Source: a virus (taxonomy: Duplodnaviria > Heunggongvirae > Uroviricota > Caudoviricetes). Taken from it: a stretch of DNA of 33,362 nucleotides. Under the pieces are notes generated by a model. That model had not been told where the DNA came from and did no database searches. It worked only from the letters and a program-made list of their open reading frames with translations. Positions 1 through 33,362 of the stretch are shown piece after piece (position 1 is the stretch's first letter; each line of letters starts with the position of its first letter). Location of the stretch: IMG/VR virus record IMGVR_UViG_3300025018_000115, positions 1-33,362 of that record; one strand, 5' to 3'. A program made the position numbers and the translations under genes.

Positions 1-43
1 GTGCTGATTCTATGTCTACTGTTTTGTTTGTTTTATTACTCAT
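1..43 (-). CDS. 5' fragment of a gene running off the left edge (MSNKTNKTVDIESA...)
   Basis: ATG at 43-41, 4 nt after the stop of the 48..347 ORF; same tight packing as the neighbouring genes. Confidence 0.4.
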   Translation of the reverse strand, partial: MSNKTNKTVDIESA

Positions 44-47
44 TTTT

Positions 48-347
48 TTATTTTGTTATTTTTTTAATATATCTTTTAACCTGTTTATTTGAAGGTTCTT
101 TCTTTCTCCATTCTAAAGGAAATGGGGTTTTTAATACAATACTTGAAAATCTTGCAAAACTTTCTGTTGAATTATCTTTTGAGATTAATTCTTTATAGTT
201 TGTGTAAGGATCCACCAAGTACATGTTCCATTTTCTTTTTTTGTTTTTCTCTCCTATAACCCAAAACTTTGTGTTACATATTTTGATTCTTATTTGATTG
301 TCATCTGTTTTGATGATCTCGCATCCTGGCGGTATTTTTAATTGCAT
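48..347 (-). CDS. hypothetical protein (99 aa)
   Basis: ORF track; A-rich leader; co-directional with the operon. Confidence 0.7.
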   Translation of the reverse strand: MQLKIPPGCEIIKTDDNQIRIKICNTKFWVIGEKNKKRKWNMYLVDPYTNYKELISKDNSTESFARFSSIVLKTPFPLEWRKKEPSNKQVKRYIKKITK

Positions 348-411
348 TTTTTTGTTATTATTAATCTTATCGACCTTTTCAAGGTGAATTTACCTTGTTT
401 TTCATGGTTTT

Positions 412-822
412 TTATTTTTTAATTAATAAATGACCTTCCCACGATAGTTGTGCATAACTTCTTGTGAATACTTCTTTGAATATCCAGATTGACCATCTAC
501 ATGTTGTGAGTTCTTTGGCGCCGAATATATGGTGACCTAACTCATGTAATGTGGATACTATGCTTGGTTTTTTTGTTTGTAATATAATGGTTTTCTTTTT
601 TGGATTATAAGCGGCTATATCTCTAAATTTTATTTTTGGAGATGGTTTCTTTTCAGCTTTTGATATTAATTTGATTAGTTTTTTTAATCTTTTGTTTTTT
701 TCACTTTTTTTAATATCTTTCCATCCTTTGTAGTTTTTTGATTTCCATTTTTTTATTACATTTATTGTGTCTGTTCTGATTGCAGGTCTTTTTTTAAGAA
801 TTTCTTCTTTTGTTGGATACAT
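412..822 (-). CDS. HExxH (zincin-like) metallopeptidase-motif protein
   Basis: STLHELGHHIFG motif preceded by a beta-strand-like AAYNPKKKTIIL segment; starts 1 nt after the class II GATase stop. Confidence 0.6.
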   Translation of the reverse strand: MYPTKEEILKKRPAIRTDTINVIKKWKSKNYKGWKDIKKSEKNKRLKKLIKLISKAEKKPSPKIKFRDIAAYNPKKKTIILQTKKPSIVSTLHELGHHIFGAKELTTCRWSIWIFKEVFTRSYAQLSWEGHLLIKK

Positions 823-823
823 T

Positions 824-2167
824 TTAGAAGTCGTTTACTCCATCATGGCCATATTTACTTATATGTCCTCTGAATCCGTGTTCTGATAGTTTGTATCCCG
901 CCCTTACCTTATTTGTATCGTATCCGTATCTTGAGTATGCTTCTTCTATTCCTGCATCTTCTATGGCATCTTCTTCTTCCTCTATTTCTTGTTCTCTTAT
1001 TGTGTCGAATTCTATTTCTCCTTCGTCTACTATTGCGAGCATGGCGTCTGCAATTTTTGCTAGTTTGTTTAGGAGTTTTCCCTTCGTTGTGTATTTATCT
1101 AGCATTATTTTTTCTCTGAATTCTCTGATTATTTCTGAAGCTTTGTCAATTTGGTCTTCCATTTCTGCATATGTTTTTTCGATGATTTCTAGAGATGTTC
1201 CTCCTGCTATTATTTTGTCACTAAAATCTGTTCTTATTCTGTCTACATATTTGTCGTCTACGTCGTCTGTCTCTCCTGTTCCTCCATTTTCCATATCCAT
1301 TTGTAGTGCCCATGATCTCATATTTTCTATTTCGACCTCGTCTTTGTCTTTTTTTGATTTAATATTTGTAAGAAGATTGTTTCCTGTGTAATTTGATTTT
1401 TCTGTTTCTGTCTTAGTAACTATTTTTTCTTCTTCTTTGTATATTAGATCAATATTTGATAATTTCATTTTATTATCTCCGATGTTGAAAGAGAATAGTT
1501 TTTCTCCTTCTACTTGTTCTCCAATCCCTTCACTTGATATCTTCATTGTTCCGCTTTTCTTGTCCATATTTAGATCTCCGTTTTGGTGTTGTCCGAAATA
1601 TACTTTTTCTGCTTTTTGTGTTTTTTTGTTTATTTGGACAATTAGAAATGCGGCTCTGTTTGTTGTTTCTATTTCTTTTGTTTTACCTTCTAAAAATAGA
1701 ACCATCTCTATTGCTAGTGTTTCTGTATCGTTCCATTTAATTGACTCTCCTGTGTATGTTGGTTCACATTCTGTTGTGTATTTGAATCCTAGTTCTTCGT
1801 GTTTTTTCTTTATATCTGTTATTCCGGTTACAACTCCGTTGTGCATAAAGAGATAATCTTTCTTTAGGATTTTGTTTGATACGAACATTGGGTGAGTCTG
1901 TCTCATCTTGTTATCTGTTGATGTTGGCTGTCTGTGATGCGCTAATATCATTGGTGCCTTTTTAAGAGTCAGATCGATTAAGAATTTTGTTTCTTGTGTT
2001 GCTCTATCTGTCTCTATTTTTCCTTTTTCGTTTATTCGTATTATTCCAAAACCTCTTGTTCCTCTCGTATATTGGTCTTGGTATTGGTTCATTACGAAAT
2101 CATTTGCGTCTTTTCCTTTTTGTGATTTGCTTGTTTTAGTGTTGAATTCTCCTATTAGTCCGCACAT
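824..2167 (-). CDS. class II (Ntn) glutamine amidotransferase with acidic helical C-terminal extension
   Basis: N-terminal MCGLIG (Cys2 nucleophile), RGTRGFG, AHHRQPT, THPM, HNG and DTE motifs. Confidence 0.88.
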   Translation of the reverse strand: MCGLIGEFNTKTSKSQKGKDANDFVMNQYQDQYTRGTRGFGIIRINEKGKIETDRATQETKFLIDLTLKKAPMILAHHRQPTSTDNKMRQTHPMFVSNKILKKDYLFMHNGVVTGITDIKKKHEELGFKYTTECEPTYTGESIKWNDTETLAIEMVLFLEGKTKEIETTNRAAFLIVQINKKTQKAEKVYFGQHQNGDLNMDKKSGTMKISSEGIGEQVEGEKLFSFNIGDNKMKLSNIDLIYKEEEKIVTKTETEKSNYTGNNLLTNIKSKKDKDEVEIENMRSWALQMDMENGGTGETDDVDDKYVDRIRTDFSDKIIAGGTSLEIIEKTYAEMEDQIDKASEIIREFREKIMLDKYTTKGKLLNKLAKIADAMLAIVDEGEIEFDTIREQEIEEEEDAIEDAGIEEAYSRYGYDTNKVRAGYKLSEHGFRGHISKYGHDGVNDF

Positions 2168-2186
2168 TGTTTCATATTTTTAGTTA

Positions 2187-3803
2187 TTAGAATACGTAAG
2201 ATGTTACCTCTTGATCTTCTTCGTGAGATAATTCTTCGATTGTATTTTCGATTGCATTTTTGTGATTATTTAGGCTTATTGATCCTTCATCTATCACTAC
2301 TTCTTCTTTTTGTTCGACCTGTCTTGTTAATACTTTGTATACCTTTCCTTGTCTTGCAAGTGGTAGGTTTGTATCGTTGATTAGTCTTTTTGCTTTTTCA
2401 ATTTTTCCTTTTTCTAGATTCCAGATTATTTCCATAAATTCTTTTGTTTTTGGATTTGTTCTCATTTCATATGGAATACCTATAAGAATTGTTTTTTCTC
2501 TTGCGTCTTCAATTTTTCCTGTGATGAAGTTTAAAGATGCGTTTCTTGGAATTCCTACTGTTTGTGCAAATTTATTTTCCATCTTTTTGAATAGTGTTTT
2601 TGCTGAGTCTTCGTCTAATCGTGTTTTTATCACTGAATTTCCTATTAGTAGGTGTCCCTTTGTGTTTCTTGCGATTATTTTCTCTATTCCTTTTCTCATT
2701 CCAAAGATGTAGTAATTGTTTTTTATTTTCCAATTATGAGTTGCTATCTTGTCTTTTAGAATATCTGAGAATATTCCTACGTTTTCGTCTTGATTGTAGA
2801 ATACACTGATTGCTCCTTTAATAGAATCGATATCAATTTCTGTCTTTTTTACTTTTTCTTTTTTGGTTGATGTTGTTAGTTCTCTTTTTGTTGGTATTTT
2901 TGAATTTTTGAATTCCCAACCTAGTGCAATATTGTATTCTGCTTTCTCTTTGTCTTTAACTACCTGTTTCGCATTAAAGATATATTCTATTTCTTCTTTG
3001 AAAGCATCGTACATTTCGAATTTTTGGATTTCTTTTTTAATGTCTTTAATCAATGTTTTTGTCAATGATTTGAATTCCATTAGAGCTAGTGTTTGTAGTG
3101 CATCTCCTTGTTTGTCACTTTTAATTAGAATGTCATGACACTTTTTGAATGTCTCTGGTTTGAACATTATTTCGTGATATACGACTCCCATATATGCAAG
3201 TGTTGCGTTTGCAATTTTTGGTGTTGTTAACCATTCTGCTGATGGGCATCTGAATTCTATTGTGTATCCTGGGTTTCCATTTTGGTGAGTGAATTTTTCT
3301 TCTAATCTCATGTCATTGATTTTTCCATATCCTTGTTTTGTTCGAAGGCTTAGATTTGTTTTGTTTTCTGTAATTAGGATTGGTAGATAGAAAGAAGATA
3401 ATCGTCTTTGTATTGTGTTTTTTAATGCTCCGTCTATTCTTTTATATCCATCTGGTACCTCAAGATGAATATGTCCTCCTACTGCGCTGTGCTCTGATAG
3501 GGTTGACATGTCACATAAACTACTATATTTACTGAATTCTTTTAACATTCCTCCTATGTTGCTAACAACTCCTTCTGGGGTGTTAGATGGCTTTGGTCTA
3601 ATTTCTGCTGTTGATGATGCTCCGTCCCATCCTAGGTTTCCAAATTGTTTTATGTCAAAACCTTGGCTTGATGGGCTAAAGTCTTTTTTGTTTTTTAACA
3701 TAAGACTCATTGTTCTCTGTGCATCAATCTTTTTTTTCTGTATTGTTAATACAAATTCTGGATCGGCTCCCAGTTTAAAATTGAATTTTTTATTTGTTGT
3801 CAT
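2187..3803 (-). CDS. phiEco32-like COOH-NH2 ligase type 2 (glutamine synthetase-like fold) with long C-terminal extension
   Basis: LGADPEF, GWDG..AEIRP.PS, GGHIH and EFRCPSAEWL motifs; start moved to ATG 3803, directly after the stop of the 3806..4456 ORF. Confidence 0.85.
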   Translation of the reverse strand: MTTNKKFNFKLGADPEFVLTIQKKKIDAQRTMSLMLKNKKDFSPSSQGFDIKQFGNLGWDGASSTAEIRPKPSNTPEGVVSNIGGMLKEFSKYSSLCDMSTLSEHSAVGGHIHLEVPDGYKRIDGALKNTIQRRLSSFYLPILITENKTNLSLRTKQGYGKINDMRLEEKFTHQNGNPGYTIEFRCPSAEWLTTPKIANATLAYMGVVYHEIMFKPETFKKCHDILIKSDKQGDALQTLALMEFKSLTKTLIKDIKKEIQKFEMYDAFKEEIEYIFNAKQVVKDKEKAEYNIALGWEFKNSKIPTKRELTTSTKKEKVKKTEIDIDSIKGAISVFYNQDENVGIFSDILKDKIATHNWKIKNNYYIFGMRKGIEKIIARNTKGHLLIGNSVIKTRLDEDSAKTLFKKMENKFAQTVGIPRNASLNFITGKIEDAREKTILIGIPYEMRTNPKTKEFMEIIWNLEKGKIEKAKRLINDTNLPLARQGKVYKVLTRQVEQKEEVVIDEGSISLNNHKNAIENTIEELSHEEDQEVTSYVF

Positions 3804-3805
3804 TT

Positions 3806-4456
3806 TTAATTTGTTGAATAAAATCTTTGTTCTATTAATTGTCTGTATTCTTTTTTGGTGTTTAGTGTTTGGCATTCTTCACATTCAATATATTCTTCTT
3901 CATTTGCTCTTGCATCACAAATGATGATATGTTTGCATTCTTTGCAGATTATTGTTGTGTCGGTTGTGTCATCTCCTCTTTCGTTTGAGAATAAACTACT
4001 TATTTGGTTATTTGAGATGTTTACTCTGGCTTCTTCATCTTCTTCTAGTATGTTAGTTGGTTCTTCCATTGATCTTTCCCATCCTTCTCCGGCTGTTAAT
4101 ATGCCGTTTCTTCCTGTTTGTATTTCACTTGGCGCAAATGTAACTCCCGGTCTTGCTGGTTGATCAGAAACAGTCAAAGTTTCTGGTAGTGATGGTGAAT
4201 CTCTCCATACTAGTTCATTAAGAAAAAGAGTTCTGTCACATTCCATACATTCGTATTCTGGGCTTCCGTCCCAGTTTGTTTCTTCATTATCTGATTCATA
4301 GTCTCCCAAACTATCCATGTCTTCTGGTGACATTGCTCTTCCTCTTGCATTTGAGCCAGGTGATGGGAGATCGAAGTTTCCGTATTCGTGTCCTATAACA
4401 GGTCTGCTGTATCTAAGTTGGCATACTTCGTTCTCGCAATTTGGACATTCCCACAT
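3806..4456 (-). CDS. acidic protein with four CxxC pairs (two putative Zn ribbons)
   Basis: CPNC, CMEC, CKEC, CEEC; packed between the two amidase/ligase genes. Confidence 0.75.
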   Translation of the reverse strand: MWECPNCENEVCQLRYSRPVIGHEYGNFDLPSPGSNARGRAMSPEDMDSLGDYESDNEETNWDGSPEYECMECDRTLFLNELVWRDSPSLPETLTVSDQPARPGVTFAPSEIQTGRNGILTAGEGWERSMEEPTNILEEDEEARVNISNNQISSLFSNERGDDTTDTTIICKECKHIIICDARANEEEYIECEECQTLNTKKEYRQLIEQRFYSTN

Positions 4457-4463
4457 ATTGTTT

Positions 4464-5264
4464 TTAATTAGTCAAATATTTTTCTATGAAATATTTGATG
4501 ATTGGACTGTCTTTGTATTCTTCTGGGTGATATTGAACAGCAACTATTTTTAGTTTTTCTGATTCAAATCCTTCAATAAGGTGTTGTGTTGCCATTATTA
4601 TTTCTATTTCTGTTCCTTCTGAATATTCTTTGACAGCTTCTGATAATTCTCTTCTTACTTTTTTTCCATCTTCTTGTATTGTAAATCCTTGGTGGTGCCA
4701 AGAGTTTACTTTGTATTTTTCTGTTCTTATTCTTTCTTTGTATATTTCTTCTAAGAAATCTTTGTATTTTCCAAATATTTCAACAAAATGCATTGATTCC
4801 TTTCGATTACTTATGTCTGAGTATCTTCCATCGTGACCGCTTTCTATTGATGAGATGCTTTGTTTGAAGTTTTTTAGATTTGCGAGTTGTCCTAATAGTT
4901 GGAATCCTCTACATATCCCGAATATTGGTTTCTCTTGTTTAACGAATTCTAGTGCTAGTATTTTTTCGAAAGTATCTCTGTTTTCTGAAAAACTATTTGA
5001 TGCATCTACTTCTTCTCCATATGATGTTGGATTTAGATCTACGCCTCCAGATAAAACTAACATATCATATTGTTTGGCGATTTCTTCTGCTTTCTTTTTT
5101 GTGTTTTTTTCTTCTTCGTCAGTTGCCATTTCTCCTTCTTTTTCTACTAAGCAAGGAATTATAACTGGTAGCGTTTTTTCAGTGTCGAACGCTCGTATAT
5201 ATGCTGAGTTTATGAATTCTTGCGTTTTGTTTTGTGAACTTGTTATTGCTACTAATTTTTTCAT
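4464..5264 (-). CDS. class I glutamine amidotransferase-like / peptidase C26 (gamma-glutamyl hydrolase, PuuD-like)
   Basis: LSGGVDLNP.SYGE, RD.FE, GICRGFQ (Cys nucleophile), NSWHHQG, VQYHPE (His-Glu); start moved to ATG 5264. Confidence 0.9.
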   Translation of the reverse strand: MKKLVAITSSQNKTQEFINSAYIRAFDTEKTLPVIIPCLVEKEGEMATDEEEKNTKKKAEEIAKQYDMLVLSGGVDLNPTSYGEEVDASNSFSENRDTFEKILALEFVKQEKPIFGICRGFQLLGQLANLKNFKQSISSIESGHDGRYSDISNRKESMHFVEIFGKYKDFLEEIYKERIRTEKYKVNSWHHQGFTIQEDGKKVRRELSEAVKEYSEGTEIEIIMATQHLIEGFESEKLKIVAVQYHPEEYKDSPIIKYFIEKYLTN

Positions 5265-5266
5265 TG

Positions 5267-5527
5267 TTATTTTATTCTTAGTTCTAGCCATCCTCCTTCG
5301 ATTTTTCTTTCTGTCCATTTTTTACCTGTTCTTTTTGACATATCAGCAAGATGCGCTGAGGGGTTTGATTTGTATGGCCATTCTGATTTTGGAACGAATA
5401 CAGCTTGATTTACTTTTTGTTTTTTAAAGAAATCGTGTGCCTTCATTGGTCCTTGGTTTTCTCCTGCCATTCTTTCAAATTGTACTTTTGTTAGAAATCT
5501 TAATTTGTCTTTTTTAATTTTTATCAT
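5267..5527 (-). CDS. small basic hypothetical protein, possibly nucleic-acid binding
   Basis: ORF track; A-rich leader; stop 2 nt before the next ATG. Confidence 0.7.
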   Translation of the reverse strand: MIKIKKDKLRFLTKVQFERMAGENQGPMKAHDFFKKQKVNQAVFVPKSEWPYKSNPSAHLADMSKRTGKKWTERKIEGGWLELRIK

Positions 5528-5545
5528 TTTTTTGTTGTTTAATAT

Positions 5546-5815
5546 TGATGTGCAAATTCTAGGGCTCCACGTTAATTTTAACTAGGAACGAAATGTGCTT
5601 TTATTACTTCTGTCTAGGCTACTTGAGAAAGTGATCAGACTTTCTTTTTTGCTTTGTGCGCCAACTTGGCTACATCTGTTTTTATTACATCAGTTTTTCC
5701 CGAAGGATTTCCCTTTCATTTCGTTAATTTAACCTGCCTTTGATTACGTTTCGCTGGGTGGGGTTTTATACTTCCGAACTCTTTAAAATTCTGAAGCCCT
5801 AGAATTTGCACATCA
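5546..5815 (-). ncRNA. candidate 270-nt structured RNA (or non-autonomous element) closed by a 21-bp inverted repeat
   Basis: tgatgtgcaaattctagggct (5546-5566) / agccctagaatttgcacatca (5795-5815); inner stems 5587-5595/5717-5725 and 5626-5632/5639-5645; cUUCGg loop on the minus strand (5698-5707); no ORF. Confidence 0.6.
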
Positions 5816-5824
5816 GATTAGTTA

Positions 5825-6040
5825 TTAATCTTTGCGCTCTTTGCATTCAGGGTCTAAACACCATCCTCTTTCGTGTCCTTTTTTGCTAATTTCTTCGAAG
5901 AATTCGTTTATATCAGTATCTTTAATAATTTCTTGATAGATTAGATCTGGAACGCCACTTATTAGTAGTGACATTATTTCATATCTTGTTTTATCAAACA
6001 TGCATACGAACATTTCGCTTTTAATTTCTTTTTTTGACAT
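5825..6040 (-). CDS. hypothetical protein (71 aa)
   Basis: ORF track; tight packing. Confidence 0.7.
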   Translation of the reverse strand: MSKKEIKSEMFVCMFDKTRYEIMSLLISGVPDLIYQEIIKDTDINEFFEEISKKGHERGWCLDPECKERKD

Positions 6041-6041
6041 G

Positions 6042-6401
6042 TTATATTTGCATTAAGTAATCTTCTATTTTTTGGTTTTCTTGTATAAAAGGAATCATTT
6101 CTTTCATTTTATACATGCTTTCGCTACCTTCTTGGAAACAATCTTCTTTCCATTTGCATTTTTCTGCTGTTTCTCCGCAGTTTATGCACATATCTATTTT
6201 CCACTTTTTCTCTTTTCCTACAGCTTCCCATGCTTCTGGGTCTAATAGAATTAGTTCTATGTAGAACATTGCTAGACATGAGATTGTGTTTTGTAGAGCC
6301 ATTTCTTTGTTCGGTGATATCATTGACATCGCTCCTTGGATTCTTGGTGTCATTTTCCATCCTCCTTCAATAGCGGCTCTTATAAAATCGCTAGGTGTCA
6401 T
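6042..6401 (-). CDS. hypothetical protein (119 aa) with a CxxC...C cluster
   Basis: ORF track; CINCGETAEKC. Confidence 0.7.
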   Translation of the reverse strand: MTPSDFIRAAIEGGWKMTPRIQGAMSMISPNKEMALQNTISCLAMFYIELILLDPEAWEAVGKEKKWKIDMCINCGETAEKCKWKEDCFQEGSESMYKMKEMIPFIQENQKIEDYLMQI

Positions 6402-6403
6402 GG

Positions 6404-6676
6404 TTATTTTGTTTTTATATAGCTTGTTCTAATTAGTTTTATTGTGCTGTCTATTATTTCTGCTTCATTGTCAAAATCTCTAGATTCTTCGTCGTCTTCT
6501 CCTATGTGATACACCTTTAGGTTTTCTTCAGGATTTTCTGAGTATGTTCTTCTGTGTAATAAGATTCTGGCCTCTTCTTTGTTTTTTGCTATTGTTCCCG
6601 CAAAATAATACTTTGTTATTTTTACAACTCCTCTGTATATATTTTCTTTTTTTTTAGGTTTTTCTTTTGTTGTCAT
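6404..6676 (-). CDS. hypothetical protein (90 aa)
   Basis: ORF track; tight packing. Confidence 0.7.
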   Translation of the reverse strand: MTTKEKPKKKENIYRGVVKITKYYFAGTIAKNKEEARILLHRRTYSENPEENLKVYHIGEDDEESRDFDNEAEIIDSTIKLIRTSYIKTK

Positions 6677-6684
6677 TTTTTTGT

Positions 6685-7473
6685 TTAGTTCTCATCTTCA
6701 AAATTAGGTGGATATATCCATTCTCCGTTTATGTTTCGGTTTACTTCGCTAGCTGTCATTGCTCGGTATGCTTGTTGCATGGCTTCTCTTGTTATATTTT
6801 GATTTTGTGAATGATGTGCTATAACTGGGCTAGTGCCTTTTTTTTTTATTCTTAGCATTTCTGTTTCGAAATCTCTTTCTATTTGTTGATTAACACTTTT
6901 TTTGTATCTTAGTGTTTCTTCTTGGCCACTTTGAAAGTATCTTTTGTTTTGGTTTATTTGACTTATTTTTTTTGATAGAAAGTCTTCTGTTCTCTGGTAT
7001 TTTTCGTTTCTTGTGTTTCTGTCGTAGTAAAGTGTTTCTTTTATTTTTCTTTTAATATCTGCTTCTTTTCTTGCTATTATTGTTTGTGTGTTTTCTGATG
7101 GATTTTCTATGTTTGTTTTGGGACTTTCAGCTTCAATTTCTTTTATTGCGATGTTTTTTGAGTTGTTTAACAATTCTTCTTCGGTTATTGCTATACAATA
7201 TTTTTTTGTTTCTATTGTATCTGTTTCTTTTTTGTTTGTTGTATATTTGTATAATCGATTTTTTGTTCTGTGTTCATACCAATAGTTTTCTGGGTGTATG
7301 TTTATGTCGAATTTTTCAATAAGAATGCATACATCGACCGGTAAGTATTTCATATTTATTTTGTTATTTTGTAGTGGTTTTCTTTGTATCCAATCTATTA
7401 TCTCTATGATTATTGCAGTTCCTATTAATCCTGTAATAAAAGATATGAATAATATTTTAATTAGACCTAGCAT
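6685..7473 (-). CDS. membrane-anchored coiled-coil protein
   Basis: N-terminal hydrophobic helix LIKILFISFITGLIGTAIIIEII; start moved to ATG 7473 because the upstream part overlaps a terminator. Confidence 0.7.
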   Translation of the reverse strand: MLGLIKILFISFITGLIGTAIIIEIIDWIQRKPLQNNKINMKYLPVDVCILIEKFDINIHPENYWYEHRTKNRLYKYTTNKKETDTIETKKYCIAITEEELLNNSKNIAIKEIEAESPKTNIENPSENTQTIIARKEADIKRKIKETLYYDRNTRNEKYQRTEDFLSKKISQINQNKRYFQSGQEETLRYKKSVNQQIERDFETEMLRIKKKGTSPVIAHHSQNQNITREAMQQAYRAMTASEVNRNINGEWIYPPNFEDEN

Positions 7474-7486
7474 TTGTTTTTTTGTT

Positions 7487-7512
7487 AAAGAAAACAGCCT
7501 CATATGAGGCTG
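7487..7512 (-). terminator. intrinsic terminator after the ACAGCAA hairpin array
   Basis: perfect 18-bp palindrome cagcctcatatgaggctg (7495-7512) followed on the minus strand by UUUUCUUU. Confidence 0.75.
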
Positions 7513-7520
7513 ATTCTTGC

Positions 7521-7569
7521 AATGCACGTTTTAATTTTGCAGATTAATTTTTATTGCTGTTAGTGCATT
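7521..7569 (-). ncRNA. ACAGCAA stem-loop unit 3
   Basis: minus strand AAUGCAC-UA-ACAGCAA-(A/U rich)-GUGCAUU-G. Confidence 0.65.
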
Positions 7570-7585
7570 ATTGATTTGTTTTAAC

Positions 7586-7641
7586 AAGGCTCAGATGAAA
7601 ATTCCAAATAATTTTTTATTGTGTTTTGCTGTGCGAGCCTT
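7586..7641 (-). ncRNA. ACAGCAA stem-loop unit 2
   Basis: minus strand AAGGCUC-GC-ACAGCAA-(A/U rich)-GAGCCUU-G. Confidence 0.65.
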
Positions 7642-7652
7642 TTTTGTTTTGC

Positions 7653-7707
7653 AAGACCCTTGTTTTCAAACCAAATTGAATTTTATAATTTTTGCTGTGT
7701 GGGTTTT
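7653..7707 (-). ncRNA. ACAGCAA stem-loop unit 1
   Basis: minus strand AAAACCC-AC-ACAGCAA-(A/U rich)-GGGUCUU-G (one A.C mismatch); begins 4 nt after the DUF2828 stop. Confidence 0.6.
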
Positions 7708-7711
7708 AATT

Positions 7712-9112
7712 CTATGCTATTTTGATGTCTTTGTATCTTTCACTGTTTATTACATCTTCTACTACCTCTTCTGGAGTTTTGTTTTCTACAGCAATTTTGA
7801 ATGTTGAAGGTGAAAATCCTGATACTAAGGTAACTCCCTTTTCTGTTGCTGTTGTTGGTATGTTTGTGTTTCTTGCGTCTACATTCCAGAATACCACATT
7901 AGGAATTTTATAACCAGCTTCTTTGTACTGGTCTTGAATTAATTCGTAGGAAGTTCTTGTCGGTGAGGCTTGATCGAATTGCATATCAGAGATTATGTAG
8001 ATTGTCTCTGGCATATCTTTTTCTGATACTTTGTTTTGAACTGCTGTGTTTAGTAAGACTGTGAATATTTTGTTTAGATCTGTGTTGTATCCCCATTCTG
8101 TTTTTTCAATCATTTTTATCTTTTCTTCTAGTGTTTCTCCTTTTATTTCTTGTATTTCTGGTGTTTCTGAGAATGTAATGAAGTGATTATGGAATGCGCC
8201 TTGATTTCTTTCTGCGAAGTATAATGCTAGTGAAACTGATACAGACATTGGTCGTCCTTGCATTGAACCTGAAACGTCAGCTACAACGATTCCATTTTTA
8301 CCTCTTGTGTAATCTGGTAGGTTTTTCCATAATTCATCTGAACCTGTTTCTGATGCTCTTTCGTATATTTGGTGTGGGAAAAGAGTTCTTGTGTTTATCT
8401 TTTCTTCTCCTTTATTGACAGATTCTAGATATGTTGTGTATCTATTTTCATCATTCCTAAAGAAAGCTTTCTTGTATTTTAGTGATGCTTGAGATGGCAC
8501 TTTGCTGTATTCAATCTCGTTGAATTCTTTTCTTGACATCTTTTGTTCCACTAATTTAATCTTTTTTCTTAGTTGTGAAAGAGTTTTTCTGTATTCTCTT
8601 GGACTTGCGCCTAATGCTTTCATTATTTCTCTTGCTTTCGCTTTAGTTTCTTTTGATGAAGCATTTTCTGATGGTAACCACTTTGCGAGTAGAGATGGAG
8701 TCTCTGATTTGAAATCTTGGATTAGCTGTTCTTTGATGATTGGCGCTATTGTATCTATTTCGAATGATAGAAGATCATCGTATCTCCCGTATTCTGGGGT
8801 GTATTTTGCTATGGTATTAGCTATTTCTGGCTTATTTTCTCTTAAATAAGAAATACAATTTCTGAAGAGAGTTCTTTCTCCTTGTCCGCCTCGTATATCT
8901 CGGAGGTAAAAAAGGATTTTAATAGCTTTTTCTGGGTTTTCTATTAGGGCTTTAGAGAATAGTTCTATTCCTATTTCTGGGTTATCTCTTGTTGCTCCTG
9001 CTAGTGCAAAGAAGTCTACTATTGATTTTCCTGAGTGCGTAAGAGTTTGAGCTCCATTCTCTGTCTCTGTACGATTCATTGTACCTTTTAGTTTGTTTAT
9101 TAATTTATTCAT
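7712..9112 (-). CDS. DUF2828-family protein (helical N-terminal domain + C-terminal vWA/MIDAS domain; TROVE/Ro60-like architecture)
   Basis: YLRDIRGGQGER, EYGRYDDL, LAKWLPSE, YSKVPSQA, VADVSGSM (MIDAS DxSxS), ISDMQFD, VFWNV, LVSGFSPS; start placed at ATG 9112, overlapping the upstream stop. Confidence 0.88.
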   Translation of the reverse strand: MNKLINKLKGTMNRTETENGAQTLTHSGKSIVDFFALAGATRDNPEIGIELFSKALIENPEKAIKILFYLRDIRGGQGERTLFRNCISYLRENKPEIANTIAKYTPEYGRYDDLLSFEIDTIAPIIKEQLIQDFKSETPSLLAKWLPSENASSKETKAKAREIMKALGASPREYRKTLSQLRKKIKLVEQKMSRKEFNEIEYSKVPSQASLKYKKAFFRNDENRYTTYLESVNKGEEKINTRTLFPHQIYERASETGSDELWKNLPDYTRGKNGIVVADVSGSMQGRPMSVSVSLALYFAERNQGAFHNHFITFSETPEIQEIKGETLEEKIKMIEKTEWGYNTDLNKIFTVLLNTAVQNKVSEKDMPETIYIISDMQFDQASPTRTSYELIQDQYKEAGYKIPNVVFWNVDARNTNIPTTATEKGVTLVSGFSPSTFKIAVENKTPEEVVEDVINSERYKDIKIA

Positions 9113-9377
9113 GTTTTTGGTTACGACATTTTTTACATGTCTTATAATTTTCATCTTCTTTCTTCCGTCCACATCGTGAACATCTGTCTTGTTGCAGTCT
9201 AATCTTGGCTTGATAATTTCTTGATAGGTTTATGCATTTTTCGCATCTTGTTCGACCTTTTTGTATTGGGTTTCTTATGCAATTTCTGCATACACCTAGA
9301 GAATTAGCAAAATCTTTGATTTCTTTAATTTTCTTTTTCACTTTATTGATTTTCTCTATTTTGTAATTCTCGTACAA
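9105..9377 (-). CDS. small protein with two tandem CxxC...CxxC Zn fingers
   Basis: CRNC..RCEKC and CSRC..TCKKC; start uncertain (TTG 9377 or GTG 9341). Confidence 0.7.
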   Translation of the reverse strand: MYENYKIEKINKVKKKIKEIKDFANSLGVCRNCIRNPIQKGRTRCEKCINLSRNYQAKIRLQQDRCSRCGRKKEDENYKTCKKCRNQKHE

Positions 9378-9486
9378 TTTCTTCGAAGTCTTGCAATGAA
9401 TGTATTGTGTTTGAGCGATCCCATTCTTCTACTATGGTATCATATTCTTCTTGCAATTCTTCGTTTGTCATTTTTGTGTAGTCCAT
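9343..9486 (-). CDS. acidic micro-protein (47 aa, MDYTKMTNEELQEEY...)
   Basis: translated by hand; fills the gap; ATG 2 nt after the upstream stop. Confidence 0.65.
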   Translation of the reverse strand: MDYTKMTNEELQEEYDTIVEEWDRSNTIHSLQDFEEIVRELQNRENQ

Positions 9487-9488
9487 AT

Positions 9489-9623
9489 TTAAGATAGGAT
9501 TAGATATAATACTAGTCCAGATGTTACAAATAAAGTTTTTGAGCTTATTGCGGGGTAGTTTTCTGTGGCTAGTGTTATGAATGCTGCTATGGCTATTAAT
9601 GCTAATAATGTTTCTGTTTTCAT
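9489..9623 (-). CDS. small membrane protein (44 aa, two hydrophobic segments)
   Basis: translated by hand: MKTETLLALIAIAAFITLAT...LFVTSGLVLYLILS. Confidence 0.65.
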   Translation of the reverse strand: MKTETLLALIAIAAFITLATENYPAISSKTLFVTSGLVLYLILS

Positions 9624-9624
9624 A

Positions 9625-9798
9625 TTATTCATTGATTAATTTTAGACCCAGAATCATTATAGGGATGGCTATTAACATAAATATCATTACTTTCATCTGC
9701 AATATAAGCCCTTCTGTTCCGTATTCTTGATAATTTGCCATACTAATAAGTGTAATAAATGGTGATATAAATAGGAGTATTCCGGCTATTTGTTTCAT
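9625..9798 (-). CDS. small membrane protein (57 aa, two hydrophobic segments)
   Basis: translated by hand: MKQIAGILLFISPFITLISMA...VMIFMLIAIPIMILGLKLINE. Confidence 0.65.
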   Translation of the reverse strand: MKQIAGILLFISPFITLISMANYQEYGTEGLILQMKVMIFMLIAIPIMILGLKLINE

Positions 9799-9814
9799 GT
9801 TATTTAATTGTTAA

Positions 9815-10021
9815 TTATAGATCTTCCCACTCGGTTGATTCTTCTCCATCTTCTGATTGTGCCATTATTTGGGCATCAGTTCCTATATCGTCTGAATCTA
9901 GTACGAATTCTTCGTTGTTGTATTTTTCTCTTGCTATATCGATTGCCTCGTCTATGTTTTCTGCCTCTACTGGGAAGGTTTTACATAGGGGTTGCTCGAT
10001 TGATATGTTGTATATCTTCAT
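9815..10021 (-). CDS. DpnD/PcfM-like small protein
   Basis: I.Q.L.KTFPVEAENIDEAIDIAREKYNNEEFVLDSDD pattern. Confidence 0.65.
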   Translation of the reverse strand: MKIYNISIEQPLCKTFPVEAENIDEAIDIAREKYNNEEFVLDSDDIGTDAQIMAQSEDGEESTEWEDL

Positions 10022-10027
10022 GTTTTT

Positions 10028-10255
10028 TTAATTTGTTATAGTTTTGTTGATAATGACTTCGTCTTCTTTTCTTGATTTTAGATTCAAGCTGATGCTTTCT
10101 CCGTAGCATTTGAAGTTTCCTTGCTCGTCACGCGTAACGAATCCTGCTCCGACTGGTTTACCGAATAGGCTATCTCCAATTTTTCGGTGTTCTGTGAGTG
10201 TTGTGAAGATCGCGAAGTCATTTTCGTCAGTCACAACGTATTTTAAGTTATTCAT
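10028..10255 (-). CDS. phage hypothetical protein (75 aa)
   Basis: GAGFV...KCYGESISLNLKSR; start moved to ATG 10255, directly after the upstream stop. Confidence 0.7.
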   Translation of the reverse strand: MNNLKYVVTDENDFAIFTTLTEHRKIGDSLFGKPVGAGFVTRDEQGNFKCYGESISLNLKSRKEDEVIINKTITN

Positions 10256-10256
10256 T

Positions 10257-10358
10257 TTATTCTTTTTTTTTCCATTTATCTGATAATGCAAACGGGAGTA
10301 ATAAAAGAAAAAAGAACATTCCTAGTCCTAATAAGAACCAAAACTCTGGTGTAGGCAT
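10257..10358 (-). CDS. single-TM micro-protein (33 aa)
   Basis: translated by hand: MPTPEFWFLLGLGMFFFLLLLPFALSDKWKKKE. Confidence 0.6.
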   Translation of the reverse strand: MPTPEFWFLLGLGMFFFLLLLPFALSDKWKKKE

Positions 10359-10438
10359 ATTTATTATTTATTAATTTGTGCTTTTAAGCATTTTTTACAT
10401 AGGAATATTCTTCCTGTGTGTATTTCATATCTTTGTTT

Positions 10439-10627
10439 TTAATAATCTAGCAAATCTCTGTATTCTTCGTCTTCTTGTTTTTGTTTTTTAAAAATGTCAC
10501 AATTACATTCTTCGTTTCCACATTCTTCACAAATGATTTCACATTTTGGACATGAAGTTTTTGGATTATTCTTCCAGTCTGTTGCTATTCTTTTGCAGTT
10601 TTTGCACTTGTATGTTTGTGTTTTCAT
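10439..10627 (-). CDS. small Cys-rich Zn-binding protein
   Basis: CKNC, CPKC, CEEC..ECNC; start moved to ATG 10627. Confidence 0.7.
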   Translation of the reverse strand: MKTQTYKCKNCKRIATDWKNNPKTSCPKCEIICEECGNEECNCDIFKKQKQEDEEYRDLLDY

Positions 10628-10632
10628 ATTTA

Positions 10633-10908
10633 TTACCAATTACCATTAATGGTATCTGCTTCTCCAAAACAGCATGGTCCGCATAGCATATTTTCTTCTA
10701 CGAGTACGGTTTCCATTCCACAGCTTTCACATTTTCCAAATTCTTTGCTATCTTCATAGAAGGCGGTGGCTTTGTCTATTATTTTCATGTCTTGTTTCAT
10801 TAGCGCCATTGATTTGGGATTATCTATATAATATCCTTTTTGAGATCGTTTTAGCGCTTTATTGAGTTTCTTTAATTCTTCTTTGTTCATATTGTTTATT
10901 GTTGCCAC
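10633..10908 (-). CDS. small protein with a C-terminal Zn ribbon
   Basis: CESC...LCGPCC. Confidence 0.7.
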   Translation of the reverse strand: MATINNMNKEELKKLNKALKRSQKGYYIDNPKSMALMKQDMKIIDKATAFYEDSKEFGKCESCGMETVLVEENMLCGPCCFGEADTINGNW

Positions 10909-11036
10909 AGATTATGTCTTATACAGAAGTATACTTTTTGAAAGTTACCAACCTTTGTTTTGCTGATGCGTGCTGGGCTTTCACTGCATTTATCACATGC
11001 ATATTCTTTTTTATATGGTTTGTATTTTCTTTTCAT
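10896..11036 (-). CDS. Zn-ribbon micro-protein (46 aa)
   Basis: translated by hand: CDKC...YFCIRH; overlaps the next start. Confidence 0.6.
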   Translation of the reverse strand: MKRKYKPYKKEYACDKCSESPARISKTKVGNFQKVYFCIRHNLWQQ

Positions 11037-11056
11037 ATTGTTTTATTTATTAATTT

Positions 11057-11189
11057 GGTGCTCAGAACGGGAAGCGTTATATAATTTCAATACCTCTCAA
11101 TTGCAGTGAGGATATGCCCTTGCTATGAAATTCTGATATATAGTCAGCCGCTTCCCGCTCTATTCGCCATGACGCGAAACGTCAGCCCC
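11057..11189 (-). ncRNA. candidate ~130-nt multibranch structured RNA / leader
   Basis: 13-bp stem 11064-11076/11149-11161 (with a G.U on the minus strand), inner stems AAUUUCA/UGAAAUU, CUGA/UCAG, CUCA/UGAG, and an upstream UGACG/CGUCA hairpin. Confidence 0.5.
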
Positions 11190-11203
11190 ATTACCTTTGG
11201 CAG

Positions 11204-11255
11204 AAAAAAAGCAGTTATATATAGTTTTTAATGAATATAATGAATATAACTGCTT
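11204..11255 (-). terminator. probable intrinsic terminator
   Basis: perfect 12-bp IR aagcagttatat (11209-11220) / atataactgctt (11244-11255) ending in a 7-U run on the minus strand, just after the stop at 11260; loop is unusually long (23 nt). Confidence 0.55.
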
Positions 11256-11259
11256 ATCT

Positions 11260-11418
11260 CTACGCTACTTGTGTATCGCTTTCTAGTAAGGCGAATACTT
11301 TTTCTATTGCAATGCTTTTTGTTTTTCCTACTGTGTAATACCAGAACACTTTTCTTGCTGTACGAACTCGAGCTGTAAGAAAGCTATTTCCACCTATCGA
11401 TTGAAATTTGATGTCCAT
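11260..11418 (-). CDS. micro-protein (52 aa)
   Basis: translated by hand: MDIKFQSIGGNSFLTARVR... Confidence 0.55.
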   Translation of the reverse strand: MDIKFQSIGGNSFLTARVRTARKVFWYYTVGKTKSIAIEKVFALLESDTQVA

Positions 11419-11525
11419 ATCTTTTTTGAGATTATAACTAATAAGATTGCTAATACTGCTATTTCTATTGTTAGGCTATTTAAGAATAAACCTATCGCTA
11501 ATGCTAGTGGTAGAAGTAATACCAT
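11394..11525 (-). CDS. hydrophobic micro-protein (43 aa)
   Basis: translated by hand: MVLLLPLALAIGLFLNSLTIEIAVLAILLVIISKK... Confidence 0.5.
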   Translation of the reverse strand: MVLLLPLALAIGLFLNSLTIEIAVLAILLVIISKKIWTSNFNR

Positions 11526-11526
11526 A

Positions 11527-11652
11527 TTACTTTTTCTCTGCTATCTTTGCTAGTAGTACTTCTAGTGGTTGGTATTTTTCTTTCTTGACCTCTTTCTTAT
11601 AATTGGTAACTGCTAATACAAATGATTTTTCATCTTTTATTGCTACTGGCAT
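11527..11652 (-). CDS. micro-protein (41 aa)
   Basis: translated by hand: MPVAIKDEKSFVLAVTNYKKEVKKEK...; stop abuts the next ATG. Confidence 0.55.
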   Translation of the reverse strand: MPVAIKDEKSFVLAVTNYKKEVKKEKYQPLEVLLAKIAEKK

Positions 11653-12320
11653 ATTGTTATTTATTATTATTAAGGTCTAAAAGCTGGGCTATTTGACAGA
11701 TACAACTGATATCTAATGACTATTCTAGTGTCTGGTGATATGTCTATATCTATCAAATAACCCGTCTTTTATGACGGGGTATTGACAACTTTTGTTTTGC
11801 GTTATCAAGCAAGTATCTTCTATTAAAGAAGGATTGTGTAAAGTTTATACGATTTACAGCGCTTAATCGAGATTAACTCGAGAGATTTGAACTTTTATTT
11901 AATTGTGTATTTAGTTATCAGGGAGGAAAAAGATTTAATAAAGTCTCTGGATTTGCTAATAGGATAAAACCTAATGCGGGTAAAGAAACTTTTAGTACTA
12001 TACATAACTTTACTATGTATATGTAGAAGTAAATACTTTTAGTACGTATTGTATAAAGGTTAAGCTATAAAGCTTTGTTGTTTACGATACGTATATTAGC
12101 TAACACTGTATGAGAGGAATGGCTACCAAGCAAGGATTGTAATGGCTGTGCGTATCCGAGCAGAAAAGCTCCCAATTGGTCTTTTAAATGACGGCGTTGC
12201 GATGATTACATGTTGTGCTGGCTTTGTTGCCCTCGTTACGATAGATGAACTATGTGTAGCGGTAATGATTACAATTACGCGGTATGTAATTCATAGATTA
12301 GCTCTCGGTGTTTGTGGGGC

Positions 12321-13300
12321 GCGTTACGCGTAACGCTAGGCTTACAGTTTGTGTAGGAATGGCTATTTTGTAGCTATGGCTATACTGCTGACTCGCTTTG
12401 CGTTACGCGTTGCGTGTTGCTCTGGCTTAATGCATTGATTACACGTGTGTCGTGCATGGCGCACGTTGTACATTGCACGTGTAGGTGCTTGAGCTGACGC
12501 GTGACGCGGATAAATCCACATTCGCTTCTAAACCCTCCTCTACCCTCTACGTAGTTTCGCTCTACGCTGTGGCTACAGAAGAGTTGTTAGTTTGTACATT
12601 CTCAAACAGGGATGCGTCGAACTCAAGATTGACTTCTTCACCTGAGTTACACTCGATAGCGTCTGCCTCTTTCATAATGTAGGTTGTTCCACCAGTTTCG
12701 GTGTTGTACTTCGAATATAGGTCTGCGTTAGCGAAATGGAATACACGTACTCCATTGCCAGCTTTGTCAGACAAGGTATCGAAGATAACCTTAGGCTTAA
12801 TAACACGAAGCATGTCGAAGATTCCTCGAGCTATTCGTACTTTTACGTATCCGTCGATAGGATCACTAATGATCCCTGTTACTACCAACTTAATATCTGA
12901 TTTCATAATGAATATAATTACTTAATGAATATACTACTGTCACCACTACTATCTAAACGTTCAAATATTGCAATGTGTTCAACGAAGCACACATAGTCGA
13001 CTCAATACTCATAAAAATAGTTGAACGTTTTACCACGGGGCGTACAGAGCGTTACGCGAGGCGCGAGGGGACACAGAGCGTACAATGGCGCCACGCGTAA
13101 CGTAGCAACGCGCAGCGTTGATACGGGGGTACGGGGGGTTGTCGATTTGACTCCCTGAGAAAAAGTTCAGGGTAGGGGGATACGTTACCATCCGTGTCTC
13201 CGAAAGATTCTGTACTTTTCCGGCGCCAAAACTCGTTTACACGCTGCTCTGCCTCAAACCTCACGCCCAAACCCCTAAACATATAGCGCGTAACGCGTTA
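12321..13300. repeat. dispersed GCGTTACGCG / CGCGTAACG motif cluster
   Basis: perfect 16-bp palindrome gcgttacgcgtaacgc (12321-12336); further copies at 12400-12410, 13049-13058, 13093-13102 and 13287-13300. Confidence 0.7.
12562..12906 (-). CDS. hypothetical beta-rich protein (114 aa)
   Basis: ORF track; globular-looking sequence; AT-rich leader. Confidence 0.7.
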   Translation of the reverse strand: MKSDIKLVVTGIISDPIDGYVKVRIARGIFDMLRVIKPKVIFDTLSDKAGNGVRVFHFANADLYSKYNTETGGTTYIMKEADAIECNSGEEVNLEFDASLFENVQTNNSSVATA

Positions 13301-13507
13301 AGGGTGGTTTGGAAGTGTTTTGCGTTTGAAAAAACGACCCGCCAAAAAAATTCGCGCAATTTTTGGGAAAACGGGTACAAAAAACTAAAATGTTTCACAA
13401 AAAAAACATAACATATTAGGTATACGATTTTTTTAAACGGCTTAGCTGAGCCATTCGCAAATGTTGCGGCAACATTAAGTCCCACGTTTCACGGAAAAAA
13501 CGTAGCG

Positions 13508-13534
13508 AAAAACCACCCTTCAGGTGGTGGTTTT
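13508..13534 (-). terminator. intrinsic terminator (potentially bidirectional)
   Basis: aaaaccacc (13509-13517) / ggtggtttt (13526-13534), 30 nt past the 13565 stop. Confidence 0.75.
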
Positions 13535-13564
13535 AGCGTCTCGTTGCATCCCTGTTGTTAAAAA

Positions 13565-14449
13565 TTACTTCTTTTTGTTGCGTACTTTGTATTCCTTCAG
13601 GCTGTGTGACTCGTAAGGTGGTTTGCAGTAACCTTCGTCCTTAGGAAAAGCTGATGGCGCTATGTATACAGGAGTTACGAATTTGACTCCTTTTGCTTCT
13701 AGGTTCTTGCGAGTGTCGTAATATATCGTCATTACGCTGGTGGGGTCATCTTCTCGGTCGAAATTAGCTGTGATTGCTGGCGAGTAAGTTTCATCTCCGA
13801 ATCCTGTGCCTAGAGAAGAAACGCTGTAGGTGCTGGCTGTAGTATAGGTGACACTTAAGCCATCTGCTCCTCCTGTTCCGTTGCCTCCTGAGGATCCAAA
13901 GACGTCTTTGCTCCCCCCACCTGCGCCTGAGTTCATTGCTGAGGTCACTGTGTCATATGGAATTGTGTCTTTAAAGAAATCGTGGTCGCTCTCGAATATT
14001 GGCCAGTAGCTGTTGCCGTAAGTGATCCTCGCGGTGTGTTTAGGTTTTTCGTTGAATACTGCGCATCCTATGACTCCTAGGTTGTCTGATTGGCCTATTT
14101 TTGCCCCGTAGCTGTCTTTACCATCTGTAAATAGGAATTGTGCCACACTGTCGTCTGACGTGCGCCAGCCCTTAATTTTGATTGAATCACGGGGTGGTAT
14201 GATGTATCCTTTTGAGTTATATGAACCTTCTTTACCTGATATTACAGATATACCATCCACGGTGAGAACGTATAGGGCTCTTTTGTTTGTATCGTTTCTC
14301 AATCTTATGGTGAATGGGGTGTCTTTTTTCCCCTCTATGTATCTTTGATCTTCGTGAAGGTATTCCTTGACTGGAGATCCATTTACTATGATATCCATTC
14401 GGTGGTCACCATTGTCACTGAATGTGTAGTTAATTGATTGTGTTGACAT
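13565..14449 (-). CDS. conserved hypothetical protein (294 aa) with a beta-rich N-domain and Gly/Ser/Thr-rich linker
   Basis: YIEG...FTIRLRN...VLTVDGISVISG...GYIIPP...IKGWR...LGVIGCAVFNEK pattern, which I recall from uncharacterised phage and bacterial proteins. Confidence 0.8.
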   Translation of the reverse strand: MSTQSINYTFSDNGDHRMDIIVNGSPVKEYLHEDQRYIEGKKDTPFTIRLRNDTNKRALYVLTVDGISVISGKEGSYNSKGYIIPPRDSIKIKGWRTSDDSVAQFLFTDGKDSYGAKIGQSDNLGVIGCAVFNEKPKHTARITYGNSYWPIFESDHDFFKDTIPYDTVTSAMNSGAGGGSKDVFGSSGGNGTGGADGLSVTYTTASTYSVSSLGTGFGDETYSPAITANFDREDDPTSVMTIYYDTRKNLEAKGVKFVTPVYIAPSAFPKDEGYCKPPYESHSLKEYKVRNKKK

Positions 14450-14523
14450 ATTTATTGTTGTGAAGACTTCGTGCCCCTTTGGGGACTTATTGCTTCTTAA
14501 AGGGATGTCAATGAGCTATCCAC

Positions 14524-14561
14524 AGTTTACCCCTTGCAATTTACTTGTCAAGTGATATAGT
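14524..14561. promoter_or_regulatory. overlapping divergent sigma70-type promoters
   Basis: minus strand: TTGACA (14551-14546)-N16-TAAACT (14529-14524); plus strand: TTGCAA (14534-14539)-N16-TATAGT with TGn extension; located at the coding-strand switch. Confidence 0.55.
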
Positions 14562-14599
14562 AGATATATTACTAGTTTAGTATAAAAAAATAATAATAT

Positions 14600-14923
14600 A
14601 TGAATAGAAAAAAGATAATAGAGGATTTTCAGAATCATCCCGCATCAAAGTTTGCTGCTAATGTAGAGGTGCTGCAGGCCATAAGGTCAGGAACACAGGG
14701 TTTTGACGGGGATGAGAATCAAACTGAATGGCTAGAAAAGACCTTGATTATGTTTGAGAGGGATATAATCGAAAAGAATATAATGGAATTAGAAGGCTTT
14801 GTGTCCGCCATGAAAGATCTTAATACAGGGACAAGTAGAGTCTTGGATGGAGAAAATTCTTCAGACAAAGTCATAAAAATGTTTTTGCAAGCAAAGAGAG
14901 AGGAATTGAAATTATTAAAGTAA
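14600..14923 (+). CDS. hypothetical protein (107 aa)
   Basis: ORF track; first gene of the rightward arm. Confidence 0.75.
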   Translation: MNRKKIIEDFQNHPASKFAANVEVLQAIRSGTQGFDGDENQTEWLEKTLIMFERDIIEKNIMELEGFVSAMKDLNTGTSRVLDGENSSDKVIKMFLQAKREELKLLK

Positions 14924-14963
14924 TAAAATTTTAGGAGATAGTCTTAGATAAAAATAACAATAT

Positions 14964-15332
14964 ATGAGAAACAATTGGGATGACAGAAAGTCACACAAAC
15001 TAGATCAGGAGGAAAGAGATTTCATTTTTGAGATGACAGAGGATTTTATAACACCACGTAACATAGCAAGATATATGGGGTACTCAACATCTACCGTTCT
15101 TAACATCCTGAACCCAGGGAAAAGAAAAGAGATACAGATGAAATGGAACCAAAAAAATAGGGCTAGAGTAAAGAGGTCGGTCGATTTGTACCAAAAGAAA
15201 TATAAGAAGAGAGTTAATAAGAGATGTATTGATTGTAATAAGCTTATTTCTGTAGTTTCAACAAGATGCATGAGTTGCGCCTCTTCAGAAAGATCTAAGA
15301 AAATGTGGAAAAAAAGAAAATTATTAAAGTAA
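14964..15332 (+). CDS. HTH + Zn-ribbon DNA-binding protein
   Basis: PRNIARYMGYSTSTVLNIL (HTH) and CIDC...RCMSC. Confidence 0.7.
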   Translation: MRNNWDDRKSHKLDQEERDFIFEMTEDFITPRNIARYMGYSTSTVLNILNPGKRKEIQMKWNQKNRARVKRSVDLYQKKYKKRVNKRCIDCNKLISVVSTRCMSCASSERSKKMWKKRKLLK

Positions 15333-15339
15333 AAAAAAT

Positions 15340-15642
15340 ATGAACAATGAAGTATATATCATCACTGATGGGTGCCTGTGGGAACAGAATAAACAAAATT
15401 CTACGTACTATCCTCACGCCATCGAAGTCGTCAACATCGAAACGGGTCAGGTTAGATACATTAAAAGCGGATCCAAAATCACCTTTGTCGAAGGCGAAAT
15501 CACGGAAAACAGGTCGCAAGAAACGTACAACAAAACGTCTTCCCAAGTGTCCGGTGATAATGAAGCTAAGCTACACGCAAGAAAAAGCAAAGGCAAAGGC
15601 GGAAAGAGACTCCCACCTACATCTAAAGCTAAGGGGGTATAA
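15340..15642 (+). CDS. hypothetical protein (100 aa)
   Basis: ATG 7 nt after the upstream stop; N-terminal half looks globular. Confidence 0.6.
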   Translation: MNNEVYIITDGCLWEQNKQNSTYYPHAIEVVNIETGQVRYIKSGSKITFVEGEITENRSQETYNKTSSQVSGDNEAKLHARKSKGKGGKRLPPTSKAKGV

Positions 15643-15703
15643 ATGTGAATTCTGCCCGCACTGGCATTTAACAAAACAAAAAAACAAAATCTCATTACAT
15701 TAA
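15560..15703 (+). CDS. small Zn-binding protein (RGYKCEFCPHWHLT)
   Basis: C-terminal part of the 15347..15703 ORF; the R.Y.C..C..WHLT motif is typical of small phage proteins; start uncertain. Confidence 0.55.
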   Translation: MKLSYTQEKAKAKAERDSHLHLKLRGYKCEFCPHWHLTKQKNKISLH

Positions 15704-15705
15704 TT

Positions 15706-16014
15706 ATGAAAAAACCAAGAGAATTAACAAGAGAGGAGGTGAGAGATAATTTCCTAGAACATGTACGCAAAATAGTCGAGTATTGGGGTAAATTAGACGC
15801 ACCAGTCGTCGATAGACTAGGGGGGGTTGCATTCAGCATGTTGGCGGCGTTTGATGGGTGTAGTGAATTACCAGCTTTCATATTGGCGCCTCGGCCACAT
15901 CCAGAAGATAAAGAATACAATATTGGTGAAGGAGATAATTATTATCCAGAAAATAACAAAGAAGTTAATTGTGATATCTCGGGAGAGTTACACGAGAATT
16001 TCTTTAAAGAATAA
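15706..16014 (+). CDS. phage hypothetical protein (102 aa)
   Basis: ORF track; tight packing. Confidence 0.75.
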   Translation: MKKPRELTREEVRDNFLEHVRKIVEYWGKLDAPVVDRLGGVAFSMLAAFDGCSELPAFILAPRPHPEDKEYNIGEGDNYYPENNKEVNCDISGELHENFFKE

Positions 16015-16015
16015 T

Positions 16016-16264
16016 ATGTTACAAAAACTAAAAGAAGAAATAGACACTTTTGTTAGAGACCTAACACGGGTAGCGCCCCTGCCAAAATCAGAAGTGAGGA
16101 GACGAATACAAGAAATCATAGATCTCACATCCGATAATGAACGAAAAAGAATGATTGACATGATAGAACTATGGTCGTGTTCAGACTCAGAAAAATACAG
16201 AATCAAAGAAGATATATTTATGTTTATAAAGAAACGCGAAAACTATATAAAAAAACAAATATGA
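16016..16264 (+). CDS. hypothetical helical protein (82 aa)
   Basis: start moved to ATG 16016, 1 nt after the upstream stop. Confidence 0.7.
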   Translation: MLQKLKEEIDTFVRDLTRVAPLPKSEVRRRIQEIIDLTSDNERKRMIDMIELWSCSDSEKYRIKEDIFMFIKKRENYIKKQI

Positions 16265-16602
16265 CCAATTTACAACAACTAAAGGAGGGGATAAAGAAAG
16301 ACTACAGGGCTTTGCTTGAAAGCTTTAACATAAATAGTGTAAAACCAAGTAAGAATGAAGTTGAAGTGGAGAGTGCTGTTGAACATTTTATAGACCAAAT
16401 CATAGACCGCACAACAGCTTACGTTCTAGAAGAAGTGAAATTAGAAAAAGCAATATGTAAAAGAACAAGACGAGGTGCTTGGATAGTAGAATACAACGGC
16501 ACTCACGCCACTTTTGGAGAATTAAAAAAGGCTAGAGAATTTTGTGCAGGATATAACCAAGCGAGACAGGATATATCAGCAGTTAATAAGTTAAAAGAAT
16601 AA
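16261..16602 (+). CDS. hypothetical protein (113 aa)
   Basis: start moved to ATG 16261 (ATGA overlap with the upstream stop). Confidence 0.7.
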   Translation: MTNLQQLKEGIKKDYRALLESFNINSVKPSKNEVEVESAVEHFIDQIIDRTTAYVLEEVKLEKAICKRTRRGAWIVEYNGTHATFGELKKAREFCAGYNQARQDISAVNKLKE

Positions 16603-16604
16603 AT

Positions 16605-16853
16605 ATGAAAGTAATTTTAAGAATAACAGGGGGGATAACAAGTAAAACTATAGATATACCTGAAAGGCTAGTGATGACAGAGTTCAAAGTGCCATTACGC
16701 CCTAAAATGTCTTTAGTTTCAATGATTAAAGAACCAATGCAAGAAATGATAACACCTGAAACTACCCAAAACAAAGCCCTGATATTCAGATGGAACAGAA
16801 AAGATAAATGGGGTGGAAAATTACCAATAATGGATTTAGAAGATTATTATTAA
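16605..16853 (+). CDS. hypothetical protein (82 aa)
   Basis: ORF track. Confidence 0.7.
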   Translation: MKVILRITGGITSKTIDIPERLVMTEFKVPLRPKMSLVSMIKEPMQEMITPETTQNKALIFRWNRKDKWGGKLPIMDLEDYY

Positions 16854-16923
16854 CTAAAGAAGAATAACAAAGCAGGATTAGTCCCCGTTGAAAGAGTTTA
16901 TTTCAGAAAATAACTAACCACCT

Positions 16924-17103
16924 ATGAACACACAAAAAGAACTTTTTTCGCCACAATTTGAAGCCATATTCCCTACTATTGATGAGACGATTAAAAACAT
17001 ACATCCTGACATAAGAGTCCGAAAAGTCTATGCTTTTTTACGAACAAAGGGATTATCGGAAGAAGAAGCAAGGGAATATATAAATGAATTAAAATCTAAC
17101 TAA
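16924..17103 (+). CDS. micro-protein (59 aa, MNTQKELF...)
   Basis: translated by hand; its start lies within a 25-bp repeat shared with the next gene. Confidence 0.65.
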   Translation: MNTQKELFSPQFEAIFPTIDETIKNIHPDIRVRKVYAFLRTKGLSEEEAREYINELKSN

Positions 17104-17109
17104 TCCCCT

Positions 17110-17589
17110 ATGAACACACAAGACTATGACAATGATGGAAACAATATAGTACCTTGCCCAATTTGCTTGAGTAAGTATTGCCCCAGCAAAGACAATGGCA
17201 AATGCCCCGAAGAAGATGAATTTGCAAAAGCTATGACCACACCACATAAGGAGAAATGCAAAAAAATAATTATTAACCACGATACAGCGGGCAATCCTGT
17301 TTATGGTTTAGAGTGTTACTGTGGTACAACTTGCCAACACATAGATTTAACTCAAACACATAAGGAGAATGAGGAGATAGCAGAAATATGCCTAGACGGG
17401 CAAATATCAGAACACCTTACAAATAAATTAATTCGCAAGTTTACTGAGCAAAAACTCTCCACCCTCCAAGACATAAAGAAATGGGCGGAGGAGAGAAACA
17501 AAGAGTGTTATGTTGTTGAGTATAGGATAGCAATGCAAGACCTCCTTTCCCGCATAGAGGAGCAAGAGAAATTAATAAATAAAGAATAA
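17110..17589 (+). CDS. Cys-containing hypothetical protein (159 aa)
   Basis: CPIC...C...C, CYCG. Confidence 0.7.
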   Translation: MNTQDYDNDGNNIVPCPICLSKYCPSKDNGKCPEEDEFAKAMTTPHKEKCKKIIINHDTAGNPVYGLECYCGTTCQHIDLTQTHKENEEIAEICLDGQISEHLTNKLIRKFTEQKLSTLQDIKKWAEERNKECYVVEYRIAMQDLLSRIEEQEKLINKE

Positions 17590-17783
17590 TGAAAAATTTA
17601 AATTTTGTAATAGGGATTATTGTAGTAATTATCAGCTTTGCGATAGCAGCATATATCTTTGTAGATAAAAATACCTGCTACGAAAAATACTCAGCTGGTT
17701 ACTCGTTAGGCTACACTACTATCGGAGGATGTAAGGTTGATATTAATGGGGAAATGATACCAGTTAATAAGATAAAAAATTAA
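17589..17783 (+). CDS. small single-TM protein (64 aa)
   Basis: hydrophobic N-terminal helix. Confidence 0.7.
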   Translation: MKNLNFVIGIIVVIISFAIAAYIFVDKNTCYEKYSAGYSLGYTTIGGCKVDINGEMIPVNKIKN

Positions 17784-17793
17784 AGGAATTAAA

Positions 17794-18141
17794 ATGAAAA
17801 AATACGACAGAGAAACAAAGAAGTGGGTCGAAGAAGATGTTATAAAAAATAAATTTGCAAAACGCAAAACCTGTAAGGGCGGCAGGGAGCATGATTTTAT
17901 ACTTACGCTTCCGCCCTATATTCACACAAGAAACAGCCTTCTCGGGATAGAAGTGGCAGAAGAATATTACAGGATAGAAGAAGAGATGGAGACTGCGATA
18001 GATGTTTATATTGAAAAGAAAACCAAAGCGATGAAAGAACTTGGGATAGAATCAAATTACGGGTCAATTAGAAGCTTTGGAAGAAATATCGGTAGGTACT
18101 ATATCTGTTCAGTTTGTAAGAAAACTAAAAATGTTTACTAA
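17794..18141 (+). CDS. hypothetical protein with a split Zn-ribbon (C...H / CxxC)
   Basis: TCKGGREHDF ... YICSVCKK. Confidence 0.7.
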   Translation: MKKYDRETKKWVEEDVIKNKFAKRKTCKGGREHDFILTLPPYIHTRNSLLGIEVAEEYYRIEEEMETAIDVYIEKKTKAMKELGIESNYGSIRSFGRNIGRYYICSVCKKTKNVY

Positions 18142-18142
18142 T

Positions 18143-18238
18143 ATGGATATGAAAATAGCAGCCGTAGTAGGATTATTAACATGGGGGATATTAATAGCGT
18201 CGTTGCTGAAGTTTATAGGAACGTCGTGTCACATATAA
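18143..18238 (+). CDS. single-TM micro-protein (31 aa)
   Basis: translated by hand: MDMKIAAVVGLLTWGILIASLLKFIGTSCHI; fills the gap exactly. Confidence 0.55.
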   Translation: MDMKIAAVVGLLTWGILIASLLKFIGTSCHI

Positions 18239-18239
18239 A

Positions 18240-19397
18240 ATGGATAAAATAAAAACATTCATCCCATGGGATGAGATAGAAAAAGAAGCTCAGGATCAAA
18301 TAAAAGAAACATCATCAATGCCTTTTATTTTTAGACATGTTGCAGTAATGCCAGACTGTCATTACGGGAAGGGGTCAACGGTGGGTACTGTTATAGCAAC
18401 GCAGGGAGCGATTATTCCAGCCGCAGTTGGAGTAGATATCGGGTGTGGAATGATTGCTGTTAAAACAAATCTTAACTACAAAGAGCTAGTTGACATCCCG
18501 GCATTACGTCATTCGATTGAGAGGTCTGTGCCAATGAGTGCAGGTAAGTACAATAACAAAATAAGCGAGTCTGCTCAGAAAAGAATAGATGAACTTGAGG
18601 TGCTAGAACATACAGATAGAGTTCGTGGTAATTGGCAGAATCAACTAGGAACACTTGGTGGAGGAAATCACTTTATAGAAATATGTTACGACGAGGAAGG
18701 ATCAATGTGGGTGACTCTTCATTCTGGATCTAGAGGTGTCGGAAACAAAGTTGGGAACACCTATATTAAAATTGCACAGAAGATATGCAAGGACATGTTT
18801 GTAAGTTTGCCTAACGATGACCTTGCATATATTCCAGAAGGGCACGTTGAGTTTGATAATTACATGAAGGATCTAAAATGGTCACAGAGATTTGCAATGC
18901 TTAACAGGGAAGAAATGATGGACAGAGTTTTGAAAGATGTTAGTTATGCGTTCTTCGGAGAGAACGGGCATCAGGAAGAATTTGAGATCGAAAGAATAAA
19001 TTCACACCATAACTTCACACAGGTAGAGGACCATATGGGAGGAAGGGCATGGATAACAAGAAAAGGGGCAATAGAAGCATCTGAAGGGAAGAAGGCTATG
19101 ATCCCTGGGTCTATGGGAACAAGAAGTTATATTGTTATTGGAAAGGGGGAAGAAACATCTTTTTGTTCAGCCCCACATGGCGCAGGAAGAAGAATGAGTC
19201 GAACAAAGGCCAGGGAGATATTTACCGAAAAAGATCTTGATGAGTCAATGAACGGAATTGAATATCGAAAATCGAAAGTCCTTATTGATGAAATACCAGG
19301 AGCATATAAGGATATAGACCAAACGATAGAGTACGCAAAAGAACTTGTTGGTGTCGAACATAAGTTGAAGCAGATATTAAATTGTAAGGGTGATTAA
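18240..19397 (+). CDS. rtcB: RtcB family RNA ligase (3'-phosphate / 2',3'-cyclic phosphate ligase)
   Basis: MPDCHYGKG, GVDIGCGM, GTLGGGNHFIE, HSGSRG, HHN, RKGA, PGSMGT, SAPHGAGR, DEIPGAYKDI are all intact. Confidence 0.96.
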   Translation: MDKIKTFIPWDEIEKEAQDQIKETSSMPFIFRHVAVMPDCHYGKGSTVGTVIATQGAIIPAAVGVDIGCGMIAVKTNLNYKELVDIPALRHSIERSVPMSAGKYNNKISESAQKRIDELEVLEHTDRVRGNWQNQLGTLGGGNHFIEICYDEEGSMWVTLHSGSRGVGNKVGNTYIKIAQKICKDMFVSLPNDDLAYIPEGHVEFDNYMKDLKWSQRFAMLNREEMMDRVLKDVSYAFFGENGHQEEFEIERINSHHNFTQVEDHMGGRAWITRKGAIEASEGKKAMIPGSMGTRSYIVIGKGEETSFCSAPHGAGRRMSRTKAREIFTEKDLDESMNGIEYRKSKVLIDEIPGAYKDIDQTIEYAKELVGVEHKLKQILNCKGD

Positions 19398-19402
19398 AGA
19401 TT

Positions 19403-19888
19403 ATGAAAATGAAATGTGAAGGGTGTAAAAAAGAAGTTGAAAGAACAAGTAATAGTCAGAGGTACTGTAATAAAAAATGCCGCACATCTTGTTATTACAA
19501 AAGAATAAGGGAGAAGTCAAATCTGTATCAAAGAGAGAGGTGGTACAGAAAAAACATCGCAACAAAAAAGAACAAAATCAAGTGTGAGGTTTGCGGTCGT
19601 TCATATAGACAGGTCGGGTCACACATAACGCAGAGACATGGAATGACAGCAAGAGAGTACCGCGAGGAGTACGGTTTTGATGTGAAGAGAGGTCAGTTGC
19701 CAGAAGATTTGCGCCAACATAAGGCAGAAAAAACAAGAGAGAATGGCACAATAGAAAATCTAAAGAAAGGTAAGAAGTTCTGGCTTAAGAAGGGTGAGAG
19801 TATCCCGTACATTAGAAGTCAGCAGACATTGGATAGGTTAAAAAATAATTTTAAGAGAAATGAAAAACAAACAAAAAAGAAAAAATAG
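19403..19888 (+). CDS. Zn-finger + Ros/MucR-like domain protein
   Basis: CEGC...YCNKKC; CEVCGRSYRQVGSHITQRHGMTAREYREEYG. Confidence 0.8.
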   Translation: MKMKCEGCKKEVERTSNSQRYCNKKCRTSCYYKRIREKSNLYQRERWYRKNIATKKNKIKCEVCGRSYRQVGSHITQRHGMTAREYREEYGFDVKRGQLPEDLRQHKAEKTRENGTIENLKKGKKFWLKKGESIPYIRSQQTLDRLKNNFKRNEKQTKKKK

Positions 19889-20684
19889 AAATGTTGAATA
19901 TGAAATAGAATATGAAGATGCCCCATCAGGGAATATTACGTTTTATAACTATAAGGAACCACTTATGGAATATCGTGACGGTTTTGGTTATGTTGGCGCC
20001 ATTATCTTCGACGGAGAGTCAGACAAAATACAATGCCATATATGCGGTGAATGGTTTGCAAATCTTGGACGACATATCGGTCCATCTCACCAGATAACGG
20101 CATATGATTATAAAGAGATGGTGGGGTTGAATCAATCAACAGCTTTGATTAATGAGTCAACAAGAGAAAAACTTATTCGAAAAAACATGAAGAAGAGAAA
20201 GGCCAATCTTAGACCCGGAGGCAAAAAGAGCAAAGAAGTTAGAGCAAAAATAAGTGAGACATTAAAGCGATTAAATGCTGAAAAGAAAAATCTTCGAAAT
20301 ACATGTCCTGCTCAGTTGATAGAAAGACTGCAGAAGCAAGCGAGAGAGGAGGGCCGAACTCCATATTCAAAAAGCGTTCCTTTTATCGCTGCACTATGTA
20401 AGACTTTCGGGTCATATCAAGAGTCCTGCAAGATAGCGGGTATTAAGGCAAGAAAACCTGGTCAAACAGAAAGGACAGCATATAAGTTTTCAGATAATTT
20501 TGAGTTTACAGATAAGCAGTTTTTGAAATTGATTGTTGATTTTGTAAAAAGAGAAAAACGTCTTCCTAGCTTTTCTGATTCACGTAGAGGGTTGTTCCCA
20601 TACAGAAAGGAGTATATAGAAAGGTTTGGAACATGGAAAAAAGCAGTGAAGTTATCAGGGGTAAAAATAATTAGACATGAGTAG
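19860..20684 (+). CDS. Ros/MucR-like domain + NUMOD3-like motif + two homing-endonuclease-associated repeats
   Basis: CHICGEWFANLGRHIGPSHQITAYDYKEMVGL; KSKEVRAKISETLK; FGSYQESCKIAG and FGTWKKAVKLSG. Confidence 0.75.
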   Translation: MKNKQKRKNRNVEYEIEYEDAPSGNITFYNYKEPLMEYRDGFGYVGAIIFDGESDKIQCHICGEWFANLGRHIGPSHQITAYDYKEMVGLNQSTALINESTREKLIRKNMKKRKANLRPGGKKSKEVRAKISETLKRLNAEKKNLRNTCPAQLIERLQKQAREEGRTPYSKSVPFIAALCKTFGSYQESCKIAGIKARKPGQTERTAYKFSDNFEFTDKQFLKLIVDFVKREKRLPSFSDSRRGLFPYRKEYIERFGTWKKAVKLSGVKIIRHE

Positions 20685-20943
20685 AATAGAAACATTAATC
20701 TCAACAATGGGCAGTGAAAACATAGAAAGATATGATGATTTTAGAAGGAATATTTCGACAGTGGCAAAAGAGGCAAGGAAAAGAAGTAAAAAAACACAAA
20801 AGGAATTATCTTCTGATATGGGAACATCACAGCCGTACATATCAAGAGTTGAGAGTGGCGATATTATTCCAAGTGTAAAAACATTATTTGTTTGGATGAG
20901 TAAAACAGGGTTTGACATGTCTATTAACATAAGAAAAATATGA
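20677..20943 (+). CDS. XRE-family HTH protein
   Basis: ARKRSKKTQKELSSDMGTSQPYISRVESG. Confidence 0.88.
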   Translation: MSRIETLISTMGSENIERYDDFRRNISTVAKEARKRSKKTQKELSSDMGTSQPYISRVESGDIIPSVKTLFVWMSKTGFDMSINIRKI

Positions 20944-21254
20944 AAAGCATAAAACCTGAACAATTGTGGAAAAATGTCGCAATCAATGCTGGTGTTATGG
21001 ATATCGGAGCCGTAAAGGATATCTACTATGCATTGATTAGAACTATTTCACAAGAACTAAAAACAAATCAAGAGGTATTCCTCCCCGACTGGGGGAAGTT
21101 TGCTCTGCGCATACACAAATCTAGAAGATCAATTAATGTCAATACAGGTACTGAGATAATAATTCCCCCTAAACCTACGGTAAAATTTTATCCAAGCTCA
21201 AAGGTAAAAGATTATTTTAAGGAATTCGGCGGTTTAGAAAACGAAGGACTATGA
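20940..21254 (+). CDS. HU/IHF-family DNA-binding protein
   Basis: V.LPDWGKF...R.SINVNTGTEIIIPPKPTVKFYPS. Confidence 0.88.
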   Translation: MKSIKPEQLWKNVAINAGVMDIGAVKDIYYALIRTISQELKTNQEVFLPDWGKFALRIHKSRRSINVNTGTEIIIPPKPTVKFYPSSKVKDYFKEFGGLENEGL

Positions 21255-21268
21255 TATAATATTGACGT

Positions 21269-24200
21269 ATGGCAACCATTGAAGAACTACAGAAAAAGGC
21301 AAAAAGTCTCCAATCTAGTTTGGGGAGTTCTACAACTGCATATGCTCCCAACACAGCTCCATCAAAGAGTGATGTTAGTTTAGATTCTCAATTAAGTTCT
21401 GTAAATCAGCAAATTTCTGACCTAAGAAGCAAGGGGATAAGAAACAGTTGGTATGGGAACGACACCACTGGTGGAGATAACCAGTCTCCACCTGACGGTG
21501 CTGTTGTTAAGGTACTGAAGGCTCTTAGTCTACCAATGAACGCTGTTGTTGGAACAGCTCAATATGCACTCGGAAAGGGAACAAGAAGCAGCCTTGCTGA
21601 CAATGTCAATAATGCCATGAAGACTGGGTTATCCTCTGGTGATGTTTTGAAGCAGTTGGGGGTAAATAACAGGGCTGTTCAAATACCTCTTGGGTTTGCT
21701 CTTGATGTTATGTTAGATCCGGTAAACTGGGCAACAGCTGGTGTTGGAGCCTTAATTCCAAGGGCGGGGACAGGGCTCATAAAGGGCGCAGTACGCGATG
21801 GGGCAAAAGGGGCACTAAAAGGAGTTACCTCTGCAATAGAATCGGGGGTAGAGAGAAAAGCCGCATCAGCTATGGGTTTTGTTCCTCTTGTCAGGAAAAT
21901 TTCGAACGTTGCACCCAAGGTTGCTGAAGAGGGAATTCCTCTTTCGTTTATGGATAAGTATAGGAATACCCTTATTAAAGGGAGTGATAAGTTTGTAAAA
22001 GCAACAGATAAGGTTGGCGAGAGAGCAATAAAATCAGCTGATAAATTTGATTCAGTTGTTGGAACTGATGTTTATGACAGAATAGGGAAAGGAATAGGAT
22101 TTGGAATTGCCCCAACTTCACAGACGGTTTCTAATTTTGCGGAAAATACAATTAAAAAAGTCTTACCAGGAGAGAAAGGGGAAAAATTCATTGACTTCTT
22201 TAAGTATTCGACAAAAGAGGCTGATGACGTTGCTGATTTAAAAGACAAGATAACAAAGCTCGCGAAAGATAAGGGGGTTATGCTTGTTAGAAGTGAAAAT
22301 GGAGCGCAGTTTAAAACAATTGATGAGGGATTGAAAGCCATGAAAGAGGGAACCTCAATAGCTGATAAGACAGGAGAAGTGATGAAGGTCGCCGTAAAAG
22401 ATGCTGACGGAGTGCTTACTGACACTTTTAAAAATGGAGTTAAGGTTTTTGATAATAAAGAAAATGCGATATCCCTTCTAGAAACAGCTGCAGAAGACTA
22501 CAATCTAAAACATTTGGACAAAGTGTATGAAGCCGTTGCCCCAGGAAAAACTGGTGTAAAGTGGTATGACAATGTGATTGATAAGCTAAAATCTACGACA
22601 GTTGATGATATTTTAAATAGAAGACTAGGCCCTGGGGTTGATGCTGTCCAGTTTGTAGAAAAGGAGGCAAATCAACTTGTTGATACTTGGAACTCATATA
22701 ATAAGATAAAAGATCTTAAACCACTTGAGAAAATCTTGGACGGTTATTCTTCATATATTTCTTTATCCAAAGCAGCAAAGGTCCCAATGAACGTTGGTTC
22801 TCATGTTGTTGCTAATATAGGAAACTTTTTCATGGGAGCTATGATGGGACTACCTGTTTATAAGCCTGGTTATTACACGTCAGTGAAAAAAGCAAGTAGT
22901 CTGGTGAAGGGTAAGTTGAGCGCAAAAGGATTACAGGAAATGTTTTTCAACGACATAAACTCAATGGCTGACATGTTAGATAACAATCCGACCAGATTTA
23001 GACAGCTGACAGGTATTGATCCGGTAGAAATAACTGGAAAAATTAATGTTGAAGATCGTGTTCTCGGGGCCATGGGGACATCAAGAGAAGATGTCCTTTC
23101 TTTTCTTAAGGGCGCTCAGTCTAGAATAGAAAATGAAGCAGCTATGGCAAAAATGGCAGCAGAGAAATCAAGGGATTTATCTAAGGCTGACAGTAAAATA
23201 CTGAAAGACAAAATGGGTCGGTATTCAACCGCTTCTGAAACAGCAGCTTCAATGTCTGACGTGGCTCCGCTTACAGCCCCTGAACTTCCAACATCATTCG
23301 TTGGTGCAGAAATAACGCCAAATAAGAAATTAGATAAACTGAAAGCATGGGTAGCTGCAGAGGCAGAAAACAAACCATATAACCCTGCCGTTAGAGCAGC
23401 GGATGTTTTGTTGAACACTATGCCAAGATGGTATGAACATGTTGACCAATCATGGAAAATAGGAACAACAAATTATCTAACACAGATCGGTCTTACAGAA
23501 CAAGAGTTGGTAACATTGAGTCGAACAATCCCAATAACAAAAGCAGATATACTTGCGCCAGCAATAAAAAACGGGGAGAGGTTATATAAACTTACACCTC
23601 TTAAGGCATCAGAAGTAGCAATGGAAGCATATATGAACTATGCCGCTATGCCTGATTTCGTTAAGGTTGTGAGGGCTCTCCCTGTTGTAGGATCACCATT
23701 CTTCTCATTCCCGTACGCCATGGCTGCAAAAACAGCAAAGACAGCAATTGATAATCCAGCAATCTTTAATAAGGTTGGGTCGTTAATTAACGAAATGAAT
23801 GTCGGTAGAACACCACAAGAAAAACAAGCTCTTGATGAAAAATATAATGAATACTTAAAATCACCAACTGTCGTAAAAATGGCCGGAATGTGGAATACCG
23901 ATGTAAAAAACTTTGTTCCTTATTACACGATGAACATGTTTAACCCATCAGAAAGAGATTACGGTGATTCAATCCAGGGAAAGATGTTGAATCTTTCAGA
24001 CAAGTTCCCATTCCTTCAGGACCCGATTGGGCAGGTCGTTAAAGATTACGTCTTAACTCCGTGGGTTCTTTCTGGAACAGGGCAGACACCACAGGGAGGT
24101 TTTGGACAACCTCTATATCCAAATTTTGATGAAAGTGGTAATCCTGTGGATGTGGGACTTGGAACTAAAGCGTTCTACGCAGGAAGATCAGCAGTAGAAT

Positions 24201-24442
24201 CATTGGTGCCAGGGTCTTTGGGATATCTAGGGCTAGCGAACAGTCTTGTTAATGCAGATCCAGGTACTATAGATATGATACCAAGTTACGGAGCAAGAAA
24301 CCTTGCTAATGCAACACAAGGAAGGAGTTCCATTGGAGCAGATACAAAGGAGGATGCCGTTAGAAAATCATTCAGATCTATACTAGGACGATCGGGTATA
24401 CCTGCTTACACCCTAGACCCAACAAAGACATCATCAAAATAG
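21269..24442 (+). CDS. large Ala/Gly/Lys-rich protein, probable internal virion / ejection protein (1057 aa)
   Basis: size, composition, amphipathic Gly/Ala segments and proximity to the head genes; no catalytic motif recognised. Confidence 0.55.
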   Translation: MATIEELQKKAKSLQSSLGSSTTAYAPNTAPSKSDVSLDSQLSSVNQQISDLRSKGIRNSWYGNDTTGGDNQSPPDGAVVKVLKALSLPMNAVVGTAQYALGKGTRSSLADNVNNAMKTGLSSGDVLKQLGVNNRAVQIPLGFALDVMLDPVNWATAGVGALIPRAGTGLIKGAVRDGAKGALKGVTSAIESGVERKAASAMGFVPLVRKISNVAPKVAEEGIPLSFMDKYRNTLIKGSDKFVKATDKVGERAIKSADKFDSVVGTDVYDRIGKGIGFGIAPTSQTVSNFAENTIKKVLPGEKGEKFIDFFKYSTKEADDVADLKDKITKLAKDKGVMLVRSENGAQFKTIDEGLKAMKEGTSIADKTGEVMKVAVKDADGVLTDTFKNGVKVFDNKENAISLLETAAEDYNLKHLDKVYEAVAPGKTGVKWYDNVIDKLKSTTVDDILNRRLGPGVDAVQFVEKEANQLVDTWNSYNKIKDLKPLEKILDGYSSYISLSKAAKVPMNVGSHVVANIGNFFMGAMMGLPVYKPGYYTSVKKASSLVKGKLSAKGLQEMFFNDINSMADMLDNNPTRFRQLTGIDPVEITGKINVEDRVLGAMGTSREDVLSFLKGAQSRIENEAAMAKMAAEKSRDLSKADSKILKDKMGRYSTASETAASMSDVAPLTAPELPTSFVGAEITPNKKLDKLKAWVAAEAENKPYNPAVRAADVLLNTMPRWYEHVDQSWKIGTTNYLTQIGLTEQELVTLSRTIPITKADILAPAIKNGERLYKLTPLKASEVAMEAYMNYAAMPDFVKVVRALPVVGSPFFSFPYAMAAKTAKTAIDNPAIFNKVGSLINEMNVGRTPQEKQALDEKYNEYLKSPTVVKMAGMWNTDVKNFVPYYTMNMFNPSERDYGDSIQGKMLNLSDKFPFLQDPIGQVVKDYVLTPWVLSGTGQTPQGGFGQPLYPNFDESGNPVDVGLGTKAFYAGRSAVESLVPGSLGYLGLANSLVNADPGTIDMIPSYGARNLANATQGRSSIGADTKEDAVRKSFRSILGRSGIPAYTLDPTKTSSK

Positions 24443-24556
24443 CTTTTATTTGAGTACTGTGATAGCATTTATAGGTGGGAGTTTTTGTTATTTCTTCCAC
24501 ACTTTTTTACAGCAGGTCACACAAATTGACAAGGCTTTTGTCATGACACTATCTCC

Positions 24557-24599
24557 AAAAAACACCTGATCACCCTCTCTCAAGGGCCAGGTGTTTTTT
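24557..24599 (+). terminator. intrinsic terminator (bidirectional potential)
   Basis: perfect 12-bp IR aaaaaacacctg / caggtgtttttt with an inner ccct/aggg stem. Confidence 0.8.
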
Positions 24600-24696
24600 G
24601 TTTGTCAATACTGTGTTATACTTGGTAAGTAGATCAATTTTATACCTGGGGGTTAGTCGTAAAATTATACTAGATATTATTTTAATTAATAAAAAA

Positions 24697-25206
24697 ATGG
24701 AACCAGATTTTAAACAAGCGCCACCATCTCCAGAAGGAGTACCTAATATTCCTGACGTAGTAGGTGTACCAAGTACTCCTGACGCAGGAGGGGCTGAATT
24801 ATCGCAGGAGCAAATGAGAGCAAATCTTGATGAGATGATGAATAAGATACAGGGTAAGTATCAAGATATAACAGCGCAAAAAGCATCTGTTGATAATCAG
24901 AATAAAAAAATGAACAGTGAAGCTTTGCGTGAGATTTTCGACATACTACAGTCTCAGGGGGTTGATCCAAGTAAACCTGAAGAAGTAAAGGCATTTATGG
25001 ATAAAATTGCACAGACAAATCCAGATTTGTATCAGCAAATTGAAACTGCGATACAGGGGATAATGGGAGAAGAGGATATCGCAGGTCCTGAAGCTGGAAT
25101 GGCATCTCCAGTAGGCCCTGCCGTAGAACCTCAAATGCAACCTCAAATGCCAGGTGAAAGTAATATGAATATGAGTCAAAATGATACACCACAAGAAAAT
25201 TTATGA
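24697..25206 (+). CDS. acidic Pro/Gln-rich helical protein (169 aa), possibly a virion component
   Basis: start moved to ATG 24697 (A-rich leader); the upstream in-frame part overlaps the terminator/promoter. Confidence 0.7.
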   Translation: MEPDFKQAPPSPEGVPNIPDVVGVPSTPDAGGAELSQEQMRANLDEMMNKIQGKYQDITAQKASVDNQNKKMNSEALREIFDILQSQGVDPSKPEEVKAFMDKIAQTNPDLYQQIETAIQGIMGEEDIAGPEAGMASPVGPAVEPQMQPQMPGESNMNMSQNDTPQENL

Positions 25207-25873
25207 GGACATATACTCGACTGATAGGGTTGACCCCACTGGGAAAAAATATAGACTCCCTATAGAGAAGGTATCATGTGAAGATATGGATCTAGAATCG
25301 TATACTGATGTTACGAGGGCATTTTTTAAGTCTTTTTATGACGATATGTTTCTCGGTTTTGTGAGGGCTTCGTGGCTGAGAAAAAAGTTTCGTTACGAAG
25401 GCAAGAAAGCAAAGATACCGGCTATGAATGGGAACATTCGGCATTTTACTGTATTCACAAAATTTTTAAGAAGAATAATTGGGCATGATATGCAAATTAT
25501 TACAAAATCATATACATATCCGAAACTGGAGACGCATTACTTCGATCAATTGTTCCCTGAGTTTATGGATAGAAATCCGTTTGATGATCCTGATTATTAT
25601 AGGTTCCCATATAAATTCATATCATTAGAATATCTGATGCTTATATATCAACTTGACGACAGGTTGGAATTACTGGAATTTGCTGATGAAAAAGAGATGA
25701 CGTTTGCAGAATTTATGGACTTCATAGTCAATCATATCTTGGCTGAGAATGAGCGATTGGGTGAATATAGATACGAATTAGCTCAACAAGATAAAAGACA
25801 CAGACCTTTTTTTGTCAGAGATAATAAAAAAGAACTCTCCTTGAGAGCCTTTCTTAAAAAGAAAAAGAAATGA
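25181..25873 (+). CDS. hypothetical protein (230 aa)
   Basis: ORF track; overlaps both neighbours. Confidence 0.75.
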   Translation: MIHHKKIYEDIYSTDRVDPTGKKYRLPIEKVSCEDMDLESYTDVTRAFFKSFYDDMFLGFVRASWLRKKFRYEGKKAKIPAMNGNIRHFTVFTKFLRRIIGHDMQIITKSYTYPKLETHYFDQLFPEFMDRNPFDDPDYYRFPYKFISLEYLMLIYQLDDRLELLEFADEKEMTFAEFMDFIVNHILAENERLGEYRYELAQQDKRHRPFFVRDNKKELSLRAFLKKKKK

Positions 25874-26391
25874 AAAAACTAAAACCAGCAGTTTTTGTAA
25901 ATGGAAGATACGGGTGGAATGCACAAAATACCACTCAGCAAATTCTTCTTATCAAGGCGCTTTCTATAACAAGTAACCCCAAAAAACTAAGAGACCTAAT
26001 CGGAGTGAAGACCGTTGCTGATGTGTATAGAACTCTTGATAAAATAGCAATGAGAAAGGAATACCACGCTGCTTTGGCAAAGGCAGGTATTACTTTTGAC
26101 TATGTTGTTGAAAATATAAAGGGTGTAGTTGACACAGCAAGAAAAGATTCTGACAAACTAAAAGGTCTGGAGATGATATTAAAATCAATTGGGTTAGAAA
26201 AGTATGAGGAAACAGCGATAGGTGGCGGAGGATGGGAAGAAGCATTACTCAAGGTTACAAATGGAAAGGATTCAGACGCTGAAGACTCTGTAAAAATAGT
26301 TCCGTATGATGTTGTTACTCCAGAGATGCCTGAACATATCAGGATAGCAAAGGAGAAATCTAACAAAGAAGCAAAAGGATTATATGAATAA
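25870..26391 (+). CDS. probable terminase small subunit
   Basis: directly upstream of and overlapping TerL; HTH-like N-half and helical DSDKLKGLEMILKSIG segment. Confidence 0.55.
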   Translation: MKKLKPAVFVNGRYGWNAQNTTQQILLIKALSITSNPKKLRDLIGVKTVADVYRTLDKIAMRKEYHAALAKAGITFDYVVENIKGVVDTARKDSDKLKGLEMILKSIGLEKYEETAIGGGGWEEALLKVTNGKDSDAEDSVKIVPYDVVTPEMPEHIRIAKEKSNKEAKGLYE

Positions 26392-27820
26392 TATAGAGCA
26401 ATTAGCTGACCCAAAATTCTATCTTGAAAACTTTTGTAGGATTAAAGGAAAGGAGGGTAAGGGTCTAGAACCGTTTATTTTAAAGCCAGCACAGTTGGAT
26501 ATTTTTAATGTCCTTAGAAATCATAACCGAGTTATGATCGTCAAGGCGCGTCAGATCGGTTTCAGCACGGCGGTGACTGGCTTCTTGTATCACAAGACTA
26601 TTATTACAGAAGGTGTGACATCGGCCATTGTCGGGTATAACAACGACCTTACAGCCGAGCTCCTGGATAAGATTAAGACTTTTTATAGAACAACCCCGGA
26701 CCAGTTAAAACCGACCATTTTATATAACTCAAAATACGAGATATCTTTTCCAAAGGTTGATTCAAAAATTTTAGTTCTTCCCTCTACTGAAAACGTGGGG
26801 CGAGGATATACAATCAACTATGCTCTTTTAACTGAGTTACCTTTCTGGGATAAGGTTGAGGAGAAAATGGTTACACTAGAAGCATCAGTTCCCGTTAATG
26901 GTAAAATAATAATCGAATCATCTCCTGGTGCTGTTGGAGATTATTTCCATAGAATGTGGGTTTCAGATAACGGATATATTAAAAAAGAATATGGATGGTG
27001 GTGGAACTATACAGAAGAGGAGGTTGAGACAATAAGAAAGAGGATGAACAATTCAAGGCAGTTCAACAACAACTATGCCTTGGAATTTTTGATTTCAGGT
27101 AGAGCTGTTTTTACACAAGAAGCAATCTCTTGGCAGAGAAAACATGTATTAAAGGTTGGTGATAGCATAAAACTAGAAGACGGACAGGAATTTTTTATAA
27201 AGGAGGATGAGGGATTCAGAATGTACAAACCACCAGAGCCCGGTCATTTTTATGTTGTTGGCGCCGACTGTGCCGAGGGTGTGACTGGAGGGGACTACTC
27301 TGTTGCTGTTATTATTGACAGAACCACAGGGGAAGAGGTTGGTTTTTGGAGAGGTCACATTGCCCCTGATAGATTTGGTAAGATACTAAACAGGTGGGGA
27401 CGTGAATATAACAACGCCCTGATGGTGGTGGAGTCTGAGGCACACGGTAACGTTGTATTGAATATATTAAAACAGATGCTTTACCCATCTTTGTACTTTA
27501 GACCTTCTAGATTCGATTCGATAGGAAACCCGTGGTCAGACAAACTTGGCTGGAAAACAACCAAGCTAACAAGACCAATTCTTATTGATGAATTTGAACA
27601 AGCAACAAGAGAAAAAACAATTATTCTGCATTCTAAAGAAATCGTGGATGAAATGAACGTTTTTGTTTTTAATGATGCAAATAACATGGTTGCCATGGAG
27701 TCTTATCACGACGACTGCGTGCTGGCGACGGCTATTGCTCTGCAAGGATTCAAGGTTATTTCAGATAAACCTCTAAATCAATTAGATTATTCTCAACATC
27801 TTCCTACTTCAGGGTATTAA
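26384..27820 (+). CDS. terL: terminase large subunit
   Basis: KARQIGFST (Walker A), LLTELPFW (Walker B variant), IIIESSPG (motif III), nuclease acidic motifs GADCAEG and HDDCVLA. Confidence 0.93.
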   Translation: MNNIEQLADPKFYLENFCRIKGKEGKGLEPFILKPAQLDIFNVLRNHNRVMIVKARQIGFSTAVTGFLYHKTIITEGVTSAIVGYNNDLTAELLDKIKTFYRTTPDQLKPTILYNSKYEISFPKVDSKILVLPSTENVGRGYTINYALLTELPFWDKVEEKMVTLEASVPVNGKIIIESSPGAVGDYFHRMWVSDNGYIKKEYGWWWNYTEEEVETIRKRMNNSRQFNNNYALEFLISGRAVFTQEAISWQRKHVLKVGDSIKLEDGQEFFIKEDEGFRMYKPPEPGHFYVVGADCAEGVTGGDYSVAVIIDRTTGEEVGFWRGHIAPDRFGKILNRWGREYNNALMVVESEAHGNVVLNILKQMLYPSLYFRPSRFDSIGNPWSDKLGWKTTKLTRPILIDEFEQATREKTIILHSKEIVDEMNVFVFNDANNMVAMESYHDDCVLATAIALQGFKVISDKPLNQLDYSQHLPTSGY

Positions 27821-27835
27821 TGTTATAATTTATGA

Positions 27836-28537
27836 ATGCCAACAGGAATATATAATAGAACTAAGGATCATAATGAAAAAAACTCTAAGGCTCAGCTAGG
27901 AGAAAAGAATCATAGATTTGGAAAGAAAGATACTGAGGAACAGAGAAAAAAGAAGAGTGAATCCCATAAGGGGCTCACTCACTCGAAAGAAACAATAGAG
28001 AAGATAAGGAAGTCTAATCTCGGGCAGAAACGCTCTCCAGAGGTCTGTCGAAAAATAAGCCTGGCAAAAACTGGAAAAAAGATAAAGCCTAGGAGTGAAG
28101 AAGTTAGAAAAAAAATGTCAGAACAGATGATGGGCAAGCCCCATCCTCATGTTGGATGGGTACAATCAGATGAAACGAAGGAAAAAATAAGAGCAAGCCT
28201 TGTTGGGCGTAAAAATCCAAATAATTCAGGTAAAAATCACTATGCGTGGAAAGGGGGGAAATCAAGGAGTAATATTATAAGAAGATCTTCTGAATATAAG
28301 ATATGGAGAAAAAGTGTATACGAAAGAGATAACTATACATGCCAAAGGTACGGCACAAAAGGAGGAAAACTTCATCCTCATCATATTATAAATTTCTCGG
28401 AGAATGAAGAACTTCGTTTCGATGTATCAAACGGAATTACATTATCTGTAAAAGCACACATAGAATTCCACAAAAAATATGGATACAGTAAAAATACTAA
28501 AGAGCAAATAGATGAGTTTATTAGTTCAGGTTATTAA
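27836..28537 (+). CDS. free-standing NUMOD3-repeat HNH homing endonuclease
   Basis: about five S.E.+.K+S...G repeats; WRKSVYERDNYTCQ...HPHHI...NGITL...H. Confidence 0.88.
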   Translation: MPTGIYNRTKDHNEKNSKAQLGEKNHRFGKKDTEEQRKKKSESHKGLTHSKETIEKIRKSNLGQKRSPEVCRKISLAKTGKKIKPRSEEVRKKMSEQMMGKPHPHVGWVQSDETKEKIRASLVGRKNPNNSGKNHYAWKGGKSRSNIIRRSSEYKIWRKSVYERDNYTCQRYGTKGGKLHPHHIINFSENEELRFDVSNGITLSVKAHIEFHKKYGYSKNTKEQIDEFISSGY

Positions 28538-28580
28538 AAAGTAGGGGACTGTAGTATAATTACATCAAACAAAAAAACAC

Positions 28581-30704
28581 ATGGCTAATAAATACTCGAC
28601 ATATAACACATACACCCCGTCTGATTACGGGGAGGACGAACAAGACATGCAGACAAGATTCCACTTGCAGATGCAGGATTCTCGTCAGCATTTTTTGAAC
28701 ATAATAAAACCAAGACTAGACAGATCTTATAAACTATACATTGCTTATAACGGAGATAGACAAACACAGATAAAACCGTGGCAGTCAAACATTTTTGTAC
28801 CTTACGTACAAGCTGTGGTTGAAACACTAATGCCTAGGGTTCTTGACGCAAGACCAGATTTTTCTGTTCAAGGAAGAACCGCAGAAGACCAAGCTAAATC
28901 TGAAAAACAACAGCAGCTAGGTGATTATATCTGGGAGATTTCAAAGATGGATAAGGTTACAGAAAACGTCGTCAGGTCATCTCTTATCTACGGAATGGGA
29001 TATTTACAGGCTTTTTGGAAAAAAGATGTTAGGGAACAGAAGTTTTTACAGACAAAAGACCTTCTAAAGCAAAAATATGCTTGGAAGAAGGAAAAAAGGA
29101 CATTTTATGATGCTCCGTGTGCAGAATGGGTAGACAACTACTCACTGATGTACGATTGGCATAATACTGACAGAGAAAGCAAGCAATATTGGTTCAAAAG
29201 ACTAGTATTAACTGCGCCTGAGATAAGGAGAAAATACCCAAACGCTGATAAAGAAAGACTTGAACTTGCACTAAAAAGCCCAGGAGGTGATTTGACTGAT
29301 TACGCGGCTATAAGAACACAGGTAAAACAGGGTTCTAATATGCTCGTTAAGGGCTCAAGTATGTGGAATGGACCTTCTTATGGATACGCTAGTGATAAAT
29401 ACAATAGTTTTGGTTATCCAGAGCTACAAATGTATGAAGTTTTCGAATGGACACAACCATTTGATGATTTTTACTCTGTTCATGTTGGCAGTAGTTATGT
29501 TCCTATCCTAAAGGGAGGTTATATGCCTATTCCCTATGACTTTAAGGAGGCCACCTTTATAGATTTTCCTTATCTAAAAGTACCTGGAGAATATGAAGGC
29601 TATGGTTTGCCATTGATTTTGGAAAACCCACAGATAATGATGAACATGATAAAGAACCAGAGATTAGATGCTGCAACTTTGTCTATTCACAAGATGTGGA
29701 TCGTTAACCCACTTGCCAATATTAACAAAGAAGAGCTTGTAACCCGACCTTTCGGTATTATTTACTCAATTGACCCTAACGGAGTTAGGGAAGTTCAGTT
29801 CAGTGATATAAAAGCATCTGCATACAAAGAAGAAGACCTTCTAAAGTCAGACATGAGATATGCGTCTGGAGTTGATGACTTCTCTATGGGTGCTGGAGGA
29901 GGAGCAAATAGTGCTACTGAGGTTAGACACCTTCGAGAATCTACTCTTGAGCGAGTACGACTATTCGTTAACCACCTAGGGGATGGTTTTTCAGATTTGA
30001 TGAGATATTGGATGGACATGTCACGTCAGTTCTTTACTGAGGATATGATAATAAGAATTGTTGGAGATGATGGAAAAGAAATGTTCCCACTAATTCAAAA
30101 AGAAGACCTGATGGGTAATTTTGATTATAGAGCAACTGTATTGCCATCAATTGCAGGGCAACAAGACATCAAGAAGAAACAAGATATGGACCTATTCCAG
30201 TTGTTAATCAACCTTCCGTTCGTAGACCCACAGAAACTTACTCAAAAAGTTCTAACAGACTGGAACTGGTCATTGGATTCTGTGGCTAAATCAGAAGATG
30301 CTCCAGCTCCAGCTATTGGACCAGACGGACAGCCAATGGTTGGACCAGACGGACAGCCAATGGAGGATCCTGCAGCAGGAGGAATACCAGCAGGTGCTCC
30401 TCAAATAGCCCCACCAGACGCAAGTACAAAGAATATCCCCAAGGGTGTTGCAAGTCAGGTTATGTCTATGCTTGGCGGGTCTATGGCGCCAGCTAGTCCT
30501 TTTGGACAGGCTTCTTCTCCAATTAACCTTCTGCAGGCAGGTGGTCCACCGCCAACAGCAGCGAGAATCCCTCTCCCAACATCTAATCCACGGGGTTTTA
30601 ATATGGGGGGAAAGGTTAACACAAACATTTCATCGAACCCCCAAAATAGTAATCCAGAGTCTCAGTTAATGAACAGAGCCTCTTCATTACAGAGTGGTAG
30701 GTAA
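28581..30704 (+). CDS. portal protein (podovirus P22/SU10-like) with a low-complexity C-terminal tail
   Basis: position after TerL; SNIFVPYVQAVVETLMPR, Q..MN.IKNQRLD, SGVDDFSMG...SATEV motifs. Confidence 0.88.
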   Translation: MANKYSTYNTYTPSDYGEDEQDMQTRFHLQMQDSRQHFLNIIKPRLDRSYKLYIAYNGDRQTQIKPWQSNIFVPYVQAVVETLMPRVLDARPDFSVQGRTAEDQAKSEKQQQLGDYIWEISKMDKVTENVVRSSLIYGMGYLQAFWKKDVREQKFLQTKDLLKQKYAWKKEKRTFYDAPCAEWVDNYSLMYDWHNTDRESKQYWFKRLVLTAPEIRRKYPNADKERLELALKSPGGDLTDYAAIRTQVKQGSNMLVKGSSMWNGPSYGYASDKYNSFGYPELQMYEVFEWTQPFDDFYSVHVGSSYVPILKGGYMPIPYDFKEATFIDFPYLKVPGEYEGYGLPLILENPQIMMNMIKNQRLDAATLSIHKMWIVNPLANINKEELVTRPFGIIYSIDPNGVREVQFSDIKASAYKEEDLLKSDMRYASGVDDFSMGAGGGANSATEVRHLRESTLERVRLFVNHLGDGFSDLMRYWMDMSRQFFTEDMIIRIVGDDGKEMFPLIQKEDLMGNFDYRATVLPSIAGQQDIKKKQDMDLFQLLINLPFVDPQKLTQKVLTDWNWSLDSVAKSEDAPAPAIGPDGQPMVGPDGQPMEDPAAGGIPAGAPQIAPPDASTKNIPKGVASQVMSMLGGSMAPASPFGQASSPINLLQAGGPPPTAARIPLPTSNPRGFNMGGKVNTNISSNPQNSNPESQLMNRASSLQSGR
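30316..30363 (+). repeat. perfect 24-bp tandem duplication in the portal tail
   Basis: ttggaccagacggacagccaatgg x2 (GPDGQPM). Confidence 0.9.
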
Positions 30705-30724
30705 TTATTAATAAAAGTAAAAAT

Positions 30725-30982
30725 ATGGACAAAAAAAATTCAATGAAGAAATACACAGAAAAAGGTGGCCCAGGAATGATGGATAGAATTAAGGGAGGCC
30801 TGAGTGGGGCAGCAAAAAGCTTCTATGGACCAGTTGACCCAGCTTCTATGGCATCAAGAGCTGTAAGAGGAGCAGGAGAAAAGATGGGTTCTGTAAGAGC
30901 CCCTAAGATGGGGAAAGTACCTAACGGGCTAAAGACATTGATGAAGAACTCAATGAAAAAGGCCGTGAATAAATTTAAATAA
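30725..30982 (+). CDS. small basic Met/Gly/Lys-rich protein
   Basis: ORF track. Confidence 0.7.
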   Translation: MDKKNSMKKYTEKGGPGMMDRIKGGLSGAAKSFYGPVDPASMASRAVRGAGEKMGSVRAPKMGKVPNGLKTLMKNSMKKAVNKFK

Positions 30983-30995
30983 TAAATATAAAATT

Positions 30996-31349
30996 ATGAA
31001 TACAAACAAAGAAAAAATAGCAGCTTACTTCACAGATGACATAAGAGCCAATGTGCAGGGAATGTCAAACAAGGATATGCGAGAATTGTTATTGAGTTTA
31101 GAAGGTACACCACAGTGGTTTGCAATTCTAAAATACAATCAAGATCGTATTTCCTCTGTTCAGAATTCATTTCTAGTTCTTGACCCGGTCAAGGAACCTT
31201 CAAAGATTTCACAGTATCAAGGTGTGATTACAGGGGTGCTAGATTTGCAAGATGCTGTTTTATCTTTAAAGTTTGAATCAGAAGAGGCAGAGAACCCAAC
31301 CCCAGTAGATGATAAAGACGAATTGGGAGGAGCGTATTCTGCGCATTAA
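30996..31349 (+). CDS. hypothetical head-region protein (117 aa)
   Basis: ORF track; helical. Confidence 0.75.
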   Translation: MNTNKEKIAAYFTDDIRANVQGMSNKDMRELLLSLEGTPQWFAILKYNQDRISSVQNSFLVLDPVKEPSKISQYQGVITGVLDLQDAVLSLKFESEEAENPTPVDDKDELGGAYSAH

Positions 31350-31373
31350 TAGAACTTATGGTATAATAATAAA

Positions 31374-31742
31374 ATGAAAGACACATCTAAAAAAGAAATA
31401 ATGAAAGGGGCGATTGATAAGATCAAACTTGTTAACGCTGGTGTTAAATCAGATTATGGAAACGAAATGCCTTCTAGTTATTCCAAAGACTATATTCACT
31501 ATCCCAATCTTCATTTGAGTACAAAAGAAGCTCCTATGCTAGCAGGATCAGAGGTTGGGAATGACGTAACTCTTCTTATAAAGACAAAAGTGGTTTCTCA
31601 TTCAATGAATCAAAATTCAAAGAGGAAAAACGAAGACTTCTGTCTTGAGGTTAGAGAAATAGGGGTTGTTTCTGTTAATGAGAACGAAGACAAATCAGAA
31701 AGAAAGTCAGAAGACAGCAGTAAGGACGAAGAAAAAGATTAG
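31374..31742 (+). CDS. head-region protein, possibly capsid-staple-like
   Basis: YP.L.L...E...L....VG..VTL..K.KVVS.S pattern; has its own extended -10 box. Confidence 0.55.
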   Translation: MKDTSKKEIMKGAIDKIKLVNAGVKSDYGNEMPSSYSKDYIHYPNLHLSTKEAPMLAGSEVGNDVTLLIKTKVVSHSMNQNSKRKNEDFCLEVREIGVVSVNENEDKSERKSEDSSKDEEKD

Positions 31743-31743
31743 C

Positions 31744-31884
31744 ATGGAAAACCCAAACGCTGAACCCAATTATCAGACAGCAACTACGACAGCAAGCTCA
31801 GCTGCTGATGGCAGGTTAAAGGTCGACGTTGGGGGTATGAAAAAAAAGATTATCAAAAAACAAATCAAGAAACATGCAAGATAA
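31744..31884 (+). CDS. micro-protein (46 aa)
   Basis: ATG 1 nt after the upstream stop (C-terminal part of the 31666..31884 ORF). Confidence 0.5.
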   Translation: MENPNAEPNYQTATTTASSAADGRLKVDVGGMKKKIIKKQIKKHAR

Positions 31885-32101
31885 AGGGAAAAAAGAAAGT
31901 TACGACCAGTCAGAATTGTTGGGAGTAAAACCATATGCTAGTATTGGACCGGGGAGAACATCAGAAGAAACAGCTATTGTCGGTAAATTGAAAAAGAAAA
32001 AGCAGGCAATGGTTGCAAAAGGATCTACCTCACAAGATGGAGAAAAGGCGAATGTCGGTTCTGTGTCAAGGTCAATAGGTAGCTTTGTAAATCGACCGTA
32101 A
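31874..32101 (+). CDS. small hypothetical protein (75 aa)
   Basis: ORF track. Confidence 0.65.
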   Translation: MQDKGKKESYDQSELLGVKPYASIGPGRTSEETAIVGKLKKKKQAMVAKGSTSQDGEKANVGSVSRSIGSFVNRP

Positions 32102-32113
32102 TATATATTAAGT

Positions 32114-32260
32114 ATGAAAAACGAGGACATAAACAATTCAATAACGGAAGCTCTTATCAAATTCAAAAAGGAAGAAGATAAAGAGCCAACGAAGGAAGGT
32201 GTTAGTCTGTTGGACATTACCAAGAAGCTTTCTTCTAGGAAGTTCGACAACAAAAAGTAG
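32114..32260 (+). CDS. micro-protein (48 aa, MKNEDINNSITEALIK...)
   Basis: translated by hand. Confidence 0.55.
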   Translation: MKNEDINNSITEALIKFKKEEDKEPTKEGVSLLDITKKLSSRKFDNKK

Positions 32261-32308
32261 AAACAATTCAATTGAGCTCAGTTGATTTATTAATTATGAA
32301 AAAAAACA

Positions 32309-33097
32309 ATGTCAGATAATATTTTTGATGGGTCCGCAGAAGCGGGTAGCCCAATAGCATCGAGTGTTCCAAACGCTAATGATCTTGGCGGTAATGGGCA
32401 GACACACGAAAAAAAGGATGAAGGTAAGATAGATCCAGAACAGCACAAGGAATTAGAATCCTTGGCAGGCAGATTGGGGAAAGAGGTAGGTGAATACCGA
32501 CAATTTTTCACAGACATCGCCCCATTGCTAGATAAGCTCGATAAGAGCCCAGAAATAGTTCAGGCTATCGTAGATGGAAATATAACCCCCGAATTAGCAA
32601 AAGCTGCTATGGAAGGTAAAATATCTCTAAAGGAGGCAGAAGTTGTCACAAAAGCCCATGATGAGGTCAAAAAAGACCTCGGAAAGGAATACAAAGGATC
32701 AACGCCAGAGGAAATTAATAAATTGGTCGAAGATAAAGCCAAGGAAATGCAGGCTGACTTCGATAAAAAATTCAAGCAACGAGATGAACTTGCTGCCTTT
32801 GAATCAAGCATTAATGAATTCATTTCAAAAACCACAGACTTTTCTAAATACGCAGCAGAAATTGACAAATGGATAGACGACCATGATGTCACAGATATTG
32901 CAGTAGCATATTATGCCGTAAAGGGAGAGATATCAGAAAGAGAAGCTCGTAAGCAGGCAGAAATTGCAAGAGCAGAAATGGAGAAGAGTGGGGCTCAAAA
33001 CATGTCAGGCGGGAACGCCCATGTAACTCATGTTAGAGATAACAAACAAGTAGTTGACAGCCTCATTGCATCTAAAGCAAATCCAAACGTATTCTAG
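32309..33097 (+). CDS. probable capsid scaffolding protein
   Basis: acidic coiled-coil protein immediately upstream of the capsid gene. Confidence 0.75.
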   Translation: MSDNIFDGSAEAGSPIASSVPNANDLGGNGQTHEKKDEGKIDPEQHKELESLAGRLGKEVGEYRQFFTDIAPLLDKLDKSPEIVQAIVDGNITPELAKAAMEGKISLKEAEVVTKAHDEVKKDLGKEYKGSTPEEINKLVEDKAKEMQADFDKKFKQRDELAAFESSINEFISKTTDFSKYAAEIDKWIDDHDVTDIAVAYYAVKGEISEREARKQAEIARAEMEKSGAQNMSGGNAHVTHVRDNKQVVDSLIASKANPNVF

Positions 33098-33125
33098 TAA
33101 TTGGGTGGTGCTATCGCTTTTATAG

Positions 33126-33145
33126 GACTATGTTATAATATAGTC
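33126..33145 (+). promoter_or_regulatory. extended -10 (TGTTATAAT) embedded in a 20-bp near-perfect palindrome upstream of the capsid gene
   Basis: gactat-g-ttataa-t-atagtc. Confidence 0.6.
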
Positions 33146-33189
33146 AAATAATTGTCTTTAACATCAATTATTATTATCGTTATATTAAC

Positions 33190-33362
33190 ATGGCAGGAAC
33201 ATACCCTTATTACAACGAACCAACTCATGATCAGGGAAGTGCTACTACTCTTACTGCAGCAAATGCAGGACGAGATACAGCAGTATCTTCAGCTGAAGGA
33301 AGGTTGATCGTTGATGCAGTAGATAAAATCTTCCTACTTGAACCTAACAAGCACCCACTTGT
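33190..33362 (+). CDS. probable major capsid protein, N-terminus (truncated by the window edge)
   Basis: MAGTYPYY...RLIVDAVDKIFLLEPNKHPL; follows the scaffold gene; the D..DKI.LLEP...PL motif resembles SU10-like capsid N-termini. Confidence 0.7.
   Translation, partial: MAGTYPYYNEPTHDQGSATTLTAANAGRDTAVSSAEGRLIVDAVDKIFLLEPNKHPL

Follow-up and report, generated by a model that had tools for sequence, protein, structure and literature searches.

What do the products of a compact group of phage genes accomplish together, when a predicted carboxylate-amine ligase is encoded alongside two kinds of amidotransferase (GATase)-type enzyme, a zinc-ribbon protein and a small HExxH protein? We addressed this question for an uncultured phage whose 97-kb genome is rated 100% complete by CheckV and whose capsid, portal and adaptor genes are of the SU10/phiEco32-type. 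The window, that is the whole stretch analysed, comprises 33,362 nucleotides (positions 1 to 33,362 of IMG/VR record IMGVR_UViG_3300025018_000115). An initial annotation had proposed that five genes in it form a complete write/erase system, in which the ligase adds a glutamyl or amide tag, the class II GATase supplies ammonia, and either the C26 enzyme or the HExxH protein removes the tag.

Organization of the gene cassette

The five open reading frames are all present and intact on the minus strand between positions 5264 and 412, and the description of the run as a whole was confirmed. The identities originally assigned to the genes also hold when judged by Pfam matches, motifs, profiles and structural models. 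In the 5' to 3' direction of the minus strand, the order is C26, double Zn-ribbon, ligase, class II GATase (hereafter GATII) and HExxH mini-zincin. The features of the region are as follows.

5267..5527, minus strand: orf86, basic protein of 86 aa, with 2 nt between its end and the C26 start (open reading frame only)
4464..5264, minus strand: Peptidase_C26 / class I GATase-like hydrolase, 266 aa (PF07722, PF00117)
3806..4456, minus strand: acidic double Zn-ribbon protein, 216 aa, pI 4.2 (four CxxC pairs)
2187..3803, minus strand: predicted ATP-dependent carboxylate-amine ligase, 538 aa (PF14395, GS/GCS-fold model)
824..2167, minus strand: predicted stand-alone class II (Ntn) GATase-type glutaminase with acidic tail (invariant motifs, profile matches)
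412..822, minus strand: mini-zincin, 136 aa, HELGHH...E104 (motif, AF2 model, synteny)
48..347, minus strand: orf99, small basic conserved protein (positional homologues)
1..43, minus strand: initial 43 nt of the gene for a coiled-coil protein of 153 aa (family F7), with which the leftward unit ends (terminal redundancy)

Alignments of orthologues placed the true starts of the C26 and ligase genes at 5264 (MKKLVAIT) and 3803 (MTTNKKFNFKLGADPEF), respectively. With the starts corrected, the gaps between the five genes are 7, 2, 19 and 1 nt, which bears out the reported packing of 1-19 nt. No convincing minus-strand terminator was found inside the run, and with such spacing and no internal terminator the five genes are predicted to be one transcription unit. 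The unit extends beyond these genes into orf99 (347-48) and then into the coiled-coil gene, which spans the end of the record: it starts at window position 43 and resumes at 97206-96745, the record being circularly redundant (bases 1-199 recur as 97164-97362). On the other side, orf86 has no homologue in related loci and no family match, and it merely adjoins the cassette. Upstream of the cassette lies an operon that specifies a Ro60-like protein together with its partner RNAs; the RtcB gene is on the other arm.

Conservation of the cassette in related phages

The synteny survey covered 88 related loci with 72 ligase clusters, and all fractions given here are over testable clusters. GATII directly follows the ligase in 54/57 clusters, the zincin is syntenic with the ligase in 48/49, and a member of the Zn-ribbon family adjoins the ligase in 49/56. 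Further downstream, homologues of orf99 occupy the equivalent position in 25 of 44 clusters, this protein being short and divergent and its HMM weak, and the coiled-coil family is found in 34 of 41. The conserved core thus has the order Zn-ribbon, ligase, GATII and zincin, followed by orf99 and the coiled-coil gene, and often includes a further protein, F5. Accordingly, the idea of a closed five-gene system was not borne out, whereas the association of the HExxH gene with the ligase, which the initial annotation had made a point on which its reading would stand or fall, was found almost throughout. In 17 cases, ligase and zincin clusters could be paired on contigs of identical size.

Synteny by itself does not prove shared function, and the possibility has to be weighed that only the ligase and GATII cooperate, the zincin, Zn-ribbon, orf99, coiled-coil and C26 proteins being independent early or middle gene products such as host take-over factors. 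This would fit with the finding that the Zn-ribbon gene lies on the opposite side of the cassette in one relative (L009), that no zincin fusions were found, and that ORF 79 lies within the phiEco32 cassette, its product Gp79 being described in the abstract of PMC12276001 as an inhibitor of host sigma70 transcription. However, the order persists, for the zincin and the Zn-ribbon gene at the frequencies given above, even where ligase identity has dropped to 29-40% and the flanking genes have all been replaced. Moreover, start and stop codons nearly overlap, and dedicated C26 orthologues hold their position in distant lineages. We therefore regard mere co-location as a distinctly unlikely account of the cassette.

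Relation to the phiEco32 and LUZ24 cassettes

The phiEco32/LUZ24 cassette, the prototype of this type of locus, goes back to a 2009 prediction of Iyer, Abhiman, Burroughs and Aravind (cited in PMC10580990; listed in PMC3890496). In phiEco32 it encodes a COOH-NH2 ligase (PF14395), an Amidoligase_2 (PF12224), a 676-aa GATII whose tail carries Cys-rich ribbon-like motifs, an ATP-grasp protein and a gamma-glutamyl cyclotransferase (GGCT), and the layout in LUZ24-like phages matches that of phiEco32 (PMC3890496). The literature that we found on cassette members consists of predictions only. The proposed link to such COOH-NH2 ligase/class II GATase modules holds, since our phage likewise encodes a PF14395 ligase beside a stand-alone class II GATase with a long non-catalytic tail, in an early or middle operon of a genome with SU10/phiEco32-type capsid, portal and adaptor genes. 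The differences are nevertheless considerable. Whole-genome searches at E<=0.1 revealed neither Amidoligase_2 (PF12224) nor GGCT (GGACT/AIG2, PF06094), a genome-wide search for RimK-type ATP-grasp (PF08443) gave no match, and Pfam scans of about 45 ORFs contained no ATP-grasp protein. The initial annotation had asked whether ATP-grasp, amidoligase or GGCT genes lie to the left of the window; the record closes on itself, and within the scope of these searches there are none. In addition, the ligase is twice as long as that of phiEco32 (538 versus 268 aa) and has an extra conserved C-terminal domain. Relative to the prototype, the mini-zincin (as an obligate component), the double Zn-ribbon protein (as a gene product of its own), orf99 and the coiled-coil protein are additions, and C26 is an optional one. 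No HExxH motif was present in the phiEco32 cassette proteins. We read the locus as a clade-specific, new architecture of a previously predicted phage amidoligase/class II GATase cassette.

The ligase and its small partner proteins

The ligase matches PF14395 with 49.4 bits (cut-off 25; E 4.7e-13) over model positions 1-235 of 254, and with 49.9 bits in the genome-wide search, and it carries a GADPEF motif. Its family comprises 203 clusters (50% identity, E<1e-30); a tblastn search of 50,697 GenBank phage records returned nothing, and a sequence search against PDB chains gave no match. In the AF2 model (pLDDT 81), approximately residues 3-300 adopt the GS/GCS fold, and they are followed by a conserved, previously unrecorded alpha/beta domain at about 325-470. 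The VIA Z-scores of the N-domain were 17.8 for YbdK (1tt4/1r8g) and for Dop/PafA, 17.1 for plant GCL and about 11 for GS. Residues D14/E16, E67/R69, H111/H113 and E183/R185 are invariant among 21 aligned sequences, within the motifs D14-x-E16, E67-x-R69, GGH111-I-H113 and E183-x-R185-x-P, which correspond to the motifs for metal and ATP in glutamine synthetase. The model thus has a GS/GCS-like fold with the GS-type motifs kept, which supports the initial annotation on this point. YbdK/GCS2 ligases are top structural matches (Z 17.7-17.8 over about 250 residues, 13-14% identity), and with these and the gamma-glutamylcysteine ligases the phage enzyme is predicted to share ATP-dependent acyl-phosphate chemistry. 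Unlike YbdK/GCS2, it has the C-terminal domain and is always paired with a glutaminase.

The Zn-ribbon protein has two CxxC...CxxC ribbons separated by an acidic linker, the first being kept in 9/9 and the second in 8/9 aligned orthologues, and it gave no match in Pfam, NCBIfam, PHROG or PADLOC. For orf99 there was no family match, and the 153-aa protein gave coiled-coil matches only. The Zn-ribbon protein is a conserved partner of non-catalytic type and could be a scaffold, an adaptor or a substrate.

Since PafA and Dop tie with YbdK as best structural matches (Z 17.1-17.8 over 264-270 aligned residues) and provide a precedent for GS-fold enzymes that ligate, deamidate or remove a protein tag, we considered tagging of the kind seen with Pup. 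A PafA-like ligase would link a small phage protein, by its C-terminal carboxylate or by that of a side chain, to a lysine of a phage or host protein, GATII would deamidate Gln to a reactive Glu, as Dop does for Pup, and the zincin would mature or remove the tag. The Zn-ribbon, orf99 and coiled-coil proteins are indeed three small conserved proteins without enzymatic motifs that accompany the ligase, and the extra C-terminal domain of the ligase could bind a protein. Yet a likeness in fold at 9-11% identity cannot tell PafA from other GS-fold ligases, and the partners in the phage are an Ntn glutaminase and a zincin. Furthermore, no Pup-like disordered tag or Gly-Gly-Gln/Glu end was detected among the inspected neighbours; the C-termini of the Zn-ribbon, orf99, coiled-coil and GATII proteins vary and are neither conserved nor Gln/Glu-terminal. 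These observations make protein tagging of this kind improbable.

Zn-ribbon proteins are often nucleic-acid binders, and both amide chemistry and domains of the class II GATase type are known from pathways of phage DNA hypermodification. The cassette might accordingly amidate or glutamylate a base in DNA, or an RNA, as in alpha-glutamylthymine or the Gat-QueC archaeosine of phage DNA, serving genome protection or the repair or alteration of tRNA; the nearby Ro60-like operon and RtcB would suit a nucleic-acid target. Against this, the genome has no thymidylate-synthase-type hydroxymethylase and no TGT/DpdA, and scans of the replication region showed no kinase or pyrophosphorylase-type gene. The Ro60/RtcB link is not conserved either, because the upstream neighbours of the cassette differ among relatives. 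A nucleic-acid target thus seems highly unlikely to us.

The predicted mini-zincin

The HExxH protein contains the sequence HELGHH, and H93, E94, H97 and E104 are unchanged across 32 homologues, as are G101, C108, S111 and H131. Its homologues fall into at least 218 clusters, none of which has a Pfam domain, and the phage protein itself matched no Pfam, NCBIfam or PADLOC family, with a weak match to phrog_87 'metallo-protease' (E 0.0075). The AF2 model (pLDDT 97) shows a sheet at residues 63-82 and then two helices (88-100 and 104-118). Structurally, it comes nearest to the minigluzincins 4jix, 4qhf and 4jiu (Z 5.9-6.2, 19-22% identity over about 88 residues), then to SPRTN, CapP, Wss1 and IrrE, so that all top matches are zincins. 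The fold match is a modest one, the best Z of 6.2 (4jix, 22% identity) lying in a range that the tool calls common and Foldseek E values against the PDB being at least 0.45. With the minigluzincins (projannalysin, proabylysin, selecase), SprT/Wss1, IrrE/ImmA and CapP, the phage protein shares a three-stranded sheet, the HExxH active-site helix and an acidic or His ligand about 7 residues past the second His. It differs from them in an extra N-terminal helical part, in the invariant C108/S111/H131 and in being always linked with the ligase/GATII pair, although no fusion of the zincin to either enzyme was found.

Two glutaminase-type enzymes and the proposed direction of the chemistry

GATII starts with MCGLIG, and its catalytic part corresponds to the N-terminal 235 aa or so. 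The residues C2, R35-G36, H77-H78-R79-x-P-T-S, H109-N110-G111 and N146-D147-x-E149 are invariant in 14 orthologues, and the residues gripping the alpha-amino and alpha-carboxyl groups of the glutamyl moiety are retained. Pfam GATase_6 alone stayed below threshold (17.2 versus 27 bits), whereas a profile of the 14 orthologues aligned from Cys1/residue 1 with PurF (1.3e-8) and GlmS (1e-7). No EgtC or other gamma-glutamyl amidohydrolase appeared in this profile search at E<=1. The C-terminal 212 residues are acidic (pI 4.5), variable and coiled. Because this tail has no Pfam domain, and thus no recognizable fused synthase or acceptor domain, we classify GATII as a stand-alone glutaminase. From its sequence a role as ammonia donor is plausible, but the sequence would fit the reverse role, EgtC-like hydrolysis of gamma-glutamyl amides, just as well.

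The C26 protein matches PF07722 with an E value of 1.4e-28 (100.6 bits, cut-off 20.5) and PF00117 with 5.6e-15. It contains the motifs GICRGFQ and YHPEE; GICRGFQ and H-P-E-E, comprising the Cys-His-Glu triad, are kept in 7 aligned orthologues. Its best PDB sequence match is Lin1909 (3fij). The best NCBIfam match is gamma-glutamyl-CDP-amidate hydrolase, NCBIfam scores being far below the cut-offs (18.8 bits versus 266 for the PuuD-type model). The gene occurs in 9 ligase clusters, every time on the 5' side of the cassette, and its orthologues (E 1e-58 to 1e-70) hold this position where the ligases share just 38-48% identity; it was absent from all 6 related phage records of 90% completeness or more. 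The proposal that C26 belongs to the module is therefore sustained in part: by sequence comparison it is a dedicated yet optional member.

The explanation that we consider best, with a confidence that falls a little short of even, is a clade-specific cassette that combines a putative two-protein ligase/GATII amidotransferase with a zincin, probable scaffold, adaptor or substrate proteins and an optional C26. Driven by ATP and dependent on glutamine, it would amidate or gamma-glutamylate a peptide-like target. The GS/GCS-fold ligase would use ATP to convert a carboxylate into an acyl-phosphate and then join it to an amine. GATII has a complete glutamine site and is most likely the enzyme that supplies the ligase with ammonia from glutamine, so that the pair would catalyse R-COOH + Gln + ATP -> R-CONH2 + Glu + ADP + Pi; trimming of a gamma-glutamyl amide by GATII appears less likely. 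MurT/GatD is a precedent for such two-protein glutamine-dependent amidation, acting on a peptidoglycan carboxylate. Cleavage or maturation of a substrate resembling a peptide or protein is the probable task of the mini-zincin, the obligate partner. We infer the coupling of these enzymes, the direction of the chemistry and a peptide-like target, such as a host envelope precursor or a protein. The Zn-ribbon protein, the C-terminal domain of the ligase and the coiled-coil protein would probably act as scaffold, adaptor or substrate.

One point against this amidation model is that C26 would be a second glutaminase and redundant if ammonia donation were all that is involved. In addition, all characterised ammonia-delivering class II GATases are, to our knowledge, fused to their own synthase domain, and the stand-alone class II (EgtC) and C26 (PuuD, gamma-glutamyl-CDP-amidate hydrolase) enzymes that we know of hydrolyse gamma-glutamyl amides, which favours a gamma-glutamyl reading. 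Such a refinement of the write/erase proposal assumes that a ligase like gamma-glutamylcysteine ligase or PuuA attaches Glu via its gamma-carboxyl to an amine of a small molecule, peptide or protein, and that an EgtC-like GATII and, in loci that have it, a PuuD-like C26 later hydrolyse the product. On this view, Glu would serve as a temporary handle or as a mark that can be taken off again, and the zincin would act on the marked substrate in between. The ligase fold is as near to YbdK/GCS (Z 17.8, 17.1) as to anything, and the two characterised systems known to us in which a ligase of GS/GCS fold is paired with a stand-alone hydrolase of the GATase type, EgtA/EgtC in ergothioneine synthesis and PuuA/PuuD in putrescine utilisation, both act on gamma-glutamyl amides. 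The top NCBIfam match of C26, the GGCT of the prototype cassettes and the glutamyl-holding residues of GATII point the same way. However, these pairs show no orthology to the cassette and the other enzymes of their pathways are absent, as is GGCT from the genome. Most relatives do not have C26, and the GATII profile aligns with enzymes that deliver ammonia, PurF and GlmS. Moreover, the minimal set of ligase and hydrolase would run a futile cycle unless the zincin supplied a middle step. We regard gamma-glutamyl writing and trimming as possible though rather unlikely.

The original write/erase proposal is thus only partly supported: the gene identities, the phiEco32-type link, the ligase fold and the HExxH synteny all stand, but nothing in our results shows erasing by C26 or by the zincin. 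In the preferred amidation model, C26 would feed or trim the pathway in those loci that have it, acting as a gamma-glutamyl/glutamine amidohydrolase.

Layout of the cassette and of the genome record

The minus-strand gene block proposed in the initial annotation is real, its first five open reading frames being separated by gaps of only 7, 2, 19 and 1 nt. An extent of five genes slightly understates the block, which runs on into orf99 and a coiled-coil gene. No convincing minus-strand terminator was found inside the run.

Genes of the cassette (window positions)
5264-4464, minus: Peptidase_C26/class I glutamine amidotransferase (C26); start 5264 fixed by orthologue alignment
4456-3806, minus: acidic double Zn-ribbon protein; open reading frame
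3803-2187, minus: COOH-NH2 ligase; start 3803 fixed by orthologue alignment
2167-824, minus: stand-alone class II (Ntn) glutaminase (GATII); open reading frame
822-412, minus: HExxH protein (zincin); open reading frame
347-48, minus: orf99; same unit, after the zincin gene
from 43, continuing at the opposite end of the record, minus: 153-aa coiled-coil protein (family F7); last gene of the operon, spans the junction

The window covers the initial 33 kb of an IMG/VR record of 97,362 bp that is complete according to CheckV. Since bases 1-199 recur at 97164-97362 with 2 mismatches, as a terminal direct repeat of 199 bp, the record closes on itself; although IMG/VR labels it 'linear', it is either a closed circle or terminally redundant. 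Beyond the coiled-coil gene lie plus-strand genes that are convergent with the cassette (GroEL-like, SNF2, two SPFH and ParB_N). This convergent block, at 87713-95272 of the record (3714-11273 of the compared locus L022), has genes for ParB_N, two SPFH/Band 7 proteins, YopX, an SNF2 helicase and a GroEL-type chaperonin. On a separate contig of 97,283 bp there is a zincin (P0266) with 99% identity to that of the window, which indicates that a near-identical phage genome was assembled independently.

Domains and predicted structures of the cassette proteins

The ligase matches PF14395 above threshold, and the GS/GCS-like fold that had been expected for it was borne out by an AF2 model (pLDDT 81), in which residues 3-300 resemble YbdK and Dop/PafA (Z 17.8), plant GCL (Z 17.1) and glutamine synthetases (Z about 11). 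Its invariant residues D14/E16, E67/R69, H111/H113 and E183/R185 correspond to the motifs with which GS-fold ligases bind metal and ATP. Residues from about 325 to 470 form a conserved alpha/beta domain with invariant G368, G372, G442, P444, Y445 and R448. A search of the ligase profile against PDB sequences gave no match, and the ESM Atlas yielded nothing usable for this C-terminal domain or for the zincin.

C26 matches PF07722 (1.4e-28) and carries both the Cys motif (GICRGFQ) and the His-Glu motif (HPEE). All class II glutamine-site motifs are present in the N-terminal part of GATII (about 235 residues), the profile of which aligns from Cys1 with PurF (1.3e-8) and GlmS (1e-7), while its C-terminal half is acidic, variable and domain-free. 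The Zn-ribbon protein (pI 4.2) contains two CxxC...CxxC ribbons with an acidic linker between them and, like the HExxH protein, belongs to no curated family. At E<=1, no Pfam match was obtained for the ligase C-terminal domain, the GATII tail, the Zn-ribbon protein, orf99, orf86 or F5, an extra protein of related cassettes.

In the model of the HExxH protein (pLDDT 97), a small sheet precedes the helix with the HExxH motif, and the next helix starts at the invariant E104. Its best structural neighbours are all zincins, namely the minigluzincins (Z about 6, 19-22% identity), followed by SPRTN, CapP, Wss1 and IrrE. Against PDB sequences the zincin profile gave only chance myoglobin matches (E about 0.06 or worse). 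A search for longer, fused zincin forms found none, which is weak evidence; a BFVD row with a zincin-like domain in an 812-aa uncultured-phage protein, 'Amidoligase enzyme', is too weak (E 0.19) to argue for a zincin-amidoligase fusion.

Conservation of the cassette among relatives

Neither tblastn of the ligase against 50,697 GenBank phage records nor megablast of the region against GenBank phages returned a match. Relatives in IMG/VR were missed by a single-sequence scan and found by an alignment-based one. Full-length ligase homologues (E<1e-30) fall into 203 clusters at 50% identity, and the zincin family comprises at least 218 clusters at 90% identity. For the comparison of gene content we used 88 IMG/VR and metagenome loci, corresponding to 72 ligase clusters at 95% identity.

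Presence of cassette genes in testable ligase clusters
GATII: 54/57
zincin: 48/49
Zn-ribbon protein: 49/56
coiled-coil protein (F7): 34/41
orf99: 25/44 (weak model)
F5 (not in the window): 26/50
C26: 9/22

The few clusters in which GATII or the zincin is lacking are the remotest matches (L097, L101 and L102; 27-38% best-segment identity). The genes upstream of the cassette turn over completely among relatives. F5 (150-384 aa) has its gene next to those of the Zn-ribbon protein and the ligase or between the two (for example L002 5806-6960 and L006 5743-6510).

The initial annotation had treated both C26 and the HExxH protein as syntenic with the ligase; this holds for the HExxH protein (48/49 clusters), but for C26 in only 9/22, and C26 is absent from all 6 related records of at least 90% completeness. 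A core role for C26 is ruled out by its absence from most relatives. It is nevertheless not unrelated to the module, because dedicated orthologues hold the same position in distant lineages: where present, C26 is without exception located 5' of the Zn-ribbon or ligase gene, and its orthologues match at E 1e-58 to 1e-70 even beside ligases that are just 38-48% identical. Its distribution on the ligase tree requires at least three gains or losses. From these gene patterns we conclude that C26 is probably a functionally tied yet dispensable accessory, and that the zincin belongs to the predicted core. The description of the block as a 'complete write/erase' system was over-stated, as C26 is optional and the eraser hypothetical.

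The sources of the relatives hint at ultra-small CPR bacteria as hosts. Many of the relatives were recovered from groundwater metagenomes of the 0.1-micrometre fraction (Hainich 'Hain-H..-01um' contigs; L035, L036, L039, L041-L043, L053 and L088), and one contig encoding a ligase and a zincin (P0102/P0372) was deposited in a 'Candidatus Paceibacterota' MAG.

Relationship to the phiEco32 cassette

Amidoligase/GATase cassettes, a sequence-based prediction of 2009, occur in well-studied phages such as phiEco32, LUZ24-like phages and marine podoviruses, and the window cassette is a variant layout of this already predicted phage cassette. In phiEco32, a single leftward block contains the genes for a 268-aa COOH-NH2 ligase, an Amidoligase_2, a 676-aa GATII, an ATP-grasp protein and a GGCT; LUZ24-like phages have the same gene set (PMC3890496). 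In contrast, for the ATP-grasp, amidoligase and GGCT genes that the initial annotation had suggested looking for, the genome of the window phage gave no match to PF08443 (RimK-type ATP-grasp), PF12224 (Amidoligase_2) or PF06094 (GGCT). Conversely, the phiEco32 cassette proteins contain no HExxH motif, whereas the window cassette has the zincin. The phiEco32 GATII, phi32_83 (L105, NC_010324, 24494-26524), has a Cys-rich tail with CxxC motifs (residues 440-515 and 641-670) that resemble Zn-ribbons and may correspond, in fused form, to the separate Zn-ribbon protein of the window, though HMMs detected no homology between the two.

The portal, major capsid and adaptor genes (window 28581-30704; record 33190-34461 and 51835-52974, locus L103) are of the SU10/phiEco32 type (Kuravirus; Pfam PF23899, PF17236 and PF24175), and the portal is 22-26% identical to portals of N4-like phages. 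By these matches the phage, with its 97-kb genome, appears to be related to the phiEco32 lineage by a deep branch. Taken with the differences between the cassettes, this suggests that the phage is distantly related to the prototype's lineage and that its cassette has been remodelled, with only one ligase and one obligate glutaminase left and with a Zn-ribbon protein and an obligate mini-zincin added. The architecture is common, its ligases forming about 200 clusters at 50% identity, and has no cultured representative.

Possible functions of the cassette

The 2009 prediction for the phiEco32-type cassette (Iyer et al.), as quoted in PMC10580990, was cell-wall modification or superinfection exclusion; it was the only functional statement in the literature searched, which contained no experiment and no biochemical function for the cassette. 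The window cassette combines intact catalytic motifs in four enzymes with a GS/GCS ligase fold and an operon-like layout, and the Zn-ribbon, ligase, GATII and zincin genes show strong synteny. That the non-catalytic partners reflect mere synteny is improbable in our estimation. The presence of a zincin and a Zn-ribbon protein as invariant partners suggests that the substrate is a peptide or a protein.

Our leading, still tentative, reading is that GATII supplies ammonia and that the target is peptide-like. The ligase would form an acyl-phosphate and convert it to an amide with ammonia from the always-adjacent Ntn glutaminase, the two acting as a two-protein amidotransferase similar to MurT/GatD. 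The main rival, to which we give appreciably less credence, is that the ligase puts on a gamma-glutamyl handle and that GATII and C26 trim it, in the manner of EgtA/EgtC or PuuA/PuuD. Pup-like tagging seems a poor candidate, on a par with mere synteny, and modification of nucleic acids the poorest, the genome having no thymidylate-synthase-type or TGT/DpdA genes. PADLOC gave no defence-system match save coiled-coil noise.

More speculatively, and with a rather low probability, the ligase, the glutaminase, the zincin and the Zn-ribbon protein might form one complex that places a covalent amide mark on a protein, by acidic-residue amidation, gamma-glutamylation or Pup-like conjugation; the candidate targets would be the acidic Zn-ribbon partner and host proteins, for example those of the transcription or translation apparatus or of the cell envelope. 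If true, this would be an undescribed kind of virus-encoded post-translational modification, present in hundreds of uncultured phage lineages. With one ligase rather than three, the window cassette is the simplest version for a substrate search by in-vitro reconstitution, and its elucidation would probably account for the entire family of cassettes.

Other features of the window

No tRNA or Rfam family was found in the window. Few open reading frames of at least 80 aa are present at 9400-13500, and the GC content rises to 0.42-0.47 at 12-14 kb. A MucR/ROS and HNH-repeat protein is encoded after RtcB (19860-20684), and a NUMOD3 homing-endonuclease-like reading frame (27836-28537) lies between a 478-aa reading frame and the portal gene; mobile endonuclease genes appear to have been inserted in the middle and late regions.

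Follow-up and report, generated by a model that had tools for sequence, protein, structure and literature searches.

In E. coli, a leader-trailer helix of more than 17 bp is needed for biogenesis of the 30S subunit, and this helix is also the site of RNase III cleavage (PMC10250234). In the rRNA operons the helix both insulates folding of the enclosed RNA and is the site of its excision. The phage element described here, which lies in a window of 33,362 nt (the whole stretch of DNA that was analysed), is like this system in that complementary sequences flank a structured RNA in what would be a polycistronic transcript, and cleavage of its closing helix, P1, is predicted. It is unlike the rRNA operons in that the enclosed RNA, of about 230 nt, has no relation to rRNA, and in that P1 is a perfect duplex with neither boxA nor boxC.

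Small stable RNAs whose functions are little known lie in the tRNA regions of phages, as exemplified by rnaC and rnaD of T4 and the stable RNAs of T5. The family reported here is like these RNAs in being phage-encoded, non-coding and structured, and in standing where relatives have tRNA genes; the T4 and T5 RNAs are processed from longer transcripts, as is predicted for the phage family. Unlike them, it is larger, has no sequence or model similarity to them, and has a closing helix of about 21 bp in place of a tRNA-like acceptor. Another comparison is with GOLLD, ROOL and the abundant early ncRNA of the crAss-like phage phi14:2, which are likewise elaborately folded phage RNAs with conserved hairpin loops. 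The present RNA differs from these in having no Rfam match, in its smaller size and in its position inside an operon, and the covariance model of the family (R1, filters off) had no match in the first 12 kb of phi14:2, the g004-g005 gap included.

Genes for Ro, Y RNA and RtcB have been found to cluster in bacteria (10.1101/312249). Some members of the phage family recall the b7a-tRNA / RtcB / Band-7 module: the RNA gene lies by rtcB, directly or one ORF off, in four of its ten members, and in two of those four (L018 and L031) a Band-7/SPFH gene is found downstream, as in the predicted b7a-tRNA systems. In contrast to the b7a-tRNA module, the RNA is not tRNA-like (ARAGORN, Rfam tRNA and YrlA searches were negative) and does not travel with Ro60 or DUF2828, and the rtcB gene of the window's phage lies elsewhere.

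A non-coding element closed by an inverted repeat

The element and the genes around it are as follows.

5546..5815, minus strand: whole RNA element, member of a 10-sequence family (model R1, 82 bits at 5715-5822(-); no ORF)
5792..5815, minus strand: 5' strand of P1, the closing helix, at the 5' end of the RNA (inverted repeat and family covariation)
5546..5569, minus strand: 3' strand of P1, the closing helix, at the 3' end of the RNA (inverted repeat and family covariation)
5825..6040, minus strand: upstream ORF, 71 aa, with its stop 9 nt before the RNA
5267..5527, minus strand: downstream orphan ORF, 86 aa, with the amidoligase module after it
412-5318, downstream of the RNA: amidoligase module, with C26 GATase, Zn-ribbon, COOH-NH2 ligase, class II GATase and HExxH
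7712-9172: DUF2828/vWA protein, an RNA-binding protein according to PHROGs

The non-coding element is 270 nt long, is intergenic and is read as a minus-strand RNA. Its terminal arms, 5546-5566 and 5795-5815, pair in 21 bp without a mismatch. When a single mismatch is allowed, read as C.A on the plus strand and as G.U on the minus strand, the repeat stretches to 24 bp (5546-5569 / 5792-5815); this agrees with the preliminary description, in which a perfect 21-bp repeat was extended by 3 bp through a minus-strand wobble. The arm pattern has no further site in the window, where 0.01 matches are expected, and the arms are the longest inverted repeat within 3 kb across the phage genome of 97,362 bp. 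In that genome the element is present as a single copy and is the sole intergenic cassette with an inverted-repeat score of at least 15, block shuffles giving 0-1. Its G+C content equals that of the genome (37.8% vs 37.6%), so it is not compositionally foreign.

No open frame is found within the element in any frame. It starts 9 nt past the stop of the upstream ORF, which is without a Pfam or PHROG match, and ends 18 nt ahead of the ATG of the downstream ORF, for which zero relatives were found among 5.8 billion proteins, and the earlier claim of a gap-filling element that holds no ORF is thereby confirmed. All local genes are on the minus strand. A scan for sigma-70-type promoters and intrinsic terminators found none in or around the element, and because of this, and of the genes lying 9 nt and 18 nt away, the RNA is considered to be part of a leftward polycistronic transcript. 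The minimum free energy fold is -82.8 kcal/mol on the plus strand (z -5.9) and -73.7 kcal/mol on the minus strand (z -5.4), so that both strands are far more stable than shuffled sequences, but these values are mostly an effect of the terminal repeat and give no choice of strand.

Homologues in related uncultured phages

Homologues were reached by way of the COOH-NH2 ligase (phiEco32-type) that is encoded 1.7 kb downstream, which has about 300 relatives, many of them on contigs of ~100 kb. An alignment of these relatives led to 12 viral and 69 metagenomic loci, and every member of the family but the window's own was reached via loci fetched by this one marker. An inverted-repeat scan of the fetched loci found several intergenic cassettes that have similar arms, such as UAUAAUGUGCAAG..UUCUGGG. 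Eight sequences, the window's included, went into an nhmmer profile, which recovered two more that had not been used to train it, L004 (3e-15) and L080 (2e-4). Each of the ten unique members scores between 78 and 102 bits with covariance model R1, which matches no other site in the 714 kb of related loci. With nine homologues in related uncultured phages, the family comprises 10 unique sequences of 250-363 nt. Stop codons are present in all six frames of every member, the gaps between members and flanking ORFs are mostly 4-29 nt, and the conserved 5' domain has the same direction as the genes in 10 of 10. Three records that were searched whole (G000, G001 and G007) hold one copy each.

Searches beyond these loci returned no further member. 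The family is not found in four complete relatives of a more distant subclade; the exact arm sequence is absent from IMG/VR, where a narrow core-motif scan matched only the contig already known; and a core-motif scan of 185,579 prokaryote genomes gave six chance matches, all of which fail the model. Among cultured relatives (INPHARED; blastn with the region, tblastn with the two flanking ORFs, the ligase and the portal), only a weak match to a Bacillus phage portal was obtained, and the C26 protein, used as a marker in IMG/VR, had zero relatives. On the evidence of these comparisons, the element founds a small uncatalogued RNA family in one clade of uncultured tailed phages of ~100 kb.

The related phages also carry many other intergenic cassettes of 90-350 nt, with closing helices of about 15-31 bp and differing interiors (L043:828-5496, L010:2857-3203, L009:3146-3314, L005:1239-1499, L024:1314-1511, L031:5317-5495, L039:5989-6132 and L099:4186-4276), and L043 alone holds five within 5 kb. 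Several share a design in which an AU-rich outer end is combined with an inner GGGG/CCCC clamp, and one (L043:4239-4351) has arms like those of the RNA family around a short and different core. These other stem-closed cassettes may form a superfamily with one shared processing route.

No assignment to a described class of RNA was obtained. Rfam cmscan over the whole window at the gathering threshold found nothing, the same search of 5400-5950 up to E=10 found nothing except a chance match to sR16 (snoRNA), five other members searched up to E=1 gave nothing, and ARAGORN found no tRNA or tmRNA in any member, in keeping with the earlier remark that the element could not be matched to the hallmarks of tRNA, tmRNA, RNase P or SRP. 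A 6S-like identity, which had been among the suggestions made, is not borne out by the Rfam models, and a ribozyme identity was likewise set aside, these models being without a match. The self-circularising RNA that was also suggested is not supported, since it has no ribozyme behind it. Covariance models of Y RNA and YrlA (RF02553 and relatives) had no match over the element or five members, no RVT_1 match that would point to a retron msr/msd exists anywhere in the 97-kb genome, and a tRNA-like effector domain mimicking a T-arm or D-arm is not indicated, ARAGORN having found no tRNA-like gene in any member. A T-loop reading of the motif UUCGNAA was rejected because its fifth position varies as does the N of GNRA. 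A riboswitch or gene-specific leader was also rejected, there being no constant downstream gene family; the first downstream ORF is not conserved, being unrelated from one member to another in most cases, and the element is therefore not a gene-specific leader.

Covariation of the closing helix and internal hairpins

Pairing of P1 is maintained throughout the family. A P1 core of 18-24 bp is present in every member, 18 of 23 pairs show compensatory changes in the full-length family alignment, and 87.8% of cells are paired, as against 30-44% once the partner is slid by 1-3 columns; the covariation score was reached by 0 of 500 shuffles. P1 is in this respect like the rRNA leader-trailer helices, in which the helix exceeds 17 bp and the sequence drifts while pairing is kept. 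G.U is a classic intermediate in the evolution of RNA helices, and two such pairs arise on the sense strand of L004, whose 3' arm has G at two positions where that of the closely related L016 has A. Across the family, internal mismatches of the closing helix number about 8-9 for G.U vs 2-3 for A.C. As judged from the alignment, the pairing of P1 is under selection.

Within P1, the following features are found in the window copy.

5769..5778, minus strand: P2, mini-hairpin UUC-GGAA-GUA with a GNRA tetraloop, then AUAA (family loop identity)
5732..5764, minus strand: P3, a CC..GG base helix and a 7-bp upper stem (RNAalifold covariation)
5698..5707, minus strand: P4, hairpin UCC-UUCG-GGA (window sequence)
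5627..5646, minus strand: P5, hairpin AGAAAGU-CUGAUC-ACUUUCU, which presents a UGAUC loop (loop conservation)
5587..5595 with 5717-5725, minus strand: 3' strand of a 9-bp long-range pairing private to the window copy (MFE folds)

Eight of ten members have GAAA, GGAA, GUAA or GCAA as the P2 loop; in L038 the loop is GAAAA and in L010 it is shifted by one column. Only 67% of cells of the 3-bp P2 stem are paired. P3 is capped by a conserved 7-nt loop, A(A/U)CGUAA, present in the window copy as AACGUAA at 5744-5750, and RNAalifold scores 10 of its 11 pairs as compensatory. When P2 and P3 are scored jointly, compensatory pairs number 12 of 14 and include all seven of the P3 upper stem, 82% of cells are paired vs 34-44% when slid, and the covariation score was reached by 0 of 500 shuffles. 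In the window copy the P3 upper stem is weak, with four of seven pairs and a 3x3 internal loop. Taken from the same alignment, this covariation indicates that the internal stem pairing, too, is under selection; since P3 covaries beneath a conserved loop, the terminal repeats of a transposon cannot explain the element. The preliminary description had proposed a search for homologues and for covariation, and nine homologues are now at hand in which compensatory changes keep both the closing helix and the internal stem. As a side observation, the P3 loop variant UCGUAA is a six-base match, of interest as a lead only, to what we take to be positions 1495-1500 of 16S rRNA, presumably just 3' of the colicin E3 cut that is repaired by RtcB2-PrfH.

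The minus-strand UCC-UUCG-GGA hairpin noticed earlier is present as P4; in relatives the hairpin at this place differs in sequence, with a GUAA loop in L016 and L004. An inner hairpin had been placed at 5626-5645, and P5 is indeed real, lying one base further on. The hairpin with a YUGAUCR loop is found in five of ten members, in which UGAUC is invariant on unrelated stems; since the loop is not in the same register in every member, this hairpin reaches no more than moderate formal covariation. The nested arm described before contains the 9-bp pairing of 5587-5595 with 5717-5725, and for this pairing no counterpart was seen by eye in the family alignment. Also set aside as unproven was a possible long-range helix, GAAUA/UAUUC, which pairs in 7-8 of ten members with both sides simply conserved and without covariation, as was a hammerhead-like CUGAUGA, which is not conserved and is found, in approximate form, in the window copy alone. 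Hairpins make up the body, and the rod shape first suggested has been abandoned.

Evidence on the strand favours the minus (operon) strand, not overwhelmingly, and comes from three features of the sequences: the tetraloops, the orientation shared by 10 of 10 members, and the excess of G.U over A.C in P1. The GNRA loop of P2 and the GUAA or UUCG loop of P4 are stable tetraloops on the sense strand only. Neutral or contrary to this reading, the plus strand folds slightly better, and in P3 mismatches of the G.U and A.C types are about equal (5 vs 5), so that the choice of strand within P3 rests on loop identity. The earlier proposal of a structured RNA on the operon strand thus gains from the homologues, the sense-strand tetraloops and the covariation; the minus-strand reading agrees with loops and G.U polarity, while thermodynamics alone gives no preference. 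Taken together, the element is very probably a functional structured RNA.

Gene neighbourhood

The amidoligase module (C26 GATase / COOH-NH2 ligase) is found within 1-6 ORFs downstream of the RNA in six of ten members, and the first downstream ORFs are small and mutually unrelated across the ten. The 86-aa ORF of the window stands as a fast-evolving small protein at the head of the amidoligase/peptidase module and could be a substrate peptide. A "ligase module" had been noted next door, and one is present, as an amidoligase (COOH-NH2 ligase) set and not an RNA ligase. By synteny, the RNA ligase that would be relevant is RtcB. The gene for DUF2828 lies 1.9 kb and four ORFs from the RNA, and among eight related records it is found in one, that of the window's genome; it is absent from the RNA carriers G001 and G007, whose records are 74% and 39% complete.

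RtcB ends 0-10 nt ahead of the RNA in L004 and L016. In L018, an internally deleted RtcB remnant (1075-1578), of which only residues about 10-64 and 286-384 align, lies 8 nt before an intact RNA, and in L031 one ORF is found between rtcB and the RNA. The gene is adjacent neither in the window nor in five other members; in the window's phage it is located at 18240-19397 on the other strand, 12 kb away, and has moved. Genes for LemA and TPM-domain proteins follow the RNA in L016 (2005-3148), and Band-7/SPFH genes are found 0.2-1.4 kb downstream of it in L018 (2048-2968) and L031 (4464-5294); in these three loci the LemA and TPM or Band-7/SPFH genes thus separate the RNA from the amidoligase module.

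In relatives, tRNA genes directly follow rtcB (L101:2773-2844, L102:4280-4351, L104:4183-4258 and L116:4206-4445), with tRNA-Pro(UGG) three times and Asn, Arg and Gln once each, and tRNA clusters precede rtcB in L114 and L117. These tRNA genes indicate that rtcB stands in a stable-RNA region and that the RNA family therefore occupies a tRNA-like slot. None of 28 further IMG/VR loci around close RtcB relatives, the four with tRNA genes right after rtcB included, carries the RNA family. Several loci of RtcB relatives have short non-coding gaps after rtcB, some of which fold well, and in 14 of 26 less than about 60 nt of non-coding sequence precedes the next called ORF; the short non-coding stretch after rtcB in L116 nonetheless holds three tRNA genes. 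In eight records, both evaluable RNA carriers have rtcB and three complete relatives that lack rtcB are without the RNA, an association that is confounded by phylogeny. A separate observation is that of a G+C-rich, hairpin-dense stretch of 140 nt right after rtcB (L005:3665-3805) in a complete relative without the RNA family, for which no Rfam family match was found.

Alternative explanations

The element might act purely in cis, as operon punctuation, a processing site cut by RNase III or a decay barrier, and would then control how stable the mRNA of the amidoligase module is or how well it is translated, the excised RNA having no role of its own. Phage T7 has RNase III sites between its early genes. 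A role of this sort agrees with the placing of the element at the edge of a module (in 6/10 members the C26 GATase / COOH-NH2 ligase module is within reach), with its tight spacing to both neighbouring genes and with the absence of any promoter or terminator of its own from the scan. A hairpin of about 60 nt would suffice for this purpose, however, whereas a body of 200-300 nt has been retained here, in which three loops are conserved and an internal stem covaries. Nor is there a conserved gene directly downstream on which it could act, unrelated small ORFs being found there in the ten members, and the location of the RNA directly behind rtcB in L004, L016 and L018 and one ORF off in L031, in what is a tRNA slot in relatives, also speaks against it. 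A purely cis-acting element is accordingly regarded as improbable.

A DNA-level element, such as a relic MITE or foldback transposon, an inverton, or inverted sites bound by a protein at an origin or in partition, would account for perfect 21-bp terminal repeats around about 230 bp of non-coding DNA, for the ends of several members reading TA...TA, and for the turnover hinted at by the non-homologous inverted-repeat cassettes of relatives. Identical arms could also, in principle, be maintained by gene conversion or by a protein that binds them as DNA; against this, the arms diverge between phages yet stay complementary, with G.U intermediates, and the internal hairpin covaries under a conserved loop. 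The cumulative GC skew has its minimum near 6.7 kb, and because the curve is flat it is uninformative as a test for an origin. Mobility is further argued against by the single copy in each of three records and the absence of the arm from IMG/VR, by the one orientation of all ten homologues relative to the operon, and by the genome having neither a reverse transcriptase nor a serine or tyrosine recombinase (Resolvase and Phage_integrase domains). No convincing target-site duplication was found, merely a 3-bp GTT at loosened ends (5537-5539 and 5821-5823, if the repeat is extended via an imperfect TAAT..ATTA), which is not seen in other members; the check for a MITE origin that had been put forward thus returned a single copy and no consistent target-site duplication across ten members. 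A DNA-level origin is considered very improbable, and a Y-RNA-like partner of a phage Ro60-like DUF2828 protein, bound via the closing helix, is more improbable again. The latter was suggested earlier as a Ro-like ligand, and it has in its favour that the window encodes a DUF2828/vWA protein which PHROGs describes as RNA-binding, and that Y RNAs are closed by a long terminal stem. It is disfavoured because DUF2828 is absent from the other RNA-carrying records (G001 and G007, both incomplete) and is present in 1/8 overall; in addition, its gene in the window is four ORFs removed from the RNA, neither a Y RNA or YrlA match in Rfam nor a tRNA-like domain is found, and the helix is a perfect duplex without a conserved bulge.

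Proposed processing and function

The best explanation, which is held to be probable, is that of a structured ncRNA of an uncatalogued family that is transcribed with its operon and closed by P1, with P1 serving in release or insulation. Following the analogy with the rRNA leader and trailer, a three-step route is proposed that ends with RNase III of the host cutting out the RNA. The RNA would be co-transcribed with the minus-strand operon, and its ends would pair into a P1 of 21-24 bp around a multi-hairpin body, made up of the GNRA mini-hairpin, the two-part stem with A(A/U)CGUAA, a variable hairpin and the UGAUC hairpin. P1 would insulate the folding of this RNA from the flanking mRNA and, at about two helical turns, would be long enough for a cut by RNase III of the host, which would be needed because the phage encodes none; neither an RNase III nor a dsRBD protein was found among the phage proteins. 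Such a cut would free a stable RNA, some 230-270 nt long, and would separate the upstream mRNA from that of the amidoligase module. By analogy, P1 could be a processing site of the RNase III type, a tentative proposal that falls a little short of an even call.

The conserved loops are likely contact points for a partner; GAUC and ACGU, which occur in them, are each self-complementary. Synteny with the rtcB slot that is filled by tRNA genes in relatives makes a role in RNA repair, or one related to tRNA, the best lead; a function linked to RtcB or RNA repair is nonetheless rated as unlikely. Rated as unlikely, too, is the specific form in which the RNA would be a partner or substrate of RtcB, a non-tRNA counterpart of YrlA and b7a-tRNA that acts as a decoy or a circle. 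As a decoy, its conserved loops would draw an RNA-cutting defence of the host and RtcB would reseal the RNA, while as a circle the RNA ends held together by P1 would be joined.

Significance for phage biology

Phage genomes are still annotated nearly entirely as proteins, and here a sizeable RNA gene backed by covariation was hidden in an operon. The family has a defined architecture with three conserved loops that can be mutated, and P1 offers a natural test case for how stable RNAs may be embedded in mRNAs without promoters or terminators of their own, in the style of rRNA processing. The ancestral slot behind rtcB, in which the RNA is interchangeable with tRNA, adds a non-tRNA candidate to the RNAs on which, or with which, RtcB may act in bacteria and phages. 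Should the link to RtcB prove true, the question can be approached by experiment with two recombinant components, and an RNA that is a partner of RtcB would represent a new class of phage counter-defence RNA.

What the first reader, a model, noticed from the sequence alone, without database searches (positions are those of the whole stretch)
7521..7707. Three tandem stem-loops with different stems but an invariant ACAGCAA loop, directly behind the DUF2828 gene
Seen on the minus strand, starting 4 nt after the DUF2828 stop: AAAACCC-AC-ACAGCAA...GGGUCUUG, AAGGCUC-GC-ACAGCAA...GAGCCUUG, AAUGCAC-UA-ACAGCAA...GUGCAUUG. Each unit has a 7-bp stem starting with AA, exactly 2 nt, then ACAGCAA, an A/U-rich remainder (loops of 41, 42 and 35 nt) and a 3' end in UUG. 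The stems differ in sequence yet keep their pairing, which amounts to covariation between the units. A-rich spacers separate the units and an intrinsic terminator (7487-7512) closes the array. It is not CRISPR-like, because the conserved part is a loop motif and not a repeat. Inference: an array of small processed RNAs or protein-binding hairpins that are ligands of the co-transcribed DUF2828 protein, analogous to Y RNAs encoded next to Ro60/Rsr. This is my best candidate for an undescribed system in the window.
Basis: partly seen in the sequence, partly recalled or inferred. Interest (0 to 1): 0.88.

Follow-up and report, generated by a model that had tools for sequence, protein, structure and literature searches.

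The report
Partner RNAs of phage Ro60-like protein
Three small hairpin RNAs sit directly behind a phage gene for a ring-shaped Ro60-like protein. They belong to a widespread RNA family, not found in Rfam or the papers searched, that travels with this protein in hundreds of phages, so this is probably a new relative of the Ro60/Y-RNA particle.

Summary
On the minus strand, three tandem units of 51-56 nt (7707-7652, 7641-7585, 7569-7520) each have a 7-bp closing stem, 2 nt, ACAGCAA, an A/U-rich loop and a 3' UUG. Unit 1 has one A.C mismatch. A terminator (7512-7487) closes the array.

A covariance model built only from other loci finds exactly these three units in the 97-kb phage genome (E 6e-7 to 6e-5). 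In 80 independent loci it gives 107 hits, all on the strand of the DUF2828 gene, mostly within 300 nt of it. Stems covary.

The DUF2828/DUF7788 protein has no sequence match to TROVE, but its model aligns over its full length with Ro60 structures (Z 20). In relatives the same stem-plus-CAGCAA "handle" encloses permuted tRNA-like domains that Rfam YrlA hits below threshold, or anticodon-arm-like hairpins. The phage also encodes RtcB.

Best reading (about 0.8): these are Y-RNA-like partner RNAs of a Ro60-like protein. Binding, processing and function are inferred, not shown.

I found no Rfam family or paper for these RNAs. A 2024 preprint only guesses at Y RNAs next to a Felix O1-type homolog. 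This scan has flagged the same system on many other genomes. The handle also matches the Dictyostelium Class I RNA pattern, but the Rfam model for that family does not hit.

The parts
7712..9112 (-). Gene for a Ro60-fold protein (DUF2828 + DUF7788/vWA, 466 aa). The ORF is open up to GTG 9172, but homologs and the recorded 466-aa form start at ATG 9112.
   Evidence: Pfam DUF7788 7e-55 and DUF2828 4e-38. PHROG 850 'RNA-binding protein' 6e-154. AF2 model pLDDT 86.9. Top PDB matches are all Ro60: Foldseek E 1.6e-7 and VIA-align Z 20.1 over 394 residues. A DxSxS MIDAS motif (DVSGS) is visible in the translation.
7650..7709 (-). Unit 1 of the Y-RNA-like array. Stem 7707-7701 / 7659-7653 with one A.C mismatch, ACAGCAA 7698-7692, terminal G 7652. 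Weak inner hairpin UUCAA/UUGAA with a UUUGGU loop.
   Evidence: Sequence. R1 covariance-model hit of 32.4 bits, E 6.4e-5.
7583..7643 (-). Unit 2, a near-consensus family member. Stem 7641-7635 / 7592-7586, ACAGCAA 7632-7626, terminal G 7585.
   Evidence: Sequence. R1 hit of 41.8 bits, E 5.8e-7. Matches the family consensus AAAGGCRC-NN-ACAGCAA...GYGCCUUG.
7518..7571 (-). Unit 3. Stem 7569-7563 / 7527-7521, ACAGCAA 7560-7554, terminal G 7520. A possible weak inner hairpin UUAAU/AUUAA has the 7-nt loop CUGCAAA.
   Evidence: Sequence. R1 hit of 36.1 bits, E 1e-5.
7487..7512 (-). Intrinsic terminator that closes the gene-plus-RNA transcription unit.
   Evidence: 7-bp stem with 5 G-C pairs, a 4-nt loop and a U-tract.
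18240..19397 (+). RtcB RNA ligase gene, a probable functional associate. This link is inferred; the gene is not part of the array.
   Evidence: Pfam RtcB 1e-114. An RtcB-like gene lies within 3 kb of the DUF2828 gene in 32 of 160 related loci.

Best explanation
The three elements are small Y-RNA-like RNAs of a widespread, uncatalogued family. I call them 'CAGCAA-handle' RNAs.

They are transcribed on the minus strand together with the upstream gene for a Ro60-fold protein (DUF2828/DUF7788), and transcription ends at the terminator at 7512-7487. In each RNA the 5' and 3' ends pair into a 7-bp helix (consensus AAGRYNN / NNRYCUU, followed by an invariant G). The single-stranded ACAGCAA next to the helix completes a conserved 'handle'. 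By analogy with the Y-RNA stem plus GGUCCGA/CGAA motif, the handle docks the RNA onto the ring protein. The variable loop is the working module. In relatives it is a permuted tRNA-like domain or an anticodon-arm-like hairpin; here it is three short A/U-rich loops.

The particle most likely acts in surveillance or repair of damaged RNA, especially tRNA, or in blunting a host defence, alongside the phage's RtcB ligase.

Shown: the sequence features, family membership, strict co-location and co-orientation with the gene, stem covariation, and the Ro60 fold. Inferred: binding, release as ~55-nt RNAs, and the biological role.
For: - **Family membership.** Model R1 was built from 69 units of other viral loci. 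It hits only the three units in the window and in the whole 97-kb genome.
- **Independent loci.** In 80 loci from prokaryotic assemblies there are 107 hits at E<=0.01. All are on the gene's strand, in 59/80 loci, at a median of 116 nt upstream.
- **Non-circular stem test.** 100 of 192 sense-flank ACAGCAA sites have a perfect 7-bp stem in register. The controls give 91/3840 after shuffling, 3/55 antisense and 0/14 in gene bodies.
- **Covariation.** Every one of the 7 stem pairs shows several pair types.
- **Protein fold.** The 12 best Foldseek matches in the PDB, and the 10 best VIA-align matches, are all Ro60, including phage phiLo Ro60, Xenopus Ro and Rsr. Z is 20.1 against 9.1 for the next fold. 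The top Swiss-Prot matches are also Ro60.
- **tRNA-like modules in relatives.** The handle encloses T-arm/acceptor-like/D-arm modules that Rfam YrlA hits at 44-50 bits.
- **Anticodon-like loops.** 7-nt anticodon-like loops are enriched in relatives' variable modules: 35 against 4.7 +/- 2.3 in shuffles.
- **RtcB.** It is encoded in the window and lies next to the gene in 20% of loci, like the bacterial rsr-yrlBA-rtcBA operon (PMC4201824, PMC7790460).
- **Cultured phages.** The same arrangement occurs in Faith1 and S-CoN_Ph17.
- **Experimental lead.** Bas63 gp130, a Ro60-like protein upstream of a tRNA array and probably an ortholog, counters the Ppl defence (10.1101/2024.10.10.617714).
Against: - No expression, processing or binding data exist for this phage or any family member that I could find.
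- The window's units are thermodynamically unremarkable, and unit 1's closing stem is not in its minimum-energy fold.
- Two of the three units deviate at the most conserved stem pair, G5-C80: A.C in unit 1 and U-A in unit 3.
- The window's units have no tRNA-like domain, and their inner hairpins are weak.
- No separate promoter was found, so they could act as part of the mRNA's 3' UTR rather than as free RNAs.
- The protein has no sequence-level match to TROVE or to any PDB chain.
- The canonical Y-RNA CGAA motif is absent.
Confidence: 0.8

Rival explanations
1. The hairpins act in cis as regulatory or stabilising elements of the DUF2828 mRNA (3' UTR here, 5' UTR in most relatives). They might be autoregulatory binding sites for the protein or barriers to 3' exonucleases. 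They would not be released as free partner RNAs.
For: Unit 1 starts 4 nt after the stop codon, and no convincing promoter lies between the gene and the units. One terminator closes everything. In relatives the nearest units end 16-34 nt before the start codon.
Against: There are several copies per locus with different variable modules. In relatives the units are scattered through tRNA arrays up to kilobases from the gene and carry tRNA-like domains. Bacterial Y RNAs are likewise co-transcribed in an operon and then processed (PMC4201824). This rival still involves binding by the same protein, so it overlaps with the main reading.
Confidence: 0.12
2. They are decayed remnants of tRNAs or tRNA-array spacers, or processing signals, with no dedicated protein partner.
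For: Relatives often sit in tRNA arrays, and some modules look like anticodon arms or carry T-arms.
Against: This genome has a single tRNA 42 kb away. The handle is conserved across very distant phages and tracks the DUF2828 gene rather than tRNAs. Remnants would not keep an invariant CAGCAA and a covarying stem.
Confidence: 0.04
3. They are DNA-level elements, such as recombination or replication hairpins or mobile-element ends, or a chance cluster of A/T-rich inverted repeats.
For: Short inverted repeats are common in A/T-rich DNA, and my naive stem finder gives many false positives at long loop lengths.
Against: Strand specificity is strict at 107/107. G.U pairs and compensatory changes occur. 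A single-stranded motif is conserved. Model E-values are 1e-5 to 1e-7, with no other hit in 97 kb.
Confidence: 0.02

Closest known systems
Ro60 (Rsr/TROVE) with Y RNAs: bacterial and phage YrlA/YrlB (Rfam RF02553; Chen et al. 2014, PMC4201824) and Thermus phage phiLo Ro60 with Yrl1/Yrl2 (PMC12135203)
   Same: A ring-shaped HEAT-repeat plus vWA protein is encoded next to, and on the same strand as, several small RNAs. The 5' and 3' ends of each RNA pair, with a conserved motif on the 5' side and a variable module. In relatives that module is a permuted tRNA-like domain. RtcB is encoded nearby.
   Different: The protein belongs to other Pfam families (DUF2828/DUF7788) and has no sequence match to TROVE. 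The RNA motif is ACAGCAA, not GNCGAA/CGAA. The Rfam YrlA model does not reach threshold anywhere and does not hit the window at all. The window's units are only 51-56 nt and lack a tRNA-like domain.
Dictyostelium Class I RNAs (Rfam RF01414; Aspegren 2004; Kjellin et al. 2021, PMC7919456; search pattern in PMC5054030)
   Same: Both are 42-65-nt RNAs with a short covarying stem joining the ends. A conserved single-stranded motif directly follows the 5' strand. The published pattern GTTGRCCTTACAGCAA ... GTCAACTG contains the identical ACAGCAA. The remainder is variable, and a G lies after the 3' strand.
   Different: The Rfam model RF01414 does not hit the window's units even at E 10. Class I RNAs are eukaryotic, have their own promoter element and are reported as unique to Dictyostelia. 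Their only known direct binder is the RRM protein Rnp1A. Whether dictyostelids have a DUF2828 protein was not testable here.
Bas63 gp130 (Felix O1-type phage), a Ro60-like counter of the Ppl defence (preprint 10.1101/2024.10.10.617714)
   Same: It is a Ro60-like phage protein encoded directly upstream of a tRNA array. Felixounavirus homologs of the window's protein have exactly this layout. The authors guess that some neighbouring 'tRNAs' are Y RNAs.
   Different: No RNA family was defined there. I did not confirm that gp130 itself is the DUF2828 ortholog. R1 hits in a Felixounavirus locus are weak, 16 bits.

Membership tests
CAGCAA-handle RNA family (defined here by model R1) | Matches a covariance model of 7-bp closing stem + NN + ACAGCAA + variable loop + 3' strand + G, built without the window | tested here: met
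   41.8, 36.1 and 32.4 bits (E 5.8e-7, 1e-5, 6.4e-5), with no other hit in the window or genome.
CAGCAA-handle RNA family (defined here by model R1) | Lies next to, and on the same strand as, a DUF2828/DUF7788 gene | tested here: met
   Unit 1 begins 4 nt after the stop codon. In independent loci 107/107 hits are co-oriented.
Y RNA / YrlA (Rfam RF02553) | Encoded near a Ro60 protein on the same strand | tested here: met
   The adjacent protein has the Ro60 fold (Z 20.1), although it is not a Pfam TROVE member.
Y RNA / YrlA (Rfam RF02553) | Conserved GNCGAAN0-1G (CGAA) motif near the 5' end | tested here: not met
   The units carry ACAGCAA instead. The motif definition is from PMC4201824.
Y RNA / YrlA (Rfam RF02553) | tRNA-like domain (T-arm, acceptor-like stem-loop, D-arm) | tested here: not met
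   Absent from the three window units. Present inside the same handle in relatives.
Y RNA / YrlA (Rfam RF02553) | Reaches the Rfam gathering score | tested here: not met
   No YrlA hit in window 7300-7900 at E<=10. Relatives reach 33-50 bits against a cut-off of 69.
Dictyostelium Class I RNA (Rfam RF01414) | Short stem joining the 5' and 3' ends, length 42-65 nt, variable interior | tested here: met
   Units of 51-56 nt with 7-bp terminal stems. The definition is from PMC7919456.
Dictyostelium Class I RNA (Rfam RF01414) | Conserved 11-nt motif next to the 5' strand (CCTTACAGCAA in the published pattern) | tested here: inconclusive
   7 of the 11 nt (ACAGCAA) are identical and in the same position. 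The preceding 4 nt differ.
Dictyostelium Class I RNA (Rfam RF01414) | Reaches the Rfam gathering score (41.5 bits) | tested here: not met
   The best genome hits are 10.9-13.8 bits at unrelated places, and the three units are not hit.
Ro60 / TROVE protein | Ring of HEAT-like repeats followed by a vWA domain (fold) | tested here: met
   The ten best VIA-align matches are all Ro60, Z 12.6-20.1, spanning residues 9-446. Foldseek E is 1.6e-7.
Ro60 / TROVE protein | Sequence match to Pfam TROVE or to a solved Ro60 | tested here: not met
   No TROVE hit at E<=10. A profile search of PDB sequences finds no Ro60.
Ro60 / TROVE protein | Binds Y-type RNA on the outer surface of the ring | not testable with these tools
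   No RNA-protein prediction or experiment is available here.
Intrinsic terminator | G+C-rich hairpin followed by a U-tract | tested here: met
   7512-7495 has 7 bp (5 G-C) and a 4-nt loop, then UUUUCUUU.

The most novel reading that the evidence does not exclude
The CAGCAA-handle RNAs of phages, bacteria and archaea and the orphan Class I RNAs of dictyostelid amoebae may be one ancient RNA class. Its handle (short terminal helix + ACAGCAA) would be the docking site for DUF2828-type Ro60-like proteins. If so, there is a second Ro/Y-like ribonucleoprotein lineage spanning viruses to eukaryotes, and Class I RNAs, unexplained since 2004 and reported as unique to Dictyostelia, would gain a candidate protein partner.
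Probability: 0.25. Interest if true: 0.85.

Novelty: new variant of a known kind. Interest (0 to 1): 0.7.

Why it matters
Ro60/Y-RNA particles are a classic RNA quality-control system and a human autoantigen. In bacteria and phages they are known only for TROVE-annotated proteins with CGAA-type Y RNAs.

Here a second, sequence-unrelated but structurally Ro60-like protein family comes with its own dedicated RNA family. The protein has homologs in 709 cultured phage records, including Felix O1-type, KVP40, Listeria, Campylobacter and cluster L mycobacteriophages. The RNAs carry a different conserved handle.

This gives a function-level hypothesis for a large DUF family. It explains unannotated gaps and 'spacers' next to these genes in well-studied phages. 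It also links to RNA repair through RtcB, and possibly to anti-defence through the Bas63 gp130 result against Ppl. Testable model systems exist in E. coli, Salmonella and M. smegmatis. The match of the handle to Dictyostelium Class I RNAs would, if real, make a 20-year-old open question directly testable.

Tried and rejected
- **Rfam on the window.** A scan at E<=10 gave only chance-level hits (SraG, AsxR, a snoRNA, RsaJ), all explained by the terminator or A/T-rich sequence.
- **tRNA/tmRNA search.** ARAGORN found none in the window and one tRNA-Met in the whole genome.
- **Close-relative search.** Searching viral contigs with the single protein found nothing, so a profile was needed.
- **Sequence link to Ro60.** Profile against PDB sequences and Pfam at E<=10 were both negative. 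Only the fold comparison shows the relationship.
- **Folding energy.** It does not support the units.
- **My naive finder.** The 'CAGCAA plus any >=7-bp stem within 220 nt' search is noisy, with 36 chance hits in this genome. I therefore do not rely on the counts of long units. The model-based and fixed-register tests carry the argument.
- **Upstream region 9100-10700.** I checked it for further units and found only small ORFs.
- **Dictyostelium DUF2828 homolog.** The Swiss-Prot fold library lists none and the cluster library shows no organisms. This remains unanswered.
- **Papers not held.** Avesson 2011, Aspegren 2004 and two Wolin reviews could not be read.
- **Bas63 record.** I could not locate it by accession.
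- **CRISPR reading.** Rejected, because the units share a motif and a fold rather than a repeat sequence.

Full report
**What is in the sequence**

The window is the first 33 kb of a 97,362-bp viral record. On the minus strand the ORF 9172-7712 encodes a DUF2828 + DUF7788 (vWA) protein. Homologs and the recorded 466-aa form start at ATG 9112.

Four nucleotides after its stop codon begin three tandem units:
- Unit 1: AAAACCC-AC-ACAGCAA-(32 nt)-GGGUCUU-G, 7707-7652.
- Unit 2: AAGGCUC-GC-ACAGCAA-(33 nt)-GAGCCUU-G, 7641-7585.
- Unit 3: AAUGCAC-UA-ACAGCAA-(26 nt)-GUGCAUU-G, 7569-7520.

The only correction is that unit 1's stem has an A.C mismatch (7705/7655). A-rich spacers of 10 and 15 nt separate the units. 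A good intrinsic terminator (7512-7495 plus a U-tract to 7487) follows after 7 nt. No convincing promoter lies between the gene and the units, so the gene and the array look like one transcription unit.

**Is it more than chance?**

Thermodynamics does not say so. The single units fold with z-scores of +0.76, -1.82 and -0.11 against shuffles, and unit 1's closing stem is not even in its minimum-energy fold. The case rests on comparison with other loci.

A profile of the protein retrieved 80 viral loci. Most of them carry the same architecture close to the gene on the sense strand. I aligned 69 non-redundant short units from those loci. The seven stem pairs all show several pair types, for example A-U/G-C/U-A/C-G at column 8/77. 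I then built covariance model R1 without any window sequence.

Scanned with filters off over the whole window, R1 finds exactly the three units (41.8, 36.1 and 32.4 bits; E 5.8e-7, 1e-5, 6.4e-5) and nothing else below E 3. The same holds for the whole 97-kb genome.

**Independent test of the association**

A second set of 80 loci from prokaryotic genome assemblies was not used for the model. It gives 107 R1 hits at E<=0.01 in 513 kb. All 107 are on the strand of the DUF2828 gene, in 59 of 80 loci. Of these, 99 are upstream (median 116 nt, three quarters within 287 nt) and 8 are just downstream.

Because my first unit finder demanded pairing, I ran a test that does not. Of 192 ACAGCAA sites in the sense flanks of these loci, 100 have a perfect 7-bp stem in the fixed family register. 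The controls give 91 of 3840 after shuffling the downstream 73 nt, 3 of 55 on the antisense strand, and 0 of 14 inside the gene.

The family consensus is N-A-A-A-G-G-C-R-C-N-N-A-C-A-G-C-A-A ... G-Y-G-C-C-U-U-G. CAGCA and the terminal G are invariant or nearly so. Unit 2 of the window is almost the consensus. Units 1 and 3 deviate at the best-conserved pair.

**The protein**

Sequence methods see no link to Ro60. There is no TROVE hit at E<=10 and no Ro60 in a profile search of PDB sequences.

The AlphaFold model (pLDDT 86.9) says otherwise. Foldseek's 12 best PDB matches are all Ro60/TROVE structures, including Thermus phage phiLo Ro60, Xenopus and human Ro60, and Deinococcus Rsr. VIA-align gives Z 20.1 over 394 residues spanning positions 9-446. 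The ten best entries are all Ro60, and the next fold (isolated vWA domains) scores Z 9.1. Swiss-Prot models give the same ranking, followed by telomerase p80, another TROVE protein. The vWA part keeps a DxSxS MIDAS motif.

GenBank annotators already call homologs 'Ro-like RNA binding protein'. I confirmed that Faith1 gp55 is DUF2828 + DUF7788.

**Link to known Y RNAs**

In relatives the same handle often encloses a module of about 90 nt with a T-arm, an acceptor-like stem-loop and a D-arm in permuted order. This is the YrlA design of Chen et al. 2014 (PMC4201824). Rfam YrlA hits these modules at 33-50 bits, below its cut-off of 69, and mostly only over the tRNA-like core. Of the 70 long units, 36 contain a T-loop motif.

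The short units of relatives are enriched for inner hairpins with 7-nt loops (35 against 4.7 +/- 2.3 in shuffles). Many have the anticodon-loop signature Y-U-NNN-R (18 against 0.3).

Canonical Y RNAs carry a GNCGAA/CGAA motif where these carry ACAGCAA. The family therefore works like Y RNAs but fails the sequence and model criteria for YrlA. The window's own three units have no tRNA-like domain and only weak inner hairpins.

**Context and function**

The window also encodes RtcB (18240-19397). An RtcB-like gene lies within 3 kb of the DUF2828 gene in 32 of 160 related loci, usually adjacent and co-oriented. This recalls the bacterial rsr-yrlBA-rtcBA RNA-repair operon (PMC4201824, PMC7790460).

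Homologs of the protein occur in 709 cultured phage records. In Faith1 and in Staphylococcus phage S-CoN_Ph17, strong R1 hits lie in unannotated gaps directly behind the gene. In a Felix O1-type phage the gene sits directly upstream of the tRNA array, with weak R1 hits in the gaps between tRNAs.

Two experimental leads exist. LeBron gp53 ('Ro-like') is moderately toxic when overexpressed in M. smegmatis (PMC13148394). In a 2024 preprint, Bas63 gp130, a Ro60-like protein directly upstream of the tRNA genes, counters the Ppl defence, and the authors guess that some neighbouring tRNA genes are Y RNAs. That gp130 is the DUF2828 ortholog is my inference from the matching layout.

**Mechanism proposed**

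The gene and the three RNAs are transcribed together and terminated at 7512-7487. The RNAs are released, with the A-rich spacers as likely cleavage sites (inference). The helix plus ACAGCAA docks on the Ro60-like ring (inference by analogy and co-inheritance). The variable loop engages a target or an effector. The likely role is RNA, especially tRNA, surveillance or repair, or counter-defence.

I put about 0.8 on 'partner RNAs of this protein'. I put much less on any specific downstream role.

**Known or new**

No Rfam family matches. Full-text searches for DUF2828, DUF7788 and their accessions find no functional paper. Phage Ro60/Y-RNA work concerns TROVE proteins with CGAA-type RNAs.

Earlier notes of this scan report the same system on many other genomes, so this window is one more instance of it. 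Those notes gave me the lead to Dictyostelium Class I RNAs. I verified that the published search pattern is GTTGRCCTTACAGCAA ... GTCAACTG (PMC5054030) and that the class is defined by a short terminal stem plus an adjacent conserved motif (PMC7919456). I also found that the Rfam model RF01414 does not hit the window's units. Whether dictyostelids have a DUF2828 protein could not be tested here.

I rate the finding a new variant of a known kind, the Ro60/Y-RNA particle.

Noticed in passing
window 18240-19397 (+): RtcB RNA ligase gene (Pfam 384 bits). An RtcB-like gene is adjacent to the DUF2828 gene in 32 of 160 related loci, echoing the bacterial rsr-yrlBA-rtcBA operon.
   Followed up: partly
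window 2187-3875 (-) and 4464-5318 (-): A phiEco32-like COOH-NH2 ligase and a class-I glutamine amidotransferase/Peptidase C26 lie near each other. This may be a phage peptide- or amide-ligase module.
   Followed up: no
window 19403-19888 and 19860-20684 (+): Two consecutive Ros/MucR-type zinc-finger proteins lie right after RtcB. The second also has a homing-endonuclease-associated repeat.
   Followed up: no
window 9100-12500 (-): A 3-kb stretch of many very small ORFs lies upstream of the DUF2828 gene. Several are cysteine-rich with CxxC pairs (e.g. 9105-9377, 10439-10639). No further CAGCAA units occur there.
   Followed up: partly
window ~12000-14600: Gene orientation switches from minus to plus. 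G+C rises from about 0.32 to 0.38-0.44 and the AT skew changes sign, probably marking a module boundary or divergent promoter region.
   Followed up: no
L170 2179-2781 and 2936-3694 (Staphylococcus phage S-CoN_Ph17): The DUF2828/DUF7788 gene is annotated as two CDSs separated by 154 nt (DUF2828 half, then DUF7788 half). The cause could be an intron, a frameshift or a real split. A 50-bit R1 hit follows at 2098-2161.
   Followed up: no
L169 1630-1999 (Mycobacterium phage Faith1): An unannotated 369-nt gap behind gp55 ('Ro-like RNA binding protein') holds two strong R1 hits and one weak one. This is a cultured-phage instance of the same array.
   Followed up: partly
relatives, e.g. L029 4033-4155: In some relatives the CAGCAA handle encloses a full tRNA in normal order that scores 67.5 bits as tRNA, rather than a permuted mimic. 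The short units' loops are also enriched for anticodon-like 7-nt loops (UUU, UCU, GUU, UUG, GCA).
   Followed up: partly
G000 49950-50022 (outside the window): The 97-kb phage genome has a single tRNA (Met, CAU), unlike many relatives whose DUF2828 genes sit in large tRNA arrays.
   Followed up: no
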